Assembly (NCBI RefSeq): GCF_050920415.1 | Contig: NZ_CP169309.1 | DNA from: Escherichia coli | GTDB taxonomy: Bacteria; Pseudomonadota; Gammaproteobacteria; Enterobacterales; Enterobacteriaceae | Length of the DNA stretch: 64,000 bases | Direction: 5' to 3' (one strand) | Part shown: in pieces, positions 1 to 64,000 of the stretch | Layout: every line of letters begins with the position of its first letter | Numbering within the stretch: position 1 is the first letter of the stretch | The notes under the pieces: generated by a model | The model's database searches: none | Told to the model about the DNA's origin: nothing | The model's input: only the letters and a program-made list of their open reading frames with translations | Made by a program: the position numbers and the translations under genes

Positions 1-753
1 TAAACCGGCTTCCGTGGTGGTTTGGGGTTTATATTCACACCCAACCCAACCGTTGTAGTCAGAATTTTCAATTACCGTAAAGAGATACTCATAATTAATT
101 TCTCCGGTTCCCGGTTCGCCGCGATGCGGATTATCGGCAATTTGCAGGTGGCCAATTTTATCGGCCCATTGAGTCATAGTGTTGGTTAATTCACCTTCCA
201 TCCGCTGCATATGATAAATGTCATACTGAATTTTCAAATTGCAGCAACCAACATCATCAATCAATTTCAGCGCCTGTTGAGTTCCGGTGAGATAGAAACC
301 AGGAATATCAAAATGGTTAATAGGTTCAATCAGTAATAAAATATCTTCTTTCATCAGCATATTCGCGGCATAACGCAGGTTTTCTACAAGCGTTGCGTGA
401 ATCTGTTCACTGCTGAAACCAGCCGGCGTTTTACCGACCAGACAGTTGATTTTTTTATTACCCAGCGCACGAGCATAACGAATCGCTGCTGCTACGCCAT
501 CCCGAAACTCTTCTTCACGGCCAGGAATACAAGCAATACCGCGCTCCCCCGCCGCCCAGTCACCCGCCGGTAAATTGTGCAGAGTATGTTCGAGTTTATT
601 ACTCGCCAGCACCTGTTTTAATTCTTCAATGTCGTAGTCATAAGGAAACATAAATTCAACGCCGCGAAAACCACACTGCGCTGCTTTCTCAAAACGGGCG
701 AGAAAATCATATTCACCAAATAACATCGATAAATTCGCAGAGAAACGTAACAT
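1..753 (-). CDS. hyi: hydroxypyruvate isomerase, partial (3' end runs off the window start)
   Basis: Minus-strand translation from the ATG at 751-753 reads MLRFSANLSMLFGEYDFLARFEKAAQCGFRGVEF..., matching my recollection of E. coli Hyi; lies immediately downstream of gcl as in the gcl-hyi operon. Confidence 0.85.
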   Translation of the reverse strand, partial: MLRFSANLSMLFGEYDFLARFEKAAQCGFRGVEFMFPYDYDIEELKQVLASNKLEHTLHNLPAGDWAAGERGIACIPGREEEFRDGVAAAIRYARALGNKKINCLVGKTPAGFSSEQIHATLVENLRYAANMLMKEDILLLIEPINHFDIPGFYLTGTQQALKLIDDVGCCNLKIQYDIYHMQRMEGELTNTMTQWADKIGHLQIADNPHRGEPGTGEINYEYLFTVIENSDYNGWVGCEYKPQTTTEAGL

Positions 754-765
754 TATTTATCTCCC

Positions 766-2547
766 TTATTCATAGTGCATGAAGCAGGTTTCAGTCGGTG
801 CATCCACTGCGTTATCGGCGATATCTTCAAATTCCATGACATTATCCAGTTCGCTGCCCATCGAAATATTGGTCACACGTTCGAGAATAACTTCCACAAC
901 TACCGGAACACGGTATTGATTCATTAATGCTTTCGCCTGTTCAAATGCCGGAGCAATATCTTCCGGTTTGAAAACACGAATCGCTTTACAACCTAAACCT
1001 TCCGCTACTTTTACGTGGTCTACGCCGTAACCGTTCACTTCGCTGGAGTTAATATTTTCGAATGCGAGCTGTACGCAGTAATCCATATCAAAGGCGCGTT
1101 GCGACTGACGAATCAGACCCAGATAGGCGTTATTCACCAGCACATGGATGTACGGAATGTTGAACTGTGCGCCAACGGCTAATTCTTCAATCAGGAACTG
1201 GAAGTCGAAGTCACCGGAAATCGCCACCACATTGCGCTCTGGATCAGCGGCACACACGCCCAGCGCTGCCGGAATGGTCCAGCCCAACGGGCCTGCCTGC
1301 CCACAGTTGATCCAGTGGCGGTCTTTAAAGACATGCAGCATTTGTGCCGCAGCGATTTGTGACAGACCAATGGTGGTGACATAACAAACATCGCGACCAA
1401 AGGCTTTGTTCATCTCTTCATACACGCGCTGCGGTTTCACCGGCACATTGTCGAAGTGGGTTTTGCGCAGCAAAGTGCGTTTGCGCTGCTGGCAGTCGGC
1501 GACCCATTCTTTACGACACGGCAGACGACCCGCTTTTTGCATCTCCTGCGCCACTTCAACCAGTAAAGTCAGGGCAGCTTTAGCATCAGAGACAATCCCC
1601 AGATCCGGGCACAGCACGCGGCCAATTTGCGTCGGCTCAATATCGATATGGACGATTTTGCGCCCTTCGGTGTATTTCTCTACCGAACCGGTATGACGAT
1701 TGGCGAAACGGTTACCGATACCAAACACCAGGTCGGACGCCAGCAGCGTTGCGTTACCGTAACGATGCGCGGTTTGCAGACCCACCATCCCGGCCATCAG
1801 TTCATGATCGTCCGGGATACAGCCCCAGCCCATCAGCGTTGGGATCACCGGAACGCTGGTCAGTTCAGCAAACTGTTGTAACAGTGCAGCTGCGTCAGCA
1901 TTGATGACCCCGCCCCCAGCAACAATCACCGGACGTTCAGCCTGGATTAACATTTCGACCGCTTTTTCAATCTGCATACGGCTGGCAGCAGGTTTATAGA
2001 CCGGCAGCGGTTCGTACATGTCAGGATCAAACTCGATTTCCGCCACCTGAACGTCGAACGGTAAATCCACCAGTACCGGACCCGGACGACCAGAACGCAT
2101 CAGGTGAAATGCCTGTTGCAGCACGCGAGGCACCAGCGCCGCTTCACGAACTGTAACCGCCATTTTGCTGACCGGTTTAGCGATAGCTTCGATATCTACG
2201 GCCTGAAAATCTTCTTTATGCAGACGGGCGCGCGGTGCCTGGCCGGTAATGCACAGAATAGGAATGGAATCAGCAGAAGCAGAATAGAGCGCGGTGATCA
2301 TGTCCGTGCCCGCAGGACCGGAAGTCCCCAGACATACGCCGATATTCCCTGCCGTTGCGCGGGTATAACCTTCCGCCATGTGCGAAGCACCTTCCACATG
2401 ACGCGCCAGAATGTGACGAATACCGCCGTGCTTACGCATCGCTGAGTAGAACGGATTGATTGCAGCCCCCGGAACGCCGAAGGCGGTGGTAATACCTTCT
2501 TTCTCCAGCACATACATTGCCGCGTCAACGGCTCTCATTTTTGCCAT
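766..2547 (-). CDS. gcl: glyoxylate carboligase (tartronate-semialdehyde synthase), TPP-dependent
   Basis: ORF track 766..2637; protein from internal start [34 protein letters not shown] gives the 593-aa length I recall for Gcl; start trimmed to 2547. Confidence 0.92.
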
Positions 2548-2567
2548 TTTATTCCTACCTCTATTAA

Positions 2568-2584
2568 TTGGAAAAATTTTCCAA
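2568..2584. promoter_or_regulatory. putative AllR operator upstream of gcl (palindrome TTGGAAAAATTTTCCAA)
   Basis: Perfect 17-bp palindrome seen directly in sequence about 20 bp upstream of the gcl start; a near-identical palindrome is in the allS-allA intergenic region. Confidence 0.6.
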
Positions 2585-2598
2585 CTTTCAAATTTTGT

Positions 2599-2624
2599 CA
2601 AAAAAACCCGCTCCGCAGAGCGGG
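2599..2624 (-). terminator. intrinsic terminator downstream of allR
   Basis: GC stem CCCGCTC/GAGCGGG followed on the minus strand by a run of 7 T, just after the allR stop codon. Confidence 0.65.
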
Positions 2625-2636
2625 ATGCGACAGACA

Positions 2637-3452
2637 CTATGGATGTGCTTTCAGTCCCAACGCCGTGCTGATATCGCGGGCGGTGTCTCTGACCAGCTCA
2701 CCCTGACTGACAAAACGATCTTCTGTCAGTCTTGATGAAGGCCCGGAGATGGAGATAGCGGCAACAACGCTACCTACATCATCGTAAATTGCTGAAGCTA
2801 TGCAATTCAGACCTACAACATGCTCTTCTTTATCTACGGTATAGCCCAGTTCACGCGCTTGTTCCAGGTCCTTCAGCAAGGTGGGCATATCCACAAGCGT
2901 AGTTGGCGTAAACTGCTGCAAACCGGTTTGCAGAATGATGCTCATCAACTCCTCTTCCGCCAGCGGATAAAGCAGCGCTTTGCCCGCACCGGAAGCATGC
3001 AGCGGCAGACGACTGCCCAGCGGCGCACACATCCTGACCATCGATTTACACTCTAATTGACCAATTAATACTGCTTCATTGCCGTTACGAATCGCGACAT
3101 TGACCGTTTCGCCGGAAAGTAACATCAGGCGGCGCATAAATGGCCCAGCGACGGAGAGGACATCGCGGTTATGGATGTACGCCGCACCGACGTTAAAGAC
3201 ACCTAATCCTATATGCCACCAGCCTAACTGACTGTCCTGATAGACAAAATCCGCTGCCTGTAAAACCTTCAGCAAGCGAAAGGTCGTGGAGAGCGGCAAA
3301 TCCAGATTGAGAGAAATATCGCTAACCGACGAACTTCCCCCACTTTTTTCCAGATATTGCAGAATCGCAATTCCCCGCTCTAACGCCTGTGCGCCCTTTT
3401 GTGCCACAGGCTCCGCCTGTCCTGGCCTGCCGCGCCGTCTAACTTCCGTCAT
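2637..3452 (-). CDS. allR: IclR-family repressor of the allantoin regulon
   Basis: 271-aa ORF with N-terminal HTH and IclR-type effector domain; position between gcl and allA. Confidence 0.9.
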
Positions 3453-3529
3453 ACCTACGTTAACTCCGACCTACAAGTGAGCATAAACAATGAACAATTA
3501 GTTTATCTTATGCAAGTCGGTTGCAGGCG

Positions 3530-4012
3530 TCACGCAAAACAGAGTTCCTGTTCAGGAATACTTTCAACATCACAGTTGTCACTGCCGCCGCGATCGATGG
3601 TCAGAAAATCGGTGACGCGCTGCCAGGCGAAAAGTGGGTGATGCCAGACGTTACGATGGTAATTCACTCCCTGTTCACCGTTGGTAATAAACGCCCGCAG
3701 GGTTGACAGGTCTGGTTTGTCGTCACCTAACGCCACGACCACCACAAACACTTCCCCTTTCATCGGAATAAAGGCCTGAGTGCCCAGCGGATGACGTTCG
3801 AGTTCGTGAATGGTCAGCGGCAGATTCGCCGGTTGCGCGCGGTTAATGCTGATAAGCGTACGGTCTTGCTCAAGAATCTCAACCAGCGCCAAATCGTGGT
3901 AACGCTCCACCAGGCCATTGTTAATATGGAAAAAATCCCGTTGCTGCGTTTCGATTACGTCGCCATAAGCACTAAAGGCTTCCTGACTTAACGGTAATAC
4001 CTGAAGTTTCAT
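3530..4012 (-). CDS. allA: ureidoglycolate lyase
   Basis: 160-aa [24 protein letters not shown]...; conserved neighbourhood with allR and allS. Confidence 0.88.
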
Positions 4013-4116
4013 CTTTTTGTCCTTGTAACATAATTCCGTTCAACCACCGCCGACCGGTCAATGTGGTTCAATAACAGGCAATCTAAAACCTTAAGAGAAC
4101 AACATCAATACAAATG

Positions 4117-4133
4117 TTGGAATATTTTTCCAA
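4117..4133. promoter_or_regulatory. putative AllR operator in the divergent allA-allS intergenic region (TTGGAATATTTTTCCAA)
   Basis: 17-bp inverted repeat seen in sequence, near-identical to the site upstream of gcl. Confidence 0.6.
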
Positions 4134-4240
4134 AACTAGATTTAGTCCACAAATCACACAGGGTTATCATGTAAAAATACTGATAAATCAGAGGATAAGA
4201 AAATCACGCAACTTGCGGATTTAAAAGGGGATACCTGAAG

Positions 4241-5167
4241 ATGTTCGATCCAGAAACCTTGCGGACTTTCATTGCGGTTGCTGAAACAGGAAGTTTTTCA
4301 AAAGCGGCAGAACGATTATGTAAAACCACGGCGACGATCAGTTATCGCATTAAACTTCTGGAAGAGAATACCGGAGTGGCGCTGTTTTTCCGCACGACTC
4401 GCAGCGTGACGTTGACAGCGGCTGGCGAGCATCTACTTTCTCAGGCCAGAGACTGGCTGAGCTGGCTGGAAAGTATGCCCAGCGAGCTGCAACAGGTGAA
4501 TGATGGCGTGGAACGCCAGGTGAATATTGTCATCAACAACCTGCTCTACAACCCCCAGGCCGTCGCCCAGCTGCTGGCGTGGCTGAATGAACGTTACCCC
4601 TTTACCCAGTTTCACATCTCCCGACAAATCTATATGGGCGTCTGGGACTCGCTATTGTACGAAGGTTTTTCACTGGCTATCGGCGTCACGGGAACCGAGG
4701 CGCTGGCAAATACCTTTAGTCTTGATCCCTTAGGATCGGTGCAATGGCGCTTTGTCATGGCGGCGGATCATCCGCTGGCGAAAGTTGAAGAGCCGCTAAC
4801 AGAAGCGCAGTTGCGGCGCTTTCCGGCGGTTAATATTGAAGACAGCGCCCGCACCTTAACCAAGCGCGTCGCCTGGCGTTTGCCGGGGCAAAAAGAGATT
4901 ATTGTTCCCGATATGGAAACGAAAATCGCCGCCCATCTGGCGGGCGTTGGCATTGGTTTTTTGCCAAAATCACTTTGCCAGTCAATGATCGATAATCAAC
5001 AATTGATCTGCCGGGTAATCCCAACGATGCGCCCTCCTTCGCCATTGAGTCTGGCATGGCGCAAATTTGGCAGCGGCAAAGCGGTAGAAGATATTGTGGC
5101 CTTGTTTACCCAGCGCAGGCCGGAAATCAGCGGATTTTTAGAAATTTTCGGCAACCCACGCAGTTAA
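4241..5167 (+). CDS. allS: LysR-type transcriptional activator of allantoin catabolism
   Basis: 308-aa ORF with N-terminal LysR HTH ([20 protein letters not shown]) and LysR substrate-binding domain; divergent from allA. Confidence 0.88.
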
Positions 5168-5220
5168 AAATCAAGTTTCCTTGCGCGTTGGCGCGTAAAA
5201 TAGCGTGCAAGCTGATTTGA

Positions 5221-6330
<1,110 letters not shown>

Positions 6331-6364
6331 TGAGGGACACGGTGCCTGTTTCATAAAGATCATT

Positions 6365-6783
6365 TATACCCGTCATACTTCAAGTTGCATATGCGTTGGC
6401 AAGTTATTCAGGGATAGCCGGATGAGTGACATCACCATCCGGCTTAAGATTCCATACTATAATAATTCGAGTTGCAGGACAAAACGCCAGTGGCGTTTTG
6501 AACAACGCTTGCGTTGACCCTGAAAGGGTGAGGCCTAAGGCCGAGTAACGCGACAGGCGAGTGACAAATTCGTCGGGAACGAATTTGACCAGCCTCTGGC
6601 TGGCCTTCGGTGAAAGGCATCCTGCCTTTCAGTCATCCCCAGTCACTTACTGGGGTGAGCGACAAATCCGCATGGAGCGGATTTGAACGCTGCTTGCAGC
6701 GGTCCCGTAAGGGGTGAGGCCCATGGATGGGCCGAATAACTCGCAGACGCAGCACATGCAACTTGAAGTATGATGGGTATATA
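6365..6783. repeat. composite ERIC/IRU-like intergenic repeat with terminal inverted repeats and an embedded REP-like hairpin
   Basis: About 30-bp terminal inverted repeats (TACCCGTCATACTTCAAGTTGCATATGCG at 6365-6395, reverse complement at 6747-6783); internal ACTGGGGTGAGCG and GCAACTTGAAGTATGA match the ERIC consensus as I recall it; hairpin GCCGGATGAGTGACATCACCATCCGGC at 6418-6444. Confidence 0.5.
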
Positions 6784-6939
6784 CACAATGAACTTCAAGA
6801 CACTTGCTTCGGTATCTGGAAATTATCATTAATTCTGGATGCGACCAGCCTTGCTATATCTGGCAATGTTTCTTCAAAAACGTCGATATTGTATCCCAGA
6901 AATCTCACACACTGCTGAACCGGCATGTTCATTAATTAT

Positions 6940-7351
6940 TTATCCAGGCCATTTGCAATCAGTACCATCACTATTATATGCCTCAATATTTTCTTCAAAC
7001 TCAGTTATTTTTCCACTTTTCGATTTATAGTAAGAGCTATTAAATCTTGCACCCTGCGTAGCAACAACATACAATCCGTTGACTTTACATCCTATAACCT
7101 CACTCCATGTATATGTAAACTCTGAAGGTCTATCATCGAAAGTCACTTCCAATTTTTTCGTAAATGCAAGAGGTATGAAATTTGAGGATATTCCATAAAC
7201 CACATAACCTAAAACAACATCACCAGAAGATACTTCAACAAATTTTAAATTTATCTTCCCGAAACTAAAACAGCCAACCGTAGTTTGTTATTTAGCAAAT
7301 AAGAAAAAGGGCATCAAACAAAAAATTAAAACAAATAATTTAACTTTCATA
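6940..7351 (-). pseudogene. small secreted-protein gene interrupted by an in-frame TAA after the signal peptide
   Basis: ATG at 7351 encodes MKVKLFVLIFCLMPFFLFAK then TAA; the same frame continues open into ORF 6940..7203 (…VVYGISSNFIPLAF…). Confidence 0.35.
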
Positions 7352-7703
7352 TCATTTACTCCAATTCAGTTATTCGCCTCTGTACAAAAGCACACACAGA
7401 TTTTGAATTAATGGCGTACAAAAACATAATCGGATGAAAATACCACACCGGAATATTACTGATATAGCGGGATCTTACTCATTCGCTAGACTGAAAATGC
7501 AATTGAACAGAAATTTCTTACTAGTGTTTTTATCAGATGATCGGAAAGGAAATCAACTCACTGGCAAGTATCATAAGCTCAAATTGGCATATTGTATATT
7601 CCCATAAATACTTTTATTTTTTGATTAACATACTCAATACTACACATCACTAATTGAGAGAAGATTAACTTCATCATCTTTGATTAGGTACGTTTTTTAA
7701 TTT

Positions 7704-7922
7704 TCAATGACGCATCATAAAAAAGGGCTTACCAAGTTTAACACTAATAACAGGATATAAAGAAAACATATTGCTATATGAATCCTTTGGCGATGTTTTG
7801 GTTATGGTAATCTTTCCTTCTTTCAAGTGCTCTGCTATTATATGAAATTGAATCGGTCTTGTTGCATCACTTACCCGCAATGGATTACCAGCGTAAGCTT
7901 CATATCCTCCACCATTATTCAT
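7704..7922 (-). other. gene fragment in AT-rich debris (open frame extends upstream to 8020 without a start codon)
   Basis: ORF track plus manual frame extension; no start or RBS, low-complexity AT-rich context. Confidence 0.2.
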
Positions 7923-8268
7923 ATGTAAAATAGTGTATTCGTCATTTAAAAATGACTGCTTACTATCGTAGACTTGGTAGTATATATTACTTATATCAAG
8001 ATAAATTACTATAGAGATATACTTAATTTTTCATTTAGCATTAATGATGTATCCATGGAATCTATACATCTTTCAATATCAGTTATTTTTTCTTCTATAT
8101 ACGTAGCATAATTTTTTGGCACTGGCGTGTTTAGCCCTCATATACCCTCATTAACTAAGACACCATTTTGCTTGCTTTTTACATTGTAATAAAGACAATC
8201 AATATTGAATTTATTATTTTTATATTTCAGTGTTGTATATACAGTAAAATCATGCAGCGAACGCCCAT

Positions 8269-8544
8269 CTAAAACAATTGCGGGCGTGTCAGAAAAAAGT
8301 CAAATGAATAAGATGGATTATTTTCATAATCAGTCATAAATTTCATCTTTCTTATTTCATGATCAACGATCGCATAGATCTCATGATTAGATTCATCATA
8401 TCCATAAATGATTTCACCACCAGTACTGGCAGTAGCAGTAGCACTACTACAAATCAACATAATTACAAGTACATATCTAGTCAAGTTGAAAATCCTTAGG
8501 GGCAGATGATGTTTTTTCCAAGATGGATTGAAATTTTTCAACAT
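8269..8544 (-). CDS. hypothetical small protein with hydrophobic N-terminal segment, possibly a degraded or orphan immunity gene
   Basis: ORF track; segment YVLVIMLICSSATATAS resembles a signal peptide; AT-rich context. Confidence 0.25.
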   Translation of the reverse strand: MLKNFNPSWKKHHLPLRIFNLTRYVLVIMLICSSATATASTGGEIIYGYDESNHEIYAIVDHEIRKMKFMTDYENNPSYSFDFFLTRPQLF

Positions 8545-8854
8545 AAGAATCCATTAATTGCTTCTGATATTTTTCATTAATTATTTTTCGCGTATTATTA
8601 TATTAAATTTTATCACTGTTAATATATGTGGGGATTTTTACTCGTAAAAATCCCCGCCTCAATTCCCCAAATCATAATTGATACAGGACACAACTCTAGC
8701 AATGGTATCGTGAATAGTTTTCTTTAATAAGGCACGTCTCAATTCTTGAACATAAATTCGAATTATTTAGTAAAAAAACATCATCCCTGGGAGTATTACC
8801 TATTTTTGTATAATGCTATATTTATAGTAAACAATTCACAAGAAAATATTATTA

Positions 8855-9805
8855 CTAATATTTATATTCCTCCCACTGAGCACCGTATCGATGCTTTAAC
8901 AGTTTAACTTTAATTTCATCATATGTTTTAACTTTACTACCATCAATCTTAAGGCGAATTTTATTCGAGGTGATATCAACATAATTTCTATTTTCCCCAC
9001 CCGCAGGGAAAAAATCAAACATAAAATTAGACATGTTTTGTTCTTTTTTCATGAGAGCTCCATACTCACACATGTCATTTATATTTTGTATGTATGGAGT
9101 GCCCCCCTGACATGATGGATAATGAAAATCAATTATAGTAAAAAGCGATTTATTGACACTCCTCTGAAAGAACCACTTATTATTTACAATACGATAGGTT
9201 AAAGATTTAAATGTATACCAGTGACTTCCTGGAAGAAAAGAGTAAGCTTCATTAAGATTGACAGTAAATACCTTAGTTTCTCCAGAGGAAAGCTTTACCC
9301 ATTCTGATTTTATATCACAATTATCGCCCATACCAAAATAAAGCTCATCATTGGCATCATCCTCAACAAAATCACATATATTGGTTGCGGAAGGACGGAA
9401 TTTCAGATAGAAACCACTTGTGGATATTAAAAAAGAATCCTCACATAAAGGAGAAAAAAAATAAGGCTCCGATGTGTGTGAGGAGATAGGTAATAATCGT
9501 CTATGAATGAAATTTTCGCTACCCCCCAAATTTGTAAAACTTATTTTTGCTAACACACGAGAGTCAATTTGCTTAACGGTTAATCTAACATCAACATCAA
9601 ACATATTACGATTTGGCAATTTTTCCTCGACTCCGTCAGTGTAATGTGATAACTCAAGTATATTGTCCTCAAGAGTCATCGAATTTAATTTTTGTTCGGA
9701 AACATATTGTGCAATAACCTCATCATTGCAGTATCCATGAAATGAAATAAACATTAGCACTGCAATCTTAACTAATCTCAAAATACTTTTCAATATTGTA
9801 TGCAT
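8855..9805 (-). CDS. putative periplasmic immunity protein (paralogue of 11491..12312) for the HExxH effector
   Basis: N-terminal signal-like segment MHTILKSILRLVKIAVLMFISF; shares SFLPGSHWYTFKSLTYRIVNNKWF with [24 protein letters not shown] of the other immunity candidate; start chosen at the internal Met. Confidence 0.5.
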   Translation of the reverse strand: MHTILKSILRLVKIAVLMFISFHGYCNDEVIAQYVSEQKLNSMTLEDNILELSHYTDGVEEKLPNRNMFDVDVRLTVKQIDSRVLAKISFTNLGGSENFIHRRLLPISSHTSEPYFFSPLCEDSFLISTSGFYLKFRPSATNICDFVEDDANDELYFGMGDNCDIKSEWVKLSSGETKVFTVNLNEAYSFLPGSHWYTFKSLTYRIVNNKWFFQRSVNKSLFTIIDFHYPSCQGGTPYIQNINDMCEYGALMKKEQNMSNFMFDFFPAGGENRNYVDITSNKIRLKIDGSKVKTYDEIKVKLLKHRYGAQWEEYKY

Positions 9806-10567
9806 TATTAAAAACCAGCGGGTCATGTTTTGATTTTAATTCTTTTGCATTGGCAATTTCTCTTTTTTTTCCCAAATCGTTACTGCTTAATCCACCATAA
9901 TACTGTTCTCCATCCCAGATAATAAAAAGGTGAGATAACTCATGGCATAATGTGGAGACTCGAGAGTTTTCTCCCGTTGGATTTTTACATGTGAAATTTT
10001 GTAAGATATCTATAGATATTCTTTCTCGATACTCTAACTTTAAAAGTTCAGCCTTCGACTTATTTTTATACTCACTACTTTGGTATTGGGGCCGATTTAG
10101 ATCTATATGAGTCGTCTGAGCAGCCGGTATACGGGCTGAACCATTGACTAAATTGGTATAATTTTTAAAATTGCCATATATTAGTTGTACATTATCTTGC
10201 GTTCGAGTTTCAATGATCAAGCTATCACAAATCATGATCATTCTGTAAACCCCCTCTTTTATAAAAGTATGTGCGTCAATATTCTTGGTTTGTGGAGTGA
10301 AGTTCCCATTATTATCTGACTTTTGACAAGGAGCATAGTGTTCCATTGTTATAATAGCATCACCTGGTAATCCAAATATATCTTCAAAATTTTTCTGATC
10401 TGCTGGTGTCCATGCTTCCAGATTTTTGCTCTGATATTCAATACTCGCTTTGTTTCTTCCAAAGCAGGCGTTATCATGTTGTAAAATTGATCAGTAACCT
10501 TTGCTTCTTTTTTACATATATTGCCTTTTTGAGTTACCCCTTGTGAACTTCCTTTGTTATTATTCAT
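9768..10567 (-). pseudogene. frameshifted paralogue of the vgrG-linked HExxH effector
   Basis: N-terminal part in ORF 10349..10582 (KEAKVTDQFYNMI versus KEQKITDHFKIMI in the intact copy), remainder in a different frame 9768..10346 carrying STLCHELSH and NNAYNIEKYFEI; frames differ at about 10346-10351. Confidence 0.5.
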
Positions 10568-10975
10568 AAACACCTCCCTCAATCATATCTATACTTTGAT
10601 GCAATAGCCTGACTTTTATCGTCAGCTCACTGTCAGTGATAAATATTTCCGTATACCCATCCTTATCCGTTTCCCCTCGCGCTTGTGTGCCGTCCTCAAA
10701 AAAGGCAATGTAGCGTGTTTCTGAATACGGTATCCCGTCATCGTCTGTAAAATGAAACTGGAGGGTGTATTTCTCAGGTTCATCCTTATCTTCATTGTCG
10801 TTCCCAGAATCATTTCCATCGCCACCACCGACCCCGCCATTGCCTTGCCCGCCCTCTGCACCACCATCTTTATCACTACCTTCATCCGTCAGTGCCTCCA
10901 GCACGCCCGGTTGCAGTGTCGGTACCGGAGTCCCCGGACTACCCCCACCATTCAGATTTATCTTCGGCCCCCAGG
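10560..10975 (-). pseudogene. vgrG 3' fragment (C-terminal about 135 codons of a second vgrG allele)
   Basis: Nucleotide-level similarity to the 3' end of the intact vgrG (for example CCGTCCTCAAAAAAGGCAATGTAGCG..TTTCTGAATACGGTATCCCGTCATCGTCTGTAAAATG), breaking off at about 10975 where the H-repeat fragment begins; encodes DEPEKYTLQFHFTDDDGIPYSETRYIAFFEDGTQ. Confidence 0.6.
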
Positions 10976-11340
10976 GAAAGATTACGAAAGCCCGCTCCCC
11001 GCAAGGACTGACGCCAGATACTTTCTGTCCATGGCTGCTTTTCGCATCTTACGTCTTAACCCTGCCTTGAATACCTTATCATTCGTCAAAATATTAATAG
11101 CGATGTGCCGTATCCCTGAAAATAATTCTGCTGCATTTCCTCTTCTTATTTTGCAGTCGTCTTCATTCATTACCACGTCCAGACGCCAGTGCAGCTTATT
11201 CTCCACGTGCCCGTGGTTTCGGATTGCTGTGGCGAACTTCTCTGCGGTTAAATCAGCAGAACTGATATAATATCTGACCGTCATTTCTGGCTCTTTCTTT
11301 TGTTCTGCTATTATGGACCGAAAGGAGACTGCCACGCATA
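10976..11340 (-). mobile_element. H-repeat (ISAs1-family transposase) 3' fragment
   Basis: ORF 10982..11335 encodes ...[71 protein letters not shown]..., which I recognise as the C-terminal third of the Rhs-associated H-repeat protein; no intact transposase. Confidence 0.6.
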
Positions 11341-11490
11341 ATTTCTTCAGCCCTTTCCATTCAAACGTGAAATCAATAAGTTCATCAGGGACATCGCAAA
11401 CAATATGAAGACGGATTTCTTCTCTGCCGTGACTAAAATGCGAATTATTTAGTACAAAAAAAGCGGCGCACCTTGTTCTTTCCCAGATTC

Positions 11491-12312
11491 CTAATATGGC
11501 AACTTTAAGTTATCGCCGTCTATACTTATAGAAATTTCATCAGGGGTGACGTAAATAGAATTTTTTTCATCCTCAATTGCCCATAACTGATTAATAAAAA
11601 AGTGTTTTTTTTCATCTAATAACAAATTATCACATGTAGTAAAATTATTAATATCAAAAAGATCATCAGCACAATTAATTTTTAAATTTAAAAAATAAAG
11701 AAAAATATTATTGATTGATTTGAGTGTAAACCACTTGTCATTAACAAATTTATAGCCAGATGATTTTATAAAATAATAATTATCTCCTGGTATAAAGGCA
11801 TACATATCATTTAAGGTTATACTCAACAAAAAACTACGACCTGGTTTAATAGTATTCCACCGTTCAGGATTCGTATTAATTTCAAAAGGACATGAACCAC
11901 CTAAGTAGTCCAACGTGATATTCCCAGAGTTGATTCTGAATGGTTTTTTGCATATTGCATCATATTCATCTCCTTTTCCATCTTTTACTTTCATAGGTAG
12001 ATAATATTTAGAAAAAAAATACGTGGTAGAGCTTTTGTTAGTAAAGGTTATGTTAGCAAAAATCCTGTTATTTTTTTTACTCATAGCTAATTGAGCATTG
12101 ACATCCGCTATATAATTTATATGATTACATTTTTTCTTACACTCATCATAATTTTCGATAGGATAAATTAATGGCCTTCCTTTGATATCTCTCTCAAGCC
12201 CAAACCCGTATTTTTTTATTAAAACCATTTCATCTGCAGTCGATTGAAAGGAATAGAAAAATATAATATTTACGATTGTCATTATTATGATTTTTTTTAT
12301 AGCTTGCAGCAT
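11491..12312 (-). CDS. putative periplasmic immunity protein for the adjacent HExxH effector
   Basis: 273-aa ORF directly downstream of the effector; signal-peptide-like N-terminus [26 protein letters not shown]; paralogous to 8855..9805. Confidence 0.5.
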
Positions 12313-12335
12313 TAATATATTTCTCGACTTATTAG

Positions 12336-13127
12336 TTAATGGAGAAGTGCTTTTTCTAATTCCGCTATTTTTTTCTTAACTAAATTGCTTAATATTTCAT
12401 CATTAATCGAGTCTATCTCACTTTCAATTAATCTTATTTCAAAATATCTTTCTATGTTATATGCATTCTCAAATATTTGATCTTTTTGTTTAGAGATCAG
12501 TTTAGTTGCAATACGGATATGTTCGTCATATGAAACTTCATCCTCTTTGCACGTTGAATATTTATCAGTAGTTGTATAATCCTGTGACCACATACCACCT
12601 TTTTTATTATCCCTATAATACCACTGAATATGAGACATTTCATGACATAAAGTAGCAACATGAGAATCCTTTCCCGTTACTGGATTTTTTTTGCCATCTC
12701 TATACTCAAATTTTGCGCCTATGTTAATTATATAGGGCATATCCTTACTTGGGCTGACGAATGCTGCAAATTCATTACAACCTGTATAATTTATAAAACT
12801 GCTCATTGTTAAATCATTAGCTATAATCATTAATCTTCTCACACCATCCATCATAAGAAATCTAGCATTCATGCGCCTGCCTGTATTATGTCCATATTTT
12901 CTTATATTAACTTCCTTATTTCCTTTAACACCAAAGATCTTACTGAAATCATATTCCTCCTGTGCTCCCCATCTCAAAAGATCATCTGCTCTTTTTATCA
13001 AAACCAACTTTTGTGCCTTACGAGCCTTATCAATCATTATTTTAAAATGATCAGTTATTTTTTGCTCTTTCACACATTCTTCTGGCTCTGGCTTTGGTTG
13101 TCCAGAAGTTTGATTATTATCGTCCAT
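12336..13127 (-). CDS. putative T6SS effector, zincin-like metallopeptidase (HExxH motif), vgrG-linked
   Basis: HEMSH in ATLCHEMSHIQWY; no signal peptide; probable start MDDNNQ at 13127 overlaps the vgrG stop by 11 bp; conserved C-terminal ENAYNIERYFEI shared with the paralogue. Confidence 0.55.
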   Translation of the reverse strand: MDDNNQTSGQPKPEPEECVKEQKITDHFKIMIDKARKAQKLVLIKRADDLLRWGAQEEYDFSKIFGVKGNKEVNIRKYGHNTGRRMNARFLMMDGVRRLMIIANDLTMSSFINYTGCNEFAAFVSPSKDMPYIINIGAKFEYRDGKKNPVTGKDSHVATLCHEMSHIQWYYRDNKKGGMWSQDYTTTDKYSTCKEDEVSYDEHIRIATKLISKQKDQIFENAYNIERYFEIRLIESEIDSINDEILSNLVKKKIAELEKALLH

Positions 13128-15522
13128 AGTGTCCTTCCATTGAGAGAAAATCATCATTCGCAAATAGCAACTTCACTTTAATTTCATGTTTGCTAGATAC
13201 AAAAAAACGCTCTGTATACCCCTCTTCATCCGTTTCTCCGCGGGTCTGCGTGCCATCCTCAAAGAAGGCAATGTAGCGGGTTTCTGAATACGGTATCCCG
13301 TCATCGTCTGTAAAATGGAACTGGAGAGTATATTTTTCAGGTTCATCCTCATCGTCACCTCGATCATCACCACCACTTCCGGTCACGCAGTTCCCTCCAG
13401 AGTTTTCATTTTCTTCTCCGGAATCACTGCCATCACCACTCTTCTCATCCCCCAGTGTCTTCAGCACCGCCGGTTGCAGCGTCGGTACAGGCGTCCCCGG
13501 ACTGCCTCCCCCGTTCAGATTTATCTTCGGCCCCACTATATCCACGCCCCCTGAATGGATGACCACAAACGAGCCACCCAACTTCAGGCTTATCCGGCTG
13601 CTGCTCTCCAGCACGATATCCCCGTCCACCTTTATCCCCAGCGCACCACTCACCTTCCTCGCCAGGTCGCCTTTCACCTCCAGGCTGTGTTTTCCCTCCA
13701 CCAGGCTGATGTGGTTTCCTGTCGTTTTGTGCTCCTGCTTCCCTTCCACCGTCACCTTTCGGTCGTTTCTGACGTACAGACCGTCATCGTGGCTGACGTT
13801 CACCCGCCGGTCGTTCGTCACCTTCAGCGTCTGGTCGTTGCGCACCGTGATGCTCCGGTCATGGGCCACCGTGATACTCTGGTCGTGGCCCCCTTCTTTT
13901 CTGGTGCCGACCTCAACCGTCTGCCCCTTCACCACCCTTATCTTCTGGTCGTTACCGATGGTCTCCGTATGGTCATGCTTCACGTCCGTCGTCCGGTCGT
14001 TAAGCACCTCCGTGTCCATGTTCTTCTGCGCGTGGATATACACCTGCTCACTGTCCGTCGCATCCTCGAAACGCAGTTCATTAAAGCCGCTTCCTTTATA
14101 GGTCTTCGAGCGGATGGTCATCTGCGTCCGCGTGCCCGGTAAATCCCCCGGTGAACGGTTATCTTCATGGTAGGTCCGCCCCGTCACAATGGGCTGGTCC
14201 GGGTCTCCGTTCAGAAAGTCCACTATCACTTCCTGACCCACACGCGGTATCGCCAGATTGCCGAACCCCGGTCCCGCCCATGCCTGCGACACCCGTATCC
14301 AGCATGAACTCTCCTCCGTCATCCCGTGATAACGGTCCCAGTGAAACTTCACCCGTACCCGGCCATGCTCGTCGCAGAATATCTCCTCGCCCTTCGGCCC
14401 GGTCACGATGGCACTCTGCGGGCCGTCCACCTTCGGCTTCGGCAGCGGCGCGTGACGCCACGTCCTGTCTGCCGGTATCACCTCAAACTGGTTACTCAGC
14501 GTCGTCCCTTCACCGTGACTGCCGTGCAGCGCCTGCGGCTGTTCTCCCCGCAGTGTGCTTCCCACAACCTGCCATTCCCGGTTCAGCGTATCCGACGGGT
14601 GACCCGACAGGGTAAACCGCGTTCCCGGCCACAGCCGCGCCGTGTTACACACCCCGCTCGCCGTCTCCGCCCCGTTCCGCCACCCTTCCGTCTGGTAACG
14701 CGCAAAATCCTGGCCATGCTGCTCATCCTTGAAACGCCCCGGATAATCAAATATCTCGTACTGCGTTCCCTGCCCGTTCAGGCTCTCCCCGTCATGGCTG
14801 TAGTACCCCGGCCACCCCGGCACTTTAAACGTATAATCCTGCGTCTCCACCGACGCCACGCTTATCTGCGCACGGTAACGAAACTCACTGATGTACTCCG
14901 TCGTTCCCCCGGTCGTCGTGTTCGGGTTAAACGCCAGCGCCCCCATTCCCGTCAGCCCCGCCACGTCATCACACACCGCCAGCTTCTGTTCCGGCCCGTC
15001 CTGACTGCAGCGTTCATAAAAGAAGATACCTTCCTCCGCCCACAGCCGGGTCAGGAACGCCAGGTCGCTCTCCCCGTACTGCACGCAGAACTCCCGCGCC
15101 GGATGGTCTTCATAAAACAGCGGCATCCACGCCGTCACCCCGTTCTCTCTCAGAAGCTGTGCTGATATCGTCCCGATGTCCTGCTGCTGGAAGATACGGA
15201 AGTTCTGCCGTAACCCTGCCCGCCACAGCGGCGGGCTGATGCTCAGGGAATAACGCATCTGCCAGTCGTTGTTCTCACCGAGCTGCACCTCCGTCACGAT
15301 ACCGCTGACGTAACGCTGTGCAGTGTCGCCCTGCCAGACCGTCAGCACCGCGCTTTTCTCCAGAAAATCCTCCGCCGTCAGGTCGGACAGCCCGCTGGCG
15401 ATATCCACATCCAGGATGAACGGTGTGCAGTGGTGCTGGTACAGACGGAAGCTCACCACCGCCGTCGCCATCTCCACGATGTCGTCCACCGACAGCGTGA
15501 AACGTAATCCTTCTGAGGACAT
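13117..15522 (-). CDS. vgrG: T6SS spike protein VgrG with C-terminal extension (Gly/Asp/Glu-rich linker plus TTR-like adaptor domain)
   Basis: gp27/gp5-like core (LRFTLSVDD..., octapeptide beta-helix repeats KIRVVKGQTVEVGTRKEGGHDQSITVAHDRSITVRND...); likely start MSSEGLRFTL at 15522 (ORF track begins at 15555). Confidence 0.85.
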   Translation of the reverse strand: MSSEGLRFTLSVDDIVEMATAVVSFRLYQHHCTPFILDVDIASGLSDLTAEDFLEKSAVLTVWQGDTAQRYVSGIVTEVQLGENNDWQMRYSLSISPPLWRAGLRQNFRIFQQQDIGTISAQLLRENGVTAWMPLFYEDHPAREFCVQYGESDLAFLTRLWAEEGIFFYERCSQDGPEQKLAVCDDVAGLTGMGALAFNPNTTTGGTTEYISEFRYRAQISVASVETQDYTFKVPGWPGYYSHDGESLNGQGTQYEIFDYPGRFKDEQHGQDFARYQTEGWRNGAETASGVCNTARLWPGTRFTLSGHPSDTLNREWQVVGSTLRGEQPQALHGSHGEGTTLSNQFEVIPADRTWRHAPLPKPKVDGPQSAIVTGPKGEEIFCDEHGRVRVKFHWDRYHGMTEESSCWIRVSQAWAGPGFGNLAIPRVGQEVIVDFLNGDPDQPIVTGRTYHEDNRSPGDLPGTRTQMTIRSKTYKGSGFNELRFEDATDSEQVYIHAQKNMDTEVLNDRTTDVKHDHTETIGNDQKIRVVKGQTVEVGTRKEGGHDQSITVAHDRSITVRNDQTLKVTNDRRVNVSHDDGLYVRNDRKVTVEGKQEHKTTGNHISLVEGKHSLEVKGDLARKVSGALGIKVDGDIVLESSSRISLKLGGSFVVIHSGGVDIVGPKINLNGGGSPGTPVPTLQPAVLKTLGDEKSGDGSDSGEENENSGGNCVTGSGGDDRGDDEDEPEKYTLQFHFTDDDGIPYSETRYIAFFEDGTQTRGETDEEGYTERFFVSSKHEIKVKLLFANDDFLSMEGHYGR

Positions 15523-15805
15523 ATAAACCCCATAGCTACCGCACTCATGGTGCAAACCCTACAGAATTATAAGAAAGACTTAAGTGAGATATCCGTCAGA
15601 TAGCAACTATTAGGAAAATATTTATATACATTTCATGAATACATTCATTAATACCGAGATGTTTTTGTCTATATAAACAGAGCAAGCTAACGTCCTCACT
15701 CCATGAAAGAAACTACGTAGGGGCCTTTCGGTCCATAACAACTTTTTCCCTGTTATATCCTGACGTTCTGGTCTACTGGTGTAGTCATGCATATTGCAAC
15801 GTTCT

Positions 15806-15915
15806 ACCCATGGAAAGATAAATAAAGCCAGCTCTCCGCAAGGACTGAAGCGAGGTGCTTTCTGTCCATAGCTGCTTTTCGCAACTTACTCCTTAACCCA
15901 ACACTGAATTTCTTA
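15806..15915 (-). mobile_element. short H-repeat (ISAs1-family) 3'-end remnant, direct repeat of 10976-11065
   Basis: About 110 bp about 85% identical to the 3' end of the H-repeat fragment at 10976..11340 (..CCGCAAGGACTGA..CTTTCTGTCCAT.GCTGCTTTTCGCA..); encodes ..[25 protein letters not shown]. Confidence 0.45.
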
Positions 15916-16055
15916 TGATTTGTCACAGTATGAACTTTTAATTTCATACATTGCTCTTTAGTCAATAGAAGAAAAATAAGCACCCTCTCCCAAACGACAC
16001 AAATAACCTGCAAATGGGAAATGACTTATTACTTAGAAATTTGCAGAGATATAAA

Positions 16056-16337
16056 TCACGAGATATATCCACCTTTTGAGTTAACAGTTACAGACGTTAT
16101 AACATTATCTTTTATCCAGATATCAACAAAAAAGTCCTTACCACAATAAAGACATTCACAATATCCTTCAGAGATAAAGTTGTCCTTAAGTTTATTTCTG
16201 GTTATATTAATAAGTTTATCGCCAGGATTGTAATGTACTAAATTTCCAGATGGCACAAACATCTCAATTTCACACTGTCCTGACGTTCCACATCGAGGGC
16301 AAACGCACCATGCTTTCAATAAATCATAATTCGACAT
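16056..16337 (-). CDS. hypothetical Cys-rich zinc-ribbon-like small protein
   Basis: 93-aa ORF with two Cys clusters (CVCPRCG and CECLYCG); located between ybbP and vgrG. Confidence 0.35.
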   Translation of the reverse strand: MSNYDLLKAWCVCPRCGTSGQCEIEMFVPSGNLVHYNPGDKLINITRNKLKDNFISEGYCECLYCGKDFFVDIWIKDNVITSVTVNSKGGYIS

Positions 16338-16387
16338 TATATTACCTTAATTTATTTCACATCAGCATCCCCCCTTGCAAACCACAA

Positions 16388-16744
16388 CTAAACTATTCCC
16401 ATAAAATACAACGAGATAATTTTACTGTTAAACGTACATTCACAAAACTCAGGGGAAGAAAAATGACCATCAGTCAAAAATAAAGATAGTTTGCTTAGTG
16501 CGTAATCAATTGAATCAAGCGACAAGTATAATTTTATTACTAGTGAGTTCTGTATCAGGACATCATTTTCATTGGGGGATTGTAAAAGTAATAAATTTTT
16601 ATACGCTACAGGTGATCTGTTTTCCAGTCTAATAGGTTTGCTTGCTTCCGTCTCCAATAAACTATAAAGAGCACAAACCATCTCATGAGCATCATCTTTC
16701 TCAAAATGTAAATGAAACCCGCCCAGAGATTTATTAGCAATCAT
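16388..16744 (-). CDS. hypothetical protein
   Basis: 118-aa ORF from the ORF track in the AT-rich island flank; no recognisable motif. Confidence 0.3.
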   Translation of the reverse strand: MIANKSLGGFHLHFEKDDAHEMVCALYSLLETEASKPIRLENRSPVAYKNLLLLQSPNENDVLIQNSLVIKLYLSLDSIDYALSKLSLFLTDGHFSSPEFCECTFNSKIISLYFMGIV

Positions 16745-16841
16745 AATACGTTTCTAAAGTTGATTTGAAATTTTGCATTTCATGCTCATCAAAAAAATAA
16801 ATATATTTTAACTACAAAGCAAACATCACAGCGCATAGCGG

Positions 16842-17057
16842 TTAATATTCTACCTTAACGACTTTCATTCCTCTTTCAATCATACCATTAATTAATTGAT
16901 AATACTCTTTATCCCCTACATCTACTATTAGAATATGTCCGGTAAGTTCATTGATGAATAAATACTCAGGTTCCTCATCTGTACCAGCATTTGAAATAAC
17001 CCAACCTGGATCAGTACCATCTATAAAAAACTCCCACTCTTTAAAATTAACACTCAT
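16842..17057 (-). CDS. hypothetical small acidic protein (possible orphan immunity protein)
   Basis: 71-aa ORF, compact acidic protein, AT-rich context next to a polymorphic-toxin island. Confidence 0.3.
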   Translation of the reverse strand: MSVNFKEWEFFIDGTDPGWVISNAGTDEEPEYLFINELTGHILIVDVGDKEYYQLINGMIERGMKVVKVEY

Positions 17058-17179
17058 TTAATCCTCCTTTTTATACTCGCAAGAAAAGGAGAGTATCGTT
17101 TCTAACTCTGAAATAAAAGTATGATAAAAGACAGGACCTGGCCTCATTGAATGTTATTTCTCAATTCTTGATAGTTTTT

Positions 17180-17280
17180 GCCGGATGCGGCTTGAACGCT
17201 TATCTGGCCTACACAATCTTGCAAAATCAATATATTGCACGCTCTTCGTAGACCAGATAAGCGTAGCGCATCAGGCAATC
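17180..17280. repeat. REP/BIME-type palindromic units downstream of ybbP
   Basis: GCCGGATGCGGCTTGAACGCTTATCTGGCCTAC and CAGATAAGCGTAGCGCATCAGGC are REP consensus-like hairpins. Confidence 0.55.
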
Positions 17281-17292
17281 TAACACCTGTCA

Positions 17293-19707
17293 TCACCCCG
17301 CAAACTGCCTGAACAGCGCCTTACCCTTAACCAGTCGCGCACCCAACCAGCCGCCGAAAAGCGACAGCAGCAGTGCACCGCTACAAGGCAGAACAATCCA
17401 CAATCGCCAGTCTGGCTCCCACGGGAAATCAAACACTTTTGATTGCAGTACCGCCAGTGCCGTTTCCGCACCAATTGCGGCCACCAGGCCGGAGACAAAC
17501 CCGAGCATGGCGAACTCACACCACAATGTCGTGCGCAGCAGTTTTTTGCCCGCACCGAGAGTGCGCCACACCACCAGCTCCTGATGACGCTGACGCATTC
17601 CCACCTGCACCTGTGCCAGCAACAGCAACATACCGCAGGCGGTGACCAGCACCACCATCACTTCCAGCGCCCGACTTACCTGCTCCAGCACCTGACCGAC
17701 CTGTTTTAAAATCGCGCCAATGTCTAACAGGCTAATGGTCGGGAACTGGCGGTTGAGTTGCGTCAACATGCCGTTGCCATTCTCCCAGCGGAAACTGGTA
17801 AGCCAGCTCTGCGGTTGCCCGTCTAATGCCCCTTCCGGGAAAATAAAATAGAAATTAGGCCGCAGACTTTCCCAGTCCACTTTGCGCAGGCTGGTCACTT
17901 TAGCGCGGAACTCCTGGGTATCGCCCATAAAGGTGACGGTATCGCCGAGGGTAACATTTAAGCGTTTCGCCAGCCCCTCTTCCATCGATACTTCATCGGC
18001 TTTTGGCGGCCAGTTACCAGCGACAATCGGATTATGATCGGGCCGCGTATTTTGCCAGGTGAGATTGAGTTCGCGGTTGAGCGCCTCATCTTCATTGCCT
18101 TCTGTCGGCTTGCCGTTAATCGCCGTCAGCCGCGCCCGCACCACCGGATAAAACGATTCCGGGACTATCTGATGTTCCGCGAGGAACGCTTTTAGCGGAG
18201 TAACCTGTTCTGTGGCGATGTTGATTAAAAAGTAGTTAGGACTTTCTGGCGGTAGCTGCTGTTGCCAGCGATCGAGCAGATCGCCACGCAACACCAGCAA
18301 CAGTGCCAGCAGCATAAAGGAGAGCGAAAATGCCGAAAGCTGGCTTAACGTTGACCACGGCTGACGTAACAGGCGGCTAACCGCCAGGCGCAGAGGCAGC
18401 GATTTCAGCGTCATGCGGCGAAGTACATTCAGCAGCATCCAGCCCAGGACACCGCACAGCAAAGCTAGTACTATCGCGCCCGCCAGCACCGCCCAGAGCA
18501 GCATACTGCCGCCCATCAGTCCGGCGAGCAGCAGCACAACCACCACACTGACAATCGGCAGATAAAACTTGAGCGGCCAGACGTTCGCTACCACATCATT
18601 ACGTAATACGCGTAAAGGCTGCGTTGCCAGCAACAAGCGGTACGGTCGTAGCCCCACCAGCAGCGAGATGACCGTCATGGTGCCAAGCGCCCACAGCCAT
18701 GGCCAGAGGCTGGCAGGCGGTAGTGCGGCAGGCAGAACGGGCTTGAGCAGTACCATCAACACGTTTTCGAACAACAGGCCTATCGCCCCGCCGGTAACGG
18801 CTGAAAGCGCCAGCACCATCAGCCACTGACCGACGATTAGCTTACGCAGTTGCGCTCGCCCAGCCCCCAGCGTTTTGAGGATCGCCACCAGATCGTAGCG
18901 ACTACGACAGTAATGATTCATCGCCACCGCCACCGCTGCCACTGCCAGCAGCAAGGTCAGAAGCGCCGAAAGCAGCAGAAACTGTTGCGAGCGTTCCATC
19001 GATCGCCCCAGCGCGCCTTCGTCCTGTTCCAGACCGTACCAGCGTTGTTCGGGTTTAAGCTGGGGTAACAACCATTTCTCATAGCCGTCGAGCTGGTTCT
19101 CGCTGCCGCCGAATTTATAGCGCCAGGTGACCCGACTCCCCGGCTGCACGGCTCCGGTTTTATCGACATCCGCCAGATTCATCATCAGACGCGGAGCCAT
19201 CTGGAAGGGGTTAAAACCGGAATCCGGTTCCTGAATCACTTCTCCGGCAATCCGCAAGGTGGCATCGCCCACGTCAATGGTGTCGCCTGTTTTCAGGTTA
19301 AGCAGTGCCATCAGGCGTGGGGCCAGCAATACGCTGCCCGCCTGCGGTTTCAGGCCAGGGGGATTGGTTTGCAGATCGCCATACATCGGGTAGATATCAT
19401 CCACCGCTTTAACATTCGCCAGCTGCGGCGTATCGCCCGCAAAAGTCATCGTGGCGAAAGTCAGCTGCTTGCCGACTTTCAGGCCGCGCTTTTGCGCTTC
19501 CTCCAGCCACGCTTGCGGCACTTCGCGTGAACTGCGCAACGCCCGATCGCCCGCCATAAACTCACGGCTTTGCTGGCTTAAGCCCTTCTCCATGCGATCG
19601 CTGATATTGCCCAGCGCCAGCACGCAGGCCACCGCCAGGCTTAGCGCCAGCCAGACAATTAATAGCGACGGCGAGCGCCATTCGCGCCAGAACCAACGTG
19701 CAATCAT
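17293..19707 (-). CDS. ybbP: ABC transporter permease (FtsX-like, two permease domains)
   Basis: About 804 aa from MIARWFWREWRSPSLLIVWLALSL; overlaps ybbA by 4 bp. Confidence 0.88.
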   Translation of the reverse strand: MIARWFWREWRSPSLLIVWLALSLAVACVLALGNISDRMEKGLSQQSREFMAGDRALRSSREVPQAWLEEAQKRGLKVGKQLTFATMTFAGDTPQLANVKAVDDIYPMYGDLQTNPPGLKPQAGSVLLAPRLMALLNLKTGDTIDVGDATLRIAGEVIQEPDSGFNPFQMAPRLMMNLADVDKTGAVQPGSRVTWRYKFGGSENQLDGYEKWLLPQLKPEQRWYGLEQDEGALGRSMERSQQFLLLSALLTLLLAVAAVAVAMNHYCRSRYDLVAILKTLGAGRAQLRKLIVGQWLMVLALSAVTGGAIGLLFENVLMVLLKPVLPAALPPASLWPWLWALGTMTVISLLVGLRPYRLLLATQPLRVLRNDVVANVWPLKFYLPIVSVVVVLLLAGLMGGSMLLWAVLAGAIVLALLCGVLGWMLLNVLRRMTLKSLPLRLAVSRLLRQPWSTLSQLSAFSLSFMLLALLLVLRGDLLDRWQQQLPPESPNYFLINIATEQVTPLKAFLAEHQIVPESFYPVVRARLTAINGKPTEGNEDEALNRELNLTWQNTRPDHNPIVAGNWPPKADEVSMEEGLAKRLNVTLGDTVTFMGDTQEFRAKVTSLRKVDWESLRPNFYFIFPEGALDGQPQSWLTSFRWENGNGMLTQLNRQFPTISLLDIGAILKQVGQVLEQVSRALEVMVVLVTACGMLLLLAQVQVGMRQRHQELVVWRTLGAGKKLLRTTLWCEFAMLGFVSGLVAAIGAETALAVLQSKVFDFPWEPDWRLWIVLPCSGALLLSLFGGWLGARLVKGKALFRQFAG

Positions 19708-20390
19708 GCTTCCTCCTGCAACTGCCCGTTCACCAGCCGTAAGCAGCGGTCGCAACGTGCCGCCAGTTGAAGGTCGTGGGTCACCATAATCAACGTGGTG
19801 CCATGTTCACGGTTGAGAGAAAACAGCAGGTCGGCAATTTTATCGCCTGTCTGGCGGTCAAGGTTGCCGGTGGGTTCGTCGGCAAACAGCACATCAGGCC
19901 GACCGTTAAAGGCACGCGCCAGCGCCACTCGTTGCTGTTCGCCGCCGGAAAGCTGTGCCGGAAGATGATCAAGACGTTTACCCAGCCCTAACTGTTCGAG
20001 CAACGCTTTCGCCCCATTACGACTTTCCACGCTACTCTCACCGCGCAGCAGCGCCGGAAGCTCGACGTTTTCCAGCGCGTTAAGGGTAGGAATTAACATA
20101 AATGACTGAAAAACAAAGCCTACGTGCTTCGCGCGCAACTTTGCCCGCGCTTCTTCGTCCATATTATGTAGCGGTTGTCCCACCAGATTTACTTCGCCAC
20201 TGCTGCCGTCATCCAGTCCGGCGAGGATCGCCAGCAACGTTGACTTACCCGATCCCGACTCGCCTACCAGCGCGATGGTCTCGCCACGTTTGACAACCAG
20301 CTCAACTCCGGTGAGGATGGAGAGTTCATGCTCCCCCTGACCGACGGACTTCTTAAGATGATGAACTTCAACAATGTTTTCCGCTGGCAT
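19704..20390 (-). CDS. ybbA: ABC transporter ATP-binding protein
   Basis: 228-aa ORF with Walker A GESGSGKST, signature LSGGEQQR and Walker B LFADEPTGNLD. Confidence 0.88.
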   Translation of the reverse strand: MPAENIVEVHHLKKSVGQGEHELSILTGVELVVKRGETIALVGESGSGKSTLLAILAGLDDGSSGEVNLVGQPLHNMDEEARAKLRAKHVGFVFQSFMLIPTLNALENVELPALLRGESSVESRNGAKALLEQLGLGKRLDHLPAQLSGGEQQRVALARAFNGRPDVLFADEPTGNLDRQTGDKIADLLFSLNREHGTTLIMVTHDLQLAARCDRCLRLVNGQLQEEA

Positions 20391-20984
20391 TTGCCCTTCC
20401 TGTTCCTGGTCCTGTTAACCTTCCGTGCCGCCGCAGCGGACACGTTATTGATTCTGGGTGATAGCCTGAGCGCCGGGTATCGAATGTCTGCCAGCGCGGC
20501 CTGGCCTGCCTTGTTGAATGATAAGTGGCAGAGTAAAACGTCGGTAGTCAATGCCAGCATCAGCGGCGACACCTCGCAACAAGGGCTGGCGCGCCTTCCG
20601 GCTCTGCTGAAACAGCATCAGCCGCGCTGGGTGCTGGTAGAACTGGGCGGCAATGACGGTTTGCGTGGTTTTCAGCCACAGCAAACCGAGCAAACGCTGC
20701 GCCAGATTTTGCAGGATGTCAAAGCCGCCAACGCTGAACCATTGTTAATGCAAATACGTCTGCCTGCAAACTATGGTCGCCGTTATAATGAAGCCTTTAG
20801 CGCCATTTACCCCAAACTCGCCAAAGAGTTTGATGTTCCGCTGCTGCCCTTTTTTATGGAAGAGGTCTACCTCAAGCCACAATGGATGCAGGATGACGGT
20901 ATTCATCCCAACCGCGACGCCCAGCCGTTTATTGCCGACTGGATGGCGAAGCAGTTGCAGCCTTTAGTAAATCATGACTCATAA
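20358..20984 (+). CDS. tesA: multifunctional acyl-CoA thioesterase I / protease I / lysophospholipase L1 (SGNH hydrolase)
   Basis: Start MMNFNNVFRWHLPFLFLVLLTFRAAAADTLLILGDSLSAGY (signal peptide plus GDSL motif); divergent from ybbA. Confidence 0.88.
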   Translation: MMNFNNVFRWHLPFLFLVLLTFRAAAADTLLILGDSLSAGYRMSASAAWPALLNDKWQSKTSVVNASISGDTSQQGLARLPALLKQHQPRWVLVELGGNDGLRGFQPQQTEQTLRQILQDVKAANAEPLLMQIRLPANYGRRYNEAFSAIYPKLAKEFDVPLLPFFMEEVYLKPQWMQDDGIHPNRDAQPFIADWMAKQLQPLVNHDS

Positions 20985-21783
20985 AGCAACGGAGATCCTG
21001 ACAGGTAAAGTTATGCAAAAATCGGTCTTAATTACCGGATGTTCCAGTGGAATTGGCCTGGAAAGCGCGCTCGAATTAAAACGCCAGGGTTTTCATGTGC
21101 TGGCAGGTTGCCGGAAACCGGATGATGTTGAGCGCATGAACAGCATGGGATTTACCGGCGTGTTGATCGATCTGGATTCGCCAGAAAGTGTTGATCGCGC
21201 AGCCGATGAAGTGATCGCCCTGACCGATAATTGTCTGTATGGGATCTTTAACAATGCCGGCTTCGGCATGTATGGCCCCCTTTCCACCATCAGCCGCGCG
21301 CAGATGGAACAGCAGTTTTCTGCCAACTTTTTCGGCGCACACCAACTCACCATGCGCCTGTTACCCGCGATGTTACCGCACGGTGAAGGGCGTATTGTGA
21401 TGACCTCATCGGTGATGGGATTAATCTCCACGCCGGGTCGCGGCGCTTACGCAGCCAGTAAATATGCGCTGGAGGCGTGGTCGGATGCGCTGCGCATGGA
21501 GCTGCGCCACAGCGGAATTAAAGTTAGCCTGATCGAACCCGGTCCCATTCGTACTCGCTTCACCGACAACGTCAACCAGACACAAAGCGATAAACCGGTC
21601 GAAAATCCCGGCATCGCCGCCCGCTTTACGTTGGGGCCGGAAGCGGTGGTCGACAAAGTGCGCCATGCTTTTATTAGCGAGAAACCGAAGATGCGCTATC
21701 CGGTAACGCTGGTGACCTGGGCGGTAATGGTGCTCAAGCGCCTGCTGCCGGGGCGCGTGATGGACAAAATATTGCAGGGGTGA
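20974..21783 (+). CDS. ybbO: short-chain dehydrogenase/reductase
   Basis: 269-aa ORF with the SDR glycine motif TGCSSGIG and a YxxxK active-site motif. Confidence 0.85.
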   Translation: MTHKATEILTGKVMQKSVLITGCSSGIGLESALELKRQGFHVLAGCRKPDDVERMNSMGFTGVLIDLDSPESVDRAADEVIALTDNCLYGIFNNAGFGMYGPLSTISRAQMEQQFSANFFGAHQLTMRLLPAMLPHGEGRIVMTSSVMGLISTPGRGAYAASKYALEAWSDALRMELRHSGIKVSLIEPGPIRTRFTDNVNQTQSDKPVENPGIAARFTLGPEAVVDKVRHAFISEKPKMRYPVTLVTWAVMVLKRLLPGRVMDKILQG

Positions 21784-21801
21784 GTTGAAGCGCGCGCTTA
21801 A

Positions 21802-22698
<897 letters not shown>

Positions 22699-22727
22699 TT
22701 TTCCGTTGAAATGCGATGCTGTGCTGG

Positions 22728-22878
22728 TTTGTAGGCCTGATAAGACGCGCCAGCGTCGCATCAGGCATCCGCGCATAGCCGCCGGATGCGGCGTGAACGC
22801 CTTATCCGGCCTACCAAACCGTGCTAATTCAATACATTGCAGGTGCCATGTAGGTCTGATAAGACGCATCAGGCATCG
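22728..22878. repeat. BIME cluster of three REP units between cnoX and fetB
   Basis: GTAGGCCTGATAAGACGCGCCAGCGTCGCATCAGGC, GCCGGATGCGGCGTGAACGCCTTATCCGGCCTAC, GTAGGTCTGATAAGACGCATCAGGCATCGC. Confidence 0.6.
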
Positions 22879-22880
22879 CA

Positions 22881-23660
22881 TTATTTCTTCTTCAATTGCG
22901 TCACCACCAACTGGTGGCGCGAATTATAAAACTTACGATAGGTTAAATAGCAGGCAATAATGGTCGACAAGCTGGCGGTGGAGAGCAGCATAAAGGTCAC
23001 CATAATCTGATATTTAATCGCCTTCACCGGATCAATCCCGGCAAATATCAGCCCGGACATCATTCCCGGTAAACTCACTAAGCCAACCGTTTTTGCTGAA
23101 TCGACCGTCGGAATTAAAGCCGCGCGAATACTGTCGCGAATCAATATCGCTGAAGCCTGTTTCGGCGTCGCGCCAAGACTCAGTTTCTCCTGAATCTGTT
23201 GTTGTTCGCTAATGACCCGTTGCCCTAAATTGTTGTAACACAGCCCTACCGCGACCATCGCGTTACCGGCAATCATCCCGGCAATAGGAATCACTTGCAT
23301 CGGGATAAACTCAATCGACCCTGAGAGTATCAGCACCGCCAGGGTAATTCCCGCCCCGACCGTAATAGCAATAAACGATGAAACAAAGGCTTTAGCAATA
23401 TATTTACTGCGTTTTTGCGCATTCCACGCCGCATTAAAGCAGATAAATAACACCATCAATAATGTCAGGCTGGCATCATCCACGCTGAAAATATACTTCA
23501 GCACATAGCCGACAATAATCAGCTGAATTATCGCCCGCCCGACGCTCCAGAGAATATCTTTCTCCAGCGCCAGTTTTTCTTTATGGCTAATTAAGATTGC
23601 TACCACCACCAGCATTAATGCCAGTGCCAATGATTCGTTAGTAATATTATGCGAGTTCAT
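22881..23660 (-). CDS. fetB: iron export ABC transporter permease
   Basis: Start MNSHNITNESLALALMLVVVAILI (259 aa); multi-TM protein; overlaps fetA. Confidence 0.85.
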   Translation of the reverse strand: MNSHNITNESLALALMLVVVAILISHKEKLALEKDILWSVGRAIIQLIIVGYVLKYIFSVDDASLTLLMVLFICFNAAWNAQKRSKYIAKAFVSSFIAITVGAGITLAVLILSGSIEFIPMQVIPIAGMIAGNAMVAVGLCYNNLGQRVISEQQQIQEKLSLGATPKQASAILIRDSIRAALIPTVDSAKTVGLVSLPGMMSGLIFAGIDPVKAIKYQIMVTFMLLSTASLSTIIACYLTYRKFYNSRHQLVVTQLKKK

Positions 23661-24324
23661 AGCGTGCTTCCTGCATTTCTCCGGCATGCGGTTGCAGTGT
23701 AATCACTTTATCCGCATGATTAATTTCGTCTTTATCGTGTGTCACCCACAGCACGGCAATATTTTGCTCGCGCACATAACGGTGGATCATCTCATTAACG
23801 TTATGTTTATTACTTTCATCCAGTGCACTGGTGATTTCATCCAGCAATAATACCTTTGGCATAAATTGCAGGTTACGAATCAATGAGATGCGTTGTTTTT
23901 CACCACCAGATAGCTCGGCGATATTCTTTGTCAAAATGCTGTCCGGCAAAGCGAAGCGTTCGAGAAAATCGAGAAAAATGGCTGGGTCAGGCTGCTGGTT
24001 ACGGATCTGCCAGGGAAAGATCAGATTATCGTATACCGTATCGCCAAACAGCGTCGGCGTCTGGGCGCAGTAAGATACTTGCTGGCGGTAGATTTCTGGC
24101 TTGAGTGTACTGACATCCTCACCTTCAAACAGCAACGTTCCGCTGGTTGGGCTGATTAATGAAGCAACAATTTTCAGCAGCGTACTTTTGCCACAACCGG
24201 AAGGGCCGGTAATTAACTTAAATTCGCCAGCACGTAGCGAAAAATTGATGTTATTAAGAATCTTCGTATCACCCGCCAGATATCCTACGTTTTGTAGCTG
24301 AAGCAAAGGACTATTTTCCTGCAT
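23647..24324 (-). CDS. fetA: iron export ABC transporter ATP-binding protein
   Basis: 225-aa ORF with Walker A GPSGCGKST, signature LSGGEKQR and Walker B LLLDEITSALD. Confidence 0.85.
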   Translation of the reverse strand: MQENSPLLQLQNVGYLAGDTKILNNINFSLRAGEFKLITGPSGCGKSTLLKIVASLISPTSGTLLFEGEDVSTLKPEIYRQQVSYCAQTPTLFGDTVYDNLIFPWQIRNQQPDPAIFLDFLERFALPDSILTKNIAELSGGEKQRISLIRNLQFMPKVLLLDEITSALDESNKHNVNEMIHRYVREQNIAVLWVTHDKDEINHADKVITLQPHAGEMQEARYELA

Positions 24325-24469
24325 CGCTGTTCCCTTTTTCTGATTTTTACTAAAAACAGTTTATCCTTCGCAGGAATAAGGGGGAACTCTCTTTCAGTAA
24401 TCAGGTATAATTTGTTTAATCAAGCAGCAATTTTGCTGATTATGGACGGTACAACAGGAGGTTTTTCCG

Positions 24470-25387
24470 ATGCTTATCTTTATCCCGATTCTCATTTTTG
24501 TCGCGCTGGTCATTGTTGGCGCGGGCGTCAAAATCGTGCCGCAGGGCTATCAGTGGACAGTAGAACGTTTTGGTCGCTATACCAAAACGTTACAGCCAGG
24601 GCTAAGTCTGGTGGTGCCGTTTATGGATCGCATTGGTCGCAAGATCAATATGATGGAGCAAGTGCTCGATATCCCTTCCCAGGAAGTTATCTCGAAAGAT
24701 AACGCCAACGTTACCATCGACGCCGTGTGCTTTATTCAGGTGATTGATGCCCCGCGCGCGGCTTATGAAGTCAGCAATCTGGAGCTGGCGATCATCAATC
24801 TGACCATGACTAACATCCGTACCGTACTGGGTTCAATGGAACTTGACGAAATGCTCTCCCAGCGCGACAGCATCAACTCACGCCTGCTGCGTATTGTCGA
24901 TGAGGCCACCAACCCGTGGGGGATTAAAGTCACCCGTATTGAAATTCGCGACGTGCGCCCACCGGCAGAGCTTATCTCTTCAATGAACGCGCAGATGAAA
25001 GCGGAACGTACCAAACGCGCTTACATCCTTGAAGCGGAAGGGATCCGTCAGGCGGAAATCCTCAAAGCCGAAGGTGAAAAACAGTCGCAAATCCTGAAAG
25101 CGGAAGGTGAGCGTCAGTCGGCATTTTTGCAAGCTGAAGCGCGTGAACGTTCCGCCGAAGCAGAAGCCCGTGCCACTAAAATGGTGTCGGAAGCCATCGC
25201 CTCTGGTGATATTCAGGCAGTGAACTACTTCGTCGCACAGAAATACACCGAAGCGTTACAGCAGATCGGTTCATCCAGTAACAGCAAAGTAGTGATGATG
25301 CCATTAGAGGCCAGCAGCCTGATGGGGTCGATTGCCGGGATTGCCGAGCTGGTGAAAGACAGCGCCAACAAACGGACTCAGCCATGA
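24470..25387 (+). CDS. qmcA: SPFH/band-7 (stomatin/prohibitin-family) membrane protein
   Basis: 305-aa ORF with N-terminal TM segment and SPFH domain, coiled-coil rich in EAEG/KAEG repeats. Confidence 0.88.
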
Positions 25388-25842
25388 TGGAGTTAATGGT
25401 CGTTCATCCACATATTTTCTGGCTCAGTCTCGGCGGGTTGTTGCTGGCAGCCGAGATGTTGGGCGGAAATGGTTATCTGTTGTGGAGCGGCGTGGCAGCG
25501 GTGATTACCGGCCTGGTGGTCTGGCTGGTGCCGCTGGGTTGGGAGTGGCAAGGGGTGATGTTTGCCGTCCTGACGCTGCTCGCCGCCTGGTTGTGGTGGA
25601 AATGGCTGGCACGAGGCGTGCGCGAACAAAAGCACAGTGACAGTCATTTAAACCAGCGCGGGCAGCAGCTTATTGGCCGACGTTTTGTGCTGGAATCTCC
25701 GCTGGTCAACGGGCGCGGTCATATGCGCGTCGGTGACAGTTCATGGCCTGTCAGCGCCAGCGAGGATCTCGGCGCAGGTACGCATGTTGAGGTGATTGCG
25801 ATAGAAGGGATAACGCTGATTATCCGTGCGGTCATCGCCTGA
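25384..25842 (+). CDS. ybbJ: NfeD-like inner membrane protein, partner of QmcA
   Basis: 152-aa ORF overlapping the qmcA stop by 4 bp; TM segments plus C-terminal OB-like domain. Confidence 0.85.
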
Positions 25843-25844
25843 CG

Positions 25845-25915
25845 CGTCTTATCACACCCGGAAATCTGTACTAAAAATCATGCCGGATAAGGCGTTTACG
25901 CCGCATCCGGCATAT
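25845..25915. repeat. REP palindromic units downstream of ybbJ
   Basis: ATGCCGGATAAGGCGTTTACGCCGCATCCGGCAT matches the REP consensus. Confidence 0.55.
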
Positions 25916-25933
25916 AGCCGAGTAGTGGCAAAA

Positions 25934-26296
25934 TTACTCTTCCCGGCCTTTCCCCATACTTTTTTGGTCTTCATCCGGATAGTGTTTTTTTAGATATTCC
26001 AGGACGTTTTTATTGACCTTGTGTTGCGTATACACCCACCCTTTCCAGTAATCAGGCTGGTCCAGATAAACTTCTGGCGGAATGGTGAAATCAGAAAGCG
26101 TTAACCATTCGGCTAACAGATCGGGGTTTCGCTTCTGGATCAACTGCAACAGCATGATCAGCGACATGGCAGAGGCAGGAGCCGTACTATCGCCACTTAA
26201 ATATTTCCACACCGTTGATCGGTTCGAACGAAAAAGGATGGGAAGCAGCGCCCGGTCCAGATTCATTTCATTAAAAATCTTCTCAAATTCATTCAT
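25934..26296 (-). CDS. hypothetical protein (strain-specific insertion between ybbJ and cueR)
   Basis: 120-aa ORF; not part of the K-12 ybbJ-cueR junction as I recall it; function unknown. Confidence 0.4.
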   Translation of the reverse strand: MNEFEKIFNEMNLDRALLPILFRSNRSTVWKYLSGDSTAPASAMSLIMLLQLIQKRNPDLLAEWLTLSDFTIPPEVYLDQPDYWKGWVYTQHKVNKNVLEYLKKHYPDEDQKSMGKGREE

Positions 26297-26661
26297 TTAA
26301 TTTTCCTGCCTGGCGTAAACCTCTTAAAAATTGAGATTTATCAAAGAAACGCATTTTAGCACACATCAGGAACTGCTTCACGTTTAGTCCAGAAACAGAA
26401 TTTATTTCGCTTATCAAAACAAGTCTTTACTCTTTTTTACATTGAAAGAGCACGAAATGATTTCCTTTTTTATTTATATGAGAAACCATTTTTGTTTCTT
26501 ATTGATGGCGTTTACGCTTACACCAGACAAAAATGCGCTTTACATCACACAAATGGCGGCGTAGATTTCGATTAAATTGCAACGTAGTTTATTTCTTAAA
26601 ACAATATTATTTGTTTCTTATAGAAACATTAATGCGACTTATTTTGAACAAGAGAAAATGA

Positions 26662-27678
26662 ATGAAAACTGTAAACGTAGCTTTACTGGCACTCATAATT
26701 TCAGCAACATCCAGCCCTATTGTTTTAGCTGGTGATACCATTGAAGCGGCGGCAACAGAGCTTTCAGCCATTAACTCTGGCATGTCGCAATCGGAGATTG
26801 AGCAGAAGATTACCCGCTTTTTAGAACGCACCGACAACAGCCCCGCTGCATATACCTATTTGACTGAACATCACTACATCCCTTCTGAAACACCTGATAC
26901 CACTCTGACTCCCCCTGTCCAGACAGATCCTGACGCAGGACAAAAAACCGTTGCCGCTACAGGTGATGTACAGACAACCGCCCGTTATCAGAGCATGATC
27001 AACGCCCGACAGTCTGCGGTAACTGATGCCCAGCAAACGCAAATTACAGAGCAACAGGCGCAGATCGTAGCCACACAAAAAACGCTCGCCGCGACTGGAG
27101 ATACGCAAAATACCGCGCATTATCAGGAGATGATTAATGCCAGGCTGGCGGCTCAAAATGAGGCTAATCAGCGCACTACCACTGAACAAGGGCAGAAAAT
27201 GAATGCGCTGACAACCGATGTGGCAGCACAACAGCAATATGAAAGGACTCAATACGATAAACAAATGCAAAGTCTGGCGCAGAAGTCTGTCCAGGCACAT
27301 GAGCAAATTGAAAGTCTGAGACAAGATTCCGCACAAACGCAGCAACAGTTAACCAACACCCAAAACCGGGTCGCTGATAACAGCCAGCAAATTAACACGC
27401 TCAATAACCATTTCGATTCGCTGAAAAACGAAGTTGAGGACAATCGTAAAGAAGCCAATGCGGGAACTGCATCTGCCATCGCTATCGCCTCACAACCACA
27501 GGTGAAAACCGGTGACTTGATGATGGTGTCAGCGGGAGCGGGAACGTTCAACGGTGAATCTGCGGTGTCTGTAGGAACATCTTTTAATGCCGGAACGCAT
27601 ACGGTACTTAAAGCAGGTATTTCTGCGGATACACAATCTGATTTCGGTACGGGTGTCGGCGTGGGATATTCGTTCTAA
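26662..27678 (+). CDS. mini trimeric-autotransporter-like protein (signal peptide, Gln-rich coiled-coil stalk with internal repeat, YadA-type C-terminal anchor)
   Basis: N-terminal signal peptide MKTVNVALLALIISATSSPIVLA; C-terminal AGTASAIAIASQPQ...GDLMMVSAGAGTFNGESAVSVGTSF...KAGISADTQSDFGTGVGVGYSF follows the YadA/Hia/Eib anchor pattern with terminal aromatic residue; repeat KTVAATGDVQTTARYQSMINAR / KTLAATGDTQNTAHYQEMINAR. Confidence 0.6.
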   Translation: MKTVNVALLALIISATSSPIVLAGDTIEAAATELSAINSGMSQSEIEQKITRFLERTDNSPAAYTYLTEHHYIPSETPDTTLTPPVQTDPDAGQKTVAATGDVQTTARYQSMINARQSAVTDAQQTQITEQQAQIVATQKTLAATGDTQNTAHYQEMINARLAAQNEANQRTTTEQGQKMNALTTDVAAQQQYERTQYDKQMQSLAQKSVQAHEQIESLRQDSAQTQQQLTNTQNRVADNSQQINTLNNHFDSLKNEVEDNRKEANAGTASAIAIASQPQVKTGDLMMVSAGAGTFNGESAVSVGTSFNAGTHTVLKAGISADTQSDFGTGVGVGYSF

Positions 27679-27731
27679 TTTTAACAGCAATTTCTTATTC
27701 GCAATTTTCCGTACATTATTTAAGGTTAACA

Positions 27732-28154
27732 ATGATGAATAGCTCCATTAAATCGTTTTCCCTGCTGGCGGTTATATTACTGGCTGGCTGTAGTTCACCC
27801 ACTTCCCGCATCGCAGATTGCCAGGCGCAGGGCGTCAGTCATGATACCTGTTATCTCGCAGAACAACAGCGTCAGACGGCTATTTTAAGTGCATCCGAGG
27901 CGCAGGCATTTAAAAATGCAGAAGCCGCACAACATGCCCAGGCGGCAAAGAAAGCCATTTATAAAGGATTTGGCATGACCTTTAGAATGAGCAGTAAGAA
28001 CTTTGCTTATCTCAATGATTCATTATGTGCAATTGATGAAGACAATAAAGATGCCACTGTTTATCAGTCAGGTCTTTATAACGTCATTGTTTATCACCAC
28101 ACGGGAAAAGTCGCCTTAATGAAGGAAGGTCAGTTTGTGGGTTATTTAAAATGA
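27732..28154 (+). CDS. putative lipoprotein
   Basis: Signal peptide with lipobox LLAGC (MMNSSIKSFSLLAVILLAGCSS); stop overlaps the next start (ATGA). Confidence 0.5.
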   Translation: MMNSSIKSFSLLAVILLAGCSSPTSRIADCQAQGVSHDTCYLAEQQRQTAILSASEAQAFKNAEAAQHAQAAKKAIYKGFGMTFRMSSKNFAYLNDSLCAIDEDNKDATVYQSGLYNVIVYHHTGKVALMKEGQFVGYLK

Positions 28155-28357
28155 AGGAGCAAAGGAAAATCCCCCTGACGCATATTATGATTATCGGTGC
28201 GTTTATTTTTGCCTTCTTACAAGTGGTGTTATTAGCCTCCCTGGTTCACGCTGTGAATGTTAACAACGAAATCCAGGAAGGCTTATTTCAGTCGGGGCGC
28301 ATTATGGTAGAAAGTTTGCAGCATATTCTGTCTGTGCAACCGGTGATTAACGGGTAA
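28151..28357 (+). CDS. small single-pass membrane protein
   Basis: 68-aa ORF with one hydrophobic helix IMIIGAFIFAFLQVVLLASLV; translationally coupled to the lipoprotein gene. Confidence 0.3.
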   Translation: MKEQRKIPLTHIMIIGAFIFAFLQVVLLASLVHAVNVNNEIQEGLFQSGRIMVESLQHILSVQPVING

Positions 28358-28439
28358 GAGCACCGCTTCCATTTATAGAGCAATAGTCACCAGCGTAATT
28401 TTCTGGCACAGTTCAGGGAACTGAAATTTTGGCTAAGGA

Positions 28440-29669
28440 GTGGCCATGCTTTTTCCCTTTCGAAAACCTGAAGTACGTCTGCTGAAAAATACCGCTGCGG
28501 GCGTCATTTTTTCGGTGAAGTCAGGTAAAGGATTTCTGCGTCAATGTGTGATTTACGATCCGCACCCTTATGGGCTTATCCGTTCGCTCTGCTGGCAGGA
28601 TGTCCCGTTAATACGTTTCTGGTCCGAGGCTGGCTGCCCCACCTGTGCGGAATTTGTCTACAGCGGTTTTGCGGATGATGAACAGGGAGCCGCCCGGTTT
28701 TTGTCTGCTCTCGAAAACTGGAATCGCCCGTGGTCTGGCATGACGGACGCTTTTGCCGCGCTGACACCGCTGTTCTCATGCATGGCTGATGGCTATTATC
28801 TGCTCGAAGATCGTGAACTTTACCCGACGGATGGCAACGGGCATTTCTTTTGGGCGGCAACGGACCATAGCGCCAGTAATCCGGCGACCGTTGCCGTCTG
28901 GGATCCTGAATATTGCTATTTCAGTGACACCGCCCCCTGTTTTCTTCTACCCGGCCAGCCGCCATCACATTTTAATCCTGAGCGTGCGACGTTTTATCGC
29001 GATAAACCGGACGCCCGCGCTCTGGCCTGGTATCTCCCTGATTCCTATCTCTGCGTTCTGCTCGACGGACACCATAAAGCAACAGCCGCCGCGCTGGAAG
29101 GGCGACCGCTCAAAACACTGGTGCTCAGCACGGCAACCCATTTTAATGATGAGCAACAAACCCTGGTATTTCCGGGCGGAGAATGTCTGCACAAAACAGA
29201 GCTACTGTGCCAGGTTCCCAAACTCACTGAGTGGAAAACATTACCGCCCGGCGCATGGGAGAGTTTCGGCCCTGATAAGCACATCAGCCCATCCGAAACC
29301 TGGTCAGAAGAGTTGCAGCAGAGCGTCAGTCGGTACCCTTCACTGGATCAAGCCTGGCAAATTGTTGAGGCCGGGAATTTGAGCGAAGCTCGTATTAAGC
29401 GCATGATCCAACAAGGTTTGGAGGGGGATGAAAAGGCTGATGTTATTTTGCAGGCACTGTTTTCCACATACTCGCCGCTTTTTGTTGACTTTGCTCGATT
29501 CGTTATCAGCCATCCGGCATACGCCATTTATCGCCCTCTCACCTTCCGGTTGATGGCGCAAAACCGAACGCCGCAAGCAGATGCTTTTTTTCTGGATTTT
29601 GCCATCAATGATGACGGCGAACGTCCGGAGTTGACGAAAATAATGGACGACTATTTTCGCAAGCCTTAA
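28440..29669 (+). CDS. hypothetical cytoplasmic protein (409 aa, Trp/Cys-rich), unknown function
   Basis: Long ORF with an SD-like AGGAG upstream; ends exactly at the cueR stop (convergent); no motif I can assign. Confidence 0.45.
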   Translation: MAMLFPFRKPEVRLLKNTAAGVIFSVKSGKGFLRQCVIYDPHPYGLIRSLCWQDVPLIRFWSEAGCPTCAEFVYSGFADDEQGAARFLSALENWNRPWSGMTDAFAALTPLFSCMADGYYLLEDRELYPTDGNGHFFWAATDHSASNPATVAVWDPEYCYFSDTAPCFLLPGQPPSHFNPERATFYRDKPDARALAWYLPDSYLCVLLDGHHKATAAALEGRPLKTLVLSTATHFNDEQQTLVFPGGECLHKTELLCQVPKLTEWKTLPPGAWESFGPDKHISPSETWSEELQQSVSRYPSLDQAWQIVEAGNLSEARIKRMIQQGLEGDEKADVILQALFSTYSPLFVDFARFVISHPAYAIYRPLTFRLMAQNRTPQADAFFLDFAINDDGERPELTKIMDDYFRKP

Positions 29670-30077
29670 TCACCCCGCTCGATGATGACAGCAGCCGGAG
29701 AGATTTTCGATAATTGGGCAGTCGGCGCTGTCATCACCGGGGCAGGCATTCGCCAGCGCCAGTAGCTGGTCGCGCATGGATTGCAGCTCCTCAATGTGCC
29801 GTTCGATCTCCGCTACCTTCTCCAGCGTACGACGTTTGACGTCGGCACTGTGACGCTGCGGATCGTTAAACAGATTCACCAGTTCGCCGCTCTCTTCCAG
29901 GTTAAAGCCCACCTGGCGCGCCTGGCGCAGTAAGGTCAGTTCGTTGAGATGCTGCTGCGTGTAGGTTCGATAACCATTTTCGCTGCGCATCGGCGGCGTC
30001 ACTAGCCCCTTTTCTTCATAGAAGCGAATGGCTTTGCTGGTCAGGCCGGTAATTTTTGCTACATCGCTAATGTTCAT
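29670..30077 (-). CDS. cueR: MerR-family copper-responsive transcriptional regulator
   Basis: 135-aa [29 protein letters not shown]... with C-terminal metal-binding Cys pair (CPGDDSADC), matching recalled CueR. Confidence 0.92.
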
Positions 30078-31249
30078 CGTTCGCGCAACGCCTCCTGTGC
30101 TTTGTTAAAGGGTTTCAACAGATAATCCAGCACGCTTTTTTTGCCGGTGCGGATATCGACCGTCGCCACCATGCCGGGAAATATCGGAAACTGCTGTTTA
30201 TGTTTATTTTCCAGATGGTTGCTGAAAGTGCGAATGTACACCCGATAGTAATAAACATCGCGTCGCACTTCATCCTGCACGGTGTCTGGTGATATCACCG
30301 CCACTTCCCCCGGCAGGCCGCCGTAGATGGAGTAGTCGTAAGCGGTTATTTTCACCAGCGATTTTTGCCCCGGATGGATAAACGCCACATCGCGGGGGGA
30401 GATTTTTGCCTCGATCAACAGTTGCTCATCCAGCGGCACGATAGTCATAAGTTTACCACCGGGGGCGATGACGCCGCCAACCGTGGTGACGTCAATGTCC
30501 TGAACAATGCCTCGCACCGGCGCAGTAAAGTTGAGCCGGGTGAGAGAATCTTCCCGCCCGCGGATCACCGAACGCTGGGTTTCCACTTCCGCATTGGCTT
30601 TCGCTAACTCTTCCCGCGCCTGTACGTAGTATTGCGTACGCACGTCGCTAAGTTTGTTTTCCAGTTCATTGGCCTGGCGTTGCAGGCGCAGCACTTCAAC
30701 GCTGCTCGCCGCCCCCTGTTTCACCAGCGGCTGGGTCATCGCCAGTTCGCGGTTGACCAGGCTGATCCCCTGCGTCAGCCCGGTGGTGGCTTTGTTCAAC
30801 CCGTCGCGGCGAGTGTTATATAACGCCGTTTCCGACTCGATAAGTTCGGGGAATTTATTCAGTTCGTCAGGAAAGACCAGCGGTTTATTGCTCACTTCTG
30901 CCCGCAGCCGCGCCGAGGTTGCCAGCGCCGCATACAGCCGCGACATCGCTTCCTGGACGTCGGATTCCGTTTTGGTGCGGTTAAGCTGCGCCAGCGGCTG
31001 CCCCTGTTCGACAATATCGCCAACCTTCACGTCGAGATGATACAAAATCCCGCCTTCCAGCGACTGCACCACCTGTTCGCGTCCAGAAGGTTCTACCGTG
31101 CCGCTGCCGGTGGTGACTTCATCAAGCTGGAAGTACCACGCCCAGCCGAGAAAACAGAGCAGCATCACAGCGGTAACGCGCACCGCCAGCGCCGAACGTG
31201 GCAGGCGGGGTTCAGTCAGGCCACGGTTGTATTGCAGTTGTCCGTTCAT
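30074..31249 (-). CDS. type I secretion periplasmic adaptor (HlyD-family membrane fusion protein)
   Basis: 391-aa ORF with N-terminal TM segment, coiled-coil and beta-barrel domains; overlaps the ABC gene by 4 bp. Confidence 0.85.
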
Positions 31250-33408
31250 GCGGCAGACCCCTTATTCTTCTCCTGCAACACCACGCGTCGCGTCGTGGGT
31301 TCGCCCTGTTCACGCAAAATGGTCTCTTTCGCGCCGTCCATCACAATGCGCCCCTGATCCATCACAATTATCCTGTCCACCAGTTGCAGCATTGCCGTGC
31401 GGTGAGTAGCGATGACCAGCGTGCGATGCCCAATCCACTGTTTTAGTTGTTCAATTAAATACGCTTCCGCCATTTCATCCAGCGAGGCACTGGGTTCATC
31501 GAGCAGGACGATATTGGGTTGAGAGATGAGCAGCCGCGCCAGCAGCAGCGTTTGCCGCTGGCCGCCAGAAAGACCAAATCCCCCTTCCTGAATCATGTAG
31601 TTAAGGCCGTTTTTCTGCTTCTGCACAAACGGCAGCGCCCCGCTGAGGGTCAACGCGCGTTCGATATCTTCATCGCTGGCTTCTGGCATCCCCATGGTGA
31701 GATTTTCCCGCAGCGAACCGAAGAACAGTCGCCCAGTCTGGCTCAGCAGCCCCATGTCGCGGCGCAGATCCGCCGGATCAAGTTGCCCGATGCTGATGTT
31801 ATCCAGCAGCACCTGCCCCTGCTGGGCGATACGCATTCCGGCGAGCATTTGCAGTAGCGTTGATTTACCCGCGCCGTTGCGCCCGAGAATGGCGATTTTC
31901 TCTCCGGCCTGAATGTTGAGTTTGCCGATCGCCACATCGGCAATCTTCTCTTCTTCGTCGTAATAAAACACCGCGTTGCTGAACTGATAATTTCCGTGCA
32001 GCACTGCTTTATGCACCAGTTTGCCGTGTTCCGGCTGATCCACCGGGCGCTTCATCAGTTCATCAAGGCCATTACGCGCCACTTTCGCCTGCTGCCAGCG
32101 CGAAAGCACGCCGGATATCTGCGACAGCGGCGCAATGGTGCGCGAAGCCAGGATCGTCGTCCCGACCAGCGCGCCGGTGGTCATGTCGCCGCTCATCACC
32201 ATAAAGCAGCCCACCAACAGCACCACCACATAGACGATGGATTGCACTTCCTGCGTCCAGGTGAGCAGCAGCCCGGTGAGAAAACGTTGCTTCATACTGA
32301 TGGACGAGGCCACGTCGTTGGTGTGATTCCACTGATTCTGGAAACGCTGTTCAGCACGCAGCAGTTTAATGTCTTCAATCGACTGCACGGCCTCGACAAG
32401 CGTAGCGTTGCGCACTGCCGATTCGCGCATCCCTTCGTTCGCCAGCCGCGCCAGCGGGCGTTGCACCAGCAGGCCGGGGATCACCAGCAACGGCAGCGCC
32501 AGCAAAACAACCAGCACCAGCCAGCCGCCGATCATCCACAGAATAAAAACAAACAGCAGGAAGAACGGCAGATCCGCCACCGCGCCAATGGTGGTGGAGG
32601 TGATCAGCTCCCGCACCGATTCCAGTTCGCGGATCTGTGAGATAAACGATCCGGTGGATTTCGATCGCACGTTATTTTTCAGCCGTAATGCGTGACCAAA
32701 CACGCGATCCGAAATACGCAGATCCGCCCGTTTGCCGATCACATCGGAAAGGTGTGTGCGCACCATGCGCATACAGAACTCAAACAGGATCGCCATCATC
32801 ACCCCGGCGAACAGCACCCATAGCGTCGGGTAGGACTGCGCCGGAACAACGCGGTCGTAAACCTGCATCGAGAAAATCATCGCCGCCAGCGCCAGCACGT
32901 TCGCCACCAGCGAGGCCAGCATAATATCGCCATAGCGCCGCCAGTCTTTTAGCGAAAGATTCCAGAACCAGTTAGCCTGATACGGGCGAATGTAGTCATC
33001 CACCCGCGCATCGGGGATGGCGCTGAGCGGGCGCAGTAGCGCCAGTTCAACGATTTTGTCTTCTATATCCGTGACGTTTAGCGTAGTTTCCAGCCCTTCG
33101 TCACCGCTGAACTGAACGCTGATATTATCGTGATTGTCGCGGCGGGTGATCACGCCAATCTGTTGATTATCAAACACCGCGATCAACGGCAGACGCCAGG
33201 GGTTAAGCGAATCAGTGGAAAACTCCACCAGCCGTAGCCCCATCCCCAACTGCCGCGCCATGTCGGTGAGCAACTCTTCCCGCTTGCTGTCGCGCTCCCA
33301 GTTGACGGTCGCGCGCACGTTCTCCTGGGAAAAATCGAGGCGGTAATAACGCGCCACGGCGATCATCGCCTCCAGCCAGGCTTCCACGGACTGGGCATTT
33401 TTTTTCAT
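31246..33408 (-). CDS. type I secretion ABC transporter (N-terminal C39-like domain, permease, ATPase)
   Basis: 720-aa ORF with Walker A GRNGAGKST, signature LSGGQRQ and Walker B LLDEPSASLD; about 130-aa N-terminal extension typical of HlyB-type exporters. Confidence 0.88.
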   Translation of the reverse strand: MKKNAQSVEAWLEAMIAVARYYRLDFSQENVRATVNWERDSKREELLTDMARQLGMGLRLVEFSTDSLNPWRLPLIAVFDNQQIGVITRRDNHDNISVQFSGDEGLETTLNVTDIEDKIVELALLRPLSAIPDARVDDYIRPYQANWFWNLSLKDWRRYGDIMLASLVANVLALAAMIFSMQVYDRVVPAQSYPTLWVLFAGVMMAILFEFCMRMVRTHLSDVIGKRADLRISDRVFGHALRLKNNVRSKSTGSFISQIRELESVRELITSTTIGAVADLPFFLLFVFILWMIGGWLVLVVLLALPLLVIPGLLVQRPLARLANEGMRESAVRNATLVEAVQSIEDIKLLRAEQRFQNQWNHTNDVASSISMKQRFLTGLLLTWTQEVQSIVYVVVLLVGCFMVMSGDMTTGALVGTTILASRTIAPLSQISGVLSRWQQAKVARNGLDELMKRPVDQPEHGKLVHKAVLHGNYQFSNAVFYYDEEEKIADVAIGKLNIQAGEKIAILGRNGAGKSTLLQMLAGMRIAQQGQVLLDNISIGQLDPADLRRDMGLLSQTGRLFFGSLRENLTMGMPEASDEDIERALTLSGALPFVQKQKNGLNYMIQEGGFGLSGGQRQTLLLARLLISQPNIVLLDEPSASLDEMAEAYLIEQLKQWIGHRTLVIATHRTAMLQLVDRIIVMDQGRIVMDGAKETILREQGEPTTRRVVLQEKNKGSAA

Positions 33409-33411
33409 TCT

Positions 33412-36400
33412 CTACACCACCATCAACTGATGATTCGCCAGTAAGGTGGCGAGGTCGGTATGCACGCCCGTCAGCGTGACCACGTTAGTTGTCGCAAAGC
33501 CGCCGCCCGTGCCGTCACGGTCGATCTGCACGATGGTGTCGCTGCCGCTCTGGGTGACTTTGACAAAATCACCGATGTTCCCGACCTGGGCATCCAGCGT
33601 TGCCACACCGTTGACATAGCTAGCTTTGCCGTTTCCGGTGTAGCCGCTGCCCTGTAACAGTTCACGAATATCAATGCGATCGGTGTCGGCGGTGCCTTCC
33701 CAGGTGCCTACCGTAAAGCCATTCACCACGTCCGAACCGTTGCCCCCGGTGGCGTCACTGGCGTTAAGCAGTTTATAGAGCAAGGTATCGTGGCCGCCGT
33801 TGCCGATGTTGAGCGTGTCGTTACCGCCGCGCCCTTCCAGTTGGTTATCGCCGCTGCTGCCGGTCAGAGTGTCATTAAAATTCGAGCCGGAAATCCCTTC
33901 GATATTGGTAAATGTCGAGGTATTAAAACCGGTGGCCTGTGCAGTGGTGACGCTTAAGTTAGCGGTGACGCCCACCGTTGAGAGACGGAAATCGACCACG
34001 TCCATGCCGCCGTTCGCCAGCCAGGTTCCTGTGCCGGAGCTGTACACCCAGCCGCCGGAACCGTCGTAGGTGTCGGTGCCTGCGGTGGCGAAGAAGGTGT
34101 CGTTATAGCCAGTGCCGACAAACTTGCCGTTGTTGCTCGCCGTACCCGCTTCAGCACTGAGATCGTAAGCGTGAGTAGCATCGGTGGCCTGTAAGCCGCC
34201 CCATGTGGTGTTTACCGTCTGGTCGATATTGCTGGCGGTAGTACCGGTGGATTTGATCAGCACCGCGTTGTAGGTTTCTCCCGCGTTAAGTCCGTAGAAG
34301 TTGACCAGCGCCGAGGTGTCGTTAACGCCCATTCCCGACTGCGGGTTGATGATTTGTGTCGCCACCAGCACACCCGCCGAGTTGTACAGCTTCACGGTAT
34401 TGCCGTAATAGACGTTAATACCGTTAGGATCGGTGATACGCAGGTGCAGCGAGGTGCCGTAGCTCACCGTGTTGGTGTTGCGGATCAGGAACACGCTGCC
34501 CGACTGTTTGGTCACCAGCACATCCACCGCGCCGTCCCAGTCGTAGTCCATTGCCGCCACGCCGCTGGTAGTGCCGCTCTGGCTGCCACCGAGTGCCGAT
34601 TGTGTCCAGTTACTGGCGTTACTGACGTTGGTATAAAGATACGACTGCCCGGTCTGGGCGATACGGGCGATGTCCATTAACCCGTCATGATCCCAGTCGA
34701 CGGCCAGGCTGAATTGACTGGCGTAGGTGGTTGCCGTCGCGCCGACCGCCACCGGGCTACCCAGCACGCCGTTGGTGTTGAATAACAGCGAGCCGTAGTT
34801 AGCTCTTCCCTGGCTGGCGGGCAGGAAGAGATCCATATCGCCGTCACCATCGAAATCGGCCCATGTCATGGAAACGGATGCCGAGTTTCCCCCCGAGCCA
34901 GGACTACTGAGGAAAGTATTGACGGTGTTTTGTCCCCAGACGAAGGTGCCATTGCCCTGACTTATCAACGATGAGAGGGTGAAGTTGTTGTTCAGGTTGA
35001 AAGTGTGCTGAACCAGATCAATTCTGCCGTCATTATTGAGATCGACACCGGAACCTTCGTTGAGTGACAGATAACCGGTTACCGCCCCACCGACCGTAGC
35101 ACTCCCCCCGTTATTAGCGGTGGTGGAGTTGCCTGTCAGGGTGCCGGCGTTGTTCCACAGGAAGGTATTAGAGTCCGGTCCACCGGCGTCGCCAATCCAG
35201 AAATCAAGATAACCGTCGCCCTCTTTATCGAACGCCACAATCGAGCCATACCACGTCAGGGTGCCAACGTTCACCTGGATGGCGCTGGAAAACGTACCAT
35301 CGCCGTTATTAGTAAAGCCGTTGATATACCCCGTGCCGTAGTCATCACGGGTAATAAACAGATCGCCCGTACCGTTACGGTTGTAATCGGCGATGGAGCT
35401 GGTGGCATAGTTGTTGCCACTTTGCACCAGCGTCAGGGCGGTTTTCGACCAGGTGAGCGGATCGGTGGATTGCATAATTTGCTGGTTGGCCAGCACTGTC
35501 CACATCCCGTGTGTGTCGAGGCCGTAGGTCAGCCCCCATGCGGTGGATTTGCTGGTGGTGGTCCAGGTCGGTGTGTAATCTATCGCCGCGTTAACCGTCA
35601 CCGTGCCAGTGCTGACGTTAGCGGTGTTACCGTTACCCGCCGAGCTTTTTACCTGCGCGGTGACGTTATAGGCGGTCGCAGACGCCGCCAGCGCGTCGGT
35701 ATCCGGCAGTTGCACATACCAGGTGTTGTGCGCCGGATCGACCACCACCGCACCGCCCGGTTGCGAGGTGTAAGTTTTGCCGTTGATCACCACTTCAACA
35801 TACTGCCCACTGGCAAGTGCCGCCGTGATTACGCCGCTGATAATCGGCGTGGTATCGCGTGTGGTTTGATTGGTGATTTGCGCAAGCGTGGTCGGAATAG
35901 AGGTATCGACAGTCAGGATAAAATCGCTGGAGGAGGTGATATTCCCTGCCAGATCCACCACTCGTGCGCTGTAGGTATAGGCACCGCTGACCAGACCACT
36001 GTCGCTGTAAGTCCAGTTCAGCGCGCCGACCATCGTTACCGCACCTAACAGCAGACCGTTACGGTAGAGGTAAACGACTTCACCGCTGGCAAGCGGCGCA
36101 GAGAGCACGCCGTTTAACAGCGGCGTAGTGTCGTCGGTGGCCTGCGAACTGCTTAATGTCCCCTGCCGCTGCCCGACATCATCGGTATACGACACAATGG
36201 TCGGCGTGGCGGTGGGGTTAATCGTATCGACCACCACCGTTTTCGATACCACCGGGCCTGTATTTCCCGCCAGATCCAGCACCCGTACCTGATAAACGTA
36301 GCTGCCGTCGGTCAGCGTGCGGCTGTCAGTGTAAGTCCACTGCGTACCGTTGGTGGTGAGCGTGGTCCAGGTCGCGCCGCCATCGAGGCTAATCTGCGCC

Positions 36401-39400
36401 ACTTCGCCGCTGGCAAGCCCCGCCCCCAGCGAACCGGTCAGCGTGAGCGTGGTATCGCTGGTGATAAAGTCGGTGGCCGAACTCCCCGTATCGGTGCTGA
36501 TGCTGGCGATGGTGAGCACCTGCGCCGGGTTAACGGTGTCAATCTGCGCCGACTGGCTGCCGGTTGCGCCAACGTTGCCCGCTAAATCAACCACCCGCAC
36601 CTGCCAGGTGGTGGTGCCGTTGGTCAGCGTACGCCCGTCCACATATGTCCAGTTCAGACCGTCTGCGGCAACGGTCACGTTCACCCAGGTTGAGCCGTTG
36701 TCGGTACTGATTTGCGCGAACTCATTAGCGCCGAGCGCCGCGCCCAGCACGCCGCGCACGGTAAGCGTGGTGTCGCTGGTAATAAAATCGCTGCTGCTGG
36801 CTCCGGTGTCATCGCTGATACCGGTAATAGTGATGCTTTTCGCCGCTTCCGGGATGATGGTGTCGACCACCACATTTTGCGTCGCGGTCTGCCCGACGTT
36901 CCCCGCCAGATCCACCACCCGCACCGTGTAGTTCCAGGTGCCGTCGGTCAGTGTGCGACCATCGGCATAGCTCCAGCTGGTGCCGATAACGGTTAACGTA
37001 GCCCAGGTAACGCCACCATCAAGGCTGATTTGCGCCCGTTCATCTGCCGCCAGCGCCGCGCCGAGCGTCCCGCGCACGGTCAGCGTAGTGTCACGGGTCA
37101 CAAAATCGCTGCTGCTTAACCCGGTGTCATCGCTGATGCCCGCAATGACGATGGTTTTGCTCGCCAGCGGCGCGGTGGTATCCACGGTGACTATCTGGCT
37201 GGCGGTCGCGCCGATATTTCCGGCGGTGTCGATCACCCGTACCTGATAGTTGTAGTTACCGTCGGTCAGCGTGCGCCCGTCAAGATAAGTCCAGGTTAAT
37301 CCATTTACCGCCAGATTCTGCCAGGTGGTGCCGCCATCGATACTGATTTGCGCGAACTCACCAGCAGAGAGCGCCGCGCCGAGCGTACCACTCACCGCAA
37401 GCGTCGTGTCGCTGGTGACAAAATCATTAGTAATCAGACCTGTATCGGTGGTGATCGCGCTAATGGCGATGGTTTTCACCGCGGGATCTGGCGCAGTAGT
37501 GTCGATCACCACATTCTGGCTATCAGTCGCCCCGACGTTGCCCGCCGCATCAATAACCCGCACCTGATAGAGATAGTTACCATCGGTCAGCGTGCGGCTG
37601 TCGTTATAGCGCCAGGTCGTGCCAGTAACGGTAAGCGTGCTCCAGGTTATACCGCCGTCGATACTGATTTGCGCCGTCTCGTTACTGGCAAGCGCGGCGG
37701 TGAGTGAGCCGTTGACCACCACCGGGCTGACGCTGGTGATAAAGTCGCTGGCGCTAAGGCCAGTGTCGGCTTGCAGGGAATCAATATTAATGCCCATCGC
37801 CGGGGCGCTGAGATCGACGGTAATGGTGTGATTGCTGCTACCGATGTTGCCAATGGCATTGCTCACCGAAGCGTTAATCACATAGGCATTGCCGTCCGCC
37901 AGCGCGGTGACATCGGCGCTGCCGAGGGTGTAGCTCCAGCTACCGCCGGTCTGTACCGTGGTGGTGTAGGTTTTGCCATTTAAGGTCAGGGTTAGCGTCT
38001 GCCCGACCGGTGCGGTCGTGGTGCCGCTGATAACCAAAGACGCGCCGTGTTCCGCCGCGTTCACTACATCATCGCCCGCAAAGGTGTTGATGGTGACGGT
38101 GGGCACGTCGCCATTCAACGTCACGCCACGGCTGGCGCTACCGGGGTTTCCAGCCTGATCGCTGACCGTCGCGCTGATGGTGTAGCTGCCGTCGCTTAAT
38201 CCGGCAAACTGCTGCGCCGGAATAAATACCGACCAGCTTCCGCCACTGCCGACCGTTGCGGTCCAGGTCTGTCCGTTAAAGGTGACGGTGACAGTCTGAC
38301 CTACTTCGGCGGTGGTGGTGCCGCTGATAGTCTGCCCGGCAAGCTGTTCGGCGTTGTTGATAATATCGTCACCCGCAACGGTGGCGATGGTGACCGTCGG
38401 CGCAACGGTGTCAACAGTCAGGGCGTGCGTGGTTTGACCGGGGTTACCGGCGCGATCGTTCACGCTGGCGGTAATGGTCTGCGCGCCTTGCCCGAGTGCT
38501 GCCAGATCCGCCGCAGGCACGTTCAGCGCCCAGGTGCCATTGGCGGCAACCGTGGCGGTATAGGTTTTGCCGCCAAAGGTGACAGTGACCGTCTGCCCCA
38601 CTTCCGCGCTGGTCGAGCCGTTAAGGGTTAACGGCTGCTGCTGTTCGGCGGCGTTGAGTCGGTCATCCGTCGAAACGGTATTAATGTTGATAACCGGTGC
38701 GGTGAGATCCACCGCCACGCTGCGCGAGGCCGTGGCGCTGTTTCCTGCGCTGTCCTGGGCGGAGGCGCTAACCGTGTAGCTGGTGCCATCCGCAAGTGCC
38801 GCGACGTCTGCCGCCGACACATTCACGCTCCAGCTCCCGTTGTTCTGAATGGTGGCGCTGTAGCCCTTGCCATTAAGCAACACGGTCACCACCGTGCCTG
38901 TCGCGAAATTAGTGCCAGTGCCGCTCAGGGTCAGCGCACTGCCTGCTTCGGCGGCGTTAATAATATTATCGCCACTGATGGTGCTGACTGAGAGCGACAC
39001 CACCGCCGTATTGACCTGCACGTTGTGCGTCTGCGTGCTGCTGTTGCCTGCGCTGTCGGTGATGGTGGCGCTGATGGTCACCGTGCCGTCTGCAAGGCCG
39101 GAAACCACGCTGGCTGGCACGCCAACGCTCCAGTTGCCGCTGGCATCGGTGCTGGTGACATACTGCAGCCCGGCGATGGTCACCACCAGGCGGTCACCCG
39201 CCACCGCGCCCGTGGCGGTGCCGCTGATAATCTGCGCCTGAGAGTGTTCGACGTTGTTAATCACGTCATCGCCTGCCACGGTGTTGAAGCTGATGACGGG
39301 CGCGGTGGTATCGACGGTGACGCCTTTGCTGGCGCTGCCAGGGTTACCCGCCAGATCGCTGACCGTGGCGGTCAGGGTGTAGCCGTTATTAGCAAGTGCG

Positions 39401-42400
39401 GTTAAGTCACTGGCAGGCAGCGTTAAGCTCCAGCTGCCGTCTGCCTGCACCGTGGTCTGGTAGTTAGTGCCGTTTAGCGTGACGGTGAGCGTTTGCCCGG
39501 TTTCCGCGGTGCTGGTGCCGGACACCGTGACGCCCGCCGCCGCTTCGCTGGCGTTGATGATGTTATCGCTGGCAATGGTGTTGATGGTCACCGTTGGCGC
39601 AGCGCTATCGATGCTGTATTCATGCGTTGCCGTGGCGCTGTTGCCGTTGACGTTAGTCACCCGTACCTGGGCGCTGGCATCGCCGTCACGAAGAGCCGCC
39701 ATATCCGCTGCCGGAACGGTGGTGCTCCAGCTACCGTTTGCCGCCACCGTGGTGGTGTAGGTTTTGCCGCCAAAGGTAATAGTAACGGTTTGCCCCGCTT
39801 CGACGCCGGACGTGCTGCCGGAAAGCGTTAGCGCCGCGCCTTTTTCGGCGGCGTTAATCACATCATCAGGGGTAATAGCGTTAATGCTGATGGCGACGGT
39901 AGTGAGATCAACGCTCAGCGGATGGGTAATGCTGGTTTGCGTTCCGGCACTGTTCGCGCCGCTAACGGTAATATTCAGCGTTCCCGCAGGCCAGTTACTG
40001 ACATCCGCCGCCGGAATGCCGACGCTCCAGGTGCCGTTCGCCAACACCGTGGCGGCATAAGTTTGGTTATTTATCACCACGGTCAGCGCCGTGCCTGCCG
40101 TAAAGCCGGAGCTGCTCCCGGTAATCACCTGCGCCTGAGCGTGTTCGATGATATTGACCACATCATCTCCTGCGACGGTATCCACCCGCAGACCGGGCAG
40201 ACTGGCATCGATGGTGATATCGCGCGTGCTGCTGCCGGTGTTGCCAACGGCGTTGGTCACCGAGGCATTAACCGTTAATTCACCGTTACCCAGCGCCTGC
40301 CAGTCGGCGGCAGGCACGCTCACATTCCAGCTTAAATCTGGCTGGACGGTGGCGGTGTAAGTTTTACCGCCCAGCGTAACGGTGACGGTGCTGCCCGCCG
40401 CCGCACCGGTTACCTGGCCGCTGATGGTTTGCGCGCTGCCCGCCTCTGAAGCGTTGATAATATCGTCCGTCGCCACCGGATTGATGGTGACGCCCGGCAG
40501 CGCGGTATTGACCTGTACGTTATGGCTGGCGGTGCTGCTGTTGCCCTGAGCGTTGGTAACGCTCGCCGTGACGCTGTAGGTGGCTTCGCCAAGCGCACTG
40601 ACCGCCGAGGCGGGCACGGTGACGCTCCAGTTGCCGGAGGCGTCGGTAGTGGCGCTGTAGTTTTGTCCATTCAGCGTGACGGTGATCGCCGTACCCGCAG
40701 GCTGATCGCTGGTGCCGGAAAGCGCCAGATCAGATCCTTTTTCCGTCGCGTTGATCACGTCATCGCCCGCGATGGTGTTGATGCTAATCGCTGGCGCGGT
40801 GAGGTTAACAGTGACGGTTCGGCTGGCGTCGTCGCTGTTGCCCGCCCTATCGCTAACGCTGGCGGTGATGCTCTGTGCGCCGCTACCGAGCGCCGTAACA
40901 TCCGCCGTCGGTACGCCAACGCTCCAGTTACCGGAGGCATCCAGCGTCGTGGTATACGTTTTGCCATTGAGCACAACGCTCACCACATCGCCCGCTTCCC
41001 CGCCCGTGCTGGTACCGGAGATCACCAGCGCCTGGGCGTGTTCGGCGTCGTTGATGATGTCATCGCCCGCCACGGTGTTAATGGTGAGAACCGGCGCGGT
41101 GGTGTCTACCGCCAGATTATGGCTGGCGCTGCCGGGATTGCCCGCTTTGTCGTTGACCGTGGCGCTGACGGTGTAATTGCTTGCAGTCAGAGCGCCCAGG
41201 GCTGAAGTGGGAACGCTGACGCTCCAGCTACCGTCCGCCTGTACATTGCCGGTGTAGGTTGCGCCGTTAAGAGTGACGGTCACCGTCTGTCCGGTTTCGG
41301 CGGTGCTGGTGCCGCTGATGGTGAGCGGGCTTCCGGCTTCCGTGGCGTTAAGAATATCGTCGCTGGCGATGGTGTTAATGGTGAGCGTCGGTGCGCTGGC
41401 GTCAACGCTATACGCATGAGTTGCCGACGCGCTGTTGCCGCTCGCGCTGCTGACACTGGCCTGCACGTTCGCCGCGCCGTCTGGCAAGGTTGCCAGATCT
41501 GCCGCTGGAACGTTCACGCTCCAGCTACCGTTAGCGGCGACGCTTGCGGTGTAGTTTTTGCCGCCAAAAGTGACGGTAACGGTTTGCCCACTTTCAATTC
41601 CGCTGGTGCTGCCAGAAAGGGTCAGATTGGTGCCTTTTTCGGCGGCGTTAATCACGTCGTCGCTGGCAACGGTGTTGATGCTGATTGCCACCGCCGTTAA
41701 ATCGACGGTGAACGGATGGCTGACGCTGACCGGGTTTCCGGCGCTGCTCTGGCCTGCCACCTCAACGGTTAACGGCCCCGCAGGCCAGGCGCTGACGTTT
41801 GCCGCTGGAATGCCGACGCTCCAGCTCCCGTCTGCCTGTACCGTGGCAGAATAAGCCACACTGTTGATGGTAACCGTCAGCACAGTACCTGCATTCAGGC
41901 CACTACTGCCACCAGTGATCACCAGTGCCTGACCATGCTCGATGCTGTTGACGATATCATCGCCCGCCACGGTATCCACCCGCAGCCCCGGCAGGTTGGC
42001 ATCAATGGTGATATCCCGCGTGCCGCTGCCGGTGTTGCCATTCGCGTTGGTGACCGAGGCGTTAATGGTCAAATCGCCATTTCCCAACGCCTGGAGATCG
42101 GCTGCCGGAACGGTGACGCTCCAACTTAAGTTGCCCTGTACCGTAGCGGTGTAAGTGTTACCGCCCAGCGTCACGGTGACTGTATCGCCTGCGGCGGCGC
42201 GGGTCACCACCCCGCTGATGGTTTGATCGGCCCCGGCTTCGGCGGCGTTGATAATATCGTCGTCAGCCACGGTATTGATGGTGACGCCTGGCAGGCCGCT
42301 GTCGACCAGTAAATTCGCCTGGCTGCTGGCGGTGTTGCCTGCCGCACTGGTGGCGCTGGCGCTGACGGTATAGTTAGCCTGACCTAAGGCCGCCAGATCG

Positions 42401-45400
42401 CTCACCGGTACGGTTAAGGTCCAGTTGCCTGCTGCGTCGGTGGTAGCGCTGTAGTTATGACCGTTGAGCGTGACGGTAACCTGTGCGCCGGTCGCCAGCC
42501 CCGTACTGCTACCGCTGATGGTCAACGGCTGGCCTTTTTCATCGGCGTTCAGGACGTTATCGCTGCTGATGGCGTTAAAGGTAATGGTCGGCAGCCCGGT
42601 ATTGACCGTCACCTGATGGGTGGCGCTGCCGCTGTTTCCGGCGGCGTCAGTGACGCTGGCGTTAATGGTCACCGTGCCGTTTGCCAGTGCCGAAACAACG
42701 CTTGCCGGGACGCCGACGCTCCAGTTGCCGCTGGCATCCAGCACCGTGGTGAAGGTATTTGTGCCGATAGTCACCGTCACGGTGTTACCGGTTGCCGCAC
42801 CCGTGGCGGAGCCGCTGATAATCTGCGCCTGGGCGTGTTCCGTCGCGTTGATCACATCATCACCCGCGACAGTGTTGATGGTGACGACCGGAACGGAAGT
42901 ATCCACCGTCAGGTTGTGGTTAACCGAGGTCGGGTTTCCGGCCTTGTCGCTCACCGCCGCGCTGACGGTGTAGATGCTGGCGGTCAGAGCGCTTAAGTCG
43001 GCTGGCGGTACGCTGATACTCCAGCTGCCGTCCGTTTGTACCGTGCCAGTATAGTTTGCGCCATTGAGCGTGACGGTCACCGTCTGCCCGGCTTCCGCCG
43101 TGCTGCTGCCAGTGATGGTCAGCGCCGCACCCGCTTCGGCGGCGTTAAGAATATCGTCGCCCGCAATGGTGTTAATGGTCACCGTTGGCGCGGTGGCATC
43201 GACGCTGTAAGCGTGGGTAGTGGTGGCACTGTTGCCGTTAACGTTGCTGACGCTGGCCTGTGCGCTGGCATCGCCATCACGCAGGGCCGCCATATCTGCC
43301 GCCGGAACCGTGGTGCTCCAGGAACCATTCGCCGCGACGCTTGCCGTGTAGGTTTTGCCGCCAAAGGTCACGGTGACCGTTTGTCCGGCTTCGACGCCGG
43401 AAGTGCTGCCGGAGAGCGTTAACGCCGCGCCTTTCTCAGCGGCGTTAATCACATCATCGGCGGTAATGGCGTTGATGCTGACCGCCACCGCCGAGAGATC
43501 GACAGTCACCGGATGGGTGACGCTGACCGGGTTTCCGGCAGTAGTGCTGCCGCTCGCCGTAATCGTCACCGCCCCCGCAGGCCAGGCGCTGACATCCACC
43601 GCCGGAACGCCGACGCTCCAGGTGCCATCCGCCAGTACCGCCGCAACATAGGTTTGCCCACTGATGGTCAGCGTGACGTTGCTGCCCGCTGCCAGACCGG
43701 AGCTGCTGCCGGTAATCACCAGCGCCTGATCGTGCTCGATAATGTTGACCACATCATCGCCCGTCACGGTGTCAATCCGCAGACCGGGCAAATTCGCGTC
43801 TATGGTGATTTCACGCGTGCCGTTGCCGGTATTGCCTACGCTGTTTGTCACCGAGGCCGAAATGGTCAGTTCACCGTTGCCCAGCGCCTGTAACGCCGGG
43901 GCCGGAACATCGACGCTCCAGCTAAAATCCGCCTGCACCGTGGCGGTGTAAGTCGCCCCGCCGAGCGTGACGGTCACCGTGTCGCCAGCCGCAGCACCCG
44001 TGACCAGCCCGTTGATAGTTTGATCTGCCCCTGCTTCGGCAGCGTTAATAATATCGTCCGTTGCCACAACGTTAATGGTGACGCCCGGCAGCGCGGTATT
44101 AACCTGCACGTTATGGCTGGCGGAACCGCTGTTACCATCGGTGTCAGTGGCGGAAGCGGTCACCGTATAACTGGCTTCACCGAGGGCGCTCACCCGTGAC
44201 GCCGGAACAGTCACGCTCCAGTTCCCGGAAGCATCGGCAGTGGTGGTGTAATTTTGCCCGTTGAGCGTAACAGTTACCTGCGTGCCCGCAGGCTGGTTGC
44301 TGGTGCCGGAAATCGACAGATCCGCGCCTTTCTCCGTGGCGTTGATGATGTCATCGACGGCGATGGTGTTAATGGCGAGTATCGGTGCACCGAGCGCCAC
44401 GCTGACAGTGTGCGAGGCCGTGCCGCTGTTGCCTGCGGAGTCGGTAACCGTGGCGGTAATGGTCACATCGCCCTGGGCCAGCGCGGAAATCACGCTGGCA
44501 GGCACACCGATGCTCCAGTTGCCGTTGGCGTCCAGCACGGTGGTGTAGGTGGTCGAGCCAATCGTCACGGAAACCGTGTTACCCGTCGTCGCGCCCGTTG
44601 CCGAGCCGCTGATAATCTGCGCCTGAGCATGTTCCGTGGCGTTAATCACGTCATCGCCCGCTACCGTGTTAATGGTGACGACCGGAGCGGCAAGGTCTAC
44701 CGTCAGGTTATGCGTTGCCGAGGCCGGATTTCCGGCTTTGTCGCTTACCGAGGCGTTGACGGTATACGAGCTGGCAGTGAGGTTAGCTAAATCGCCAGTT
44801 GGTACGCTGACGCTCCAGCTCCCGTCTGCCTGCACGTTGCCGCTGTAATTGATGCCGTTTAGCGTCACGGTCACTGTCTGCCCGGCTTCTGCGGTGCTGG
44901 TGCCGCTGATAGTCAGCGCCGATCCCGCTTCGGCGGCATTAAGAATATCGTTGCTGGCAATGGTGTTGATGGTGACGGAGGGCGCGGTGGCATCGACGCT
45001 ATAAACATGCGTTGCCTGGGCGTTGTTACCCGCGACGTTGCTGACGCTGGCCTGGACGTTTGCTGCGCCATCCGGCAAGGTTGCGAGATCGGCGGCTGGG
45101 ATCGTCAGCCCCCAGGTATTATCCGCGGCAACCGTGGTGGTGTAGCTTTTGCCACCGAAAATAACGGTAATGGTCTGCCCCGCTTCCACGCCGGAGGTGG
45201 TGCCGGAAAGCTGCAAATCAGTGCCTTTTTCGGCGGCGTTTATTACATCGTCAGTGGAGAGTGTATTGATGGTAATCGCCACGGCAGCGAGATTGACCGT
45301 GACCGGATGAGTAATGCTGGTTGTGGTTCCTGCGGTATTGGTGCCAGAGACGGCAATATTAACCGTCCCCGCAGGCCAGTCAGCCACGTCCGCTGCCGGA

Positions 45401-48400
45401 ACGCCGACGCTCCAGGTGCCATCGGCGAGTACCGTTGCGCCGTAGGTGACGTTGTTGATGACTACCGTCAACGCCGCGCCCGCCGCCAGTCCGCTACTGC
45501 TACCGGTGACCACCAGCGCCTGAGTGTGCTCAATGCTGTTAATCACATCATCGCCTGCCACGGTATCGACCCGCAGGCCTGGCAGATTGGCGTCTATCAC
45601 GATGTCGTGCGTTGCGGTGCCAGTATTATTTGCGGAATTAGTCACCGAGGCGCTGATGGTCAGTTCACCGTTACCCAGCGCCTGCAAATCTGCCGCAGGC
45701 ACGCTGACGCTCCAGCTTAAATCTGGCTGCACGGTGGCAATGTATTGATTACCACCAATAGTGACAATCACCGTATTCCCCGCAACCGCCGTCCCCGTAA
45801 CCTGTCCGCTGAGGGTCTGGTTAACGGCGATTTCAGCGGCGTTGATAATGTCATCACCCGCCACAGTATTAATGATTACCCCTGGCAGGAGCGATTCGAC
45901 ATTCACCGTATGGGTAGTACTACCGCTGTTACCCGCGCTGTCGGTGGCGCTGGCGCTAATCGAATAAACCGCCTCGCCCAGTGCGCCGACCGCCGAAGCC
46001 GGCACGGTAACGCTCCAGTTGCCGGAGCCGTCGGTGGTGGCGCTGTACGCCAGGCCGTTCAACATCACGGTGACCGTAGTGCCTGCCGCCAGGCCGCTGG
46101 AGACGCCGCTGATGATCAGATCCTGGGTTTTCTCCGCATTATTAATAATGTCATCACCGGAGACAGTGTTAATGGTCAGCGTCGGGCCACTGAGATCAAC
46201 GGTCACATCGTGAGTCGTGCTGTCGCTGTTGCCCGCGCGATCGCTCAGGCTGGCGGTGATGGTCTGGCTACCGGTTGCCAGTGCCGTGACATCCGCCGCC
46301 GGAATACCCACACTCCAGTTACCGGAGGCGTCCAGCGTTGTGGTGTAGTTTTTACCGTTCAGCGTGACGGTCACCACATCGCCTGCCGCCGCGCCCGTAC
46401 TGGTTCCGCTCACCACCAGCGCCTGCCCGTGTTCGATGGCGTTGATAATGTCATCGCCCGCGACGGTGTTAATGGTGAGATCCGGCGCGGTCACGTCCAC
46501 CGCCAGTGCATGATCCGCGCTTGCCGGATTGCCCGCTTTGTCGCTCACCGTGGCGGTCACGGTATAACTGCTGGCGGTTAATCCGCTTAAATCTGTCGCC
46601 GGAACGTTCACACTCCAGGTGCCATCGGCCTGGACGGTAGTCTGGTACGTGTTGTTATTGAGCGTGACAGTCAGCGTCTGCCCGGCCTGCGCCGTGGTGG
46701 TGCCGCTGATGGTTATCCCCGCGCCCGCTTCGCTCACGTTGAGAATATCGTCGCTGGCGATGGTGTTGATGGTCACAAGCGGCGCGGTGGCATCGACGCT
46801 GTACGCGCGATCGGCCTGGGCGCTGTTGCCGTAAATGTTGCTGACACTCGCCTGCACGTTGCCCGCGCCGTCCGGCAACGCAGCGAGATCGGCAGGCGGC
46901 ACATTCACCGTCCAGCTACCGTTGGTTTCCACAGTGGTGGTGTAATTTTTGCCGCCAAAGGTGACGGTCACCGTCTGCCCGGCTTCTACACCGCTGGTAC
47001 TGCCGCTCACCACCAGCGTTTCGCCTTTTTCGACGGCATTGATCACATCATCGCCGGAGAGAGTGTTAATGGTTATGGCGACCGCCGCCAGATCGACGGT
47101 AACCGGATGGGTAATGGTGGAGGTTGTTCCGGCACTGTTGGTGCCGCTTACCGTGATATCCACCGTACCCGCAGGCCAGTTGCTGACGTCTGCCGCCGGA
47201 ACGCCGAGGTTCCATGTGCCGTCGGCTAACACCGTGGCAGCGTAAGTGACGTTGTTAATCACGACCGTTAATGCCGTTCCTGCCGTCAGCCCGGTGCTGC
47301 TACCTGTTATCACCAGCGCCTGATTGTGCTCAATGCTGTTAATAACATCATCGCCCGCTACGGTATCGACCCGCAAACCAGGCAGATTGGCATCGATCGT
47401 AATATCGCGCGAGCCGCTGCCGGTATTACCAACGTCATTGGTGACCGAGACGTTAACTGTCAGGTCGCCGTTACCCAGCGCCTGAATATCCGCCGCTGGA
47501 ACGCTAACACTCCAGCTTAAATTAGCCTGCACCGTGGCGGTGTAGGTGTTGCCGCCCAGCGTGACGGTAACCGTATCCCCCTGCGCTGCGCCCGTGACCT
47601 GGCCGCTGATGGTCTGGGCGTTACCAGATTCAGCGGCGTTAATAATATCGTCAGTCGCCACTGCGTTAATGGTGACGGCAGGCAAGGCGCTGTTGACCAG
47701 CACATTATGGCTGGCGGAATTACTGTTGCCTGCCGTATCAGTGACGTTCGCGGTTACTGTGTAGTTAGCTTCACCCAACGCGCTAACCGCTGACACTGGC
47801 ACCGTGGCGCTCCAGTTGCCACTGCTATCGGTGGTAGCGGTGTAATTTTGTCCGTTCAGCGTCACTGTAATGGTGGTGCCTGCGGGCTGATTACTGGTGC
47901 CAGTAATTTGCAGATCCGCGCCTTTTTCTGTGGCGTTAATCACGTCATCGCTGGCGATAGTGTTGATGCCAATGGTTGGCGCGGTGAGATTTACGGTGAC
48001 CGTGCGGCTGGCATCATCGCTGTTGCCTGCCGCATCGGTAATGGCCGCAGTGATGGTTTGCGGGCCGCTGCCCAGCGCAGTGACGTCTGCTGCCGGAACG
48101 CCGACGCTCCAGTTGCCGGAGGCGTCCAGCGTGGTAGTGTAGGTTTTACTGTTTAACGTGATGGTGATGACATCGCCCGCTTCGCCGCCAGTGCTGGAAC
48201 CGGAGATCACCAGCGCCTGTCCGTGTTCGGCGGCGTTAATGATGTCATCGCCGGAGACGGTGTTAATGGTTAAAACTGGCACGGTGAGATCCACCGCCAG
48301 GCCGTGAGTGGCGGTCGCCGGGTTACCCGCTTTGTCGCTTACCGAGGCGCTGACCGTGTACGGGCTGGCGGTCAGATTGCTGAGATCTGTTGTCGGCACG

Positions 48401-51400
48401 CTGACGCTCCAGCTACCGCCCGCCTGAACGGTGCCGATGTAAGCCACACCATTAAGCGTGACGGTTACCGTTTGCCCCGCTTCGGCGGTGCTGGTGCCGC
48501 TGATGGTTAACGGATTTCCCGCCTCAGCGGCGTTAAGAATATCGTCGGTGGCGATGGTGTTAATGGCAAGCGTCGGGGCCGTGGCATCGACGCTATAGGC
48601 GTGGGTTGCCGAAGCCGTGTTGCCGTTAATATTGCTGACACTGGCCTGTACCGTGGCGTCGCCGTCACGTAACGCGCTGAGATCGGCGGTGGGTAGCGTA
48701 GTTGTCCAGCTACCATCGCCCGCTACGGTAGCGATATAGGTTTTGCCGCCAAAGGTGACGGTGACGGTTTGCCCCGCTTCCACGCCGGAAGTGCTGCCGG
48801 AAAGGGTTAAATCTGCCCCTTTTTCGGCGGCGTTAATCACATCATCGCCGGAAACGGTGTTAATGGAGATCGCCACCGCCGCCAGATCGACGGTGACCGG
48901 ATGGGTGATGGTGGAGGTTGTTCCGGCAGTGTTAGTGCCGCTTACCGTGATATCCACCGTCCCCGCAGGCCAGTTGCCCACATCTGCCGCCGGAACGCCA
49001 ACGCTCCATGTGCCATCGGCTAATACTGTCGCGCCATAGGTGACGTTATTGATCACCACCGTCAGCGCCGCGCCCGCCGCCAGCCCGCTGCTGCTACCGG
49101 TTATCACCAGTGCCTGACCGTGCTCGATGCTGTTAACCACATCATCGCCCGCCACGGTATCAACGCGCAGACCTGGCAGATTGGCATCTATCACAATATC
49201 GCGCGCACCGCTGCCAGTATTACCCACGCCGTTGGTTACCGAGGCGTTAACTGTCAGGTCGCCATTACCGATGGCCTGAATATCCGCCGCCGGAACGTCC
49301 ACGCTCCAGCTAAAATTGCCCTGCACAGTAGCGGTGTAGGTTTTCCCGCCAAGCGTCACGGTAACCGTATCGCCCGCCGCCGCGCCCGTCACCTGGCCGC
49401 TGATGGTCTGCGCCACGCCCGATTCCGCCGCGTTAATAATATCGTCGGTCGCCACCGGATTAATGGTGACACCCGGCAGCGCGGTATTCACCTCCACGTT
49501 ATGGCTGGCGGAATTGCTGTTGCCCGCGCTGTCGGTGACGTTCGCCGTCACCGTGTAACTGGCTTCGCCCAGCGCACCGACGGCAGAGGCTGGCACCGTG
49601 GTGCTCCAGTTGCCTGCGGCGTCCGTCGTGGCGGAGTAATTTTGCCCGTTAAGCGTCACCGTAATTGTGGTGCCTGTTGGCTGATTACTGGTGCCGGAAA
49701 TTTGCAGATCCGCGCCTTTTTCCGTGGCATTAATCACGTCATCGCTGGCAATGGGGTTGATGCCAATGGTCGGCGCGGTAAGGTTAACGGTGACCGTGTG
49801 CGTCTCGTTGTCGCTGTTGCCAGCCACATCGGTAACGGTCGCCGTCACGGTTTGCGGGCCGCTGCCCAGCGCAGAGACATCCGCAGCCGGAACGCCGACG
49901 CTCCAGTTGCCGGAGGCATCCAGGGTGGTGGTGTAGGTTTTATTGTTTAGCGTGACGCTGACGATATCGCCCGCCTCCCCGCCAGTGCTGGAACCGGAAA
50001 TCACCAGCGCCTGCCCGTGTTCGGCGGCGTTAATAATATCATCGCCCGCAATGGTGTTAATGGTCAGTACCGGAACGGTGAGATCCACCGCCAGATTATG
50101 CGTGGTGCTCGCCGGGTTGCCCGCTTTGTCATTAACCGTGGCGGTCAGGGTGTGGCTGCCATCCGTCAATGCCTCAAGGTCTGCCGCCGGAATAGTAATA
50201 CTCCAGCTGCCGTCGGCCTGTACCGTTGCCTGATAGGTCTGCACGGTCGGGCTATTGAGCGTTACCGTAACAATCTGCCCCGCTTCAGCGGTGGTGGTGC
50301 CGCTCACCGTCACACCCGCATCGGCTTCGCTGGCGTTGACGATATTGTCGCTGGCGACGGTATTGATAATGATGGTTGGCGCGCTGCTATCGACGCTGTA
50401 GTTATGCACCGCCGAGGCGCTATTGCCATTGATATTGCTGACGCTGGCCTGCGCGGAGGCGCTGCCCTCAGGTAATGCTGCCAGATCGGCGGCAGGAACG
50501 GTGGCAGTCCAGCTACCATCGCTCGCCACGCTGGCGGTGTAATTTTTCCCGCCAAAGGTGACGGTGACGGTTTGACCGGGTTCTACATTCGTGGTGGTGC
50601 CGGAAAGGGTTAAATCAGCGCCTTTTTCTGCGGCGTTAATCACGTCGTCCGTAGCGATGGTGTTGATGGTGATCGCCGCTGGCGTGAGATCGACCGTTAC
50701 CGGATGCGTAATGCTTATCGGATTTCCGGCGCTACTTTCCCCGGACACAGTAACCGTCACTGTTCCCGCAGGCCAGGCGCTAACCTGCGCCGCCGTGACG
50801 CCCACGCTCCAGCCACCATCGGCCAGCACCGCAGTGGTGTATTCCACATTGTTAATCATAACGGTAAGCGGCGTGCCTTCTGCCAGCCCCGAGCTGCTGC
50901 CGCTGACCACCAGCGCCTGCCCGTGTTCGATGATATTGACCACATCATCACCCGCCACCGTATCGACCCGCAGACCGGGCAGATTGGCGTCGATGGTGAT
51001 ATCCCGCGTGCCGCTGCCGGTGTTGCCGTTTTGATTGGTGACCGAGGCGCTCACCGTTAAATCACCATTACCCAGCGCCTGAATATCCGCCGCCGGAACG
51101 CTCACGCTCCAGCTTAAACCGGCCTGCACGGTGGCGGTGTAAGTATTACCGCCAAGCGTAACGGTTACCGCGTCGCCAACGGCGGCTCCGGTAACCTGCC
51201 CGCTGATGGTTTGCGCAACGCCCGCTTCGGCGGCGTTAATAATATCGTCGGTTGCCACCGGGTTAATGGTCACGCCGGGCAACGCGCTGTCGACCAGCAT
51301 GTTATGGCTGGCGGTGGCGCTGTTACCGATACCGCTGGTCACTGCTGCTGTCACCGTATAGTTGGCCTGGCCCAAGGCGGTTACCGCCGATGCCGGAACG

Positions 51401-54186
51401 GTGACGCTCCAGTTGCCGGAAGAGTCGGTCGTGGTGGTGTAATTTTGCCCGTTCAGCGTCACTGTGATGGCGGTATTGGCAGGCTGATCGCTGGTGCCGG
51501 TAATCTGGAGATCGGCTCCTTTTTCGCTGGCGTTGATCACATCATCGCCCGCGATAGTGTTAATGCCAATCACCGGCGCGGCGGTATCAACCGTGACGGT
51601 CAATGACTGGCTGCCGCTGTTTCCAGCGCGGTCAGTCACTGAAACGTTGATCGGATAACTGCCGTCCACCAGTCCGCTGACAACGGAGGCCGGAACGCCC
51701 AGACTCCAGTTGCCGGAAGCATCCACCACCGTGGTGTAATCCACATTATTCAGCGTCACGGTGACAATATCACCCGCCTGCGCGCCGGTGACCGTGCCGC
51801 TGATAATTTGCGCCTGAGTGTGTTCCGGCGTGTTAATGACGTTATCGGTTGCCACCGGATTAATGGTCACCACGGGCGGCGTGGCATCGACCAGCGCCAC
51901 CCGTGAGACGCTGGTCGGATTACCCGCGACATCGTTCACGCTGGCGGTCACCGTGGCGTTGCCGTCAGCCAGTACGCCAACGTTGGCGGCGGGAACGGTC
52001 ACGCTCCAGGTGCCATCTGACTGCACGACGCCCTGATAGGTCTGCCCATTAAGCGTGACGGTCACCGTCTGCCCCGACTGGGCGTCGGTGATGCCAGTGA
52101 TTTGCAGATCCTGACCACTTTCGGCGGCGTTGATGATGTTATCAGCCGTCAGCGAGTCAATGCTTAAGGCCGGGGCCTGGCTGTCGACGGTAATGGTGCG
52201 GGAGGTGTTGCCGGTATTGCCGCTGAGATCCGTCACTGAAGCGGTAATCGCCACCGCGCCGTCAGGCAGATTTCCCATCGCGGCGGCAGGTACCGTCAGA
52301 CTCCAGGAGCCATCGGCCTGTACGGTAGTGGTAAAACTCTGTCCAGCCAGGGTTACTGTGACAGTTTGTCCTGTCTCGGCCTGTTGAGTGCTACCGGTAA
52401 GGGTCAGTGGCGCACCTTTTTCTGCGCCACTGATAATGTCATCGCCGGAGACGGTGTTAATGGTGATCAACGGAGAAACACCGACCAGCGTGATTGCTCG
52501 AGACGCCGCGCCGGTATTTCCTGCAGCATCTGTCACGGTGACGAAAATCGTATTGGCTCCGCGATCCAGCGTGCGGGTTACCGCCGGGTCCAGTGCCACA
52601 TTCCAGCTGCCATCTGCCAGCACGATGCCCGTCAGGACATGAGTGCCCAATTTCACCGTTACCGTATCGCCTGGAGAAGCACCGCTGACTTGTCCGGAGA
52701 TGATCTGCGCGACGGCCTGCTCGGCATTATTAAGAATATCGTCGCCCGCCACGGTGTTAACGCTGACCACGGGTGCTGAGGTGTCTACCGTGAAATTCGC
52801 GCTGTTGCTGGTGGTGTTCCCTGCCCGATCGCTGACACTGGCATTGACAGCGTAGTTCCCCTCCGCCAGTGCCTGGACCTCCGTGGCAGGCAGCGTCACT
52901 TGCCAGGTTCCGTCGCTACCGACGGTTGCTGAATGGCTTTTCCCGTTAACGTTCAGTGTTACGGTTTGCCCGGCTTCTGCGTTCGAAGTGCCGCTCACTA
53001 CCAGCGCGGCGTTATGTTCTGAGGCGCTGACAATGTTGTCCTGAGCGATGGTGTTGATAGCAAGTGTTGGCGGCTGGGTATCGACCGTTAGCAGCTGCGC
53101 TCCGGTGACCGTATTGCCCGTGGCATCTTTCCCACTGACCAGCACCGCCTGATTCCCTTCGCCTAACGCTTGCGCGTCGGCGGTCGGCACCTGCACGCTC
53201 CACGCGCCGTTAGCGCCTACGCTGGTGGTGTAGGTTTTACCATTTAGCGTGACGGTGAGTTCGGTTCCCTGCGCCAGGTTGCTCGTCGTGCCAGAAAGCG
53301 TAAACCCGGCGGCCTGTTCGCTGGCGTTAATGATGTTATCGCCTGCGGTGGTGGCAACCTGTACGACAGCCTGACTATTGTCGATGGTTAACGTTATCGA
53401 CCCAGCGTTGGTAATGGTGCTGCCGACGATTTGCACCACTGACCAGGTATGTTCGCCCGCGCTTTGTGTGGGTAAATCGACGCTCCAGCGCCCGTTGCTG
53501 TCTACCTGAGTGCTGGCGATAGTATTGCCGTTACTGTCTTTGATCTGAATGGTCGCCCCCGCCTGACCGCTGCCGCTAAAGGTTGGCGTGGTGTCATCGG
53601 TGATATCGTTGGCGGAAAGAATACCGCGTTGATCGCCCTGATTATCGGTTACCAAAAACGATGGCGTGGCATTGCCGGGTTCGGCTGGCGGTGGGTTGTT
53701 AACCACTTCAGTTTTTGAGTCATCATCACCACCGCTTGCCAGTAAAGCGCCAAGCGCGCCACCACCTACCGCGGCACCCGCTAACCATCCCCACGGGAAG
53801 GCACTGGTCTGAGCGACGGTATCAAGATACGGCGCAATGCTTTCAATTGCGGTAGTCTGAGCGGTCAGCTCCACGGGCGCTAATCCACCCGCCGCGGTAT
53901 CGGCAAAGGTGACATGAGTCAGCTGTTGACCATCGGCAAACACCAGTTGAGATTGTTCGCTGGTATTTGCCGCTTGCAGGAAATAACCGTTGCAGCGGAT
54001 CACCGTGCCGTCTTGCATATAGATCAACAGGTCATTTCCGTCACGGACATAACGCACAACGGCAGATGCCTGAGCATGAACCTGCACTACAGAGGGCTCA
54101 TAAATGACAACCGTAACGTCGCCTGGATTAATCAGCGTTTGTTTGACGGATGTTTTTCGCGAAATAACATCAATAATCAGGCTCAT
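33412..54186 (-). CDS. giant T1SS-secreted repeat adhesin (6,924 aa; BapA/SiiE/LapA-like) with Ig-like repeat array, FG-GAP/VCBS-like region, RTX-like repeats and C-terminal secretion signal
   Basis: Single uninterrupted 20.8-kb ORF; dozens of about 100-aa Ig-like repeats (…TINTVAGDDIINAAEHGQALVISGS…GNWSVGVPAADV…); Asp-rich motifs DFDGDGDMDLF, DWDHDGLMDI and DYDWDGAVDV; glycine/aspartate nonapeptides GSSGDNQLEGRGGNDTLNIGNGGHDTL near the C-terminus; flanked by T1SS OMP, ABC and MFP genes. Confidence 0.9.
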   Translation of the reverse strand: MSLIIDVISRKTSVKQTLINPGDVTVVIYEPSVVQVHAQASAVVRYVRDGNDLLIYMQDGTVIRCNGYFLQAANTSEQSQLVFADGQQLTHVTFADTAAGGLAPVELTAQTTAIESIAPYLDTVAQTSAFPWGWLAGAAVGGGALGALLASGGDDDSKTEVVNNPPPAEPGNATPSFLVTDNQGDQRGILSANDITDDTTPTFSGSGQAGATIQIKDSNGNTIASTQVDSNGRWSVDLPTQSAGEHTWSVVQIVGSTITNAGSITLTIDNSQAVVQVATTAGDNIINASEQAAGFTLSGTTSNLAQGTELTVTLNGKTYTTSVGANGAWSVQVPTADAQALGEGNQAVLVSGKDATGNTVTGAQLLTVDTQPPTLAINTIAQDNIVSASEHNAALVVSGTSNAEAGQTVTLNVNGKSHSATVGSDGTWQVTLPATEVQALAEGNYAVNASVSDRAGNTTSNSANFTVDTSAPVVSVNTVAGDDILNNAEQAVAQIISGQVSGASPGDTVTVKLGTHVLTGIVLADGSWNVALDPAVTRTLDRGANTIFVTVTDAAGNTGAASRAITLVGVSPLITINTVSGDDIISGAEKGAPLTLTGSTQQAETGQTVTVTLAGQSFTTTVQADGSWSLTVPAAAMGNLPDGAVAITASVTDLSGNTGNTSRTITVDSQAPALSIDSLTADNIINAAESGQDLQITGITDAQSGQTVTVTLNGQTYQGVVQSDGTWSVTVPAANVGVLADGNATVTASVNDVAGNPTSVSRVALVDATPPVVTINPVATDNVINTPEHTQAQIISGTVTGAQAGDIVTVTLNNVDYTTVVDASGNWSLGVPASVVSGLVDGSYPINVSVTDRAGNSGSQSLTVTVDTAAPVIGINTIAGDDVINASEKGADLQITGTSDQPANTAITVTLNGQNYTTTTDSSGNWSVTVPASAVTALGQANYTVTAAVTSGIGNSATASHNMLVDSALPGVTINPVATDDIINAAEAGVAQTISGQVTGAAVGDAVTVTLGGNTYTATVQAGLSWSVSVPAADIQALGNGDLTVSASVTNQNGNTGSGTRDITIDANLPGLRVDTVAGDDVVNIIEHGQALVVSGSSSGLAEGTPLTVMINNVEYTTAVLADGGWSVGVTAAQVSAWPAGTVTVTVSGESSAGNPISITHPVTVDLTPAAITINTIATDDVINAAEKGADLTLSGTTTNVEPGQTVTVTFGGKNYTASVASDGSWTATVPAADLAALPEGSASAQASVSNINGNSASAVHNYSVDSSAPTIIINTVASDNIVNASEADAGVTVSGTTTAEAGQIVTVTLNSPTVQTYQATVQADGSWSITIPAADLEALTDGSHTLTATVNDKAGNPASTTHNLAVDLTVPVLTINTIAGDDIINAAEHGQALVISGSSTGGEAGDIVSVTLNNKTYTTTLDASGNWSVGVPAADVSALGSGPQTVTATVTDVAGNSDNETHTVTVNLTAPTIGINPIASDDVINATEKGADLQISGTSNQPTGTTITVTLNGQNYSATTDAAGNWSTTVPASAVGALGEASYTVTANVTDSAGNSNSASHNVEVNTALPGVTINPVATDDIINAAESGVAQTISGQVTGAAAGDTVTVTLGGKTYTATVQGNFSWSVDVPAADIQAIGNGDLTVNASVTNGVGNTGSGARDIVIDANLPGLRVDTVAGDDVVNSIEHGQALVITGSSSGLAAGAALTVVINNVTYGATVLADGTWSVGVPAADVGNWPAGTVDITVSGTNTAGTTSTITHPVTVDLAAVAISINTVSGDDVINAAEKGADLTLSGSTSGVEAGQTVTVTFGGKTYIATVAGDGSWTTTLPTADLSALRDGDATVQASVSNINGNTASATHAYSVDATAPTLAINTIATDDILNAAEAGNPLTISGTSTAEAGQTVTVTLNGVAYIGTVQAGGSWSVSVPTTDLSNLTASPYTVSASVSDKAGNPATATHGLAVDLTVPVLTINTVSGDDIINAAEHGQALVISGSSTGGEAGDVITITLNSKTYTTTLDASGNWSVGVPAADVTALGSGPQTITAAITDAAGNSDDASRTVTVNLTAPTIGINTIASDDVINATEKGADLQITGTSNQPAGTTITVTLNGQNYTATTDSSGNWSATVPVSAVSALGEANYTVTANVTDTAGNSNSASHNVLVNSALPAVTINAVATDDIINAAESGNAQTISGQVTGAAQGDTVTVTLGGNTYTATVQANLSWSVSVPAADIQALGNGDLTVNVSVTNDVGNTGSGSRDITIDANLPGLRVDTVAGDDVINSIEHNQALVITGSSTGLTAGTALTVVINNVTYAATVLADGTWNLGVPAADVSNWPAGTVDITVSGTNSAGTTSTITHPVTVDLAAVAITINTLSGDDVINAVEKGETLVVSGSTSGVEAGQTVTVTFGGKNYTTTVETNGSWTVNVPPADLAALPDGAGNVQASVSNIYGNSAQADRAYSVDATAPLVTINTIASDDILNVSEAGAGITISGTTTAQAGQTLTVTLNNNTYQTTVQADGTWSVNVPATDLSGLTASSYTVTATVSDKAGNPASADHALAVDVTAPDLTINTVAGDDIINAIEHGQALVVSGTSTGAAAGDVVTVTLNGKNYTTTLDASGNWSVGIPAADVTALATGSQTITASLSDRAGNSDSTTHDVTVDLSGPTLTINTVSGDDIINNAEKTQDLIISGVSSGLAAGTTVTVMLNGLAYSATTDGSGNWSVTVPASAVGALGEAVYSISASATDSAGNSGSTTHTVNVESLLPGVIINTVAGDDIINAAEIAVNQTLSGQVTGTAVAGNTVIVTIGGNQYIATVQPDLSWSVSVPAADLQALGNGELTISASVTNSANNTGTATHDIVIDANLPGLRVDTVAGDDVINSIEHTQALVVTGSSSGLAAGAALTVVINNVTYGATVLADGTWSVGVPAADVADWPAGTVNIAVSGTNTAGTTTSITHPVTVNLAAVAITINTLSTDDVINAAEKGTDLQLSGTTSGVEAGQTITVIFGGKSYTTTVAADNTWGLTIPAADLATLPDGAANVQASVSNVAGNNAQATHVYSVDATAPSVTINTIASNDILNAAEAGSALTISGTSTAEAGQTVTVTLNGINYSGNVQADGSWSVSVPTGDLANLTASSYTVNASVSDKAGNPASATHNLTVDLAAPVVTINTVAGDDVINATEHAQAQIISGSATGATTGNTVSVTIGSTTYTTVLDANGNWSIGVPASVISALAQGDVTITATVTDSAGNSGTASHTVSVALGAPILAINTIAVDDIINATEKGADLSISGTSNQPAGTQVTVTLNGQNYTTTADASGNWSVTVPASRVSALGEASYTVTASATDTDGNSGSASHNVQVNTALPGVTINVVATDDIINAAEAGADQTINGLVTGAAAGDTVTVTLGGATYTATVQADFSWSVDVPAPALQALGNGELTISASVTNSVGNTGNGTREITIDANLPGLRIDTVTGDDVVNIIEHDQALVITGSSSGLAAGSNVTLTISGQTYVAAVLADGTWSVGVPAVDVSAWPAGAVTITASGSTTAGNPVSVTHPVTVDLSAVAVSINAITADDVINAAEKGAALTLSGSTSGVEAGQTVTVTFGGKTYTASVAANGSWSTTVPAADMAALRDGDASAQASVSNVNGNSATTTHAYSVDATAPTVTINTIAGDDILNAAEAGAALTITGSSTAEAGQTVTVTLNGANYTGTVQTDGSWSISVPPADLSALTASIYTVSAAVSDKAGNPTSVNHNLTVDTSVPVVTINTVAGDDVINATEHAQAQIISGSATGAATGNTVTVTIGTNTFTTVLDASGNWSVGVPASVVSALANGTVTINASVTDAAGNSGSATHQVTVNTGLPTITFNAISSDNVLNADEKGQPLTISGSSTGLATGAQVTVTLNGHNYSATTDAAGNWTLTVPVSDLAALGQANYTVSASATSAAGNTASSQANLLVDSGLPGVTINTVADDDIINAAEAGADQTISGVVTRAAAGDTVTVTLGGNTYTATVQGNLSWSVTVPAADLQALGNGDLTINASVTNANGNTGSGTRDITIDANLPGLRVDTVAGDDIVNSIEHGQALVITGGSSGLNAGTVLTVTINSVAYSATVQADGSWSVGIPAANVSAWPAGPLTVEVAGQSSAGNPVSVSHPFTVDLTAVAISINTVASDDVINAAEKGTNLTLSGSTSGIESGQTVTVTFGGKNYTASVAANGSWSVNVPAADLATLPDGAANVQASVSSASGNSASATHAYSVDASAPTLTINTIASDDILNATEAGSPLTISGTSTAETGQTVTVTLNGATYTGNVQADGSWSVSVPTSALGALTASNYTVSATVNDKAGNPGSASHNLAVDTTAPVLTINTVAGDDIINDAEHAQALVISGTSTGGEAGDVVSVVLNGKTYTTTLDASGNWSVGVPTADVTALGSGAQSITASVSDRAGNSDDASRTVTVNLTAPAISINTIAGDDVINATEKGSDLALSGTSDQPAGTAITVTLNGQNYSATTDASGNWSVTVPASAVSALGEATYSVTASVTNAQGNSSTASHNVQVNTALPGVTINPVATDDIINASEAGSAQTISGQVTGAAAGSTVTVTLGGKTYTATVQPDLSWNVSVPAADWQALGNGELTVNASVTNAVGNTGSSTRDITIDASLPGLRVDTVAGDDVVNIIEHAQAQVITGSSSGFTAGTALTVVINNQTYAATVLANGTWSVGIPAADVSNWPAGTLNITVSGANSAGTQTSITHPLSVDLTTVAISINAITPDDVINAAEKGAALTLSGSTSGVEAGQTVTITFGGKTYTTTVAANGSWSTTVPAADMAALRDGDASAQVRVTNVNGNSATATHEYSIDSAAPTVTINTIASDNIINASEAAAGVTVSGTSTAETGQTLTVTLNGTNYQTTVQADGSWSLTLPASDLTALANNGYTLTATVSDLAGNPGSASKGVTVDTTAPVISFNTVAGDDVINNVEHSQAQIISGTATGAVAGDRLVVTIAGLQYVTSTDASGNWSVGVPASVVSGLADGTVTISATITDSAGNSSTQTHNVQVNTAVVSLSVSTISGDNIINAAEAGSALTLSGTGTNFATGTVVTVLLNGKGYSATIQNNGSWSVNVSAADVAALADGTSYTVSASAQDSAGNSATASRSVAVDLTAPVININTVSTDDRLNAAEQQQPLTLNGSTSAEVGQTVTVTFGGKTYTATVAANGTWALNVPAADLAALGQGAQTITASVNDRAGNPGQTTHALTVDTVAPTVTIATVAGDDIINNAEQLAGQTISGTTTAEVGQTVTVTFNGQTWTATVGSGGSWSVFIPAQQFAGLSDGSYTISATVSDQAGNPGSASRGVTLNGDVPTVTINTFAGDDVVNAAEHGASLVISGTTTAPVGQTLTLTLNGKTYTTTVQTGGSWSYTLGSADVTALADGNAYVINASVSNAIGNIGSSNHTITVDLSAPAMGINIDSLQADTGLSASDFITSVSPVVVNGSLTAALASNETAQISIDGGITWSTLTVTGTTWRYNDSRTLTDGNYLYQVRVIDAAGNVGATDSQNVVIDTTAPDPAVKTIAISAITTDTGLITNDFVTSDTTLAVSGTLGAALSAGEFAQISIDGGTTWQNLAVNGLTWTYLDGRTLTDGNYNYQVRVIDTAGNIGATASQIVTVDTTAPLASKTIVIAGISDDTGLSSSDFVTRDTTLTVRGTLGAALAADERAQISLDGGVTWATLTVIGTSWSYADGRTLTDGTWNYTVRVVDLAGNVGQTATQNVVVDTIIPEAAKSITITGISDDTGASSSDFITSDTTLTVRGVLGAALGANEFAQISTDNGSTWVNVTVAADGLNWTYVDGRTLTNGTTTWQVRVVDLAGNVGATGSQSAQIDTVNPAQVLTIASISTDTGSSATDFITSDTTLTLTGSLGAGLASGEVAQISLDGGATWTTLTTNGTQWTYTDSRTLTDGSYVYQVRVLDLAGNTGPVVSKTVVVDTINPTATPTIVSYTDDVGQRQGTLSSSQATDDTTPLLNGVLSAPLASGEVVYLYRNGLLLGAVTMVGALNWTYSDSGLVSGAYTYSARVVDLAGNITSSSDFILTVDTSIPTTLAQITNQTTRDTTPIISGVITAALASGQYVEVVINGKTYTSQPGGAVVVDPAHNTWYVQLPDTDALAASATAYNVTAQVKSSAGNGNTANVSTGTVTVNAAIDYTPTWTTTSKSTAWGLTYGLDTHGMWTVLANQQIMQSTDPLTWSKTALTLVQSGNNYATSSIADYNRNGTGDLFITRDDYGTGYINGFTNNGDGTFSSAIQVNVGTLTWYGSIVAFDKEGDGYLDFWIGDAGGPDSNTFLWNNAGTLTGNSTTANNGGSATVGGAVTGYLSLNEGSGVDLNNDGRIDLVQHTFNLNNNFTLSSLISQGNGTFVWGQNTVNTFLSSPGSGGNSASVSMTWADFDGDGDMDLFLPASQGRANYGSLLFNTNGVLGSPVAVGATATTYASQFSLAVDWDHDGLMDIARIAQTGQSYLYTNVSNASNWTQSALGGSQSGTTSGVAAMDYDWDGAVDVLVTKQSGSVFLIRNTNTVSYGTSLHLRITDPNGINVYYGNTVKLYNSAGVLVATQIINPQSGMGVNDTSALVNFYGLNAGETYNAVLIKSTGTTASNIDQTVNTTWGGLQATDATHAYDLSAEAGTASNNGKFVGTGYNDTFFATAGTDTYDGSGGWVYSSGTGTWLANGGMDVVDFRLSTVGVTANLSVTTAQATGFNTSTFTNIEGISGSNFNDTLTGSSGDNQLEGRGGNDTLNIGNGGHDTLLYKLLNASDATGGNGSDVVNGFTVGTWEGTADTDRIDIRELLQGSGYTGNGKASYVNGVATLDAQVGNIGDFVKVTQSGSDTIVQIDRDGTGGGFATTNVVTLTGVHTDLATLLANHQLMVV
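38000..52000. repeat. tandem array of about 1.8-kb super-repeats inside the adhesin gene (about 7-8 copies; approximate bounds)
   Basis: Antisense ORF-track artefacts with near-identical sequence recur at 1,794-1,797-bp spacing (39764, 41558, 43355, 46949, 48743); the motif LPGLRVDTVAGDDV recurs 7 times about 600 aa apart in the protein. Confidence 0.7.
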
Positions 54187-54294
54187 AATGGCATTCCTGA
54201 TAAATGGCGCACATCCTTAGCGAGTCCATTTATCTAAATAAGACAAAGGTAATCACTCAACAACGATGCATACCTGATATTAATAATGGCAGGA

Positions 54295-55650
54295 TTATTT
54301 CAAGTCGGGTAAGTCGTTGTATAAGCCCTGCTTAATTCCCGCTAATGGAATAAGGTTATTCACCGCAGCGGCATAATTCACAGCGGCAACCCAGCCATCA
54401 TAATTGACATTTATTTCAGCTGATTGCGCCTGAAAGACATCTTGCTCAACGGTTAAGAGATCGTTCAGGCTGCGTTTACCCAATTTATATTCATTTTGGT
54501 ACACATCTCGCGTTCTGTGCGCACTTTCAGATTGCGCTAACCCAGCCTCTTCACGACCCCGTGCCCCAGTCCAGTTGGCATACGCCACCGACGCCCGTTG
54601 CATAACATCTAATTTCGCCTGCTCAACCTGCGACGCGGATATTTTTTGTTGCCCTTCGGCTTGCTGAACCTGAGCCGAAACCGCGCCGCCCTGATACAAC
54701 GGCGCGTTGACGTTCAACTGTAACTGGTCGTCCCAGTACGAGCGGTCGCTGGTCTGGTAGCGTGTTTTGCCGCCCTGAATACTGAGCGTCGGCCAGTATT
54801 GCGCTTTCGTTTTTTCCACACCGTACTGTGCTGACTGGCGTAAGTTTTCTGCCGCCAGCACCAGTGGGATGGACTGGTAATCAATATTTTTCAGCGATAC
54901 CGGCTGCTCGGCTAATTCAGCAGGTGGCGCGGCTATCGCCTCCGGCTGTACGCCAGTAAGCACCGCCAGTTGCGCTTTGGCGCTCGCCATCTGCGCTTGA
55001 TATTTCTCCAGGGTTGAGCGCATTCCGGCAATACGCGTCTGGGCCTGTAATTCATCCGACGATGAGTTCAGGCCAGCGTTAGCGCGCAGCGCCGCCATGT
55101 TGTAGACGTTTTCCAGCGAGTGGATATTGCGTTGAGCCGCATCGCACAACGCCTGATAACGACTGACCTCCATATAGGCAGTCGCCGTTTTTTCGGCAAC
55201 ATCGGTTAAAGTTGCCATCAATTTAAAGCGGTAGCTGTCACGAGCGGCGGTTTGCAGTTTGATATCGTTATCTGTTTTACCGAAGTCATACACCAGCTGT
55301 GTCAGGGTTATGCCATACGAAACGTTGTTATCAAGCCTGCCGCTGGAGTCCGTTTGCCGTGACGGCCCCGCGTTGCTGGTTAATCCAACGTGTGGATACC
55401 AGGCACTTTTGGCTTCATCAATTTGCGCTTCGCCAATACCTATCTGCGCCGCCTGTTGAGTGACGTCGGGATTTCGCGCAAAGGCGCGTAATATACTTTC
55501 CTGTAAAGATAATCGGGCAACTGGCGTTACCGCTGGGGCGTTCGCCCATTGTGGCAGCGGTGCAGCAATTGTAGCTTCTCCCATCACCATAAAACTTATT
55601 AAAAAAATAAGTCCATTATTTTTACGGTTTTTAAACTGGAATCGCGCCAT
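54295..55650 (-). CDS. TolC-family outer membrane channel of the T1SS
   Basis: 451-aa ORF with signal peptide and two-repeat OEP architecture rich in Q/A coiled-coil segments; first gene of the apparent T1SS operon. Confidence 0.82.
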   Translation of the reverse strand: MARFQFKNRKNNGLIFLISFMVMGEATIAAPLPQWANAPAVTPVARLSLQESILRAFARNPDVTQQAAQIGIGEAQIDEAKSAWYPHVGLTSNAGPSRQTDSSGRLDNNVSYGITLTQLVYDFGKTDNDIKLQTAARDSYRFKLMATLTDVAEKTATAYMEVSRYQALCDAAQRNIHSLENVYNMAALRANAGLNSSSDELQAQTRIAGMRSTLEKYQAQMASAKAQLAVLTGVQPEAIAAPPAELAEQPVSLKNIDYQSIPLVLAAENLRQSAQYGVEKTKAQYWPTLSIQGGKTRYQTSDRSYWDDQLQLNVNAPLYQGGAVSAQVQQAEGQQKISASQVEQAKLDVMQRASVAYANWTGARGREEAGLAQSESAHRTRDVYQNEYKLGKRSLNDLLTVEQDVFQAQSAEINVNYDGWVAAVNYAAAVNNLIPLAGIKQGLYNDLPDLK

Positions 55651-55952
55651 AGATAAGTCACTTCCTTCCAGGTCATTATTTTAACTAGTTTTTACAACCA
55701 GTCTCATTTTATTAAGAAGGGTAATAACTTGTGCACCTCTTTTGTCGAACATTGAGATTGGAAAAGAAATGCAGTTAAAAAGCTTATACGTTATTTATTT
55801 AGAATACACTACGACTTTTAGATTACCATCATACGCATTAAGAATAATCCACAGCAATAAGTGATTAGCATCACAGATTTATCGCGTATATATCATTTTT
55901 TTGTGACTTATTTATTAAAGGAATAAGAAAGGAAATTTGAATTAAAGACAAA

Positions 55953-55978
55953 GGCGCAGTACAGAAAGTACTGCGCCC
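55953..55978 (-). terminator. putative intrinsic terminator downstream of ybaT
   Basis: Perfect 10-bp stem GGCGCAGTAC/GTACTGCGCC with AGAAA loop just past the ybaT stop; T-rich tract follows on the minus strand. Confidence 0.5.
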
Positions 55979-55987
55979 AGAGAGGTT

Positions 55988-57280
55988 TTATACGGCTTTA
56001 TTGCGCTTCATGACCATTGCCACAATAAGGCTGAGTAAGAGCGCGCCAATAATCCATACCAGAGCACGACTGCCCTGGGACCACAGACTGTAGATGAAGC
56101 CAACGATCACCAACAACATAACCAACGTGCCAACGATAAGAATCGGCAACGAGGCATGGATATCATGACGCAGGCGGATCGCCACCACAAACACCGCCAG
56201 GTAGCAGATCAAAAAGGTGGCACTGGCAACGCTGGCGAGTGAGCCTAAATTTAGCGCCGCCGTCATCAACATAATCAACACCACGACGATGATGTTGCCC
56301 CAGGTACTCTGCCGCCACAGAGATTTATTCATTAGCTTCGGCAGTTCGCGTTCGCTTCCCATGTTGTCCATGATGTTAAACACGGCGAACAGGTTCGCGT
56401 TGATGGCTGAAGCCGTCGCCAGTAAAGCACCGATGACAACGATCACATAACCCACATGCCCGAGGAGCGGAGATGCGGCCTGCGCTACGGCGGTATCGGC
56501 ATATTTTTCTAACTCTAATGCCGATACATCGCTAAGCAGTACCAGCGCCAGCGAGATATAAAGCAACGTGGTAACGCCAATCGCCACCAGAAACGCCCGT
56601 GGCATAATGACCGCCGGATCTTTCACTTTATCCGCCGCGTTCGCCATCATGCCAAAGCCCGCATAGGCAAGGAAGGTTATCCCGATACAGGAGAAGAACG
56701 CACCGGAGCTGGGAGGCGCAGAGACGGAAATATGCGCCGGTTGTAGCGACCAGACACCGGCAATAATCAGCAATAACAGGATCATCATTTTAATGCCGAC
56801 GAGGATCACTTCCAGCCGTCCTACCGCATGGTTGCTTAAGGAGTTGAATAGCGTCATCACCGCAATGATCCCCAACGCGTAGAGCAGAATAAGGTGCTCC
56901 TCCTGGCTGCCTTCATGCAAAAACTGCACGGCATAAGCGCCAAAAGCACGGGCGACCATGGCGATGCTTACCGCCAGCGTCAACAGGTACAGTAACGAGA
57001 GCGCCAGCGAAAAGACGCCGTTGCCTAATCCGCGACGAAAGAAGTCGATAATACCGCCATTGCTGGGATAGCTCGCCCCCAGACGCGCATAGGCATAACC
57101 AGAAAACATCGCCACAATACCACCAAAAGCAAAGGCGACCCAGGTCGAGGCTTCCATTAGCAACGCAGCCTGCCCCAGCAGCGCGAAGATCCCCGCCCCC
57201 ACCATTGCCCCAATGCCAATGGAAACGACGTTCCATAGACCGAGGGGTTTGTTACCGTTATTACCTTCCGTGTTCATCAT
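55988..57280 (-). CDS. ybaT: APC-family amino acid transporter
   Basis: 430-aa polytopic membrane protein; position next to glsA. Confidence 0.88.
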   Translation of the reverse strand: MMNTEGNNGNKPLGLWNVVSIGIGAMVGAGIFALLGQAALLMEASTWVAFAFGGIVAMFSGYAYARLGASYPSNGGIIDFFRRGLGNGVFSLALSLLYLLTLAVSIAMVARAFGAYAVQFLHEGSQEEHLILLYALGIIAVMTLFNSLSNHAVGRLEVILVGIKMMILLLLIIAGVWSLQPAHISVSAPPSSGAFFSCIGITFLAYAGFGMMANAADKVKDPAVIMPRAFLVAIGVTTLLYISLALVLLSDVSALELEKYADTAVAQAASPLLGHVGYVIVVIGALLATASAINANLFAVFNIMDNMGSERELPKLMNKSLWRQSTWGNIIVVVLIMLMTAALNLGSLASVASATFLICYLAVFVVAIRLRHDIHASLPILIVGTLVMLLVIVGFIYSLWSQGSRALVWIIGALLLSLIVAMVMKRNKAV

Positions 57281-57282
57281 GA

Positions 57283-58215
57283 TCAGCCCTTAAACACGTT
57301 ATAGCCGAGTTGCTTAGCGACCGATGCCACCATTTTTTGACCGCGAACACTATTGCCTTCTTCGTCCAGCGGTGGTGAGAACGCGGCAATTCCCATCACA
57401 CCAGGAACGACCGCCAGAATACCGCCACCTACACCGCTTTTGCCCGGTAAACCAACGCGATATGCCCAGTCACCGGAGCGACCATACAGCCCTTCCATCA
57501 TCATTTCGGCCAGAATGTACGGCACATTGTCGGCCTGAAGAACGCGTTTATGCGTCAGCGGATTCACTCCGCCCGCCGCCAGCGTCGCGCCAAGCGTTGC
57601 CAGTTCAATAGTATTGATGAGCGTGGAGCACTGACGGGTGTACACGTCACAGGCTTCCATTGCATCACAATAGAGATATCCGGCGGAGTACAGCAGCCAG
57701 GCAATGGCCCGGTTATGGAAGTTGGTTGTTTGTTCCGACTGGTTGACTTCATCAGAGAGCGCTACCTGCTCACCAGCCAGTTGTTGTTGGATATGTAAAA
57801 TTCGCTGCCAGCGTTGTTCGGCATTTTCAGCGTTAATCAGGCTGGTGGTGGCAATAGCGCCAGCATTTACCAGTGGCGAAAGCGGTTTGCCGCCATGCAA
57901 CTCTAAGGCGATAACCGAGTTAAAGGGCAATCCGGTCGGGTCAGCGCCAATTTTGTCCTGTACCGCCTGCGGGCCGACATCTTCTAACGCGAGGGCTAAC
58001 GTACAGACTTTTGAGATGGATTCCAGCGCAAAGCGGTAATCACTGTCACCCGCGCTAAAGACTTTACCATCGCAGGTCACGATAGCCACTGCCGCCAGTT
58101 GACTGGGCACATTCGCCAGAAAGGGAATGTAATCGGCATTTTGTCCGCCGTTAAGTGAGTGAAATTGGGTGTAAGCCTGATCCACTGCCTGCTGTAATGT
58201 GTTTGCATCTAACAT
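57283..58215 (-). CDS. glsA: glutaminase 1
   Basis: 310-aa ORF with serine-dependent glutaminase fold; adjacent to ybaT and copA. Confidence 0.88.
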   Translation of the reverse strand: MLDANTLQQAVDQAYTQFHSLNGGQNADYIPFLANVPSQLAAVAIVTCDGKVFSAGDSDYRFALESISKVCTLALALEDVGPQAVQDKIGADPTGLPFNSVIALELHGGKPLSPLVNAGAIATTSLINAENAEQRWQRILHIQQQLAGEQVALSDEVNQSEQTTNFHNRAIAWLLYSAGYLYCDAMEACDVYTRQCSTLINTIELATLGATLAAGGVNPLTHKRVLQADNVPYILAEMMMEGLYGRSGDWAYRVGLPGKSGVGGGILAVVPGVMGIAAFSPPLDEEGNSVRGQKMVASVAKQLGYNVFKG

Positions 58216-58406
58216 CTTTTGTTAACTCCTTTTTATAGATGCGGGAGGGGATTCCTCACCCTGGTGCCGATTTTCAGGCATCCTGATTTAACTTAGCACC
58301 CGCGACTTAACTACAGGAAAACAAAGAGATAAATGTCTAATCCTGATGCAAATTGAGCCGATTTTTTAATCTTTACGGACTTTTACCCGCCTGGTTTATT
58401 AATTTC

Positions 58407-58437
58407 TTGACCTTCCCCTTGCTGGAAGGTTTAACCT
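58407..58437 (+). promoter_or_regulatory. copA promoter with CueR (MerR-type) operator: -35 TTGACC, 19-bp spacer containing dyad CCTTCC-N7-GGAAGG, -10 TAACCT
   Basis: TTGACCTTCCCCTTGCTGGAAGGTTTAACCT seen about 40 bp upstream of the copA start; the 19-bp spacer is diagnostic of MerR-family promoters. Confidence 0.75.
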
Positions 58438-58476
58438 TTAACACAGTCAGTCAACACTGTCTTAAAGGAGTACGTT

Positions 58477-60981
58477 ATGTCACAAACTATCGACCTGACC
58501 CTGGACGGCCTGTCCTGCGGTCACTGCGTTAAACGCGTGAAAGAAAGTCTCGAACAGCGCCCGGACGTTGAGCAGGCGGATGTGTCTATCACTGAAGCAC
58601 ACGTTACGGGTACTGCCAGTGCAGAACAGCTGATCGAAACCATCAAACAAGCGGGTTATGACGCATCTGTAAGCCACCCAAAGGCTAAACCGCTGGCGGA
58701 GTCATCAATCCCGTCGGAAGCACTGACAGCGGTTTCTGAGGCGCTTCCGGCAGCAAACGCCGATGACGATGACAGCCAGCAGTTGCTGCTGAGCGGCATG
58801 AGCTGCGCCAGCTGTGTCACCCGCGTACAAAATGCGCTGCAAAGCGTACCGGGCGTCACTCAGGCACGGGTAAACCTGGCGGAGCGTACTGCGCTGGTGA
58901 TGGGCAGTGCCTCTCCACAAGATTTAGTGCAGGCGGTGGAAAAAGCGGGCTACGGCGCGGAAGCGATTGAAGATGACGCTAAACGCCGCGAGCGCCAGCA
59001 GGAAACCGCCGTCGCTACCATGAAGCGCTTCCGCTGGCAGGCAATTGTCGCTCTGGCGCTAGGTATCCCGGTGATGGTCTGGGGGATGATCGGCGATAAC
59101 ATGATGGTCACCGCCGACAACCGCAGTCTGTGGTTAGTTATCGGCCTGATAACGCTGGCGGTAATGGTTTTCGCCGGCGGGCATTTTTACCGTAGCGCAT
59201 GGAAAAGCCTGCTGAACGGTGCGGCGACAATGGATACGCTGGTGGCGCTGGGTACTGGCGTGGCGTGGCTCTATTCAATGAGCGTCAACCTGTGGCCGCA
59301 GTGGTTCCCGATGGAAGCGCGACATCTTTATTACGAAGCCAGTGCGATGATTATCGGTCTGATTAATCTCGGTCATATGCTGGAAGCGCGCGCACGTCAG
59401 CGTTCTTCAAAGGCGCTGGAAAAGTTACTCGATTTAACCCCGCCGACGGCGCGCCTGGTCACTGACGAAGGTGAAAAAAGCGTGCCGCTGGCAGATGTTC
59501 AGCCTGGTATGTTACTGCGCCTGACGACCGGCGATCGCGTACCGGTAGATGGTGAAATTACCCAGGGCGAAGCGTGGCTGGATGAAGCAATGCTGACGGG
59601 CGAACCTATCCCACAGCAAAAAGGCGAAGGCGATAGCGTTCATGCAGGTACCGTGGTGCAGGACGGTAGCGTGCTGTTTCGTGCCAGTGCGGTTGGCAGC
59701 CATACTACGCTGTCACGGATCATTCGTATGGTGCGCCAGGCCCAGAGCAGTAAACCGGAAATCGGCCAGTTGGCGGATAAAATCTCTGCCGTATTTGTGC
59801 CGGTAGTGGTGGTGATTGCGCTAGTCAGTGCGGCCATCTGGTACTTCTTTGGTCCGGCACCGCAAATTGTTTATACCCTGGTGATTGCCACTACGGTACT
59901 GATTATCGCCTGCCCGTGTGCGCTGGGGCTGGCAACGCCAATGTCGATTATTTCCGGCGTCGGGCGTGCGGCTGAATTTGGCGTGCTGGTACGGGACGCC
60001 GACGCGCTGCAACGCGCCAGTACGCTCGACACCGTAGTGTTCGATAAAACCGGGACGCTGACCGAAGGGAAGCCGCAGGTTGTCGCAGTGAAAACATTTG
60101 CTGATGTTGACGAAGCGCAGGCGCTGCGTCTGGCGGCGGCACTGGAACAAGGTTCCAGCCATCCGCTGGCACGAGCGATCCTCGATAAAGCAGGCGATAT
60201 GCAACTGCCGCAGGTCAACAGCTTCCGTACATTGCGTGGGCTGGGCGTGAGCGGTGAAGCAGAAGGTCATGCGTTATTGCTGGGTAATCAGGCGTTGTTA
60301 AATGACCAGCAAGTCGATACTAAAGCGATTGAAGCAGATATTTCAGCTCAGGCATCGCAAGGGGCAACGCCTGTGCTGCTGGCGATTGACGGGAAAGCGG
60401 TGGCCCTGCTGGCGGTGCGCGATCCGTTGCGTAACGATAGCGTGGCGGCACTGCAACGTCTGCATAAAGCGGGATATCGTCTGGTGATGCTAACCGGGGA
60501 TAACCCGACCACCGCCAATGCGATCGCCAAAGAAGCAGGGATTGATGAGGTGATAGCCGGGGTGCTGCCAGACGGTAAAGCCGAAGCGATCAAACGTCTG
60601 CAAAGTGAAGGACGTCAGGTGGCAATGGTGGGTGACGGCATTAACGACGCGCCAGCACTGGCCCAGGCGGATGTCGGTATTGCGATGGGGGGCGGCAGCG
60701 ATGTTGCCATTGAAACCGCGGCGATTACCCTGATGCGCCATAGCCTGATGGGTGTTGCGGATGCGCTCGCAATTTCCCGCGCAACGCTGCGCAACATGAA
60801 GCAGAACCTGCTCGGTGCGTTTATCTACAACAGCATTGGTATTCCGGTCGCCGCCGGTATTTTGTGGCCGTTCACTGGAACCCTGCTTAACCCGGTGGTT
60901 GCCGGAGCGGCAATGGCGCTCTCGTCGATCACCGTAGTGAGTAACGCCAACCGGTTGCTGCGGTTTAAACCGAAAGAGTGA
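58477..60981 (+). CDS. copA: Cu(I)-translocating P1B-type ATPase
   Basis: 834-aa ORF with two N-terminal metal-binding domains ([16 protein letters not shown]), CPC motif, phosphorylation motif DKTGTLT and [10 protein letters not shown]. Confidence 0.93.
58677..58683 (+). other. slippery heptamer CCCAAAG in copA at codon about 69 (candidate -1 programmed frameshift site giving the short CopA(Z) product)
   Basis: Heptamer seen in sequence at the end of the first metal-binding domain (…SHPKAKP…); recalled from published E. coli copA work. Confidence 0.5.
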
Positions 60982-61021
60982 TTGGTATTTACTTAATGCG
61001 TTTGTGAGATCCAGTTCTTGT

Positions 61022-61265
61022 TGCGCTCCTTTTATGAGTCATGCCATATAAAGTGACTGGCGCAAGGAGCGCGCAGGGGGCGGCCAATCGCCGCCGCCCC
61101 CTGCACCCCCGGGCTCTGGCGAACAAAATCGCCGCTGCGCGGTACCCTCGGCTTATCCCTTGCGGCTACCGGGTCGGGCGCGAGGTAACATCCCTGTAAA
61201 ACGCGCCCTCAGCCCACATCCATGTGGGCTGCCCCGGCCTTCAGGGAACGCCTCGGCGATTTTGA
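61022..61265. repeat. GC-rich palindromic intergenic element (multiple perfect hairpins) between copA and ybaP
   Basis: Hairpins GCAGGGGGCGGC/GCCGCCCCCTGC (61073-61104), AGCCCACAT/ATGTGGGCT (61211-61230), TGCGCTCCTT/AAGGAGCGCG (61022-61073) and long-range CAAAATCGCCG/CGGCGATTTTG; no ORF. Confidence 0.4.
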
Positions 61266-61409
61266 CGCCACCAACACCCGTGCAGTCTTTCGTTTCAAAG
61301 CAAAAACAATTTTTCGATCATATTTAAGCTACCACTGAACAAGCCTCATAACTCCATTTGCGCCATCCCTCACCGCGCGCTAGCATGATATTTCACAAAG
61401 GGAGGTCGT

Positions 61410-62204
61410 ATGGATCTGTTGTACCGGGTAAAAACGCTTTGGGCCGCGCTGCGCGGTAATCATTACACCTGGCCTGCTATCGATATCTCTCTTCCCGACC
61501 ATCGCCATTTTCATCTGATCGGCAGTATTCATATGGGTAGCCACGATATGGCTCCCCTGCCCACCCGTTTGCTCAAAAAGCTCAAAAACGCCGATGCGCT
61601 GATCGTCGAGGCGGATGTTTCCACCAGCGATACGCCTTTTGCCAATTTGCCTGCCTGCGAGGCGCTGGAAGAGCGCATTAGCGAGGAGCAACTCCAAAAC
61701 CTGCAGCACATTAGCCAGGAGATGGGCATTTCTCCGTCGCTCTTTTCTACCCAACCGCTGTGGCAAATCGCGATGGTTCTTCAGGCGACGCAGGCACAAA
61801 AACTGGGGCTGCGGGCAGAATATGGTATCGATTACCAGCTATTGCAGGTGGCGAAGCAACAACATAAACCCGTGATTGAACTGGAAGGGGCAGAAAACCA
61901 GATTGCCATGTTGCTCCAGCTCCCTGACAAAGGACTGGCGCTGCTGGACGATACGCTGACCCACTGGCACACCAACGCTCGTTTGCTGCAACAAATGATG
62001 AGCTGGTGGCTGAATGCACCACCGCAAAATAATGAAATAACGCTGCCTAATACGTTCAGTCAGTCGCTGTACGATGTGCTGATGCATCAGCGAAATCTCG
62101 CCTGGCGGGACAAATTACGCGCTATGCCGCCGGGGCGCTATGTGGTCGCGGTCGGTGCACTACACCTGTATGGAGAAGGGAATTTGCCACAAATGTTGCG
62201 CTAA
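61410..62204 (+). CDS. ybaP: TraB/GumN-family protein
   Basis: 264-aa ORF MDLLYRVKTLWAALRGNHYTWPAIDISLPDHRHFHLIGSIHMG...; followed by hairpin GGCCAATATCGCTATTGGCC. Confidence 0.85.
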   Translation: MDLLYRVKTLWAALRGNHYTWPAIDISLPDHRHFHLIGSIHMGSHDMAPLPTRLLKKLKNADALIVEADVSTSDTPFANLPACEALEERISEEQLQNLQHISQEMGISPSLFSTQPLWQIAMVLQATQAQKLGLRAEYGIDYQLLQVAKQQHKPVIELEGAENQIAMLLQLPDKGLALLDDTLTHWHTNARLLQQMMSWWLNAPPQNNEITLPNTFSQSLYDVLMHQRNLAWRDKLRAMPPGRYVVAVGALHLYGEGNLPQMLR

Positions 62205-62407
62205 AAAAATGGCCAATATCGCTATTGGCCCGTCAAAGAGGAATTTCATTTTTTTATTATTATGCCGTCACTTTAAGCGACGGTGTAACTCGATTGTCGC
62301 TCAATCTCACCATCCTGCCAATACTCTTAGGCAAGATGACTCTTTTTTTTGGACCGCCATCAGGCGTATGCTTGCTTCGTTTTTTTGTTTAAGGCAGGAA
62401 AATTACC

Positions 62408-62887
62408 ATGACACCCGCAGTTAAATTACTCGAAAAAAACAAGATTTCGTTTCAAATCCACACCTACGAGCACGATCCGGCTGAAACCAATTTTGGCGAT
62501 GAAGTCGTCAAAAAATTAGGTTTGAATCCGGATCAGGTCTACAAAACGCTGCTGGTGGCAGTGAATGGTGATATGAAACACCTTGCCGTGGCCGTTACGC
62601 CGGTCGCAGGTCAACTGGATCTTAAAAAAGTAGCAAAAGCGCTGGGTGCCAAGAAAGTTGAGATGGCCGATCCGATGGTCGCGCAGCGTTCGACGGGGTA
62701 TCTGGTTGGGGGGATTAGCCCACTGGGGCAGAAAAAGCGTCTGCCAACGATTATCGACGCCCCCGCGCAAGAATTTGCCACTATTTTTGTTTCTGGCGGC
62801 AAGCGCGGGCTGGACATCGAACTGGCGGCAAGCGACCTGGCGAAGATCCTTGATGCCACATTTGCTGATATCGCTCGTCGCGATTAA
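62408..62887 (+). CDS. ybaK: Cys-tRNA(Pro)/Cys-tRNA(Cys) deacylase
   Basis: 159-aa [27 protein letters not shown]... with YbaK/ProX fold hallmarks. Confidence 0.88.
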
Positions 62888-62910
62888 GTGATGCACACGG
62901 AAGATGAGAT

Positions 62911-63710
62911 GTGGAAAGGATTACAGAGACATTAAGTATCGCTTGTGCAGATGAGATACCGGATATCGCCTTACTTCGGCAAACATCGAGAGAGAAGGTA
63001 TTACATCTGCATTTTGCCAGCGAAGCAGAGAGGTATCGTGAGGAATTCGGGCTGGTGCTGAAAGCACAGCTCGATGAATTTGTTGTTGGCATGCATTCTG
63101 CCGACCCGGTTATCAGGATCGCCAGATTAATATCGCTTGAAGAGATTAACCGCCATCAGGATTTTTTCGAACACTGCGCGAAAGAATATCGTAAGCTGGC
63201 GACAGAGCTTATATTTGCATTGGCTGAACAACTGAATGTTGAGATGGCGGAAAATAACCCGCTAGTTACCTTTGCCCCCTTCAAATGCAACCGTAAGCGA
63301 AAAGGCAAAATGGGAAAGTGGCAGTATTGTTTTCACGGTTTTCATTGTGCATTTGAGAATAAAAAAACAGAGCAAAATATTGAAGTTCCCCTCGCCTACG
63401 GCTTTGATTTCGGCGATCTGGACCCGTATTTTTTTCCGGATTTATCAAATCGACCCCCGACTGGCAGCCTCTGCCAGTGGCTATTTACGATGATTACCAC
63501 GACGGCAGCAGGATCATTCAACAACTGCTGGCGCTGGGAAAGTTAGAAAAAATCCCTTCACCGATCCCACAATACACGGGGGTTGCTGCGGTAGATCGGT
63601 CCAATGTCGACATCGCAAATTTTCGCTCAACACTGGAGAGTCGCCTGCACCGATGTAAATTACGCTGGCTTTTGAAGCGTGTAAAAAATTCACAAAGGAG
63701 CGAAAGATGA
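62911..63710 (+). pseudogene. hypothetical gene apparently split by a +/-1 frameshift (frames 62911..63546 and about 63406..63710)
   Basis: Two overlapping open frames; homopolymers T7 (about 63427-63433) and C5 (about 63455-63459) lie in the overlap; the downstream frame ends in ATGA overlap with the next gene. Confidence 0.4.
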
Positions 63711-64000
63711 AATTTGACCATCTTGTTGATGTTAGCTTCCACAATTTTGTCTTTAACGGAAAATTAGATTTTGTCGAACCGGGGCAAACAATGGCATGGC
63801 TGGAACAAAACTTTGTTGAGCCGGACTCTAAAAATGATATGGGAAATGGTTTTTATATCTGGCTATTTGGCAATGTTGAGTTTCATTTCGAAAGCAACAA
63901 GCTATATATGATTTGGTGCGATTATTTGAGCCAAATCCATTTGGGCAAAGCGATCCGATTTGATAAAGGAATATTGAATAACGTCGCTGAGTTGAACGTT
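63707..64000 (+). CDS. hypothetical protein, partial (runs off window end)
   Basis: Open frame from ATG 63707 with SD-like AAGGAGCG upstream (MKFDHLVDVSFHNFVFNGKLDFVEPGQTMAWLEQNF...); no stop before the window end. Confidence 0.4.
   Translation, partial: MKFDHLVDVSFHNFVFNGKLDFVEPGQTMAWLEQNFVEPDSKNDMGNGFYIWLFGNVEFHFESNKLYMIWCDYLSQIHLGKAIRFDKGILNNVAELNV

Follow-up and report, generated by a model that had tools for sequence, protein, structure and literature searches.

The two palindromes that flank allA and allR in the 64,000-nucleotide stretch of Escherichia coli DNA analysed here (the window) are, with a probability of roughly 95%, the operators at which the repressor AllR acts; AllR belongs to the IclR family and its gene lies between them. 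These sites are already known: AllR binding sites have been described in E. coli ahead of gcl and in the allS-allA spacer. The preliminary description of this DNA had reported near-identical 17-bp palindromes at 2568-2584 and 4117-4133 and had taken them to be consistent with control by AllR. Exactly these sequences were found there, and AllR control is borne out by the published motif, KTTGGAAWAWTWTTCCAAC, which fits the sites with 0 or 1 mismatch, by an AllR protein that is the same as that of K-12 at 271 of 271 residues, by orthologous sites in K-12, and by conservation across genera. The features of this part of the window are given in Table 1.

Table 1. Positions of the AllR operators, the genes around them and the elements of the two spacers in the window
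Feature	Position	Strand	Remarks
Site 1, AllR operator of the gcl promoter	2568..2584	n/a	TTGGAAAAATTTTCCAA; perfect 8+1+8 palindrome
Site 2, AllR operator common to the divergent allS and allA promoters	4117..4133	n/a	TTGGAATATTTTTCCAA
hyi (hydroxypyruvate isomerase), cut by the window edge	1..753	minus	open frame, 251 codons, ATG at 753
gcl (glyoxylate carboligase), first gene of the AllR-repressed gcl operon	766..2547	minus	593 aa; TIGR01504, 1280 bits
allR, IclR-family repressor	2637..3452	minus	271 aa; NCBIfam AllR equivalog
allA (ureidoglycolate lyase), AllR-repressed	3530..4012	minus	160 aa; NCBIfam equivalog
allS (LysR-type activator of allD/allF), AllR-repressed	4241..5167	plus	308 aa; NCBIfam AllS equivalog, 640 bits
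selU	5236-6330	plus	
allR intrinsic terminator (also of the 3'-UTR sRNA AllZ)	2607..2624	minus	7-pair stem, 6 G-C pairs, T-run
Candidate allA promoter, TTGATG-17 nt-TAGATT	4080..4108	minus	predicted; both hexamers in cross-genus conserved blocks

The two palindromes and the published AllR motif

Sites 1 and 2 are the same at 15 of 17 positions as written and at 16 of 17 when one of them is reverse-complemented. The arms of site 1 are 8 bp each, TTGGAAAA and TTTTCCAA, with a single base between them, and in site 2 the arms are complementary at 7 of 8 positions with one position mismatched. The spacer that separates allR from gcl is 89 bp long and contains site 1, whose centre is 29 bp upstream of the gcl start codon (ATG). 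Site 2 is about midway in the divergent spacer between allS and allA, at 113 bp from the ATG of allA and 116 bp from that of allS, and the centres of the two operators are 1549 bp apart.

When both strands of the 64-kb window were searched with TTGGAAWWWWWTTCCAA, allowing up to 2 mismatches, sites 1 and 2 were the sole matches. The chance expectation for this pattern is 0.04, and none of 100 dinucleotide-preserving shuffles gave 2 matches. With a tighter pattern and 3 mismatches allowed, all the extra matches in the window carry 3 mismatches. A weight matrix was also built from 40 sites, taken only from genomes outside Escherichia, and on this matrix site 1 scores 35.5 bits and site 2 scores 34.7 bits, the maximum being 38.5. 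The runner-up position in the window scores 15.9 bits, which leaves a gap of 19 bits below sites 1 and 2. No secondary AllR site scoring above 16 bits on the weight matrix was found in the window or in the orthologous loci, and there is no sign of clustered accessory AllR sites at the sensitivity of the matrix used. The runner-up AllR-like sequence, TTGGTATAATTTTTAAA at 10153-10169, has 3 mismatches and overlaps an ORF of 192 aa on the minus strand (9768-10346); its likeness to an AllR site is most likely due to chance.

The motif KTTGGAAWAWTWTTCCAAC is given for AllR in Table 1 of a comparative study of IclR-family regulators, where it is credited to Rintoul et al. 2002 (PMC8222616). It matches site 2 on the minus strand with 0 mismatches and site 1 on either strand with 1 mismatch; with up to 3 mismatches, 0.20 matches would be expected by chance. 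In a 2026 paper, a 37-mer, AAATCTAGTTTTGGAAAAATATTCCAACTTTTGTATT, is given as the AllR recognition site after Rintoul 2002 (PMC13300388). In K-12 this 37-mer is part of the allS-allA spacer, where it surrounds the counterpart of site 2; the window agrees with it at 36 of 37 bases, with one flanking base off and with site 2 as its core. A 2025 paper names the allS-allA control region and the promoter of the gcl operon as places where AllR binds, with glyoxylate as its inducer and allantoin as its corepressor (PMC12535856). The binding of AllR and its release by glyoxylate have been reported for K-12 (PMC12535856, PMC10163214). Thus, the comparison with published AllR sites by which the preliminary description was to be checked agrees with it as far as secondary citations go: the recognition 37-mer spans site 2 and the gcl promoter is named as bound by AllR (PMC13300388, PMC12535856).

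The same Table 1 gives a consensus for IclR, TGGAAATNATTTCCA, that resembles the AllR core (PMC8222616), and the IclR equivalog model gives AllR itself 248 bits. This raises the question of whether the palindromes are targets of IclR, the paralogous glyoxylate-sensing repressor, instead of or besides AllR. The boxes at aceBAK/iclR are likewise A/T-rich palindromes with a TGGAA...TTCCA core that are bound by a paralogous, glyoxylate-responsive repressor of the IclR family (PMC8222616). However, inner arms of AAAA/TTTT versus AAT/ATT separate the window sites from the IclR boxes, and the genomic setting also differs, being the allantoin cluster for the window sites and the glyoxylate shunt for the IclR boxes. 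When sites 1 and 2 were tested for membership against TGGAAATNATTTCCA they had 2 and 3 mismatches, a poorer fit than the 0-1 mismatch to the AllR motif. Moreover, a search of the window with TGGAAATNATTTCCA at 3 mismatches yields 7 matches where 2.9 would be expected; as many as 7 also turn up in 5 of 100 shuffles, which puts this result close to the chance level. The sites flank allR and occur together with it in every genus examined, and they are assigned to AllR in the literature. The IclR box was therefore rejected as the primary explanation, and we regard it as very unlikely that these palindromes serve IclR, whether in place of AllR or alongside it.

The genes around the sites and the comparison with K-12

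AllR, AllA, AllS, and Gcl each score above the curated cut-off of their own NCBIfam equivalog model, AllR with 619 bits against a cut-off of 406, and the effector domain of AllR matches PDB 1tf1 with E=2e-110. None of the genes gcl, allR, allA, and allS has an internal stop, and their names agree with the annotation of identical E. coli records and with the K-12 comparison. The K-12 comparator was the MG1655 region, which stops inside gcl. Besides the identity of AllR, there is 1 difference from K-12 in AllA, 4 in AllS, and 2 in Gcl, the last compared over 528 aa. On the minus strand, hyi follows gcl as on the K-12 map and is presumably the second gene of the gcl operon.

The preliminary description had spoken of the palindromes as lying in the two promoter regions of the allantoin regulon. 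Their placement upstream of gcl and between allA and allS is correct, but these are only the two regions that are controlled by AllR, the allD and allF promoters being controlled by AllS. Similarly, its claim that the wiring of the regulon is intact can be upheld only for the operators together with intact allR, allS, allA, and gcl, because hyi is cut and the remaining cluster, namely the allD and allF operons and the other genes of the gcl operon, is outside the window beyond the left edge.

The K-12 AllR operators (Rintoul et al. 2002 and Hasegawa et al. 2008, as cited in later papers) have the same genes, gene order, spacer lengths, and start-codon offsets as those of the window. The core 17-mer between allS and allA in K-12 is identical to site 2. 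The gcl 17-mer of K-12 has arms identical to those of site 1 and differs only in the central unpaired base (2576), which on the gcl-sense strand is T in the window and A in K-12. Two further differences lie in the flanks: 2 bp downstream of the gcl palindrome (2566) the window reads TTAATAG whereas K-12 reads TAAATAG, and the flank of the allS-allA site is CATTTG in the window and CTTTTG in K-12. The differences between the window and K-12 leave the arms of both operators untouched. Since the T and the A at the centre of the gcl operator are each present in other genera as well, the change at this base is probably neutral for the binding of AllR. Binding of AllR at the window palindromes would be carried over from the K-12 literature, and this is supported by the identical protein and the same operators.

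Over the 2 kb around the sites, the window is 100% identical to one E. coli chromosome, and a match to this part is present in 5404 of 5426 complete E. coli genomes, mostly at 95-99% identity. Between 2400 and 4400 the identity to the window is 99% or more in only 13 of these 5404 E. coli records, and in most it is 97.7-98.6%. A contig of Escherichia whittamii has an AllR that is 100% identical and has the same variant of the gcl operator as the window. The source of the window may be a less common Escherichia lineage. Because nearly all the E. coli genomes are 97.7-98.6% identical here, a comparison within E. coli has low power, and therefore a scan across genera was used.

Conservation of the operators across genera

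A scan of a collection of species-representative genomes with the AllR protein gave 22 true-orthologue loci (66-100% identical) and one distant relative with 28% identity. The orthologues come from Escherichia, Superficieibacter, Klebsiella, Raoultella, Citrobacter, Buttiauxella, Izhakiella, Atlantibacter, and Providencia and from unclassified Enterobacteriaceae assemblies, and the order allS, allA, allR, gcl is kept in every orthologue locus. One contig, CACSKA010000001.1 (L009), is labelled Chryseobacterium sp. 18061 and yet has an enterobacterial allS-allA-allR-gcl cluster with an AllR that is 86% identical. This cluster is nearly the same as that of Citrobacter sp. 18056 (L021), and the isolate labels of the two share a numbered '_Ancestor' format; L009 is probably a mislabelled or contaminated assembly.

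All 20 loci outside the window that have both spacers carry exactly two matches to the motif at up to 1 mismatch, one in each spacer. No other motif match was found in the approximately 12.8 kb of these 20 loci, where the best other position, in one locus, scores 12.3 bits. The gcl site is at the same place in all 21 loci outside the window in which the allR-gcl spacer is covered, and the allS-allA site is kept in every other locus that spans its spacer. In the alignments, identity to the window in the palindrome columns is 97% for the allS-allA spacer and 94% for the allR-gcl spacer, as against 54% and 60%, respectively, for the rest of the spacers. In each spacer the most conserved sliding window of 17 nt is the palindrome to within one base. 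TTGGAA and TTCCAA are nearly invariant and the five central positions vary between A and T. The cross-genus comparison thus confirms the AllR motif, TTGGAA-N5-TTCCAA, by independent computational means.

The distance from the operator to the gcl ATG is 27-30 bp and that to the allA ATG is 110-115 bp in most genera, while the distance to the allS ATG varies between 86 and 116 bp, apart from Providencia, where it is 215 bp. The offsets of the operators are therefore tightly conserved for gcl and allA and not for allS.

The form of this conservation also bears on whether the palindromes work as hairpins of RNA or DNA, such as a structure in the leader of the gcl mRNA, and not as sites where a protein binds. 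Both sites are inverted repeats, and part of site 1 may be transcribed if gcl transcription starts upstream of it. But the predicted hairpins are weak, with -7.1, -5.4, and -4.4 kcal/mol and z-scores of -1.4, -1.35, and -0.74, which is no better than shuffles, and site 2, being between divergent promoters, is probably untranscribed. The sequence of the arms is invariant across genera without compensatory changes, which indicates base-specific recognition by a protein. A hairpin function was rejected because of the weak folding and the conservation of the arms at the level of sequence, and we consider it extremely unlikely. That the sites are functionless palindromes arising by chance is hardly conceivable: short palindromes are common in intergenic DNA, which is itself A/T-rich, but this reading is refuted by the conservation data, the same positions being kept in nine named genera and in the unclassified assemblies while the flanks diverge, and it also runs counter to the 2 matches observed where 0.04 were expected and to the wide gap in score below the two sites.

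The two spacers and the AllR switch

On the coding strand, the gcl spacer consists of the allR terminator hairpin, a T-run, TTGACA, 11 nt that include TTGAAA, the palindrome, an A/T-rich hexamer, GAGG, and the ATG. GAGG is the ribosome-binding site, and the palindrome is located between the -35-like hexamers (TTGACA or TTGAAA) and the Shine-Dalgarno sequence. Under any pairing of -35 and -10 elements the palindrome would therefore be inside the core promoter of gcl, and for this reason steric exclusion of RNA polymerase is the likely mechanism of repression at gcl. The allR terminator is 22 bp upstream of the gcl operator and its T-tail leads into the TTGACA hexamer. The terminator hairpin is retained across genera, with stem bases that differ in some of them. 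The minus strand at 2600-2834 corresponds to the K-12 small RNA AllZ (b4831), which comes from the 3' end of allR and ends 16 nt before the gcl operator; the K-12 annotation puts the end of allZ at the allR terminator. AllZ has been verified by northern blot and may have a promoter of its own (PMC8175672).

In the allS-allA spacer, the -35 hexamer (TTGATG) of the candidate allA promoter starts 8 bp past the operator. This promoter has a consensus score of 8/12, which is under the threshold of the scan. The centre of the palindrome would be about 52 bp upstream of the predicted allA start, unlike the classic position for occlusion, and at allA only the longer recognition sequence quoted above would extend to the -35 hexamer. 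The scan of consensus promoters gave 2 matches where 2.2 were expected, that is, nothing above chance, and the promoter that it placed near gcl was rejected because transcription would begin within the coding sequence. Since the consensus scan did no better than chance, the promoter positions and the overlap of operators with promoters are what we infer.

Besides the operator, two blocks on the allS side of this spacer, at 4147-4151 and 4169-4191, are conserved across genera. The first, CCACA, is about 13 bp away from the palindrome and the second is ATG-AAAAATACT(G/T)ATAAATCA; they are probably elements of the allS promoter or the site of another factor. It has been reported that allS responds to nitrogen limitation too (PMC12535856). 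A RutR site upstream of the gcl operon is mentioned in PMC10163214, with reference to Hasegawa 2008. No match to the RutR box, TTGACCANNTGGTCAA, within 3 mismatches was found near gcl in the window, including 2548-2640.

In the mechanism that we propose, AllR would bind each of the A/T-rich palindromes through the core TTGGAA-N5-TTCCAA. At gcl, where the operator is flanked by the allR terminator and the ribosome-binding site and would be part of the core promoter, bound AllR would block RNA polymerase, and the one operator between the back-to-back promoters of allS and allA would allow both to be repressed. In K-12, AllR is reported to repress allA, allS, and the gcl operon until glyoxylate lifts this repression. 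In the window too, glyoxylate would free the DNA of AllR and allantoin would strengthen the repression. A build-up of glyoxylate would then switch on the gcl operon together with allA and allS, and through the activator AllS also the allD and allF operons.

An extension of this mechanism would be that a tetramer of AllR bridges both operators and loops out allA and allR, thereby coupling the repression of gcl with that of allS and allA and possibly with feedback onto the expression of allR and AllZ. Across genera the two operators do not keep a constant helical phase, but phase matters little at 1.5 kb. We consider such a loop improbable.

With an intact allR and its two operators, the strain keeps the standard AllR switch; this finding is textbook regulation in E. 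coli and has little importance beyond annotation. By this switch, glyoxylate derived from allantoin is used either for carbon and energy through the gcl operon or, via AllS, for nitrogen through the allD and allF operons.

Follow-up and report, generated by a model that had tools for sequence, protein, structure and literature searches.

A vgrG island with a predicted metallopeptidase effector at the selU–ybbP site of Escherichia coli, a probable auxiliary T6SS toxin island

Introduction

The closest described counterpart of the locus analyzed here is the PAAR-VgrG-"peptidase M35"-immunity-ISAs1' module located between yncG and yddH in EAEC 042 (EC042_RS08380-08400). The corresponding module of strain BCE049 is "effector locus 1, module 5", and the BCE049 effector FQU84_13640 is toxic to E. 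coli only if sent to the periplasm (PMC7904677). VgrG-linked periplasmic zinc metallopeptidases paired with periplasmic immunity proteins are also represented by the C-terminal metallopeptidase of P. aeruginosa VgrG2b with PA0261, and by the E. coli PAR locus with VgrG, DUF2345, M35, and immunity genes (PMC10673891). The classical aspzincins (MEROPS M35), which include the Grifola frondosa peptidyl-Lys metalloendopeptidase (PDB: 1G12) and Aeromonas AsaP1 (PDB: 2X3A), are Sec-secreted pro-enzymes with an HExxH motif and a downstream aspartate in a G-x-x-x-x-D context.

Orphan arrays formed by sequential displacement have been described in the hcp/vgrG/paar islands of Pantoea T6SS1 (PMC9796082) and in the auxiliary clusters of V. 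cholerae (Kirchberger 2017, as cited in PMC9796082), and orphan toxin/immunity modules are known from CDI and Rhs systems (PMC3150448). In these arrays, a new cassette lies upstream and the old one is kept downstream, with a decayed toxin, an intact immunity gene, and a stub of the conserved gene at the old junction. RhsD of K-12 is similarly organized. Its large delivery gene is conserved, the variable toxin extends the C-terminus of the delivery protein, and an immunity gene and displaced orphan toxin fragments come after.

Here, we describe a vgrG island at the selU–ybbP site in a 64-kb stretch of E. coli DNA (GCF_050920415.1, NZ_CP169309.1; hereafter the window). Most likely, the region is an auxiliary T6SS toxin island at a site that otherwise holds RhsD or is empty, with a spike-borne periplasmic effector (E1), its immunity protein (I1), and an origin by cassette exchange.

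Results

The gap between mnmH/selU and ybbP (Table 1) measures 10,962 bp, close to the 11 kb of the original prediction. In the alignment of the window to K-12 MG1655, homology is lost at position 6338 and returns at 17287–17290, and the backbone is approximately 96.6% identical. The window is collinear with the annotated genome MFDS1022581, its nearest complete relative, to which it is 99.9–100% identical. All coding content of the gap lies on the minus strand. The predicted small AT-rich ORFs have a GC content of 26–35%, against approximately 60% in vgrG, and the predicted IS debris consists of three ISAs1 remnants. The expectation that everything between the flanks is accessory holds for most of the gap, but not for the 111 bp that border ybbP (17179–17289), a REP-type sequence common to about 1750 genomes. 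Two vgrG modules are present as anticipated; however, only one has a complete vgrG, and the toxin gene of the other carries a 1-bp deletion.

Table 1. Features of the selU–ybbP gap and its flanks (positions in the window)
Feature	Position	Strand	Description
mnmH/selU	5236-6330	+	Backbone flank; 364-aa ORF; annotated mnmH in identical relatives
MITE-like repeat	6365-6781	.	417 bp; 30-nt terminal inverted repeats
Distal hypothetical ORF	6940-7350	-	136 aa in strain N96; listed ORF here 87 aa
Hypothetical ORF	8269-8544	-	91 aa; hydrophobic N-terminus; 153 aa in strain RMDEC465
ISAs1 remnant 3	8679-8778	-	Fragments of IS 5' part; 77 bp downstream of I2
I2	8855-9826	-	Intact orphan immunity-like protein, 316-323 aa; signal-peptide-like N-terminus (by eye)
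E2	9768-10567	-	Orphan aspzincin-like toxin paralogue; pseudogene here
vgrG2'	10581-10971	-	3' remnant of older vgrG; annotated ORF 10560-10904, 114 aa
ISAs1 remnant 2	10970-11460	-	Internally deleted, both ends kept; 30 bp downstream of I1
I1	11491-12312	-	Immunity-like protein, 273 aa; signal-peptide-like N-terminus (by eye)
E1	12336-13127	-	Predicted aspzincin (M35-like) zinc-metallopeptidase toxin, 263 aa
vgrG1	13117-15522	-	Intact T6SS spike protein, 801 aa; acidic linker, ~70-aa C-terminal beta domain
ISAs1 remnant 1	15806-15941	-	Only the 3' end is left; 284 bp upstream of vgrG1
Block of three small hypothetical ORFs	16034-17178	-	
ORF	16056-16337	-	93 aa, two CxxC pairs
ORF	16388-16744	-	118 aa
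ORF	16842-17057	-	71 aa
REP-type palindromic repeats	17179-17292	.	Adjoin ybbP; common to empty-site strains
ybbP	17293-19707	-	Backbone flank

The K-12 gene order rhsD-ybbC-ylbH-ybbD, which the original prediction gave for this site, is correct, since the K-12 annotation has rhsD, ybbC, ylbH, ybbD, ylbI, and ylbG between ybbP and selU. RhsD occupies the same site in the same orientation relative to ybbP as the vgrG island. Among 5426 complete E. coli genomes, a K-12-type ybbP-rhs junction was found in 2853, and the site was essentially empty in 1908 (mnmH and ybbP at most 1.5 kb apart, with gaps of 58 and 713 bp as examples). The vgrG island was present at selU–ybbP in only three; strains of Escherichia cryptic clade I also encode its proteins. 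The site is polymorphic for rhs, vgrG island, or neither, as expected of the proposed shared polymorphic-toxin hotspot. An Rhs element was rejected as the identity of the island, which is without a YD-repeat core ORF; tblastn searches of 6331–17292 with K-12 RhsD and YbbC produced no match. The vgrG stub is named "type IV secretion protein Rhs" in some databases, which is a misnomer.

The repeat next to selU had been described as ERIC-like, and we take its ends to resemble ERIC ends. An ERIC/IRU identity was rejected, as neither the ERIC1R nor the ERIC2 primer sequence matches at up to three mismatches. The terminal inverted repeats of the element are 93% complementary, and parts of it (6649–6782 and 6742–6782) recur in other E. 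coli genomes. Neither of the ORFs between the repeat and ISAs1 remnant 3 has a Pfam or PADLOC match. The block of three ORFs on the ybbP side gave no family matches in profile searches. It adjoins ybbP at 97% identity, without any vgrG, in strain 2017-02-2CC, occurs also in E. fergusonii, and probably was at the site before the vgrG cassette, of which it would form no part.

The product of vgrG1 matches TIGR03361 (E = 8.7e-177, 588.7 bits against a cut-off of 186) and contains Phage_GPD, Phage_base_V, and Gp5 (Gp5_trimer_C) domains. The combination of a gp27-like hub, an OB fold, and a gp5-like beta-helix, together with a score above the curated cut-off, places it in the VgrG/TssI family, and in the PDB it matches VgrG1 (E = 1e-91). 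The C-terminal domain was compared with the transthyretin-like (TTR-like) beta-sandwich adaptor known from EAEC VgrG1-Tle1. It has no Pfam match, and the phmmer alignment to PDB: 6SJL covers only the core of the protein. The model of the domain is all-beta, with fold matches that are all below significance. Since no fold was obtained for this domain (pLDDT 65), the loading of E1 is a step that we infer: E1 would ride on the spike, with its conserved N-terminal helical hairpin probably docked on the VgrG C-terminal domain.

The start of E1 overlaps the stop of vgrG1 by 11 nt. E1 is 99% identical (260 of 263 residues) to FQU84_13640 and, like the aspzincins, contains HExxH (His162-Glu163-x-x-His166) followed by an aspartate (Asp183) in a G-x-x-x-x-D context, the combination of zinc motif and nearby third-ligand aspartate that defines aspzincins and peptidase family M35. 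In the family alignment, these residues are invariant across 20 homologues, as is the motif NAYNxExYF. The E1 score for Pfam PF14521 lies below the gathering threshold (19.0 against 30 bits), and 14 of the 20 family members have weak, sub-threshold Aspzincin_M35 matches, the best with E = 1.3e-6. The AF2 model of E1 (pLDDT 89) has significant Foldseek matches in the PDB only to the aspzincin structures 1G12, 1GE6, and 2X3A (probability 1.0, target-normalised TM up to 0.72); VgrG2b was absent from these matches. As modeled, E1 has the three-dimensional fold of aspzincins, and zinc-dependent endopeptidase activity is predicted. E1 differs from 1G12 and 2X3A in sequence (17–19% identity) and has two additions, the helical hairpin at the N-terminus and a helix at the C-terminus. 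A signal peptide is absent, and E1 would be an intracellular T6SS cargo, in contrast to the Sec-secreted classical enzymes.

The E1 and I1 genes are adjacent, and their products have homologues in the downstream module: E1 and E2 share 29% identity (E = 2e-24), and I1 and I2 share 23% (E = 1e-21). A third effector/immunity pair is located in the main T6SS cluster of MFDS1022581, after a VgrG with the same tail type. In all three paralogous pairs, the toxin gene is followed by, and co-varies with, one for a protein with a signal-peptide-like N-terminus. This arrangement is a hallmark of antibacterial effectors with their immunity proteins, and E1-I1 is a candidate for such a pair. We found no literature report of the neutralization of E1 by I1. 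The VgrG2b/PA0261 and PAR systems would share with the island a VgrG-linked periplasmic zinc metallopeptidase and a periplasmic immunity protein. The peptidase of VgrG2b is fused to VgrG and the toxin of RhsD is an extension of its delivery protein, whereas E1 is free-standing, a separate cargo protein. The DUF2345 component of the PAR locus has no counterpart in the island, in which neither a DUF2345 protein nor a Pfam DUF2345 match was found.

The island and the EAEC 042/BCE049 module are alike in gene order and in the overlapping stop and start codons. They differ in location, in the PAAR gene that precedes vgrG in EAEC 042 and BCE049 but not in the island, and in the second, older paralogous module downstream in the island. 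The DNA of I1, E1, and the vgrG 3' end is 98–100% identical to that of EAEC 042, and 93–100% when the internally deleted ISAs1 remnant is included. Inside vgrG, the identity of 99.5% drops first to 92% and further on to 60–90%, and the 5' two-thirds of the gene (about 2 kb) is a different allele. The difference between the 3' cassette (98–100%) and the 5' part (60–90%) therefore indicates that a vgrG-3'/E1/I1 cassette was exchanged through recombination within vgrG. The corresponding yncG–yddH site of MFDS1022581 is without the module and contains an intact ISEc1. In K-12, yncG–yddH is the rhsE locus. As judged from these sequences, the connection between Rhs and the vgrG island is closer than the original prediction guessed, because the same vgrG-toxin-immunity cassette sits at yncG–yddH in EAEC 042 and BCE049. 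A tandem rhs-ydcD-ISAs1-rhs arrangement at selU–ybbP in one strain is consistent with this connection, and ISAs1/H-repeat remnants are present in both the Rhs and the vgrG kinds of island.

The H-repeat sequences of the island are fragments only (transposase residues 226–378, residues 339–377, and two short 5' pieces), and an intact ISAs1-family element, with a complete DDE transposase between both IS ends, was rejected. One remnant follows each of the two modules and the third lies just upstream of vgrG1. Remnant 1 forms direct repeat D2, which is 80% identical to 10970–11097; it aligns to ISAs1 residues 339–377 in tblastn and is 77.5% identical in blastn. Remnant 2 matches NF033564 (E = 5.8e-35, transposase residues 226–378), and blastn aligns it to full ISAs1 at 10970–11434 with 98% and at 11434–11460 with 100% identity. 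Remnant 3 is 90% (8679–8717) and 84% (8725–8778) identical to full ISAs1, and forms direct repeat D8 with 11436–11460.

Because remnants 1 and 2 place ISAs1 3' ends in direct orientation on both sides of vgrG1-E1-I1, IS activity might have delivered the segment as an ISAs1-bounded composite transposon or an excised circle, rather than recombination in vgrG. The intact ISEc1 at yncG–yddH and the rhs-ydcD-ISAs1 unit upstream of a second rhs at selU–ybbP fit such a route. We consider it unlikely, as the flanking fragments are only 77–80% identical and differently truncated, no target-site duplication was identified, and the sharp identity drop inside vgrG is what a homologous crossover predicts. 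The two routes are also compatible, since the ISAs1 copies may merely supply the second homology region.

In the older module, vgrG2' begins exactly at the end of ISAs1 remnant 2, and tblastn aligns VgrG residues 664–793 to 10970–10581 at 63% identity. Its direct repeats D1 and D3 match 13211–13534 of vgrG1. More tentatively, these 324-bp repeats of the vgrG 3' end might serve as a deletion switch from E1/I1 to the orphan E2/I2 where E2 is intact. The frameshift of E2 comes from the loss of one base pair between 10427 and 10428; E2 is intact, with 266 aa, in strains H1 and N96, and a truncated product of 192 aa is recorded in one NCBI genome. I2 is identical to the copy in H1. A vgrG fragment followed by a divergent E2/I2 pair, downstream of a full-length locus, is the arrangement of an orphan displacement array. 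The island shares the organization of the V. cholerae, Pantoea, and CDI/Rhs arrays, with two differences: its modules each have an ISAs1 remnant behind them, and the 3' end of vgrG, instead of an rhs or cdiA core fragment, forms the stub. The ISAs1/H-repeat that accompanies Rhs at selU–ybbP belongs to another strain than K-12.

As had been claimed, no T6SS core gene (hcp, tssA-M) or PAAR gene is present in the 64-kb window: the collinear annotated genome has no core or PAAR gene in this stretch, and tblastn with a PAAR protein gave one chance match (E = 2.5). MFDS1022581 contains a full tssA-M/hcp/PAAR cluster approximately 430 kb away, and two PAAR genes. The presence of this core in a near-identical relative supports the predicted auxiliary (orphan) vgrG island dependent on a core encoded elsewhere. 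Since the vgrG1 product is 90–98% identical to the main-cluster VgrGs of MFDS1022581, it would be usable by such a core. Furthermore, a 196-bp patch of vgrG1 (13669–13864) shares 99.1% identity with a vgrG paralogue of the main cluster, which we interpret as a very recent gene conversion that kept the reading frame.

Discussion

Decay is evident in parts of the island. E2 has lost its frame, and none of the three ISAs1 copies is complete; N96 has a frameshift in vgrG, and the island of H1 an IS2 insertion. There is no adjacent PAAR gene of the kind found in EAEC 042 and BCE049, and a consensus scan, uninformative in such AT-rich DNA, found no convincing promoter upstream of vgrG. The whole island could accordingly be a relic, unexpressed or unloaded and kept by drift or for its immunity genes alone. 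This is improbable, as vgrG1, E1, and I1 are full-length, E1 and I1 are 98–100% identical to a widespread module, and E1 is close to an experimentally toxic orthologue. Moreover, MFDS1022581 provides PAAR genes and a complete core, and the recent conversion in vgrG preserved its frame. An anti-host function of E1 as a eukaryote-directed protease, suggested by its fold similarity to AsaP1, an extracellular toxic metalloendopeptidase, and by the attenuation of BCE049 T6SS deletions in mice (PMC7904677), is very hard to reconcile with the signal-peptide-like partner that co-varies with it in three pairs, the toxicity of its 99% identical orthologue in the E. coli periplasm, and the unattenuated virulence of BCE049 after loss of the effector locus (PMC7904677).

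The auxiliary antibacterial island that we favor would operate as follows. VgrG1 would join the spike of a core T6SS and deliver E1 to the periplasm of neighboring bacteria, where its HExxH/Asp zinc-protease activity would be toxic. I1, exported to the periplasm, would neutralize E1 in sister cells. E2 is inactivated here by its 1-bp deletion, and I2 is most plausibly kept as protection from strains that fire E2. A vgrG-3'/E1/I1/ISAs1' cassette was probably swapped with one at yncG–yddH (rhsE) by homologous recombination with one breakpoint in vgrG, pushing the resident module downstream. ISAs1 remnants mark each junction. Such accretion would follow the same logic as the arrays of orphan toxins and immunity genes that trail rhs and cdiA, and as those of the V. 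cholerae auxiliary clusters.

The selU–ybbP island is an ordinary instance of an already known type of T6SS auxiliary toxin island. A more tentative idea is that the ISAs1/H-repeat remnants are a functional part of a portable cassette, composed of a delivery-gene 3' end, toxin, immunity gene, and H-repeat, in which they give the downstream homology for movement among Rhs loci. If this is true, selU–ybbP (rhsD), yncG–yddH (rhsE), and the main T6SS cluster would form one shared, recombining toxin library, and both vgrG-linked and rhs-linked cassettes would move between those loci.

Occupancy of the selU-ybbP site

The island is flanked by mnmH (selU, ybbB), a plus-strand ORF at 5236–6330, and by ybbP, a minus-strand ORF ending at 17293. 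In the alignment to K-12 MG1655, homology is lost at 6338 and regained at 17287–17290. The interval from ybbP to selU in the K-12 annotation contains rhsD, ybbC, ylbH, ybbD, ylbI, and ylbG. The alignment and ORF calls bear out the flanking-gene coordinates of the original prediction, and the annotation contains the series rhsD-ybbC-ylbH-ybbD that it named. The GC content of the insert is mostly 26–35%, and approximately 60% is reached only in vgrG.

A K-12-type ybbP-rhs junction is present in 2853 of 5426 complete E. coli genomes (~53%), the mnmH-ybbP distance is shorter than 1.5 kb ("empty" site) in 1908 (~35%), and the vgrG island occurs in three; approximately 665 genomes fall outside these classes. 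These counts support the proposal that an Rhs element and a vgrG island share one polymorphic toxin site. The empty site measures 58 bp in strain IHE3034. In many genomes, it is a ~713-bp intergenic segment with REP repeats and a gene annotated as a DinQ-type type I toxin, as in strain 2013C-4282 (713 bp with a dinQ-like gene; locus L010, 1101–1813). The other two strains with the island have also acquired further mobile elements at the site: a group II intron adjoins ybbP in RMDEC465 (locus L004, 21467–23155), and an IS2 is inserted at window position 7594–7599 in MFDS1022581 (locus L003, 4111–5339).

Sequence-identical island proteins are encoded by Escherichia sp. 10290, HH154_1D, HH091_1A, and STEC_7v. 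Strain 10290 belongs to cryptic clade I (PMC10100065). The best backbone match beyond the three island-bearing genomes is 2013C-4282, likewise of cryptic clade I. The island is probably rare in RefSeq "E. coli" because that lineage is rare among those genomes, and the selU-ybbP site is polymorphic even inside clade I.

Anatomy of the island

The island contains an intact vgrG (vgrG1) followed by an aspzincin-like toxin and an immunity-like protein (E1 and I1), and an older paralogous pair (E2 and I2) displaced downstream, with ISAs1 (H-repeat) remnants among them.

Features of the island, listed from the ybbP side (window coordinates)
Feature	Coordinates	Strand	Remarks
REP-type repeats adjoining ybbP	17179–17292	.	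common to ~1750 other genomes
Three small hypothetical ORFs	16034–17178	-	71, 118, and 93 aa, ybbP side first
ISAs1 3'-end remnant	15806–15941	-	
vgrG1	13117–15522	-	intact, 801 aa
E1	12336–13127	-	263 aa; start overlaps vgrG stop by 11 nt
I1	11491–12312	-	273 aa; hydrophobic signal-like N-terminus, as judged by eye
ISAs1	10970–11460	-	internally deleted, both ends kept
3' stub of second vgrG	10581–10971	-	corresponds to VgrG aa 664–793, 63% identity
E2	9768–10567	-	266 aa and intact in relatives
I2	8855–9826	-	intact
Further ISAs1 fragments	8679–8778	-	
Distal end	6365–6781		417-bp element at these coordinates, bounded by 30-nt terminal inverted repeats and preceded by anonymous ORFs

The block of three small ORFs adjoins ybbP in strain 2017-02-2CC, which has no vgrG there, and its proteins are also found in E. 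fergusonii; the block probably has a longer history at the site. Its 93-aa ORF (block 16056–17057) carries two CxxC pairs. The small ORFs at 16056–17057, 8269–8544, 7704–7922, and 6940–7350, as well as I1 and I2, have no match in Pfam, NCBIfam, or PADLOC. The stub of the second vgrG begins exactly at the end of the internally deleted ISAs1. The terminal element at the distal end had been labelled ERIC-like, a name that we discard, as the ERIC primer sequences do not match it.

Searches of the island by tblastn with a PAAR protein, RhsD, YbbC, YlbG, and the two downstream ORFs of EAEC 042 gave zero matches. With no YD-repeat core, the island does not qualify as an Rhs element. The Rfam scan identified no RNA family within the island. 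The promoter and terminator scan yielded 38 promoter-like sites, a slight excess over the shuffled mean of 25.3 (sd 4.3), with no convincingly placed site upstream of vgrG.

Probable exchange of a vgrG-toxin cassette

The segment 10963–15529 has a counterpart at yncG-yddH in many E. coli, as a module preceded by a PAAR gene. We take yncG-yddH to be the rhsE locus of the K-12 map. I1, E1, and the terminal ~250 bp of vgrG are 98–100% identical to the EAEC 042 copy; identity falls to 92% immediately upstream and to 60–90% over the other 2 kb of vgrG. The backbone, in comparison, is ~96.6% identical to K-12. This is the pattern expected of a recent homologous exchange, with a crossover in vgrG, of a unit comprising the vgrG tail, toxin, immunity gene, and ISAs1 remnant.

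Duplication of the yncG-locus module is ruled out for the near-identical genome MFDS1022581, the yncG-yddH site of which contains an intact ISAs1-family element and no module; therefore, the cassette was relocated and not duplicated in this lineage. In strain DETEC-S792, selU-ybbP is occupied by rhs-ydcD-ISAs1-rhs, an Rhs analogue of the island architecture. In E. coli BCE049, yncG-yddH (locus L016, 17159–27101) contains two tandem PAAR-vgrG modules with an ISAs1 remnant after each, and the immunity gene behind the M35 toxin is broken up into two ORFs. ISAs1 (H-repeat) remnants might conceivably provide portable stretches of homology by which toxin cassettes move among the Rhs loci and the main T6SS cluster, an idea that we consider rather unlikely.

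Toxin and putative immunity pairs

The toxins E1 and E2 share 29% identity (E 2e-24), and I1 and I2 share 23% (E 1e-21). The two pairs are tandem, diverged copies of one toxin-immunity family. E1 scores 19 bits against Pfam Aspzincin_M35, below the threshold of 30, and weak M35 matches are given by 14 of 20 members of its family, which is small (29 clusters) and found in Enterobacterales only. The motif C-H-E-x-x-H, Asp183, and a C-terminal NAYNxExYF are invariant across the family alignment. The fold of E1 was reached through a structure model, because phmmer against all PDB sequences returned nothing even at E 10. The AlphaFold model built from the family alignment has a pLDDT of 89, and its only significant Foldseek matches in the PDB are the aspzincins 1G12 and 1GE6 and AsaP1 (2X3A), with a probability of 1.0. 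The VgrG2b metallopeptidase of P. aeruginosa was not returned by Foldseek, and E1 is therefore not grouped with it.

E1 is identical at 260 of 263 residues to FQU84_13640 of BCE049, the "M35 peptidase" of "module 5", which is reported to poison E. coli only when targeted to the periplasm (PMC7904677). The envelope activity of E1 therefore rests on the published experiment with that near-identical protein. I1 would act as the immunity protein, and the VgrG tail may participate in the delivery of E1.

The E2 gene lacks a single base between 10427 and 10428 (GAGCGAAAAA to GAGCAAAAA), which leaves a 192-aa ORF; the intact gene of relatives encodes 266 aa. The deletion may be a sequencing error; an identical 192-aa product is recorded in one NCBI genome.

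Core T6SS and vgrG paralogues

The window is collinear with the MFDS1022581 chromosome and 99.9–100% identical to it, save for the IS2 insertion in the latter. No PAAR gene was found in the window by tblastn, and no T6SS core gene is annotated over the corresponding MFDS1022581 stretch, in agreement with the original prediction that the window has neither. A complete T6SS cluster is located ~430 kb away in MFDS1022581, with hcp, tssB, C, E, F, G, J, K, L, H, A, and M, tagH, vasI, and vasL, several vgrG genes, two PAAR genes, Tae4, Tle1, and an M23 peptidase. Its presence in this near-identical genome supports the reading of the insert as an auxiliary island dependent on a core cluster elsewhere.

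Of the main-cluster VgrGs of MFDS1022581, one shares 97.9% identity with the island VgrG over 514 aa and another shares 89.8% over 793 aa. The second of these has a C-terminal tail of the same type as the island vgrG stub, and a third homologous toxin-immunity pair comes after it. This third set (locus L009, 26251–30142) encodes an aspzincin-like toxin of 307 aa, and its immunity homologue is only 190 aa long and abuts an IS2 copy. The C-terminal domain of the island VgrG has no Pfam match, and its model is of low confidence with all fold matches non-significant; it might be a candidate "TTR-like adaptor".

Over 40 kb compared with MFDS1022581, 26 of the 29 mismatches lie inside vgrG1 at 13669–13864 (196 bp), and in the window this patch shares 99.1% identity with a vgrG paralogue in the main cluster of MFDS1022581. 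The patch suggests that one vgrG copy was very recently converted by another, and the vgrG paralogues are still recombining.

Other accessory regions of the window

A ~25-kb accessory block between cueR and ybaT (~30074–55650), presumably absent from K-12 according to its map, encodes an HlyD-family adaptor, a type I secretion permease/ATPase, a TolC-family protein, and the giant, internally repetitive BapA-related adhesin SiiEA (~20.8 kb). A second, small block between ybbJ and cueR (~25934–29670) comprises genes for several hypothetical proteins and one gene whose product carries a YadA C-terminal domain. Outside the island, naRNA4, a REP-derived nucleoid-associated RNA (22734–22811), and sroB (62203–62286) scored above the Rfam gathering score.

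Relation to described systems

VgrG-linked periplasmic metallopeptidase effectors have been described (PMC7904677, PMC10673891), as have orphan toxin/immunity arrays resulting from sequential displacement (PMC3150448; PMC9796082, citing Kirchberger 2017). Auxiliary vgrG islands and Rhs loci as variable toxin sites are also of kinds already described. The toxin family, island type, and displacement process are all known, and no new mechanism is revealed. No description of the island at selU-ybbP was found, and a literature search combining ybbP with vgrG returned nothing relevant. Overall, the original prediction is confirmed as an observation and supported in its interpretation.

The selU-ybbP site provides a quantified case of one E. 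coli site that contains an Rhs toxin element, nothing, or, rarely, a vgrG toxin island, and one vgrG-toxin-immunity cassette is found at differing Rhs-associated loci depending on the lineage. The island is a natural example of a cassette swap with its putative breakpoint in vgrG, a leftover orphan module, and an apparently very recent vgrG gene conversion. These observations favour a picture in which Rhs loci and auxiliary T6SS islands belong to a single recombining toxin arsenal whose parts can replace one another.

Follow-up and report, generated by a model that had tools for sequence, protein, structure and literature searches.

ERIC sequences, which are also named IRU or RU-1, are non-coding, hairpin-forming, MITE-like repeats of enterobacteria and have been described since 1990-91. 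Insertions of about 70 bp at specific internal ERIC sites were reportedly described by Sharp in 1997 ('Insertions within ERIC sequences') and by Cromie et al. in 1997, and ERIC insertions are said to have been analysed again by Wilson and Sharp in 2006. Palindrome-induced deletions in ERIC are likewise said to have been treated by Sharp and Leach in 1996. To our knowledge, the origin of the long ERICs is not settled, no partner transposase is known for ERIC, and no function is known for RF02902 (AaHKsRNA22), an Rfam family that is compared with the locus below. The mechanism of ERIC mobilisation is given as unresolved in reviews including PMC2759123, and RF02902 is a transcript family that was first found by RNA-seq in Aggregatibacter actinomycetemcomitans HK1651 (PMC5909427).

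Here, positions 6365-6783 of an Escherichia coli sequence were analysed; the whole stretch of 64,000 nucleotides is referred to as the window. It is very probable that 6365-6783 consists of two ERIC copies, a complete long form and a truncated inverted fragment, which were probably imported together with an accessory island and are in all likelihood selfish or neutral. The element next to selU is another copy of the already-described long ERIC type, present in a rare haplotype. The TATAC...GTATA arms, the order of the backbone, the intergenic position, the presence in multiple copies and the long imperfect hairpin are shared with the canonical 127-bp ERIC, to which the window copy is identical at 99 of the 113 aligned backbone positions. 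Unlike the canonical form, it has a length of 330 bp instead of 127 bp with three inserts, its core palindrome is 13 bp shorter, with most of the ERIC1R site gone and the ERIC2 site truncated, and its left terminus reads CCATAC instead of TATAC. Self-folding inserts of about 70 bp at fixed internal positions are common to the described long ERICs and the window copy, whereas the occupation of all three sites, the core deletion and the inverted partial neighbour distinguish the latter. The loss of sequence from the central palindrome resembles the palindrome-induced ERIC deletions. With other MITEs (Correia/NEMIS, RUP, YPAL) the element shares small size, lack of coding capacity, terminal inverted repeats and TA ends, and for ERIC a presence/absence polymorphism with TA duplication is seen at the long rpiA copy; modular internal inserts, in contrast, are not a general MITE feature.

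The genes of the window follow the E. coli order hyi-gcl-allR-allA-allS-selU. The conserved gene upstream of the element is selU (mnmH; CDS 5236-6330, plus strand, stop codon TAA at 6328-6330), as given by the ORF list and by the RefSeq annotation of the identical locus of strain MFDS1022581. When the window was compared with K-12 490-538 kb by blastn, homology was found for 1-6338 and again from 17290 onward; the gap opens eight bases beyond the selU stop and closes at the end of ybbP. The segment in between (6339-17289, about 11 kb, no strand assigned), delimited by blastn and characterised by Pfam searches of its ORFs, is absent from K-12, where rhsD-ylbG is found in its place. The first-pass annotation had placed the element at the selU-proximal island edge, and this position is borne out by the two break points. 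The ERIC composite is the first feature of the accessory segment from the selU side, 26 bp inside the break point, and lies between the convergent selU and island ORFs. Farther inside, the segment encodes a VgrG spike protein of a T6SS (13117-15555, minus strand; Pfam Phage_GPD 1e-75, with Gp5 and OB domains), two pairs of an HExxH effector-like ORF and a partner ORF, a C-terminal vgrG fragment and a transposase (IS) fragment, and it is AT-rich, with a G+C content of about 30% along much of the sequence. An arm-motif search yielded no further ERIC arms elsewhere in the 64-kb window, so the island is not bracketed by ERICs.

Of 5426 complete E. coli genomes, only 3 contain the right flank (6784-7700), and the full-length element was found in the same three, strains MFDS1022581, N96 and RMDEC465. 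The arrangement is repeated, at 99.8-100% identity, in all six further metagenome/Logan contigs with the neighbouring ORF. Among the three flank-bearing genomes and the six additional contigs, neither an empty site for the selU locus nor a donor was found. Since the composite is situated on the island side of the K-12 break point and is confined to genomes with the island, it was assigned to the imported vgrG segment and not to the core genome. It most likely arrived with this segment from a lineage rich in long ERICs, as the comparison of loci suggests.

In the first-pass annotation, 6365-6783 was regarded as one element of about 420 bp, bracketed by terminal inverted repeats, with an ERIC-like core and internal insertion. 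The terminal inverted repeats exist: 6365-6394 and 6752-6781 are 93% complementary over 30 nt with 357 nt between them, and a second inverted pair (6392-6409 and 6734-6751, 83%) prolongs the outer arms to about 48 nt. The core motifs named there were confirmed as well. The motif GCAACTTGAAGTATGA occurs exactly once per strand, at 6758-6773 (plus) and 6373-6388 (minus), with a third, degenerate match at 6460-6475; allowing up to 3 mismatches, 3 matches were obtained in 64 kb versus 0.42 expected. ACTGGGGTGAGCG is found exactly at 6649-6661. A single ERIC with termini at 6365 and 6783 that was enlarged internally would agree with the fact that the outer arms are the best inverted repeat of the region and are paired in the minimum-energy folds of both RNA and DNA. 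However, this reading is extremely improbable, because a complete canonical left arm is located within the stretch at 6454-6480, with an exact copy of the ERIC left-arm motif AATAATTCGAGTTGCAGGA at 6461-6479, and the sequence is colinear with long ERICs thereafter. Furthermore, the outer left arm is of the right-end type GTCATACTTCAAGTTGCAT.TGC and not of the type TAAATAATTCGAGTTGCAGG, and it matches RU-1 positions 1-36 in inverted orientation, while for 6413-6453 neither significant ERIC similarity nor relatives beyond the three island-bearing genomes were found among the E. coli genomes and other enterobacterial loci searched. The outer arms consequently do not bracket one element of about 420 bp, and the unit with the full left arm starts at 6454.

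The complete long-form ERIC covers 6454-6783 (about 330 bp) in plus orientation and has its own left arm. A four-way alignment was made of the window copy, the canonical 127-bp ybhJ/ybhI copy and two long relatives from a similarity search, namely a 343-bp copy by ybhM in strain RM9088 and a 276-bp copy by rpiA in E2348/69, and 6454-6783 was colinear with all three other ERICs. Against the canonical copy, the 127 backbone positions comprise 99 matches, 14 mismatches and 14 gaps. For an independent reference, the RU-1 (ERIC) sequence of E. coli was taken from Delihas 2007 (PMC2759123); its entire length could be aligned to the long copy (99 matches, 9 mismatches). The ERIC identity that had been proposed is thus established by alignment with both the canonical 127-bp ERIC and the published RU-1, and backbone similarity and order, terminal inverted repeats, multiple copies and an intergenic position were all found for the element.

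All parts of the long copy are on the plus strand. Its left arm (6454-6477) was delimited by alignment with the three ERICs and by the exact AATAATTCGAGTTGCAGGA match; the left terminus is degraded (CCATAC versus TATAC). The inner arms of the long copy, 6459-6476 and 6757-6774, pair at 83%. At site 1, after TTGCAGGA, insert M1 (6478-6549) forms four hairpins and corresponds to a 68-bp block that is missing from the canonical copy, and it is followed by the backbone GCGACAGGCGAGTG between sites 1 and 2 (6550-6563). Insert M2 at site 2 after GAGTGA (6564-6633; three hairpins) corresponds to a second missing block of 70 bp (57+13) and is common to the RM9088 and E2348/69 copies. The central core (6634-6660) carries a 13-bp deletion, in which CCCCAGTCACTTACTGGGG replaces CCCCAGGAGCTTACATAAGTAAGTGACTGGGG in the four-way alignment. 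Insert M3 at site 3 after GAGCGA (6661-6740), again with four hairpins, corresponds to a third missing block of 78 bp, and the right arm (...GCAACTTGAAGTATGATGGGTATA) with the terminal TA completes the unit at 6741-6783.

All three insert blocks are present at the same columns in the RM9088 ERIC, and the rpiA ERIC of E2348/69 has the second and third blocks only, at the same sites as the window copy. Over the whole long unit, window and RM9088 copies show 302 matches, 27 mismatches and 15 gaps (88.6% identity). The comparison with other long ERICs, along the lines of a suggested check, yielded homologous inserts at the same sites in both relatives: inserts of about 70 bp occupy fixed internal positions and are homologous between loci. 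The proposal of an ERIC enlarged by internal insertion holds insofar as the long form does result from inserts; the size of about 420 bp has to be replaced by about 330 bp, composed with three inserts and a 13-bp core deletion. Among complete E. coli genomes, all three insert sites were seen to be filled only at the selU locus (3 genomes) and at ybhM (5 genomes).

Short AC repeats within the core hairpin flank the 13 deleted bases, and the remaining sequence still forms a perfect, shorter hairpin (CCCCAGT-CACTT-ACTGGGG). This core-deletion variant was found solely in the three island-bearing genomes. Of the ERIC2 primer site, the 3' 13 nt (ACTGGGGTGAGCG) alone are intact, and CATCCCCAG is all that is left of the ERIC1R site; because most of the primer core is gone, ERIC-PCR cannot prime normally from the window copy. 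The copy search proposed in the first-pass annotation was likewise positive. For a 44-nt core assembled from the two ERIC-PCR primers, E. coli genomes contain a median of 10 places each with 100% identity, the right arm of the element matches other loci at 95% in 5425 of 5426 E. coli genomes, and 7 matching places are present in the genome of strain MFDS1022581.

To the left of the long copy, a truncated second ERIC copy, i.e. an inverted right-end arm, is located at 6365-6412 on the minus strand, as seen from the RU-1 match and from the inverted-repeat pairs with 6734-6781. Positions 6365-6400 match RU-1 positions 1-36 at 32 of 36 positions with a score of 52, compared with a mean of 14.4 and a maximum of 22 for shuffled sequences, and the orientation is opposite to that of the long copy, as for an inverted ERIC right end. 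The similarity extends farther, to about 6412, and takes in AAGTTATTC, which is complementary to the terminal GAATAAC of a site-3 insert; because of this site-3 remnant, the fragment was traced to an insert-bearing ERIC. Elsewhere in E. coli, relatives of the left part were found only for 6362-6400. The left-end type of ERIC, TAAATAATTCGAGTTGCAGG, differs from the outer left arm with its right-end type GTCATACTTCAAGTTGCAT.TGC, and we know of no single ERIC in which the right-end sequence type stands at the left. With a left-end arm TAAATAATTCGAGTTGCAGG inside and an inverted right end outside, the 420 bp are therefore read as two head-to-head copies, one of them truncated.

Fragment and long copy are separated by a 41-bp spacer (6413-6453, no strand assigned) with a hairpin at 6417-6443, GCCGGATG-11 nt-CATCCGGC, which has a REP-like outer stem and a fold of -19.8 kcal/mol. 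Within the E. coli collection, 6413-6453 occurs solely in the three island-bearing genomes, and a search of other enterobacterial loci, about 1 Mb in total, gave no relatives. As ERIC in either orientation, as long ERIC or as module the spacer was rejected, since 37 of 500 shuffled sequences scored at least as high as its best match. A REP identity of 6417-6443 was also rejected. The REP consensus applied was GCC(G/T)GATG...(C/T)ATC(C/A)GGC with a conserved inner stem and multiple copies; only the outer 8-bp stem fits, and the inner part is unlike the true REP at 22781-22810. There was no match to Rfam naRNA4 at 6417-6443 and no other E. coli copy outside the three genomes.

A pair of inverted copies could also have formed by nested insertion, in which the long ERIC jumped into an older inverted ERIC and split the host copy. 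ERICs target TA dinucleotides and the ends are TA-rich, and abutting or inverted ERIC pairs are seen elsewhere, for example in Intestinirhabdus alba. However, the other half of the host copy would then be expected to the right of 6783, where 6779-6900 reached a score of 16 against a shuffle mean of 14.5. A third ERIC end at 6781-6799, hinted at by the palindrome 6762-6799, was rejected because its similarity is at shuffle level. As no ERIC end lies to the right of 6781, simple nested insertion is disfavoured and is considered very unlikely; two head-to-head copies, one truncated, remain the preferred architecture.

The spread of long ERICs was assessed at two other loci. At rpiA, the uninterrupted K-12 sequence GCATTA-TA-TACAAAAAAAGCG (GCATTA-TA-TACAAA) represents an empty site, and in E2348/69 the whole two-insert ERIC is situated at this site with TA on both sides. 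From this comparison of K-12 and E2348/69, which concerns the rpiA locus and not selU, it follows that long ERICs are gained or lost as whole units. At the selU copy, a TA target duplication is not legible because the left end reads CCATAC and not TATAC. In K-12, ybhM and ybhN are direct neighbours; in RM9088 they are separated by strain-specific DNA with a DUF3969 gene and IS1, and the three-insert ERIC also borders on this DNA. The inserts would accordingly be inherited traits of a long-form subfamily, and probably were not acquired at the selU locus.

Inserts M1 and M3 share the design GACAAA-stem-UUUGAAC-stem-stem-GAG-stem-GA(A/G)UAAC with four consecutive hairpins. M2 has only the first hairpin and the overall style in common with them, a distant relation, and forms a direct repeat with the start of M3. 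At gathering thresholds, Rfam gave no match in the element region. In a permissive Rfam scan, RF02902 was matched end to end by M1 (36.3 bits, E 2.6e-5) and M3 (25.5 bits, E 0.0075), both below the gathering score of 39.8. A site-1 insert from an ERIC of I. alba reached 44.4 bits and thereby exceeded this score, and a copy from Aggregatibacter kilianii reached 63.2 bits. The likeness of M1 and M3 to RF02902 extends over the whole 101-position model and comprises the four hairpins and the linkers ACAAA..., UUUGAAC, GAG and CGA, whereas the window copies remain sub-threshold and the Aggregatibacter unit is not located within an ERIC.

Further modules were collected by a survey with the pattern of the first M1 hairpin in one genome per bacterial species, which is a pattern-biased sample. 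At least 126 distinct matches were obtained; among the matches listed, 106 directly follow an ERIC left arm and several further ones follow diverged ERIC arms. The module family is thus common among the ERICs of other Enterobacterales. More than 80 of the matches listed belong to I. alba, and other hosts listed are Leminorella, Serratia, Salmonella enterica subsp. arizonae/diarizonae, Dickeya, Enterobacter, Erwinia and Escherichia whittamii. The I. alba sample contains ERICs with 0, 1, 2 or all 3 inserts according to an approximate classification. Outside ERIC, modules were found in Aggregatibacter, in a contig labelled P. stutzeri NCTC11607, in a gammaproteobacterial MAG, in Gilvimarinus and Zhongshania (partly in tandem and near tRNA genes), and in a second repeat family of I. 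alba and Citrobacter koseri. A literature search on Haemophilus 'intergenic dyad sequences' as a relative of the module gave nothing usable.

For 30 diverse module copies, 93.9% of the cells of the four-hairpin structure are paired and 16 of 25 pairs are changed on both sides. This number of double-change pairs was equalled by 0 of 500 shuffles, and slid controls gave at most 8; helix 1 was set by the search pattern and is uninformative, so that the covariation signal is carried by helices 2-4. With a covariance model (R1) constructed from these copies, M1 scored 86.9 bits and M3 68.8 bits, both copies being seed sequences of the model. The model did not match M2, detected nothing beyond M1 and M3 in the window and nothing in 48 kb of K-12, and found 168 copies in 632 kb of I. 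alba, where M2-type units were weakly matched (25.7 bits). On the forward strand, G.U outnumbers A.C (170 versus 51 cells, or 84 versus 48 without one fixed G.U pair); counted by column, the difference is just 14 versus 6, and the copies share ancestry. The G.U excess in these alignments is suggestive of a constraint on the modules at the RNA or single-strand level.

We regard it as possible rather than probable that the inserts of about 70 bp are an independent, RF02902-related four-hairpin module under structural constraint, which colonises ERIC at GA^A sites. Such a module could also exist outside ERIC in Pasteurellaceae, in marine Gammaproteobacteria of the Cellvibrionales type and in the second repeat family of Intestinirhabdus and Citrobacter koseri. 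If so, the module would itself be a small mobile or functional RNA/DNA unit, with ERIC as one of its carriers, and a family that reaches beyond ERIC and Enterobacterales would help to explain how long ERICs arise.

The predicted structure of the region is very strong. For 6331-6800, RNA folds of -219.2 kcal/mol (z -12.8) on the plus strand and -214.4 kcal/mol (z -11.7) on the minus strand and a plus-strand DNA fold of -126.7 kcal/mol (z -14.1) were calculated; because both strands are about equal as RNA, folding energy is no guide to a functional strand. The long copy alone (6455-6783, 329 nt) folds as RNA with -145.6 kcal/mol (z -8.5), with its own arms paired and the modules folded locally. 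When the left fragment is included, the right arm switches to the inverted fragment in a stem that closes about 415 nt. A scan of the region revealed no promoter- or terminator-like sites framing the element and no terminator-like site between the selU stop and the element. In the absence of a consensus terminator before the element, selU transcripts probably read into it, and the convergent island transcripts probably enter it as well. As RNA, each module would fold into its own local hairpins, while the right arm would have two possible partners: the left arm of the same copy, or the inverted fragment, with which the pairing is more extensive and encloses about 415 nt. The likeliest effect may be an altered stability or processing of the 3'-ends of selU mRNA and of the convergent island transcripts. 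For Yersinia ERICs, an orientation-dependent change in the stability of co-transcribed upstream mRNA through exposure of an RNase E site has been reported according to reviews (PMC2229807, PMC3184786).

Alternatively, the element might be a functional small RNA or a cis-regulatory element of the selU 3'-UTR instead of a selfish repeat. Besides the strong predicted structure, the sub-threshold matches to Rfam sRNAs (RF02902 with 36.3 bits, isrH with 20.6 bits), the covariation in the module hairpins and the forward-strand excess of G.U over A.C agree with such a role. Nevertheless, this alternative is judged highly unlikely: the Rfam scores stay under the gathering thresholds, the G.U excess is weak by column among copies that are not independent, no promoter- or terminator-like site surrounds the element, and the same sequences recur in many unrelated intergenic contexts. 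Moreover, 5423 of 5426 E. coli genomes lack the element, so selU does not need it and a selected function at the locus is unlikely. The composite is most probably selfish or neutral repeat DNA.

For the selU locus itself, the composite is of little importance, being one more well-known selfish repeat at the edge of a rare vgrG island. Only the module family, with its reach beyond ERIC and its likeness to an Rfam 'sRNA' family, might repay more work. Annotation pipelines could take folded pieces of such elements for sRNAs, as the near-threshold Rfam matches illustrate. Beside selU, hairpins could form and rearrangements occur at the 48-nt inverted pair, the arms of which are 320 bp apart. Short-read assemblies break within the element, and 3 of the 6 public contigs end inside it at position 6744.

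The K-12 rhsD-ylbG region was replaced in the window by an 11-kb accessory segment (6339-17289), which carries a vgrG gene on the minus strand (13117-15555), fragments of the C-terminal part of vgrG (10560-10904) and of a DDE transposase (10982-11335), and two ORF pairs that are paralogous to each other and each consist of an HExxH effector-like ORF and its partner (12336-13163 with 11491-12312, and 9768-10346 with 8855-9826). Among 5426 complete E. coli genomes, the full-length ERIC element at selU was found in only 3, and the flanking stretch 6784-7700 was likewise found in only 3. Of six public contigs assembled from short reads, three (Logan L009, L011 and L013) stop at window position 6744, which falls inside the ERIC right arm; short-read assemblies are broken by the ERIC repeat at this position. 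Elsewhere in the window, the stretches 25841-29664, 30173-55959 and 60978-61337 are without counterpart in the 490-538 kb region of K-12, the longest of them (30173-55959) comprising about 26 kb.

The other three-insert ERIC found in E. coli, that of strain RM9088 (L004 2500-2843), is likewise located at the edge of strain-specific DNA, here a stretch between ybhM and ybhN that holds a DUF3969 gene, an IS1 and a hypothetical gene; the ybhM-ybhN gap in K-12 is 35 bp. A clean presence/absence polymorphism was observed for the 276-bp two-insert ERIC between rpiA and yqfE, which is present in E2348/69 (L005 2478-2755) and absent from K-12 (L134 1290-1420). The empty site in K-12 reads GCATTA-TA-TACAAA, and the TA is duplicated on both sides of the ERIC in E2348/69.

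Insert-bearing ERICs were massively expanded in Intestinirhabdus alba BIT-B35 (L043-L120), in whose sampled loci more than 80 ERIC copies bear the site 1 insert M1 among the matches listed. The covariance model of the hairpin module gave 168 matches in 632 kb of I. alba sequence. By approximate classification, the ERICs in these loci contain 0 to 3 inserts, with every combination present, and some arms have been converted to the opposite arm type (e.g. in L099). Moreover, the module was identified inside a different, non-ERIC repeat framed by ...CACTTGCCATTTTGGACCTGGGCAGTGCTCGC, both in I. alba (L057 683, L097 3700, L106 2399, L107 89 and L113 10360) and in Citrobacter koseri (L122). Module-like units also exist outside both Enterobacterales and ERIC, namely in Gilvimarinus (L031 9096 and L032 1470), Zhongshania (L121), a gammaproteobacterial MAG (L026) and Aggregatibacter kilianii (L020). 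The units outside Enterobacterales are in part arranged in tandem and located downstream of tRNA genes at a distance of no more than about 130 nt, and a possible 7-bp direct repeat, TAACCGC, is found on both sides of the A. kilianii unit. An Aggregatibacter-type module is also present on the 1.93-Mb contig CABDVE010000001.1 (L030), labelled Pseudomonas stutzeri NCTC11607, a species label that is doubtful because of the size and content of the contig.

ERIC sequence appears to be contained in the Rfam 'sRNA' families RF02818 and isrH. The canonical ERIC between ybhJ and ybhI (L003 1459-1582) aligned over the whole model of RF02818 (V_AS5, a Vibrio antisense RNA) with 46 bits, the gathering score being 96, and positions 165-212 of isrH were matched by the ERIC ends at window 6369-6413 and 6732-6775. 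Above-threshold Rfam matches in the window were obtained for the REP-derived element naRNA4 (22734-22811), within which a canonical REP is located (22781-22810), and for sroB/ChiX (62203-62286).

Follow-up and report, generated by a model that had tools for sequence, protein, structure and literature searches.

Positions 6785–8854 of the window, the 64,000-nucleotide stretch of Escherichia coli DNA analysed here, are very probably the fossil tail of a vgrG-linked effector/immunity island and, as judged from homologous loci, hold the remains of two orphan WHIX-derived toxin and immunity modules. Homology to known genes or to IS elements accounts for about 91% of the region and leaves ~190 bp (6920–6939, 7473–7570, and 8786–8854) without assignment, and every feature of the array lies on the minus strand. 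An orphan immunity array is an already known kind of feature rather than a new system. Listed in ascending order of window coordinates, the region comprises the following:

6785–6919, minus strand: 3′-end remnant of an IS630-family transposase gene (blastn), which adjoins the ERIC/REP cluster and forms the distal island boundary
6940–7350, minus strand: putative orphan immunity gene Y, 136 codons, with a TAA at codon 21 (homologues)
7356–7388, minus strand: last 10 codons and stop of a GH19-like C-terminal toxin, toxin Y (FVQRRITELE, then stop; tblastn)
7389–7472, minus strand: WHIX/C-terminal toxin boundary motif, SRYISNIPVWYFHPIMFLYAINSKSVCA (tblastn and DNA identity)
7473–7570, no strand assigned: spacer between the two modules, with no match in any search
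7571–8484, minus strand: putative orphan immunity gene X, a pseudogene (tblastn and lesion map)
8429–8443, minus strand: (GCAGTA)n hexanucleotide repeat, which encodes Ala-Thr just after the immunity X signal peptide
8489–8684, minus strand: last ~65 codons of a GH19/TseP-C-like toxin, toxin X (tblastn)
8679–8785, minus strand: internally deleted ISAs1/ISEc1 (H-repeat) remnant (nucleotide matches)

The original prediction described this 2 kb as AT-rich and as holding only short or broken open reading frames (ORFs), and both parts of this description are borne out. By base counts, the G+C content is 31.5% (0.315) in 6800–8850 and 0.310 in 6920–8854, compared with 51% (0.511) in the flanking core genes at 1–6330 and 0.585 in the body of vgrG. 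No ORF with a start codon exceeds 91 aa in 6800–8850, and the longest stop-to-stop stretch is 115 codons, a length that is reached by 2.3% of mononucleotide shuffles. Other ORFs do lack start codons, as had been noted, and are frame-shifted pieces of one ~305-codon gene. When the repaired frames and the adjacent effector and immunity proteins were scanned with Pfam and NCBIfam, no fragment could be placed in a family, and effector A gave only weak M35/M91-type matches. Plus-strand ORFs, such as 6839–7030 and 7434–7607, were rejected as genes because they are antisense to regions explained by minus-strand homologies.

Immunity gene Y contains the signal-peptide ORF of the original prediction. 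It begins with an ATG at 7350–7348, is interrupted at codon 21 by the predicted in-frame TAA (7290–7288), and ends at a normal stop codon at 6942–6940. Beyond the TAA, the frame is open for 115 codons instead of the ~85 given earlier, a figure that is probably a count of the 87-aa GTG ORF at 6940–7203. By inspection, the N-terminus (MKVKLFVLIFCLMPFFLFA/K) shows a basic N-region, a hydrophobic core, and an Ala at position −1. In the predicted structure, a helix spans residues 3–11 and an eight-stranded β-barrel starts at residue 22; the TAA is located at the boundary of the signal peptide and the mature domain. A search with the merged frames, as the original prediction had proposed, found homologues for both immunity genes. 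For immunity Y, 22 homologues of 81–142 aa (most 131–142 aa) were identified in Enterobacteriaceae, and an exhaustive search yielded 85 clusters when grouped at 50% identity. Family members of 134–142 aa from E. coli, Klebsiella, and Cronobacter are encoded directly after, and in the same orientation as, 829–939-aa vgrG-linked WHIX effectors with a GH19-like C-terminus, at a 5-bp gap or with a 4-bp overlap. Other homologues are found in orphan arrays beside other toxin fragments. This tight coupling to WHIX/GH19 effector genes is the signature of a cognate immunity gene. Based on gene order, the signal peptide, and the resemblance of the predicted fold, immunity Y would be a T6SS immunity gene that has been inactivated by a nonsense codon.

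Both remnants of the toxin Y gene adjoin immunity Y on its 5′ side. The 7356–7388 segment matches the C-termini of the 829-aa effector of locus L004 and the 939-aa effector of locus L008 (tblastn), and the DNA from 6942 to 7388 is 83–84% identical to L004 8963–9409 and to L027 11887–12328 from Pseudocitrobacter faecalis. The boundary motif at 7389–7472 shares 60% identity over 35 aa with residues 538–571 of the L004 effector (tblastn), and its DNA is 86–90% identical to L004 8141–8201 and L027 11054–11126. At 7388, this motif is joined to the toxin Y tail, with ~760 bp of toxin domain deleted in frame; the junction sequences place the deletion between two imperfect repeats. The 30-codon junction/tail mini-ORF (7448–7356) ends 5 bp before the immunity Y start. 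The spacer at 7473–7570 stands in place of the ~1.1 kb of WHIX-fragment sequence present in Pseudocitrobacter and differs from that of strain RMDEC465 by five substitutions and a 5-bp deletion.

In the reference effectors next to immunity Y homologues, a WHxxxH motif and an EF-hand are combined with a GH19-like C-terminal domain, for which endolysins and TseP-C (8XCL) are the matches. The motif reads WHGGIH in L004, L008, and L027 and WHGGVH in L011, which has a subclass II layout: WHIX is preceded by an N-terminal extension, and a DUF3828 (Tai3-type) gene lies upstream. The GH19-like domain of the L004 effector comprises residues ~566–829, and strains N96 and MFDS1022581 carry the 829-aa effector at a second vgrG island. 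In P. faecalis, the same array is found in the same order at 78–86% nucleotide identity, with both immunity genes intact. WHIX effectors and signal-peptide immunity genes have been described (Fridman et al. 2025, PMC12135965), and the intact references follow this description: WHxxxH, EF-hand, and a chitinase/GH19-like toxin, the commonest WHIX C-terminal class (PMC12135965), followed by a small signal-peptide protein. The toxin domains of the references also resemble TseP-C from the TseP/TsiP pair of Aeromonas dhakensis (PMC11893102, PDB 8XCL). Unlike these effectors, the window lacks a WHIX domain: when four WHIX effectors were compared by tblastn with the window in full, the boundary and tail stubs were the only matches. 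With ~28 boundary codons and the last 10 and ~65 toxin codons, it contains neither the bipartite WHxxxH domain nor a C-terminal peptidoglycan-targeting toxin, and it holds remnants of the class rather than a member.

Codon 21 of immunity Y exists in three states: CAA in the homologues, TAA in the window and in the divergent RMDEC465 haplotype, and TAT in the intact E. coli allele. The same TAA is found in two independent complete E. coli assemblies (L002 and L003). MFDS1022581 and RMDEC465 share it, the latter with an additional 1-bp deletion in immunity Y, and the truncated 87-aa product is also annotated on other contigs. Strain N96 has an intact 136-codon immunity Y ORF, and the intact Tyr21 allele is present on at least 14 contigs, a count obtained by searching with the intact protein that does not equal an allele frequency. 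Because the homologues have CAA, TAT must have come via TAA or CAT. Parsimony over few haplotypes suggests that the intact TAT allele probably arose by re-opening of the TAA nonsense allele. The opposite direction, in which the TAA of the window was derived from the intact Tyr21 codon by ordinary decay and no re-opening took place, is appreciably less probable; loss is a priori commoner than reversion and the intact allele is on all those contigs, but a TAT-first route requires at least three or four changes versus two, the TAA is common to the divergent RMDEC465 haplotype, and the linked site 6837 is in the derived state in the TAT haplotype when judged against the IS630 outgroup. As a series, CAA>TAA>TAT suggests that orphan immunity genes can re-open, which bears on T6SS defence hidden in apparent pseudogenes. 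A bolder proposal, that immunity Y switches between an off state (TAA) and a re-opened state (TAT, Tyr21) and that the re-opened form is kept by WHIX/GH19 toxins circulating in Escherichia, is unlikely; if true, it would mean that a T6SS immunity gene has been resurrected in nature.

The Y family could also be a group of PliC/MliC-type lysozyme inhibitors with a general role in the periplasm, directed against host or phage lysozymes and adjacent to toxin genes by coincidence. This is improbable given the 6% sequence identity to PliC, the lack of a Pfam match, and the tight coupling to WHIX/GH19 effector genes in three genera, or else location in orphan arrays; the enzyme presumably targeted is GH19-like rather than a C-type lysozyme. 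The lysozyme-inhibitor and immunity readings are partly compatible, since an immunity protein may have been built on a recruited PliC-like fold.

Immunity gene X covers ~305 codons, with a possible TTG start at 8484–8482, and its intact homologues are 301–310 aa with a signal peptide. Homologues of ~290–311 aa are encoded behind a WHIX/GH19 effector of 920 aa, whose gene belongs to a T6SS main cluster, or behind orphan toxin fragments; the gap is 2 bp after the 920-aa effector or a 293-aa orphan toxin. Relative to the intact Pseudocitrobacter gene (78.5% nucleotide identity in the lesion-map alignment), immunity X has 1-bp deletions near 8300, 8033, 7720, 7693, and 7623. An 11-bp deletion near 7646 is seen relative to the intact homologues, a TGC>TGA change near 8140 converts Cys116 to a stop, and four frame changes are apparent in tblastn. 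The segments 7704–7922 and 8269–8544 were rejected as two separate genes because both align to one ~305-aa homologue. The (GCAGTA)n repeat has 2.5 copies in the window and 26.5 perfect copies in RMDEC465, and alignment indels show that its copy number is strain-variable. Next to immunity X, the toxin X stub matches residues 855–920 of the 920-aa WHIX effector (L011) and the 293-aa Cronobacter orphan toxin (L014; tblastn). This stub has a frameshift near 8622–8650, and the remainder of the toxin gene is absent. Intact domains of the toxin X type match GH19 endolysins/chitinases and TseP-C (PDB 8XCL).

Gene order and the signal peptide point to immunity X as a pseudogene of a periplasmic immunity protein against a GH19-like toxin. 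Homologues of both families, Y and X, are co-oriented with and immediately downstream of T6SS toxin genes, and in the window neither gene retains an intact reading frame (TAA at codon 21 in Y; six deletions plus the TGA in X). As read from these frames, no functional exported protein can be made from either immunity gene in the present window. The location of the homologues behind WHIX/GH19 effectors supports the original prediction that the toxin island ends distally in decayed genes for orphan immunity or secreted proteins. Two unannotated Enterobacteriaceae families thereby acquire a likely role as periplasmic immunity proteins against GH19-like WHIX toxins.

IS remnants are found at both bounds of the region. 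At the distal bound, 6785–6919 aligns in blastn with the 3′ end of an IS630-family transposase coding sequence of E. coli A39 that is itself frameshifted (84.6% identity, 135 bp), and it is a fragment only. At the other bound, 8679–8785 aligns in two pieces, at ~86% identity, with transposase genes of the ISAs1 family from >5,000 E. coli genomes, in which the pieces span ~370 bp; the fragment has no intact transposase and separates the fossil array from immunity gene B. Over 25 bp, it matches the ISAs1 remnant that follows immunity A (11436–11460), and over 39 bp, it matches sequence that flanks orphan modules in L004. These remnants, the toxin-gene stubs, the in-frame toxin deletion, and the probable TAA to TAT direction are points that go beyond the original prediction. 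A near-identity search that included the ERIC element was swamped by repeat matches; when it was repeated with this element left out, the region was found in 3 of 5,426 complete E. coli genomes. Two strains have independent IS insertions inside the region. Together with the variable hexanucleotide repeat and the extra deletion in RMDEC465, these insertions indicate a lack of constraint on the region.

That the region is still functional, through a leaderless 87-aa product (GTG at 7203), the 30-codon mini-ORF at 7448–7356, or a regulatory RNA, is very improbable. In favour of a function, the in-frame deletion of toxin Y leaves behind a short ORF whose end is 5 bp from the start of the immunity gene, and the 115-codon open stretch is longer than in 97.7% of shuffles. 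Against this, the 87-aa product would have neither a signal peptide nor strands one to three of the predicted barrel, and IS elements and indels accumulate in sister strains. Within 6800–8850, Rfam gave no match at E ≤ 1, sub-threshold matches being confined to the ERIC/REP copies at 6369–6747, and a promoter/terminator scan showed no enrichment over shuffles (11 promoter-like sites versus 13.8 ± 2.8). For annotation, all of 6785–8854 would be marked as pseudogenes or remnants rather than as hypothetical proteins. Sequencing or assembly errors in genes that are intact in the strain are scarcely credible as the source of the breaks even though AT-rich, homopolymer-rich DNA is prone to indel errors and N96 has the intact 136-codon ORF, because independent assemblies show the same lesions: the TAA, which is a substitution rather than an indel, is also present in MFDS1022581 and in the 2.6%-divergent RMDEC465, the truncated 87-aa product is annotated on other contigs, and the frame-breaking lesions of immunity X are common to 9/9 related alleles, except that RMDEC465 lacks the 1-bp deletion near 7623.

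A history consistent with decay of the two modules can be proposed. The vgrG-linked island would have inserted between ybbP and mnmH, with 6785–8854 as its fossil tail. Both modules probably derive from WHIX-class polymorphic T6SS effectors with GH19/TseP-C-like peptidoglycan hydrolase C-termini, and their immunity genes would once have encoded periplasmic proteins that neutralised lysozyme-like toxins. In this model of acquisition order, WHIX first and M35 later, newer modules (the two M35-peptidase effector/immunity pairs now beside vgrG) would have been added proximally, with ISAs1 remnants at the joins, and the older WHIX modules would have been left further from vgrG. With no secretable toxin and little selection, the older modules may then have decayed: toxin X was presumably truncated and toxin Y excised in frame, while immunity X would have gained six frame-breaking deletions and a stop, and immunity Y the CAA>TAA change at codon 21. 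A later TAA>TAT change would have re-opened immunity Y in a sister haplotype. The region suggests that disused effectors can leave a layered and still readable record in a vgrG island, and it offers a worked example of module decay by toxin excision, frameshifts, nonsense mutation, IS insertions, and microsatellite drift.

Orphan immunity arrays in hcp/vgrG islands, some of them inactivated by frameshift or nonsense mutations, are known from Pantoea agglomerans pv. betae (Carobbi et al. 2022, PMC9796082). As in such arrays, immunity genes of the window remain downstream of the current effector-immunity pair and so document earlier effectors, frameshift or nonsense changes have disabled some modules, and the DNA composition is unlike that of the host core genome. 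In contrast to them, both orphans are dead here, the toxin-gene stubs are still recognisable, ISAs1 remnants are found at the joins, and the modules come from WHIX cargo effectors rather than from the M35 type now linked to vgrG. Kirchberger et al. are also said to have reported, in 2017, orphan immunity gene arrays in Vibrio cholerae T6SS islands. A further likeness is to the orphan modules of Rhs and CdiA, in which displaced toxin-tip/immunity cassettes start at a conserved boundary motif; here, the analogue of the Rhs motif PxxxxDPxGL or the CdiA motif VENN is VWHFHPVVFL. By this analogy, it is conceivable that the conserved VWHFHPVVFL boundary serves as a recombination point for swapping WHIX C-terminal toxin/immunity cassettes, like the Rhs/CdiA demarcation motifs. 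Unlike in Rhs and CdiA, the carrier is a VgrG-delivered cargo effector and the site of toxin action is the periplasm. The modules of E. coli rhs loci, too, have ISAs1/H-repeat fragments between them, and in E. coli K-12, rhsD presumably occupies the same chromosomal site as the island of the window.

The region between positions 6785 and 8854 is a clear instance of an orphan immunity array, made of two decayed modules (X and Y) of WHIX effectors, each with a C-terminal toxin remnant and an immunity gene. The original prediction described approximately 2 kb of AT-rich sequence between the ERIC element and immunity B that holds only short or broken open reading frames (ORFs). This description agrees with the G+C content of 0.315 for 6800–8850, versus 0.511 in the core genes and 0.585 in vgrG, and with the observation that all start-codon ORFs are at most 91 aa. 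Its interpretation of these pieces as decayed orphan immunity or secreted-protein genes at the distal end of the toxin island is also supported. Approximately 91% of 6785–8854 is covered by assignments, and the remainder corresponds to 7473–7570, 6920–6939 and 8786–8854.

Features of the region and its surroundings
Window start to 6330: E. coli core genes gcl, allR, allA, allS and mnmH (mnmH ends at 6330)
After mnmH to approximately 6784: ERIC/REP cluster, recognizable by the ERIC consensus
6785–6919: 3′-terminal part of a transposase gene of the IS630 family
7472–6940, minus strand: module Y, with immunity Y at 7350–6940
7472–7389, minus strand: effector boundary piece, encoding SRYISNIPVWYFHPIMFLYAINSKSVCA, which matches residues 538–565 of the E. 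coli effector
8684–7571, minus strand: module X, with the immunity X pseudogene at 8484–7571
8684–8489, minus strand: toxin X tail, last ~65 residues, ending ...KFQSILEKTSSAPKDF, with one frameshift
8679–8785: ISAs1/ISEc1 remnant, two pieces with an internal deletion, matching transposase genes in >5,000 genomes
8855 upward, minus strand: vgrG island
9826–8855, minus strand: immunity gene B, preceded by effector B on the same strand
Between immunity A and effector B, minus strand: ISAs1 remnant, then a vgrG C-terminus fragment
In the vgrG island after vgrG, minus strand: effector A (M35-type metallopeptidase) and immunity gene A
15555–13117, minus strand: vgrG

In module Y, the predicted signal-peptide ORF is found on the minus strand, with an ATG at 7350, a TAA at codon 21 (7290–7288) and a stop at 6942–6940; the frame stays open for 115 codons past the premature stop, rather than the ~85 first proposed. 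Strain N96 has TAT at codon 21 and an annotated 136-aa ORF (WP_000865233.1). The intact protein has 22 homologues, mostly of 131–142 aa, in E. coli, Klebsiella, Salmonella, Citrobacter, Siccibacter and Cronobacter; an exhaustive search gave 85 clusters at 50% identity, and no match was found to Pfam or NCBIfam models. A gene for an 829–939 aa protein follows vgrG in E. coli, Klebsiella and Cronobacter, and the homologue either lies 5 bp behind this gene or overlaps it by 4 bp. These large proteins carry a WHxxxH motif (WHGGIH) and an EF-hand and agree with the WHIX class of polymorphic T6SS effectors described in the literature. In that class, chitinase/GH19-like domains are the commonest C-terminal toxin, and the genes behind the effectors mostly encode proteins with signal peptides, which are regarded as immunity proteins (PMC12135965).

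Directly upstream of the immunity Y ORF, two short pieces of a WHIX effector are retained. Residues 538–565 of the E. coli effector, to which the boundary piece corresponds, form the junction between the conserved N-terminal part and the variable toxin. The VWHFHPVVFL motif of this piece is found at that position in all reference effectors and also opens orphan muramidase fragments at other loci. The two pieces meet at 7388, where ~760 bp of toxin domain have been lost in frame, and the ends of this deletion show two imperfect repeats (TTGCAACAGAGATATAAC and TTGTAGAGAGACGAATAAC). A structure model of intact immunity Y (61 sequences, pLDDT of 93.4) comprises a signal helix followed by an eight-stranded β-barrel from residue 22, which would place the codon-21 stop at the boundary of signal peptide and mature domain. 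In Salmonella enterica (L025/L026), the homologue lies within a run of four small genes (158, 136, 138 and 134 aa) without an adjacent effector, which may be another orphan immunity array.

In module X, the 91-aa ORF, when conceptually joined to the frames downstream of it, gave homologues of ~290–311 aa; the seemingly separate fragments at 8544–8269, 8122–8009 and 7922–7704 are therefore parts of one gene, immunity X. At locus L011, an intact homologue lies 2 bp after a 920-aa effector within a main T6SS cluster. This effector combines WHGGVH and an EF-hand with a GH19 match and, upstream, a DUF3828 (Tai3-type) gene, which amounts to the subclass II layout. Orphan toxin fragments precede the homologues of Cronobacter and Pseudocitrobacter. 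The intact toxin X domain matches GH19 chitinases, endolysins and TseP-C (PDB ID: 8XCL). Relative to the intact Pseudocitrobacter faecalis gene (78.5% nucleotide identity), immunity X has 1-bp deletions near 8300, 8033, 7720, 7693 and 7623, an 11-bp deletion near 7646 and a TGC-to-TGA change at codon 116. The base lost at 7623 is still present in strain RMDEC465, so decay proceeded in steps.

The P. faecalis locus (L027) preserves this array better and with its order unchanged: a GH19 toxin-X fragment is followed by an intact immunity X of 309 aa, next comes a 527-aa WHIX fragment that carries toxin Y, and the last gene is an intact immunity Y of 135 aa. Its DNA is 78–86% identical to 8680–7547, 7460–7388 and 7388–6944 of the window. 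The array lies behind vgrG fragments with 82–91% protein identity to the window's vgrG (fragmented vgrG at L027 4269–5412 versus window 15522–13549). The window therefore carries a descendant, more heavily eroded, of a shared island that moves horizontally. At L027, vgrG is followed by WHIX modules where the window has M35 modules; the island backbone is common to different genera, with its cargo swapped.

Among 5,426 complete E. coli genomes, the region was found in three: N96 (99.6% identity), MFDS1022581 (100%, but with IS2 inserted) and RMDEC465 (97.4%). The same three complete genomes, and no others, have an intact toxin Y of the GH19-type WHIX kind elsewhere, at a second locus; in related Escherichia genomes (L004–L007) this locus is a vgrG island near mtlA. 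This co-occurrence suggests a rare lineage in which the two are found together. The second locus also has an immunity Y paralogue (P0001), 76% identical to the orphan copy, so the orphan copy may be redundant there; redundancy would fit decay.

Codon 21 is CAA (Gln) in homologues from E. coli, Klebsiella and Salmonella, TAA in the window, MFDS1022581 and the divergent RMDEC465, and TAT in N96 plus six assemblies, draft or complete, these TAT loci having come from a search with the intact protein. A change from CAA to TAT requires a TAA or CAT intermediate, and at the linked polymorphism at 6837 the TAT haplotype has the derived state relative to an IS630 outgroup. From this small sample, the most parsimonious order, CAA to TAA and then TAA to TAT, is probably correct, and the intact allele would be a pseudo-revertant.

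Insertions of 1,336 bp near 7593–7600 in MFDS1022581 (annotated IS2) and of 1,335 bp near 8012 in AP025747 (L017, where IS3-family transposase fragments are called) are independent events in sister strains. A perfect hexanucleotide repeat, (GCAGTA)n, at 8429–8443 encodes Ala-Thr just past the immunity X signal peptide. It has 2.5 copies in the window; N96, L017 and L018 exceed this by one copy, L021 exceeds it by three, and RMDEC465 reaches 26.5 copies (L002 10625–10783). This hypervariable marker could serve strain typing. RMDEC465 immunity Y has one further 1-bp deletion. Promoter-like sites are not enriched in the region, and no Rfam family matches there. Together, these features are evidence of relaxed constraint.

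Orphan immunity arrays, some inactivated by frameshift or nonsense mutations, have been read as records of past effectors (PMC9796082). Such arrays and orphan toxin/immunity cassettes are already well described at T6SS, Rhs and CdiA loci, and this kind of system is not new. The points of note are the still visible toxin stubs, the toxin excised in frame and the possible re-opened allele.

At the boundaries, the remnant at 8679–8785 has 39 bp in common with sequences flanking orphan modules in other Escherichia genomes. A 25-bp sequence occurs at 8754–8778 and 11436–11460, downstream of immunity B and immunity A, in the same orientation (92% identical), and probably belongs to the ISAs1 remnants trailing each module. 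The orphan M35-type effector B (9768–10568, minus strand) is frameshifted at 10427–10428 by one lost C (ATTTTTGCTC versus ATTTTTCGCTC); the gene is intact (266 aa) in N96 and MFDS1022581 and is cut off in RMDEC465 by a stop codon of independent origin. With effector B broken in the window and RMDEC465, decay therefore reaches the next vgrG-proximal module. On the other side, the segment 6742–6782 is present in 5,422 of 5,426 E. coli genomes. Matches to Rfam RF02902 (Aggregatibacter sRNA 22) at 6472–6554 and 6654–6747 fall on ERIC/REP copies, score below threshold (36.3 and 25.5 bits versus a gathering score of 39.8) and probably stem from the structure of the repeats, not from an sRNA gene. 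Finally, a single 6,924-codon ORF (33412–54186, minus strand), with neighboring ORFs of 391, 720 and 451 aa at 30074–33408 and 54295–55650, may, judged by size and arrangement, represent a giant repetitive adhesin and an accompanying type I secretion system.

Follow-up and report, generated by a model that had tools for sequence, protein, structure and literature searches.

Orphan toxin–immunity modules generated by C-terminal displacement have been described for Rhs and CDI systems (Jackson 2009, Poole 2011 and Koskiniemi 2014, as cited in PMC5361080), and the displacement model is established (PMC5361080, PMC8546570). In V. cholerae, effector–immunity modules have been displaced sequentially (Kirchberger et al. 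2017, PMC5361080). Two peptidase systems are also close to the locus described here. M35PAR is toxic in the E. coli periplasm, is neutralised by its immunity protein and binds a VgrG C-terminal fragment (PMC10673891), and the C-terminal domain of VgrG2b has a thermolysin-like fold with E983 as an additional ligand (Wood et al. 2019, PMC6899460). A spare, displaced toxin–immunity cassette is of a kind already known, and the locus that we describe provides a further case with VgrG as the carrier.

The genes lie in the ybbP–mnmH island of E. coli, at the position of the K-12 rhsD locus, and all are on the minus strand. Within the window, the whole 64-kb stretch of DNA that was analysed, the order of genes is vgrG, effA, immA and an ISAs1 remnant, followed by a vgrG 3′ remnant, effB and immB:

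13117..15522, minus strand: main vgrG, full-length (TIGR03361, E=9e-177; Pfam Phage_GPD, Phage_base_V and Gp5_trimer_C)
12336..13127, minus strand: effA, 263 aa with HEMSH, the active-position paralogue of effB (RefSeq name ‘M35 family metalloendopeptidase’)
11491..12312, minus strand: immA, cognate immunity gene of effA, with a signal peptide ending ...FQSTA and followed by DE
10972..11443, minus strand: ISAs1-family (H-repeat) transposase remnant, C-terminal part only
10560..10971, minus strand: vgrG 3′ remnant, 412 bp or 137 codons, aligned to 13117-13534
9768..10567, minus strand: effB pseudogene, a putative aspzincin (M35-like) HExxH metallopeptidase effector, split in this genome
10428..10429, minus strand: site of a 1-bp deletion in effB, from alignment to three complete E. 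coli genomes
8855..9805, minus strand: immB, intact, 316 aa (323 aa from the ATG at 9826)

A sequence-only reading had proposed that a second module, made of a vgrG 3′ end, an effector and an immunity gene, lies downstream of the first, and had suggested aligning the two copies. All three parts are found on the minus strand close to where that reading placed them, and the alignments, once run, gave similarities far beyond chance. The window contains no T6SS core genes. Small open reading frames downstream (91 and 72 aa; 136 aa in locus L002) and upstream (71, 118 and 93 aa) have no similarity to the effector or immunity family, and an Rfam scan of 6000-17500 returned no match.

The vgrG 3′ remnant and its tail

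The vgrG 3′ end was expected to cover about 415 bp, close to the 412 bp measured, and its conserved stretches had been described as near-identical to the main gene. This is overstated at the DNA level, because the remnant is 81% identical overall to the vgrG 3′ end at 13117-13534, and the two conserved blocks of 90 nt and 147 nt (repeats D1 and D3, partners 2563 nt apart) are 86-87% identical; as protein, the TTR-like segment is 89% identical. The longest exact match between the two copies is 38 nt. The shared 90-nt and 147-nt blocks could support recombination, and no recombinants between the two vgrG 3′ copies were observed.

The remnant encodes the end of the beta-helix, a Gly/Asp linker, the TTR-like segment and a B-type tail (...RLLHQSIDMIEGGVYE). 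The N-terminal domains are missing from it, whereas the gp27-like and gp5-like domains are present in the main vgrG (TIGR03361), which ends in an A-type tail (...LLFANDDFLSMEGHYGR). The two proteins diverge in the upstream Gly/Asp-rich linker and again over the last 28-30 residues (...RFFVSSKHEIKVKLLFANDDFLSMEGHYGR versus ...IFITDSELTIKVRLLHQSIDMIEGGVYE). A difference at the extreme C-terminus had been seen from the sequence alone, and it holds, extending further than the 20 or so residues first given. The same reading had taken the tails to be consistent with allele-specific effector recognition. Across 10 loci, a set that includes unrelated VgrG cores, the last 25 VgrG residues do co-vary with effector type (Mantel r=0.78, p=2e-4, n=10 loci), and B-type tails are found on DUF2345-type VgrGs too. 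This co-variation is a correlation only, and physical linkage in one mobile cassette could give an equal pattern. The tail is a candidate loading determinant.

A 114-aa open reading frame (10560-10904) within the remnant spans only the extreme VgrG C-terminus and has no NCBIfam match. One explanation for its presence, which we regard as highly improbable, is that it serves as a stand-alone adaptor joining effB to VgrG, so that the pair is active wherever effB is intact. A separately encoded VgrG C-terminal fragment does bind VgrG and an M35 effector in E. coli PAR (PMC10673891), and at least 129 contigs carry an annotation of the frame, which still encodes the TTR-like segment and the B-type tail. 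However, translation could begin only at a GTG (10904) that lacks a Shine-Dalgarno sequence, only the last beta-helix residues are left while the part that stacks on VgrG is gone, and the cut falls at an IS end and not at a domain boundary. The near-identity of all copies accounts for the conservation of the stub. Within E. coli, dN/dS is 0.13-0.27 for the stub (2-3 changes), 0.24 for immB (16 changes) and 0.39 for effB (9 changes), with too few changes to show selection.

The effB frameshift and the immB gene

The start codon of effB is the ATG at 10565-10567, which overlaps the stop of the vgrG remnant by 8 nt (ATGAATAA) and is preceded by a GGAGG Shine-Dalgarno sequence. As the sequence-only reading had recognised, effB is a HExxH effector paralogue split by a frameshift. 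Its N-terminal reading frame (10349-10582) is 34% identical to effA (E=5e-6), and its C-terminal reading frame (9768-10346) is 40% identical (E=2e-13) across the HExxH region; the downstream frame holds HELSH, Asp231 and the AYNIEKYFE motif. The position of the lesion needs correction, having first been placed at 10346-10351. Compared with three complete E. coli genomes, effB carries a 1-bp deletion between 10429 and 10428 that turns GCGAAAAA into GCAAAAA through the loss of one G of GAGCGAAAAAT, and the stop at 10349-10351 is a downstream consequence of this deletion. Programmed frameshifting was considered and rejected, since relatives encode effB in one frame.

The intact allele encodes 266 aa (WP_001063571.1, in loci L001 and L002); strain N96 and the nearest genome, MFDS1022581, have the intact gene in sequence that is otherwise the same. 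At the same orphan position, intact 266-aa effB is found on at least 132 contigs, and the split products on one contig only, that of the present genome. In the roughly 63.5 kb aligned to MFDS1022581, the deletion is the sole indel and affects one base, which points to a very recent lesion or, less likely, to an assembly error.

The second possibility, in which effB is intact and forms a complete second orphan pair as in the relatives, is in our judgement unlikely, and several observations speak on each side. The lesion is a single base beside an A5 run, the split is seen in one assembly only, and in MFDS1022581 and N96, otherwise the same in sequence, the 266-aa gene is whole. The main vgrG of this assembly also contains a divergent patch, with 26 SNPs within 196 nt, that might reflect problems in polishing repeats. 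Against this, no other indel occurs in the aligned sequence even though it includes a repetitive adhesin gene of 20.8 kb, and a lone error would land in the 801-nt effB by chance about 1.3% of the time. Furthermore, other, independent effB frameshift alleles of 161, 226 and 243 aa exist on 2, 6 and 3 contigs (L003 and L017 among the loci), so that real inactivation of effB recurs.

The immunity gene had been described as an intact paralogue with a signal peptide, and the alignments agree. Over 224 residues, immB (8855-9826) is 24% identical to immA (E=3e-20), and at 316 or 323 aa it is as long as alleles elsewhere. The start common to orthologues is the ATG at 9805 (MHTILK...). The N-terminus is signal-like, with a K/R-rich stretch followed by a hydrophobic one; the start of immB and the 3′ end of effB overlap by 38 nt. 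Intact immB was counted on about 131 contigs and disrupted immB on about 7; the corresponding numbers for effB are at least 132 and about 12. The view that the displaced toxin degenerated and only its immunity gene survived does not stand as a general history: the present split was found on one contig only, and the two genes are disrupted at similarly low rates. The displaced toxin is usually kept whole, which fits a reserve role better than plain decay.

Breakpoints and origin of the cassette

The orphan cassette starts exactly where the ISAs1 remnant ends (10971/10972), a junction read directly from the sequence. The remnant matches positions 241-314 of the 314 in profile NF033564 (E=2.3e-27), and RefSeq labels its equivalent ‘ISAs1 family transposase, incomplete, missing N-terminus’. 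As no complete transposase is encoded, the element is a remnant and not a mobile IS. A second ISAs1 remnant end (D2), 80% identical, lies at 15807-15934.

Between the two vgrG 3′ copies is an inserted segment of 2563 nt (13534..10972) with the TTR block, tail A, effA and immA. E. coli C4 has a vgrG-effA-immA-ISAs1 unit at its yncG-yddH locus, with which the segment shares 99-100% identity between about 13375 and about 11426; homology to the C4 unit ends at 10971. Relative to that unit the main vgrG is a mosaic, with sliding identity of 37-87% in its core and 99-100% over its last ~260 nt. This contrast between module and core argues for insertion of the cassette into a resident vgrG. The effector-replacement event suggested by the sequence-only reading is supported in its displacement part by the junction at the ISAs1 end and by the imported 2563-nt module that resembles the C4 unit; decay of the old toxin as its general outcome is the part that fails.

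We therefore read the locus, with good though not full confidence, as an orphan T6SS effector–immunity cassette produced by C-terminal displacement at the vgrG island. The ancestral state would have been a resident B-tail vgrG followed by effB and immB, an order that Phytobacter and Enterobacter still have in their main T6SS clusters. The 2563-nt module would then have arrived with a vgrG 3′ block, tail A, effA, immA and the ISAs1 remnant, its left end lying within the conserved TTR-coding vgrG 3′ block and its right end the end of the ISAs1 remnant. The resident tail, effB and immB would have been shifted downstream, losing their carrier, with strand unchanged.

Genomes of related bacteria hold arrangements that resemble the proposed ancestor. 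Enterobacter soli has hcp grouped with a full vgrG that ends in a B-type tail, an orthologue of effB (60-65%) and an immB-like gene of 317 aa, and gene order is the same in Phytobacter ursingii. In L017, a longer B-tail vgrG, in which the remnant sequence is embedded (98.4%), stands with effB and immB beside T6SS remnants. A resident full-length vgrG-B at the ybbP–mnmH locus was not found in any genome examined.

The direction of the displacement event is what we infer from sequence; alternatively, the B fragment may have been picked up behind the ISAs1 remnant. Such accretion, with the B cassette and its vgrG 3′ stub added later behind a resident A cassette by, for example, an ISAs1-mediated or illegitimate event, appears quite unlikely to us. 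It would account for a junction at an IS end, for the other DNA that follows the same IS end where the vgrG-effA-immA-ISAs1 unit occurs elsewhere, and for the different genomic context of the B cassette in L017. Yet the signature of recent import is on the A module, 99-100% identical to the yncG-locus unit behind a divergent upstream vgrG core, and not on B. In addition, the orphan begins at the position that pairs with the beginning of the insert (13534 corresponds to 10971, at a spacing of 2563 nt). A break at the homologous point is predicted by insertion into vgrG and would be unexpected for capture of a random fragment. Under displacement, the limits of the cassette, its IS junction and a donor-like unit elsewhere can be read base by base as a record of weapon exchange.

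Effector and immunity families and comparison with known systems

Single-sequence NCBIfam and Pfam scans of effA, effB, immA, immB and the vgrG stub were uninformative, with no significant PF14521 match for effB alone in the Pfam scan, and assignment of the effectors needed family profiles and structure models. In an alignment of 44 family members, C208-H209-E210-x-S212-H213 and D231 (in GG[ML][GS][TS]xD) are invariant, as is the AYNIExYF motif. The effB family has both the HExxH and the Asp of a GTxD-type motif as third zinc ligand. PF14521 (Aspzincin_M35) is matched by 5/44 members at E<=0.001 and by 16/44 at E<=0.1, and the family profile matches the PDB sequences of AsaP1 (E=3.9e-6) and GfMEP (E=1.4e-4). 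With an AF2 model of effB (pLDDT 91.5), the only confident Foldseek matches are AsaP1 and GfMEP (probability 1.0, TM 0.63-0.65 on GfMEP length). On these profiles and models, effA and effB are probably aspzincin (M35-like) zinc metallopeptidases without signal peptides. A relationship to VgrG2b was considered and rejected, as it appears neither among profile matches at E<=1 nor in the Foldseek top 50.

The primers in the supplement of PMC10673891 match locus L022 exactly, which identifies M35PAR as the effector of that locus and allowed us to compare it directly: M35PAR is 35% identical to effB (E=2e-45), and its immunity protein is 31% identical to immB (E=1e-30). The periplasmic toxicity of this homologue bears only indirectly on the zinc-dependent peptidase activity predicted for effB.

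For the immunity proteins, the family profile had no match among PDB sequences. The predicted core of immB is a beta-sandwich (mean pLDDT 78), and the best match of the model is to the chain of the AsaP1 zymogen, with none to catalytic-only M35 structures. The modelled immB core may on this basis resemble the propeptide of an M35 zymogen, and such a fold suggests how proteases of this T6SS family might be inhibited. The literature searched contained no description of immunity to T6SS metallopeptidases through a propeptide-like protein. A broader hypothesis, somewhat less likely than not in our estimation, is that the immunity proteins are descendants or mimics of the inhibitory M35 propeptide, acting in trans in the periplasm (a ‘split zymogen’). 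The last 25-30 residues of VgrG, the effector and the immunity gene would then form one exchangeable cassette, with the conserved TTR-coding block as its 5′ recombination arm and displaced copies preserved whole as a reattachable reserve.

In the mechanism that we favor, effA and effB would be loaded on the VgrG C-terminal tail through their conserved helical N-terminal region and would act in the periplasm of the target cell. The periplasmic immA and immB would most likely plug the active site with their propeptide-like beta-sandwich core. Having lost effB by a private 1-bp deletion and kept immB, the present genome would be immune to effB-armed neighbours without firing effB. The corresponding prediction is that this strain resists effB-armed Enterobacterales. 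In most other carriers the orphan pair is intact, and may be a silent reserve that is reattached to the spike by vgrG 3′ recombination. No minus-strand intrinsic terminator is predicted between immA and immB, and promoter-like sites are not enriched (14 found versus 11.6 expected); the orphan genes may be expressed by read-through.

Compared with Rhs/CDI orphans, the locus shares a 5′-truncated carrier 3′ end with a variant tip, a toxin and its cognate immunity gene, placed downstream in the same orientation with a homology block. The truncated carrier end, the paralogous same-strand pair downstream and the homology block were each looked for here and found. The cassette also sits at the K-12 rhsD locus and, like Rhs elements, is accompanied by H-repeat (ISAs1) remnants. 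The differences are that the carrier here is VgrG, that the toxin is a separate cargo gene and not the C-terminal tip of the carrier, and that the displaced part is a recognition tail of ~30 residues plus a TTR-like segment with an IS end as its junction.

As in V. cholerae, the incoming module recombines through conserved sequence upstream, and the earlier immunity gene persists downstream of it (PMC5361080). There, the old effector is usually lost and immunity arrays accumulate, whereas here the effector is complete in most carriers. An array of the V. cholerae type, with effector lost and immunity kept across carriers, was accordingly rejected on the contig counts for effB given above (at least 132 intact, ~12 disrupted).

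M35PAR of E. coli PAR shares with the orphan the same effector and immunity families, a B-like tail (...LLNQNIDMILGGVHE) and the 8-nt overlap between vgrG and effector, and its periplasmic toxicity is neutralised by the downstream gene (PMC10673891). It differs in having a DUF2345-type VgrG core and another allele, and in occupying an active, non-orphan position in a T6SS cluster. P. aeruginosa VgrG2b/PA0261 is likewise a VgrG-linked HExxH peptidase behind a TTR-like domain, with periplasmic action and periplasm-facing immunity (PMC6899460). Its domain is, however, part of the spike protein itself and resembles thermolysin and the gluzincins, with a Glu as the additional ligand, and its immunity protein is a lipoprotein; effA and effB, as probable aspzincins with the Asp in a GTxD motif, are unlike it. 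AsaP1 (2x3a) and GfMEP (1g12), both M35 aspzincin peptidyl-Lys metalloendopeptidases, share the HExxH and GTxD Asp with effB and match it in profile and fold, and the predicted immB core may correspond to the part of the AsaP1 zymogen that is not catalytic. Unlike both, the effectors have a further helical region at the N-terminus and the AYNIExYFE motif at the C-terminus, and identity is only 12-19%. AsaP1 is a secreted single-chain zymogen with its propeptide in cis, whereas here the catalytic and the putative propeptide-like parts are separate genes.

Layout and relatedness of the two cassettes

The island that carries both T6SS effector cassettes in this E. coli window has a GC content of ~30%, against ~55% in its flanks, and is bounded by ybbP (17293-19755) and mnmH/selU (5236-6330), the position held by rhsD in K-12. 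On the minus strand, cassette A (in the active position) precedes the orphan cassette B in the following order:

about 15804-16013, minus: ISAs1 remnant, first
13117-15522, minus: vgrG, full, ending in tail A
12336-13127, minus: effA, HExxH effector
11491-12312, minus: immA, immunity gene
10972-11443, minus: ISAs1 remnant, second
10560-10971, minus: vgrG 3' stub, ending in tail B
9768-10567, minus: effB, effector paralogue split over two frames
8855-9805, minus: immB, immunity paralogue

No T6SS core genes were found within the 64-kb window. The sequence-only reading had proposed that a vgrG 3' end, an effector paralogue and an intact immunity paralogue form a second copy of the module, and pairwise alignments bear this out. 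The stub aligns with the end of the full-length vgrG at 81% identity; two repeat blocks in it, of 90 and 147 nt (86-87% identical), have their partners 2563 nt away, and the longest exact match is 38 nt. Similarity to effA gives E=2e-13 for the HExxH-bearing ORF of effB and E=5e-6 for the N-terminal one. The immB gene is of the full length known from other genomes and aligns with immA at E=3e-20. At the protein level, VgrG A and VgrG B have in common the segment EPEKYTLQFHFTDDDGIPYSETRYIAFFEDGTQ.RGETD..GYTE (89% identity) and diverge in the Gly/Asp-rich linker and the last 28-30 residues.

Several smaller features accompany the cassettes. A 25-nt minus-strand motif, TTTTT[T/G]TACTAAATAATTCG[A/C]ATTT, occurs at 8754-8778 and 11436-11460 (copies 92% identical), shortly 3' of both immunity-gene stops; in cassette A this places it on the inner border of the ISAs1 remnant. 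The motif may mark a conserved end of the cassette, or the resemblance may be fortuitous. Two minus-strand ORFs lie in the island's low-GC tail: one of 91 aa (8269-8544), whose N-terminal segment is hydrophobic, and one of 72 aa (7704-7922). Both are kept in other cassette carriers, and neither has relatives detected in the effector or immunity families. A 136-aa signal-peptide ORF (6940-7350, minus) is intact in strain N96 (L002:13058-13468); its codon 21 is mutated from TAT to the stop codon TAA in both the window and the nearest genome, MFDS1022581, the two being identical over 6940-7350. No similarity to immA or immB was found. The ORF could be what is left of a further small gene for a periplasmic, perhaps immunity-like, protein. 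Between mnmH and the island lies a 30-nt inverted repeat (6365-6394 and 6752-6781, 93% complementary, arms 357 nt apart), around which Rfam gave no match.

Origin of the orphan cassette

Homology to the vgrG-effA-immA-ISAs1 unit at the yncG-yddH locus of E. coli C4 (the C4 unit) runs from 15379 to 10971 and ends exactly at the start of the stub, which lies 10 bases after the transposase stop codon. In L017, a metagenome-derived Escherichia contig, B-type sequence (98.4% alike) is continuous with a longer vgrG adjoining T6SS remnants, which shows that the stub is what remains, at the 3' end, of a vgrG that was once complete. In a sliding comparison with the C4 unit, identity is 37-87% in the vgrG 5' end and core, 92-94% from about 13975 to 13375 (86% in the bin with a window-specific SNP patch), 99-100% from about 13375 to 11426 (TTR block, tail A, effA and immA) and 94-97% in the ISAs1 remnant. 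These steps make the main vgrG a mosaic in which the 3' end was exchanged recently, as one module with effA and immA.

The homologous points, 13534 and 10971, lie 2563 nt apart, the same distance as separates the repeats. In the simplest reading, a module of this length would have been inserted into a resident vgrG-B, with its left junction in the conserved 3' block and its right junction at the IS end; the 3' block would thereby have been duplicated and tail B, effB and immB displaced. The cassette is real, and the effector replacement suggested from the sequence is, as a displacement, well supported by the IS-end breakpoint, the continuity in L017 and the C4 identity gradient. The reverse order, in which cassette B was added later, fits less well, being a poorer match to that gradient.

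Displacement of C-terminal modules is known for rhs, and the same model has been put forward for T6SS clusters of V. cholerae and for vgrG loci of agrobacteria (PMC5361080, PMC8546570). Such events recur: in Phytobacter and Salmonella, too, the effector–immunity pair is followed by a displaced 3' piece of vgrG (441 aa and 359 aa, respectively) that has other cargo. The E. coli T6SS cluster L022 (3498-12156) has two complete vgrG–M35 effector–immunity cassettes in tandem, with DUF2345-type VgrGs, which shows that a cassette can also be duplicated in tandem at full length instead of being displaced.

The effB lesion and its consequences

The effector is split by a frameshift, as first read, though not at 10346-10351: alignment with three complete E. 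coli genomes places the lesion between 10429 and 10428, where the window lacks one G (GCGAAAAA to GCAAAAA). Downstream, this loss accounts for the stop at 10349-10351 and for the ATG at 10346. Exact-sequence look-up found the split products on one contig only (5,311,592 bp), that of this genome. Intact 266-aa alleles occur on at least 132 contigs, and one of them, WP_001063571.1 ('M35 family metalloendopeptidase'), is present in two of the three complete cassette-bearing genomes (MFDS1022581 and N96). The 100%-identical allele is preceded by the same 114-aa stub in every long enough E. coli contig retrieved. Other, independent truncations leave 161 aa (A8-to-A7; also RMDEC465), 226 aa (also L017) or 243 aa, on ~11 contigs together, and immB is full-length on ~131 contigs and truncated on ~7. 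Toxin and immunity loss rates are therefore similar and low; the earlier idea of an old toxin decaying beside a retained immunity gene applies here as a private single-base lesion and is not supported as a general account. Independent frameshifts elsewhere in the family comprise effA in the active position in C4 (L016, 8231-9023), effB beside the degraded T6SS cluster of L017 (6419-7099) and effB of RMDEC465 (L003, 9834-10319).

Comparison with MFDS1022581 over about 63.5 kb shows 5 scattered SNPs, a 26-SNP cluster in vgrG, one IS2 and one indel, the effB deletion itself. With so few differences, the deletion must be very recent. It is probably a real mutation, since no other indel is seen even in a 20.8-kb repetitive adhesin gene; an assembly error, the other explanation for a lone missing base, is correspondingly unlikely. 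The IS2 is present only in MFDS1022581 (L001, 12900-14128), in the island tail (window site about 7594-7599), and a 6-nt overlap of its flanking alignments is compatible with target duplication. All 26 SNPs found in 12.8 kb fall within 13669-13864 (196 nt, vgrG beta-helix region), where the window is ~87% identical to every other copy at the locus and those copies are 96-98% alike; this patch either was acquired by gene conversion from another vgrG paralogue or reflects faulty polishing of a repeat. Farther along, a giant 6924-aa ORF (33412-54186, minus), annotated in the nearest genome as the BapA-related adhesin SiiEA, is flanked by type I secretion genes at 30074-33408 and 54295-55650 (HlyD-family adaptor, permease/ATPase, TolC-family protein).

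The damaged effB retains its strong Shine-Dalgarno sequence as well as the ATG that overlaps the stub stop, and translation from there would yield 47 native and 25 out-of-frame residues. The catalytic part is left in a 192-codon ORF with no obvious ribosome-binding site before its ATG. The immB gene is intact, and its start overlaps the effB 3' end. No minus-strand terminator was predicted between immA and immB, no enrichment of promoter-like sites was seen, and read-through from the vgrG operon would be the most economical source of orphan expression. This genome would be expected to be protected against effB and to deliver none. Where other strains have an intact effB, a crossover within the 38-nt match or the homology flanking it would join the spike to tail B and delete effA and immA; no recombinant joining spike to tail B was seen in this analysis.

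VgrG tails, effectors and immunity proteins

We compared ten vgrG–effector–immunity sets: five from E. coli (window A, window B as taken from L001, L017 and the two L022 cassettes), two from Buttiauxella and one each from Phytobacter, Enterobacter and Salmonella. Identity over the last 25 VgrG residues follows effector identity (Mantel r=0.78, p=2e-4) more closely than does the TTR-like segment (r=0.50), and effector and immunity identity correlate at r=0.95. A ...RLLHQSIDM[IV]EGGV[YN]E-like tail always precedes B-type effectors, even on DUF2345-type VgrGs with unrelated cores, and a ...LLFA....EGHYGR tail (68% identical over the last 25 residues) precedes A-type effectors in Salmonella and E. 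coli. The tail of Buttiauxella L020 has only the terminal EHYGR in common with A-type tails (36-42% identity). The tail difference noted at the outset stands, and the correlation supports allele-specific effector recognition, which we infer with the reservation that linkage in one cassette gives the same pattern. In E. coli PAR, an M35 effector binds a VgrG C-terminal fragment and requires it to reach VgrG (PMC10673891), which gives independent support.

Taken singly, effA and effB had no match in Pfam or NCBIfam. Alignment of the 44-member effector family revealed an invariant C-H-E-x-S-H, an invariant Asp in GG[ML][GS][TS]xD and a C-terminal AYNIExYF. The family profile matches the M35 aspzincins AsaP1 (E=3.9e-6) and GfMEP (E=1.4e-4) in PDB, PF14521 matches 5 of the 44 members, and an AF2 model of intact effB (pLDDT 91.5) has these two proteins as its only confident fold matches. 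A relationship to VgrG2b was sought and not found, its domain being unmatched by the family profile or the effB model; that domain is described as thermolysin-like, with a Glu ligand (Wood et al. 2019, PMC6899460). Primers in the PMC10673891 supplement match exactly the ends of the second L022 cassette, which identifies the PAR effector, M35PAR, as a family member (35% identity to effB, E=2e-45); its immunity protein is 31% identical to immB (E=1e-30). M35PAR is reported to be toxic on periplasmic expression and to be neutralised by that protein (PMC10673891).

The immB family (65 representatives at 50% identity) has signal-type N-termini and conserved cysteines, features that fit a periplasmic site of action. 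GfMEP structures hold the catalytic domain only and appear among the fold matches of effB, not those of immB; we infer from this that the part of AsaP1 matched by immB is the propeptide half. From the predicted structures, there is an even chance that immB resembles this half and that immunity acts like a propeptide supplied in trans, of which no report was found in the searchable literature. This putative propeptide-like fold and the clean cassette boundaries are the most interesting by-products. The system itself belongs to known kinds: it is an orphan effector–immunity module, and its effectors are of an M35-type T6SS family with an experimentally studied homologue.
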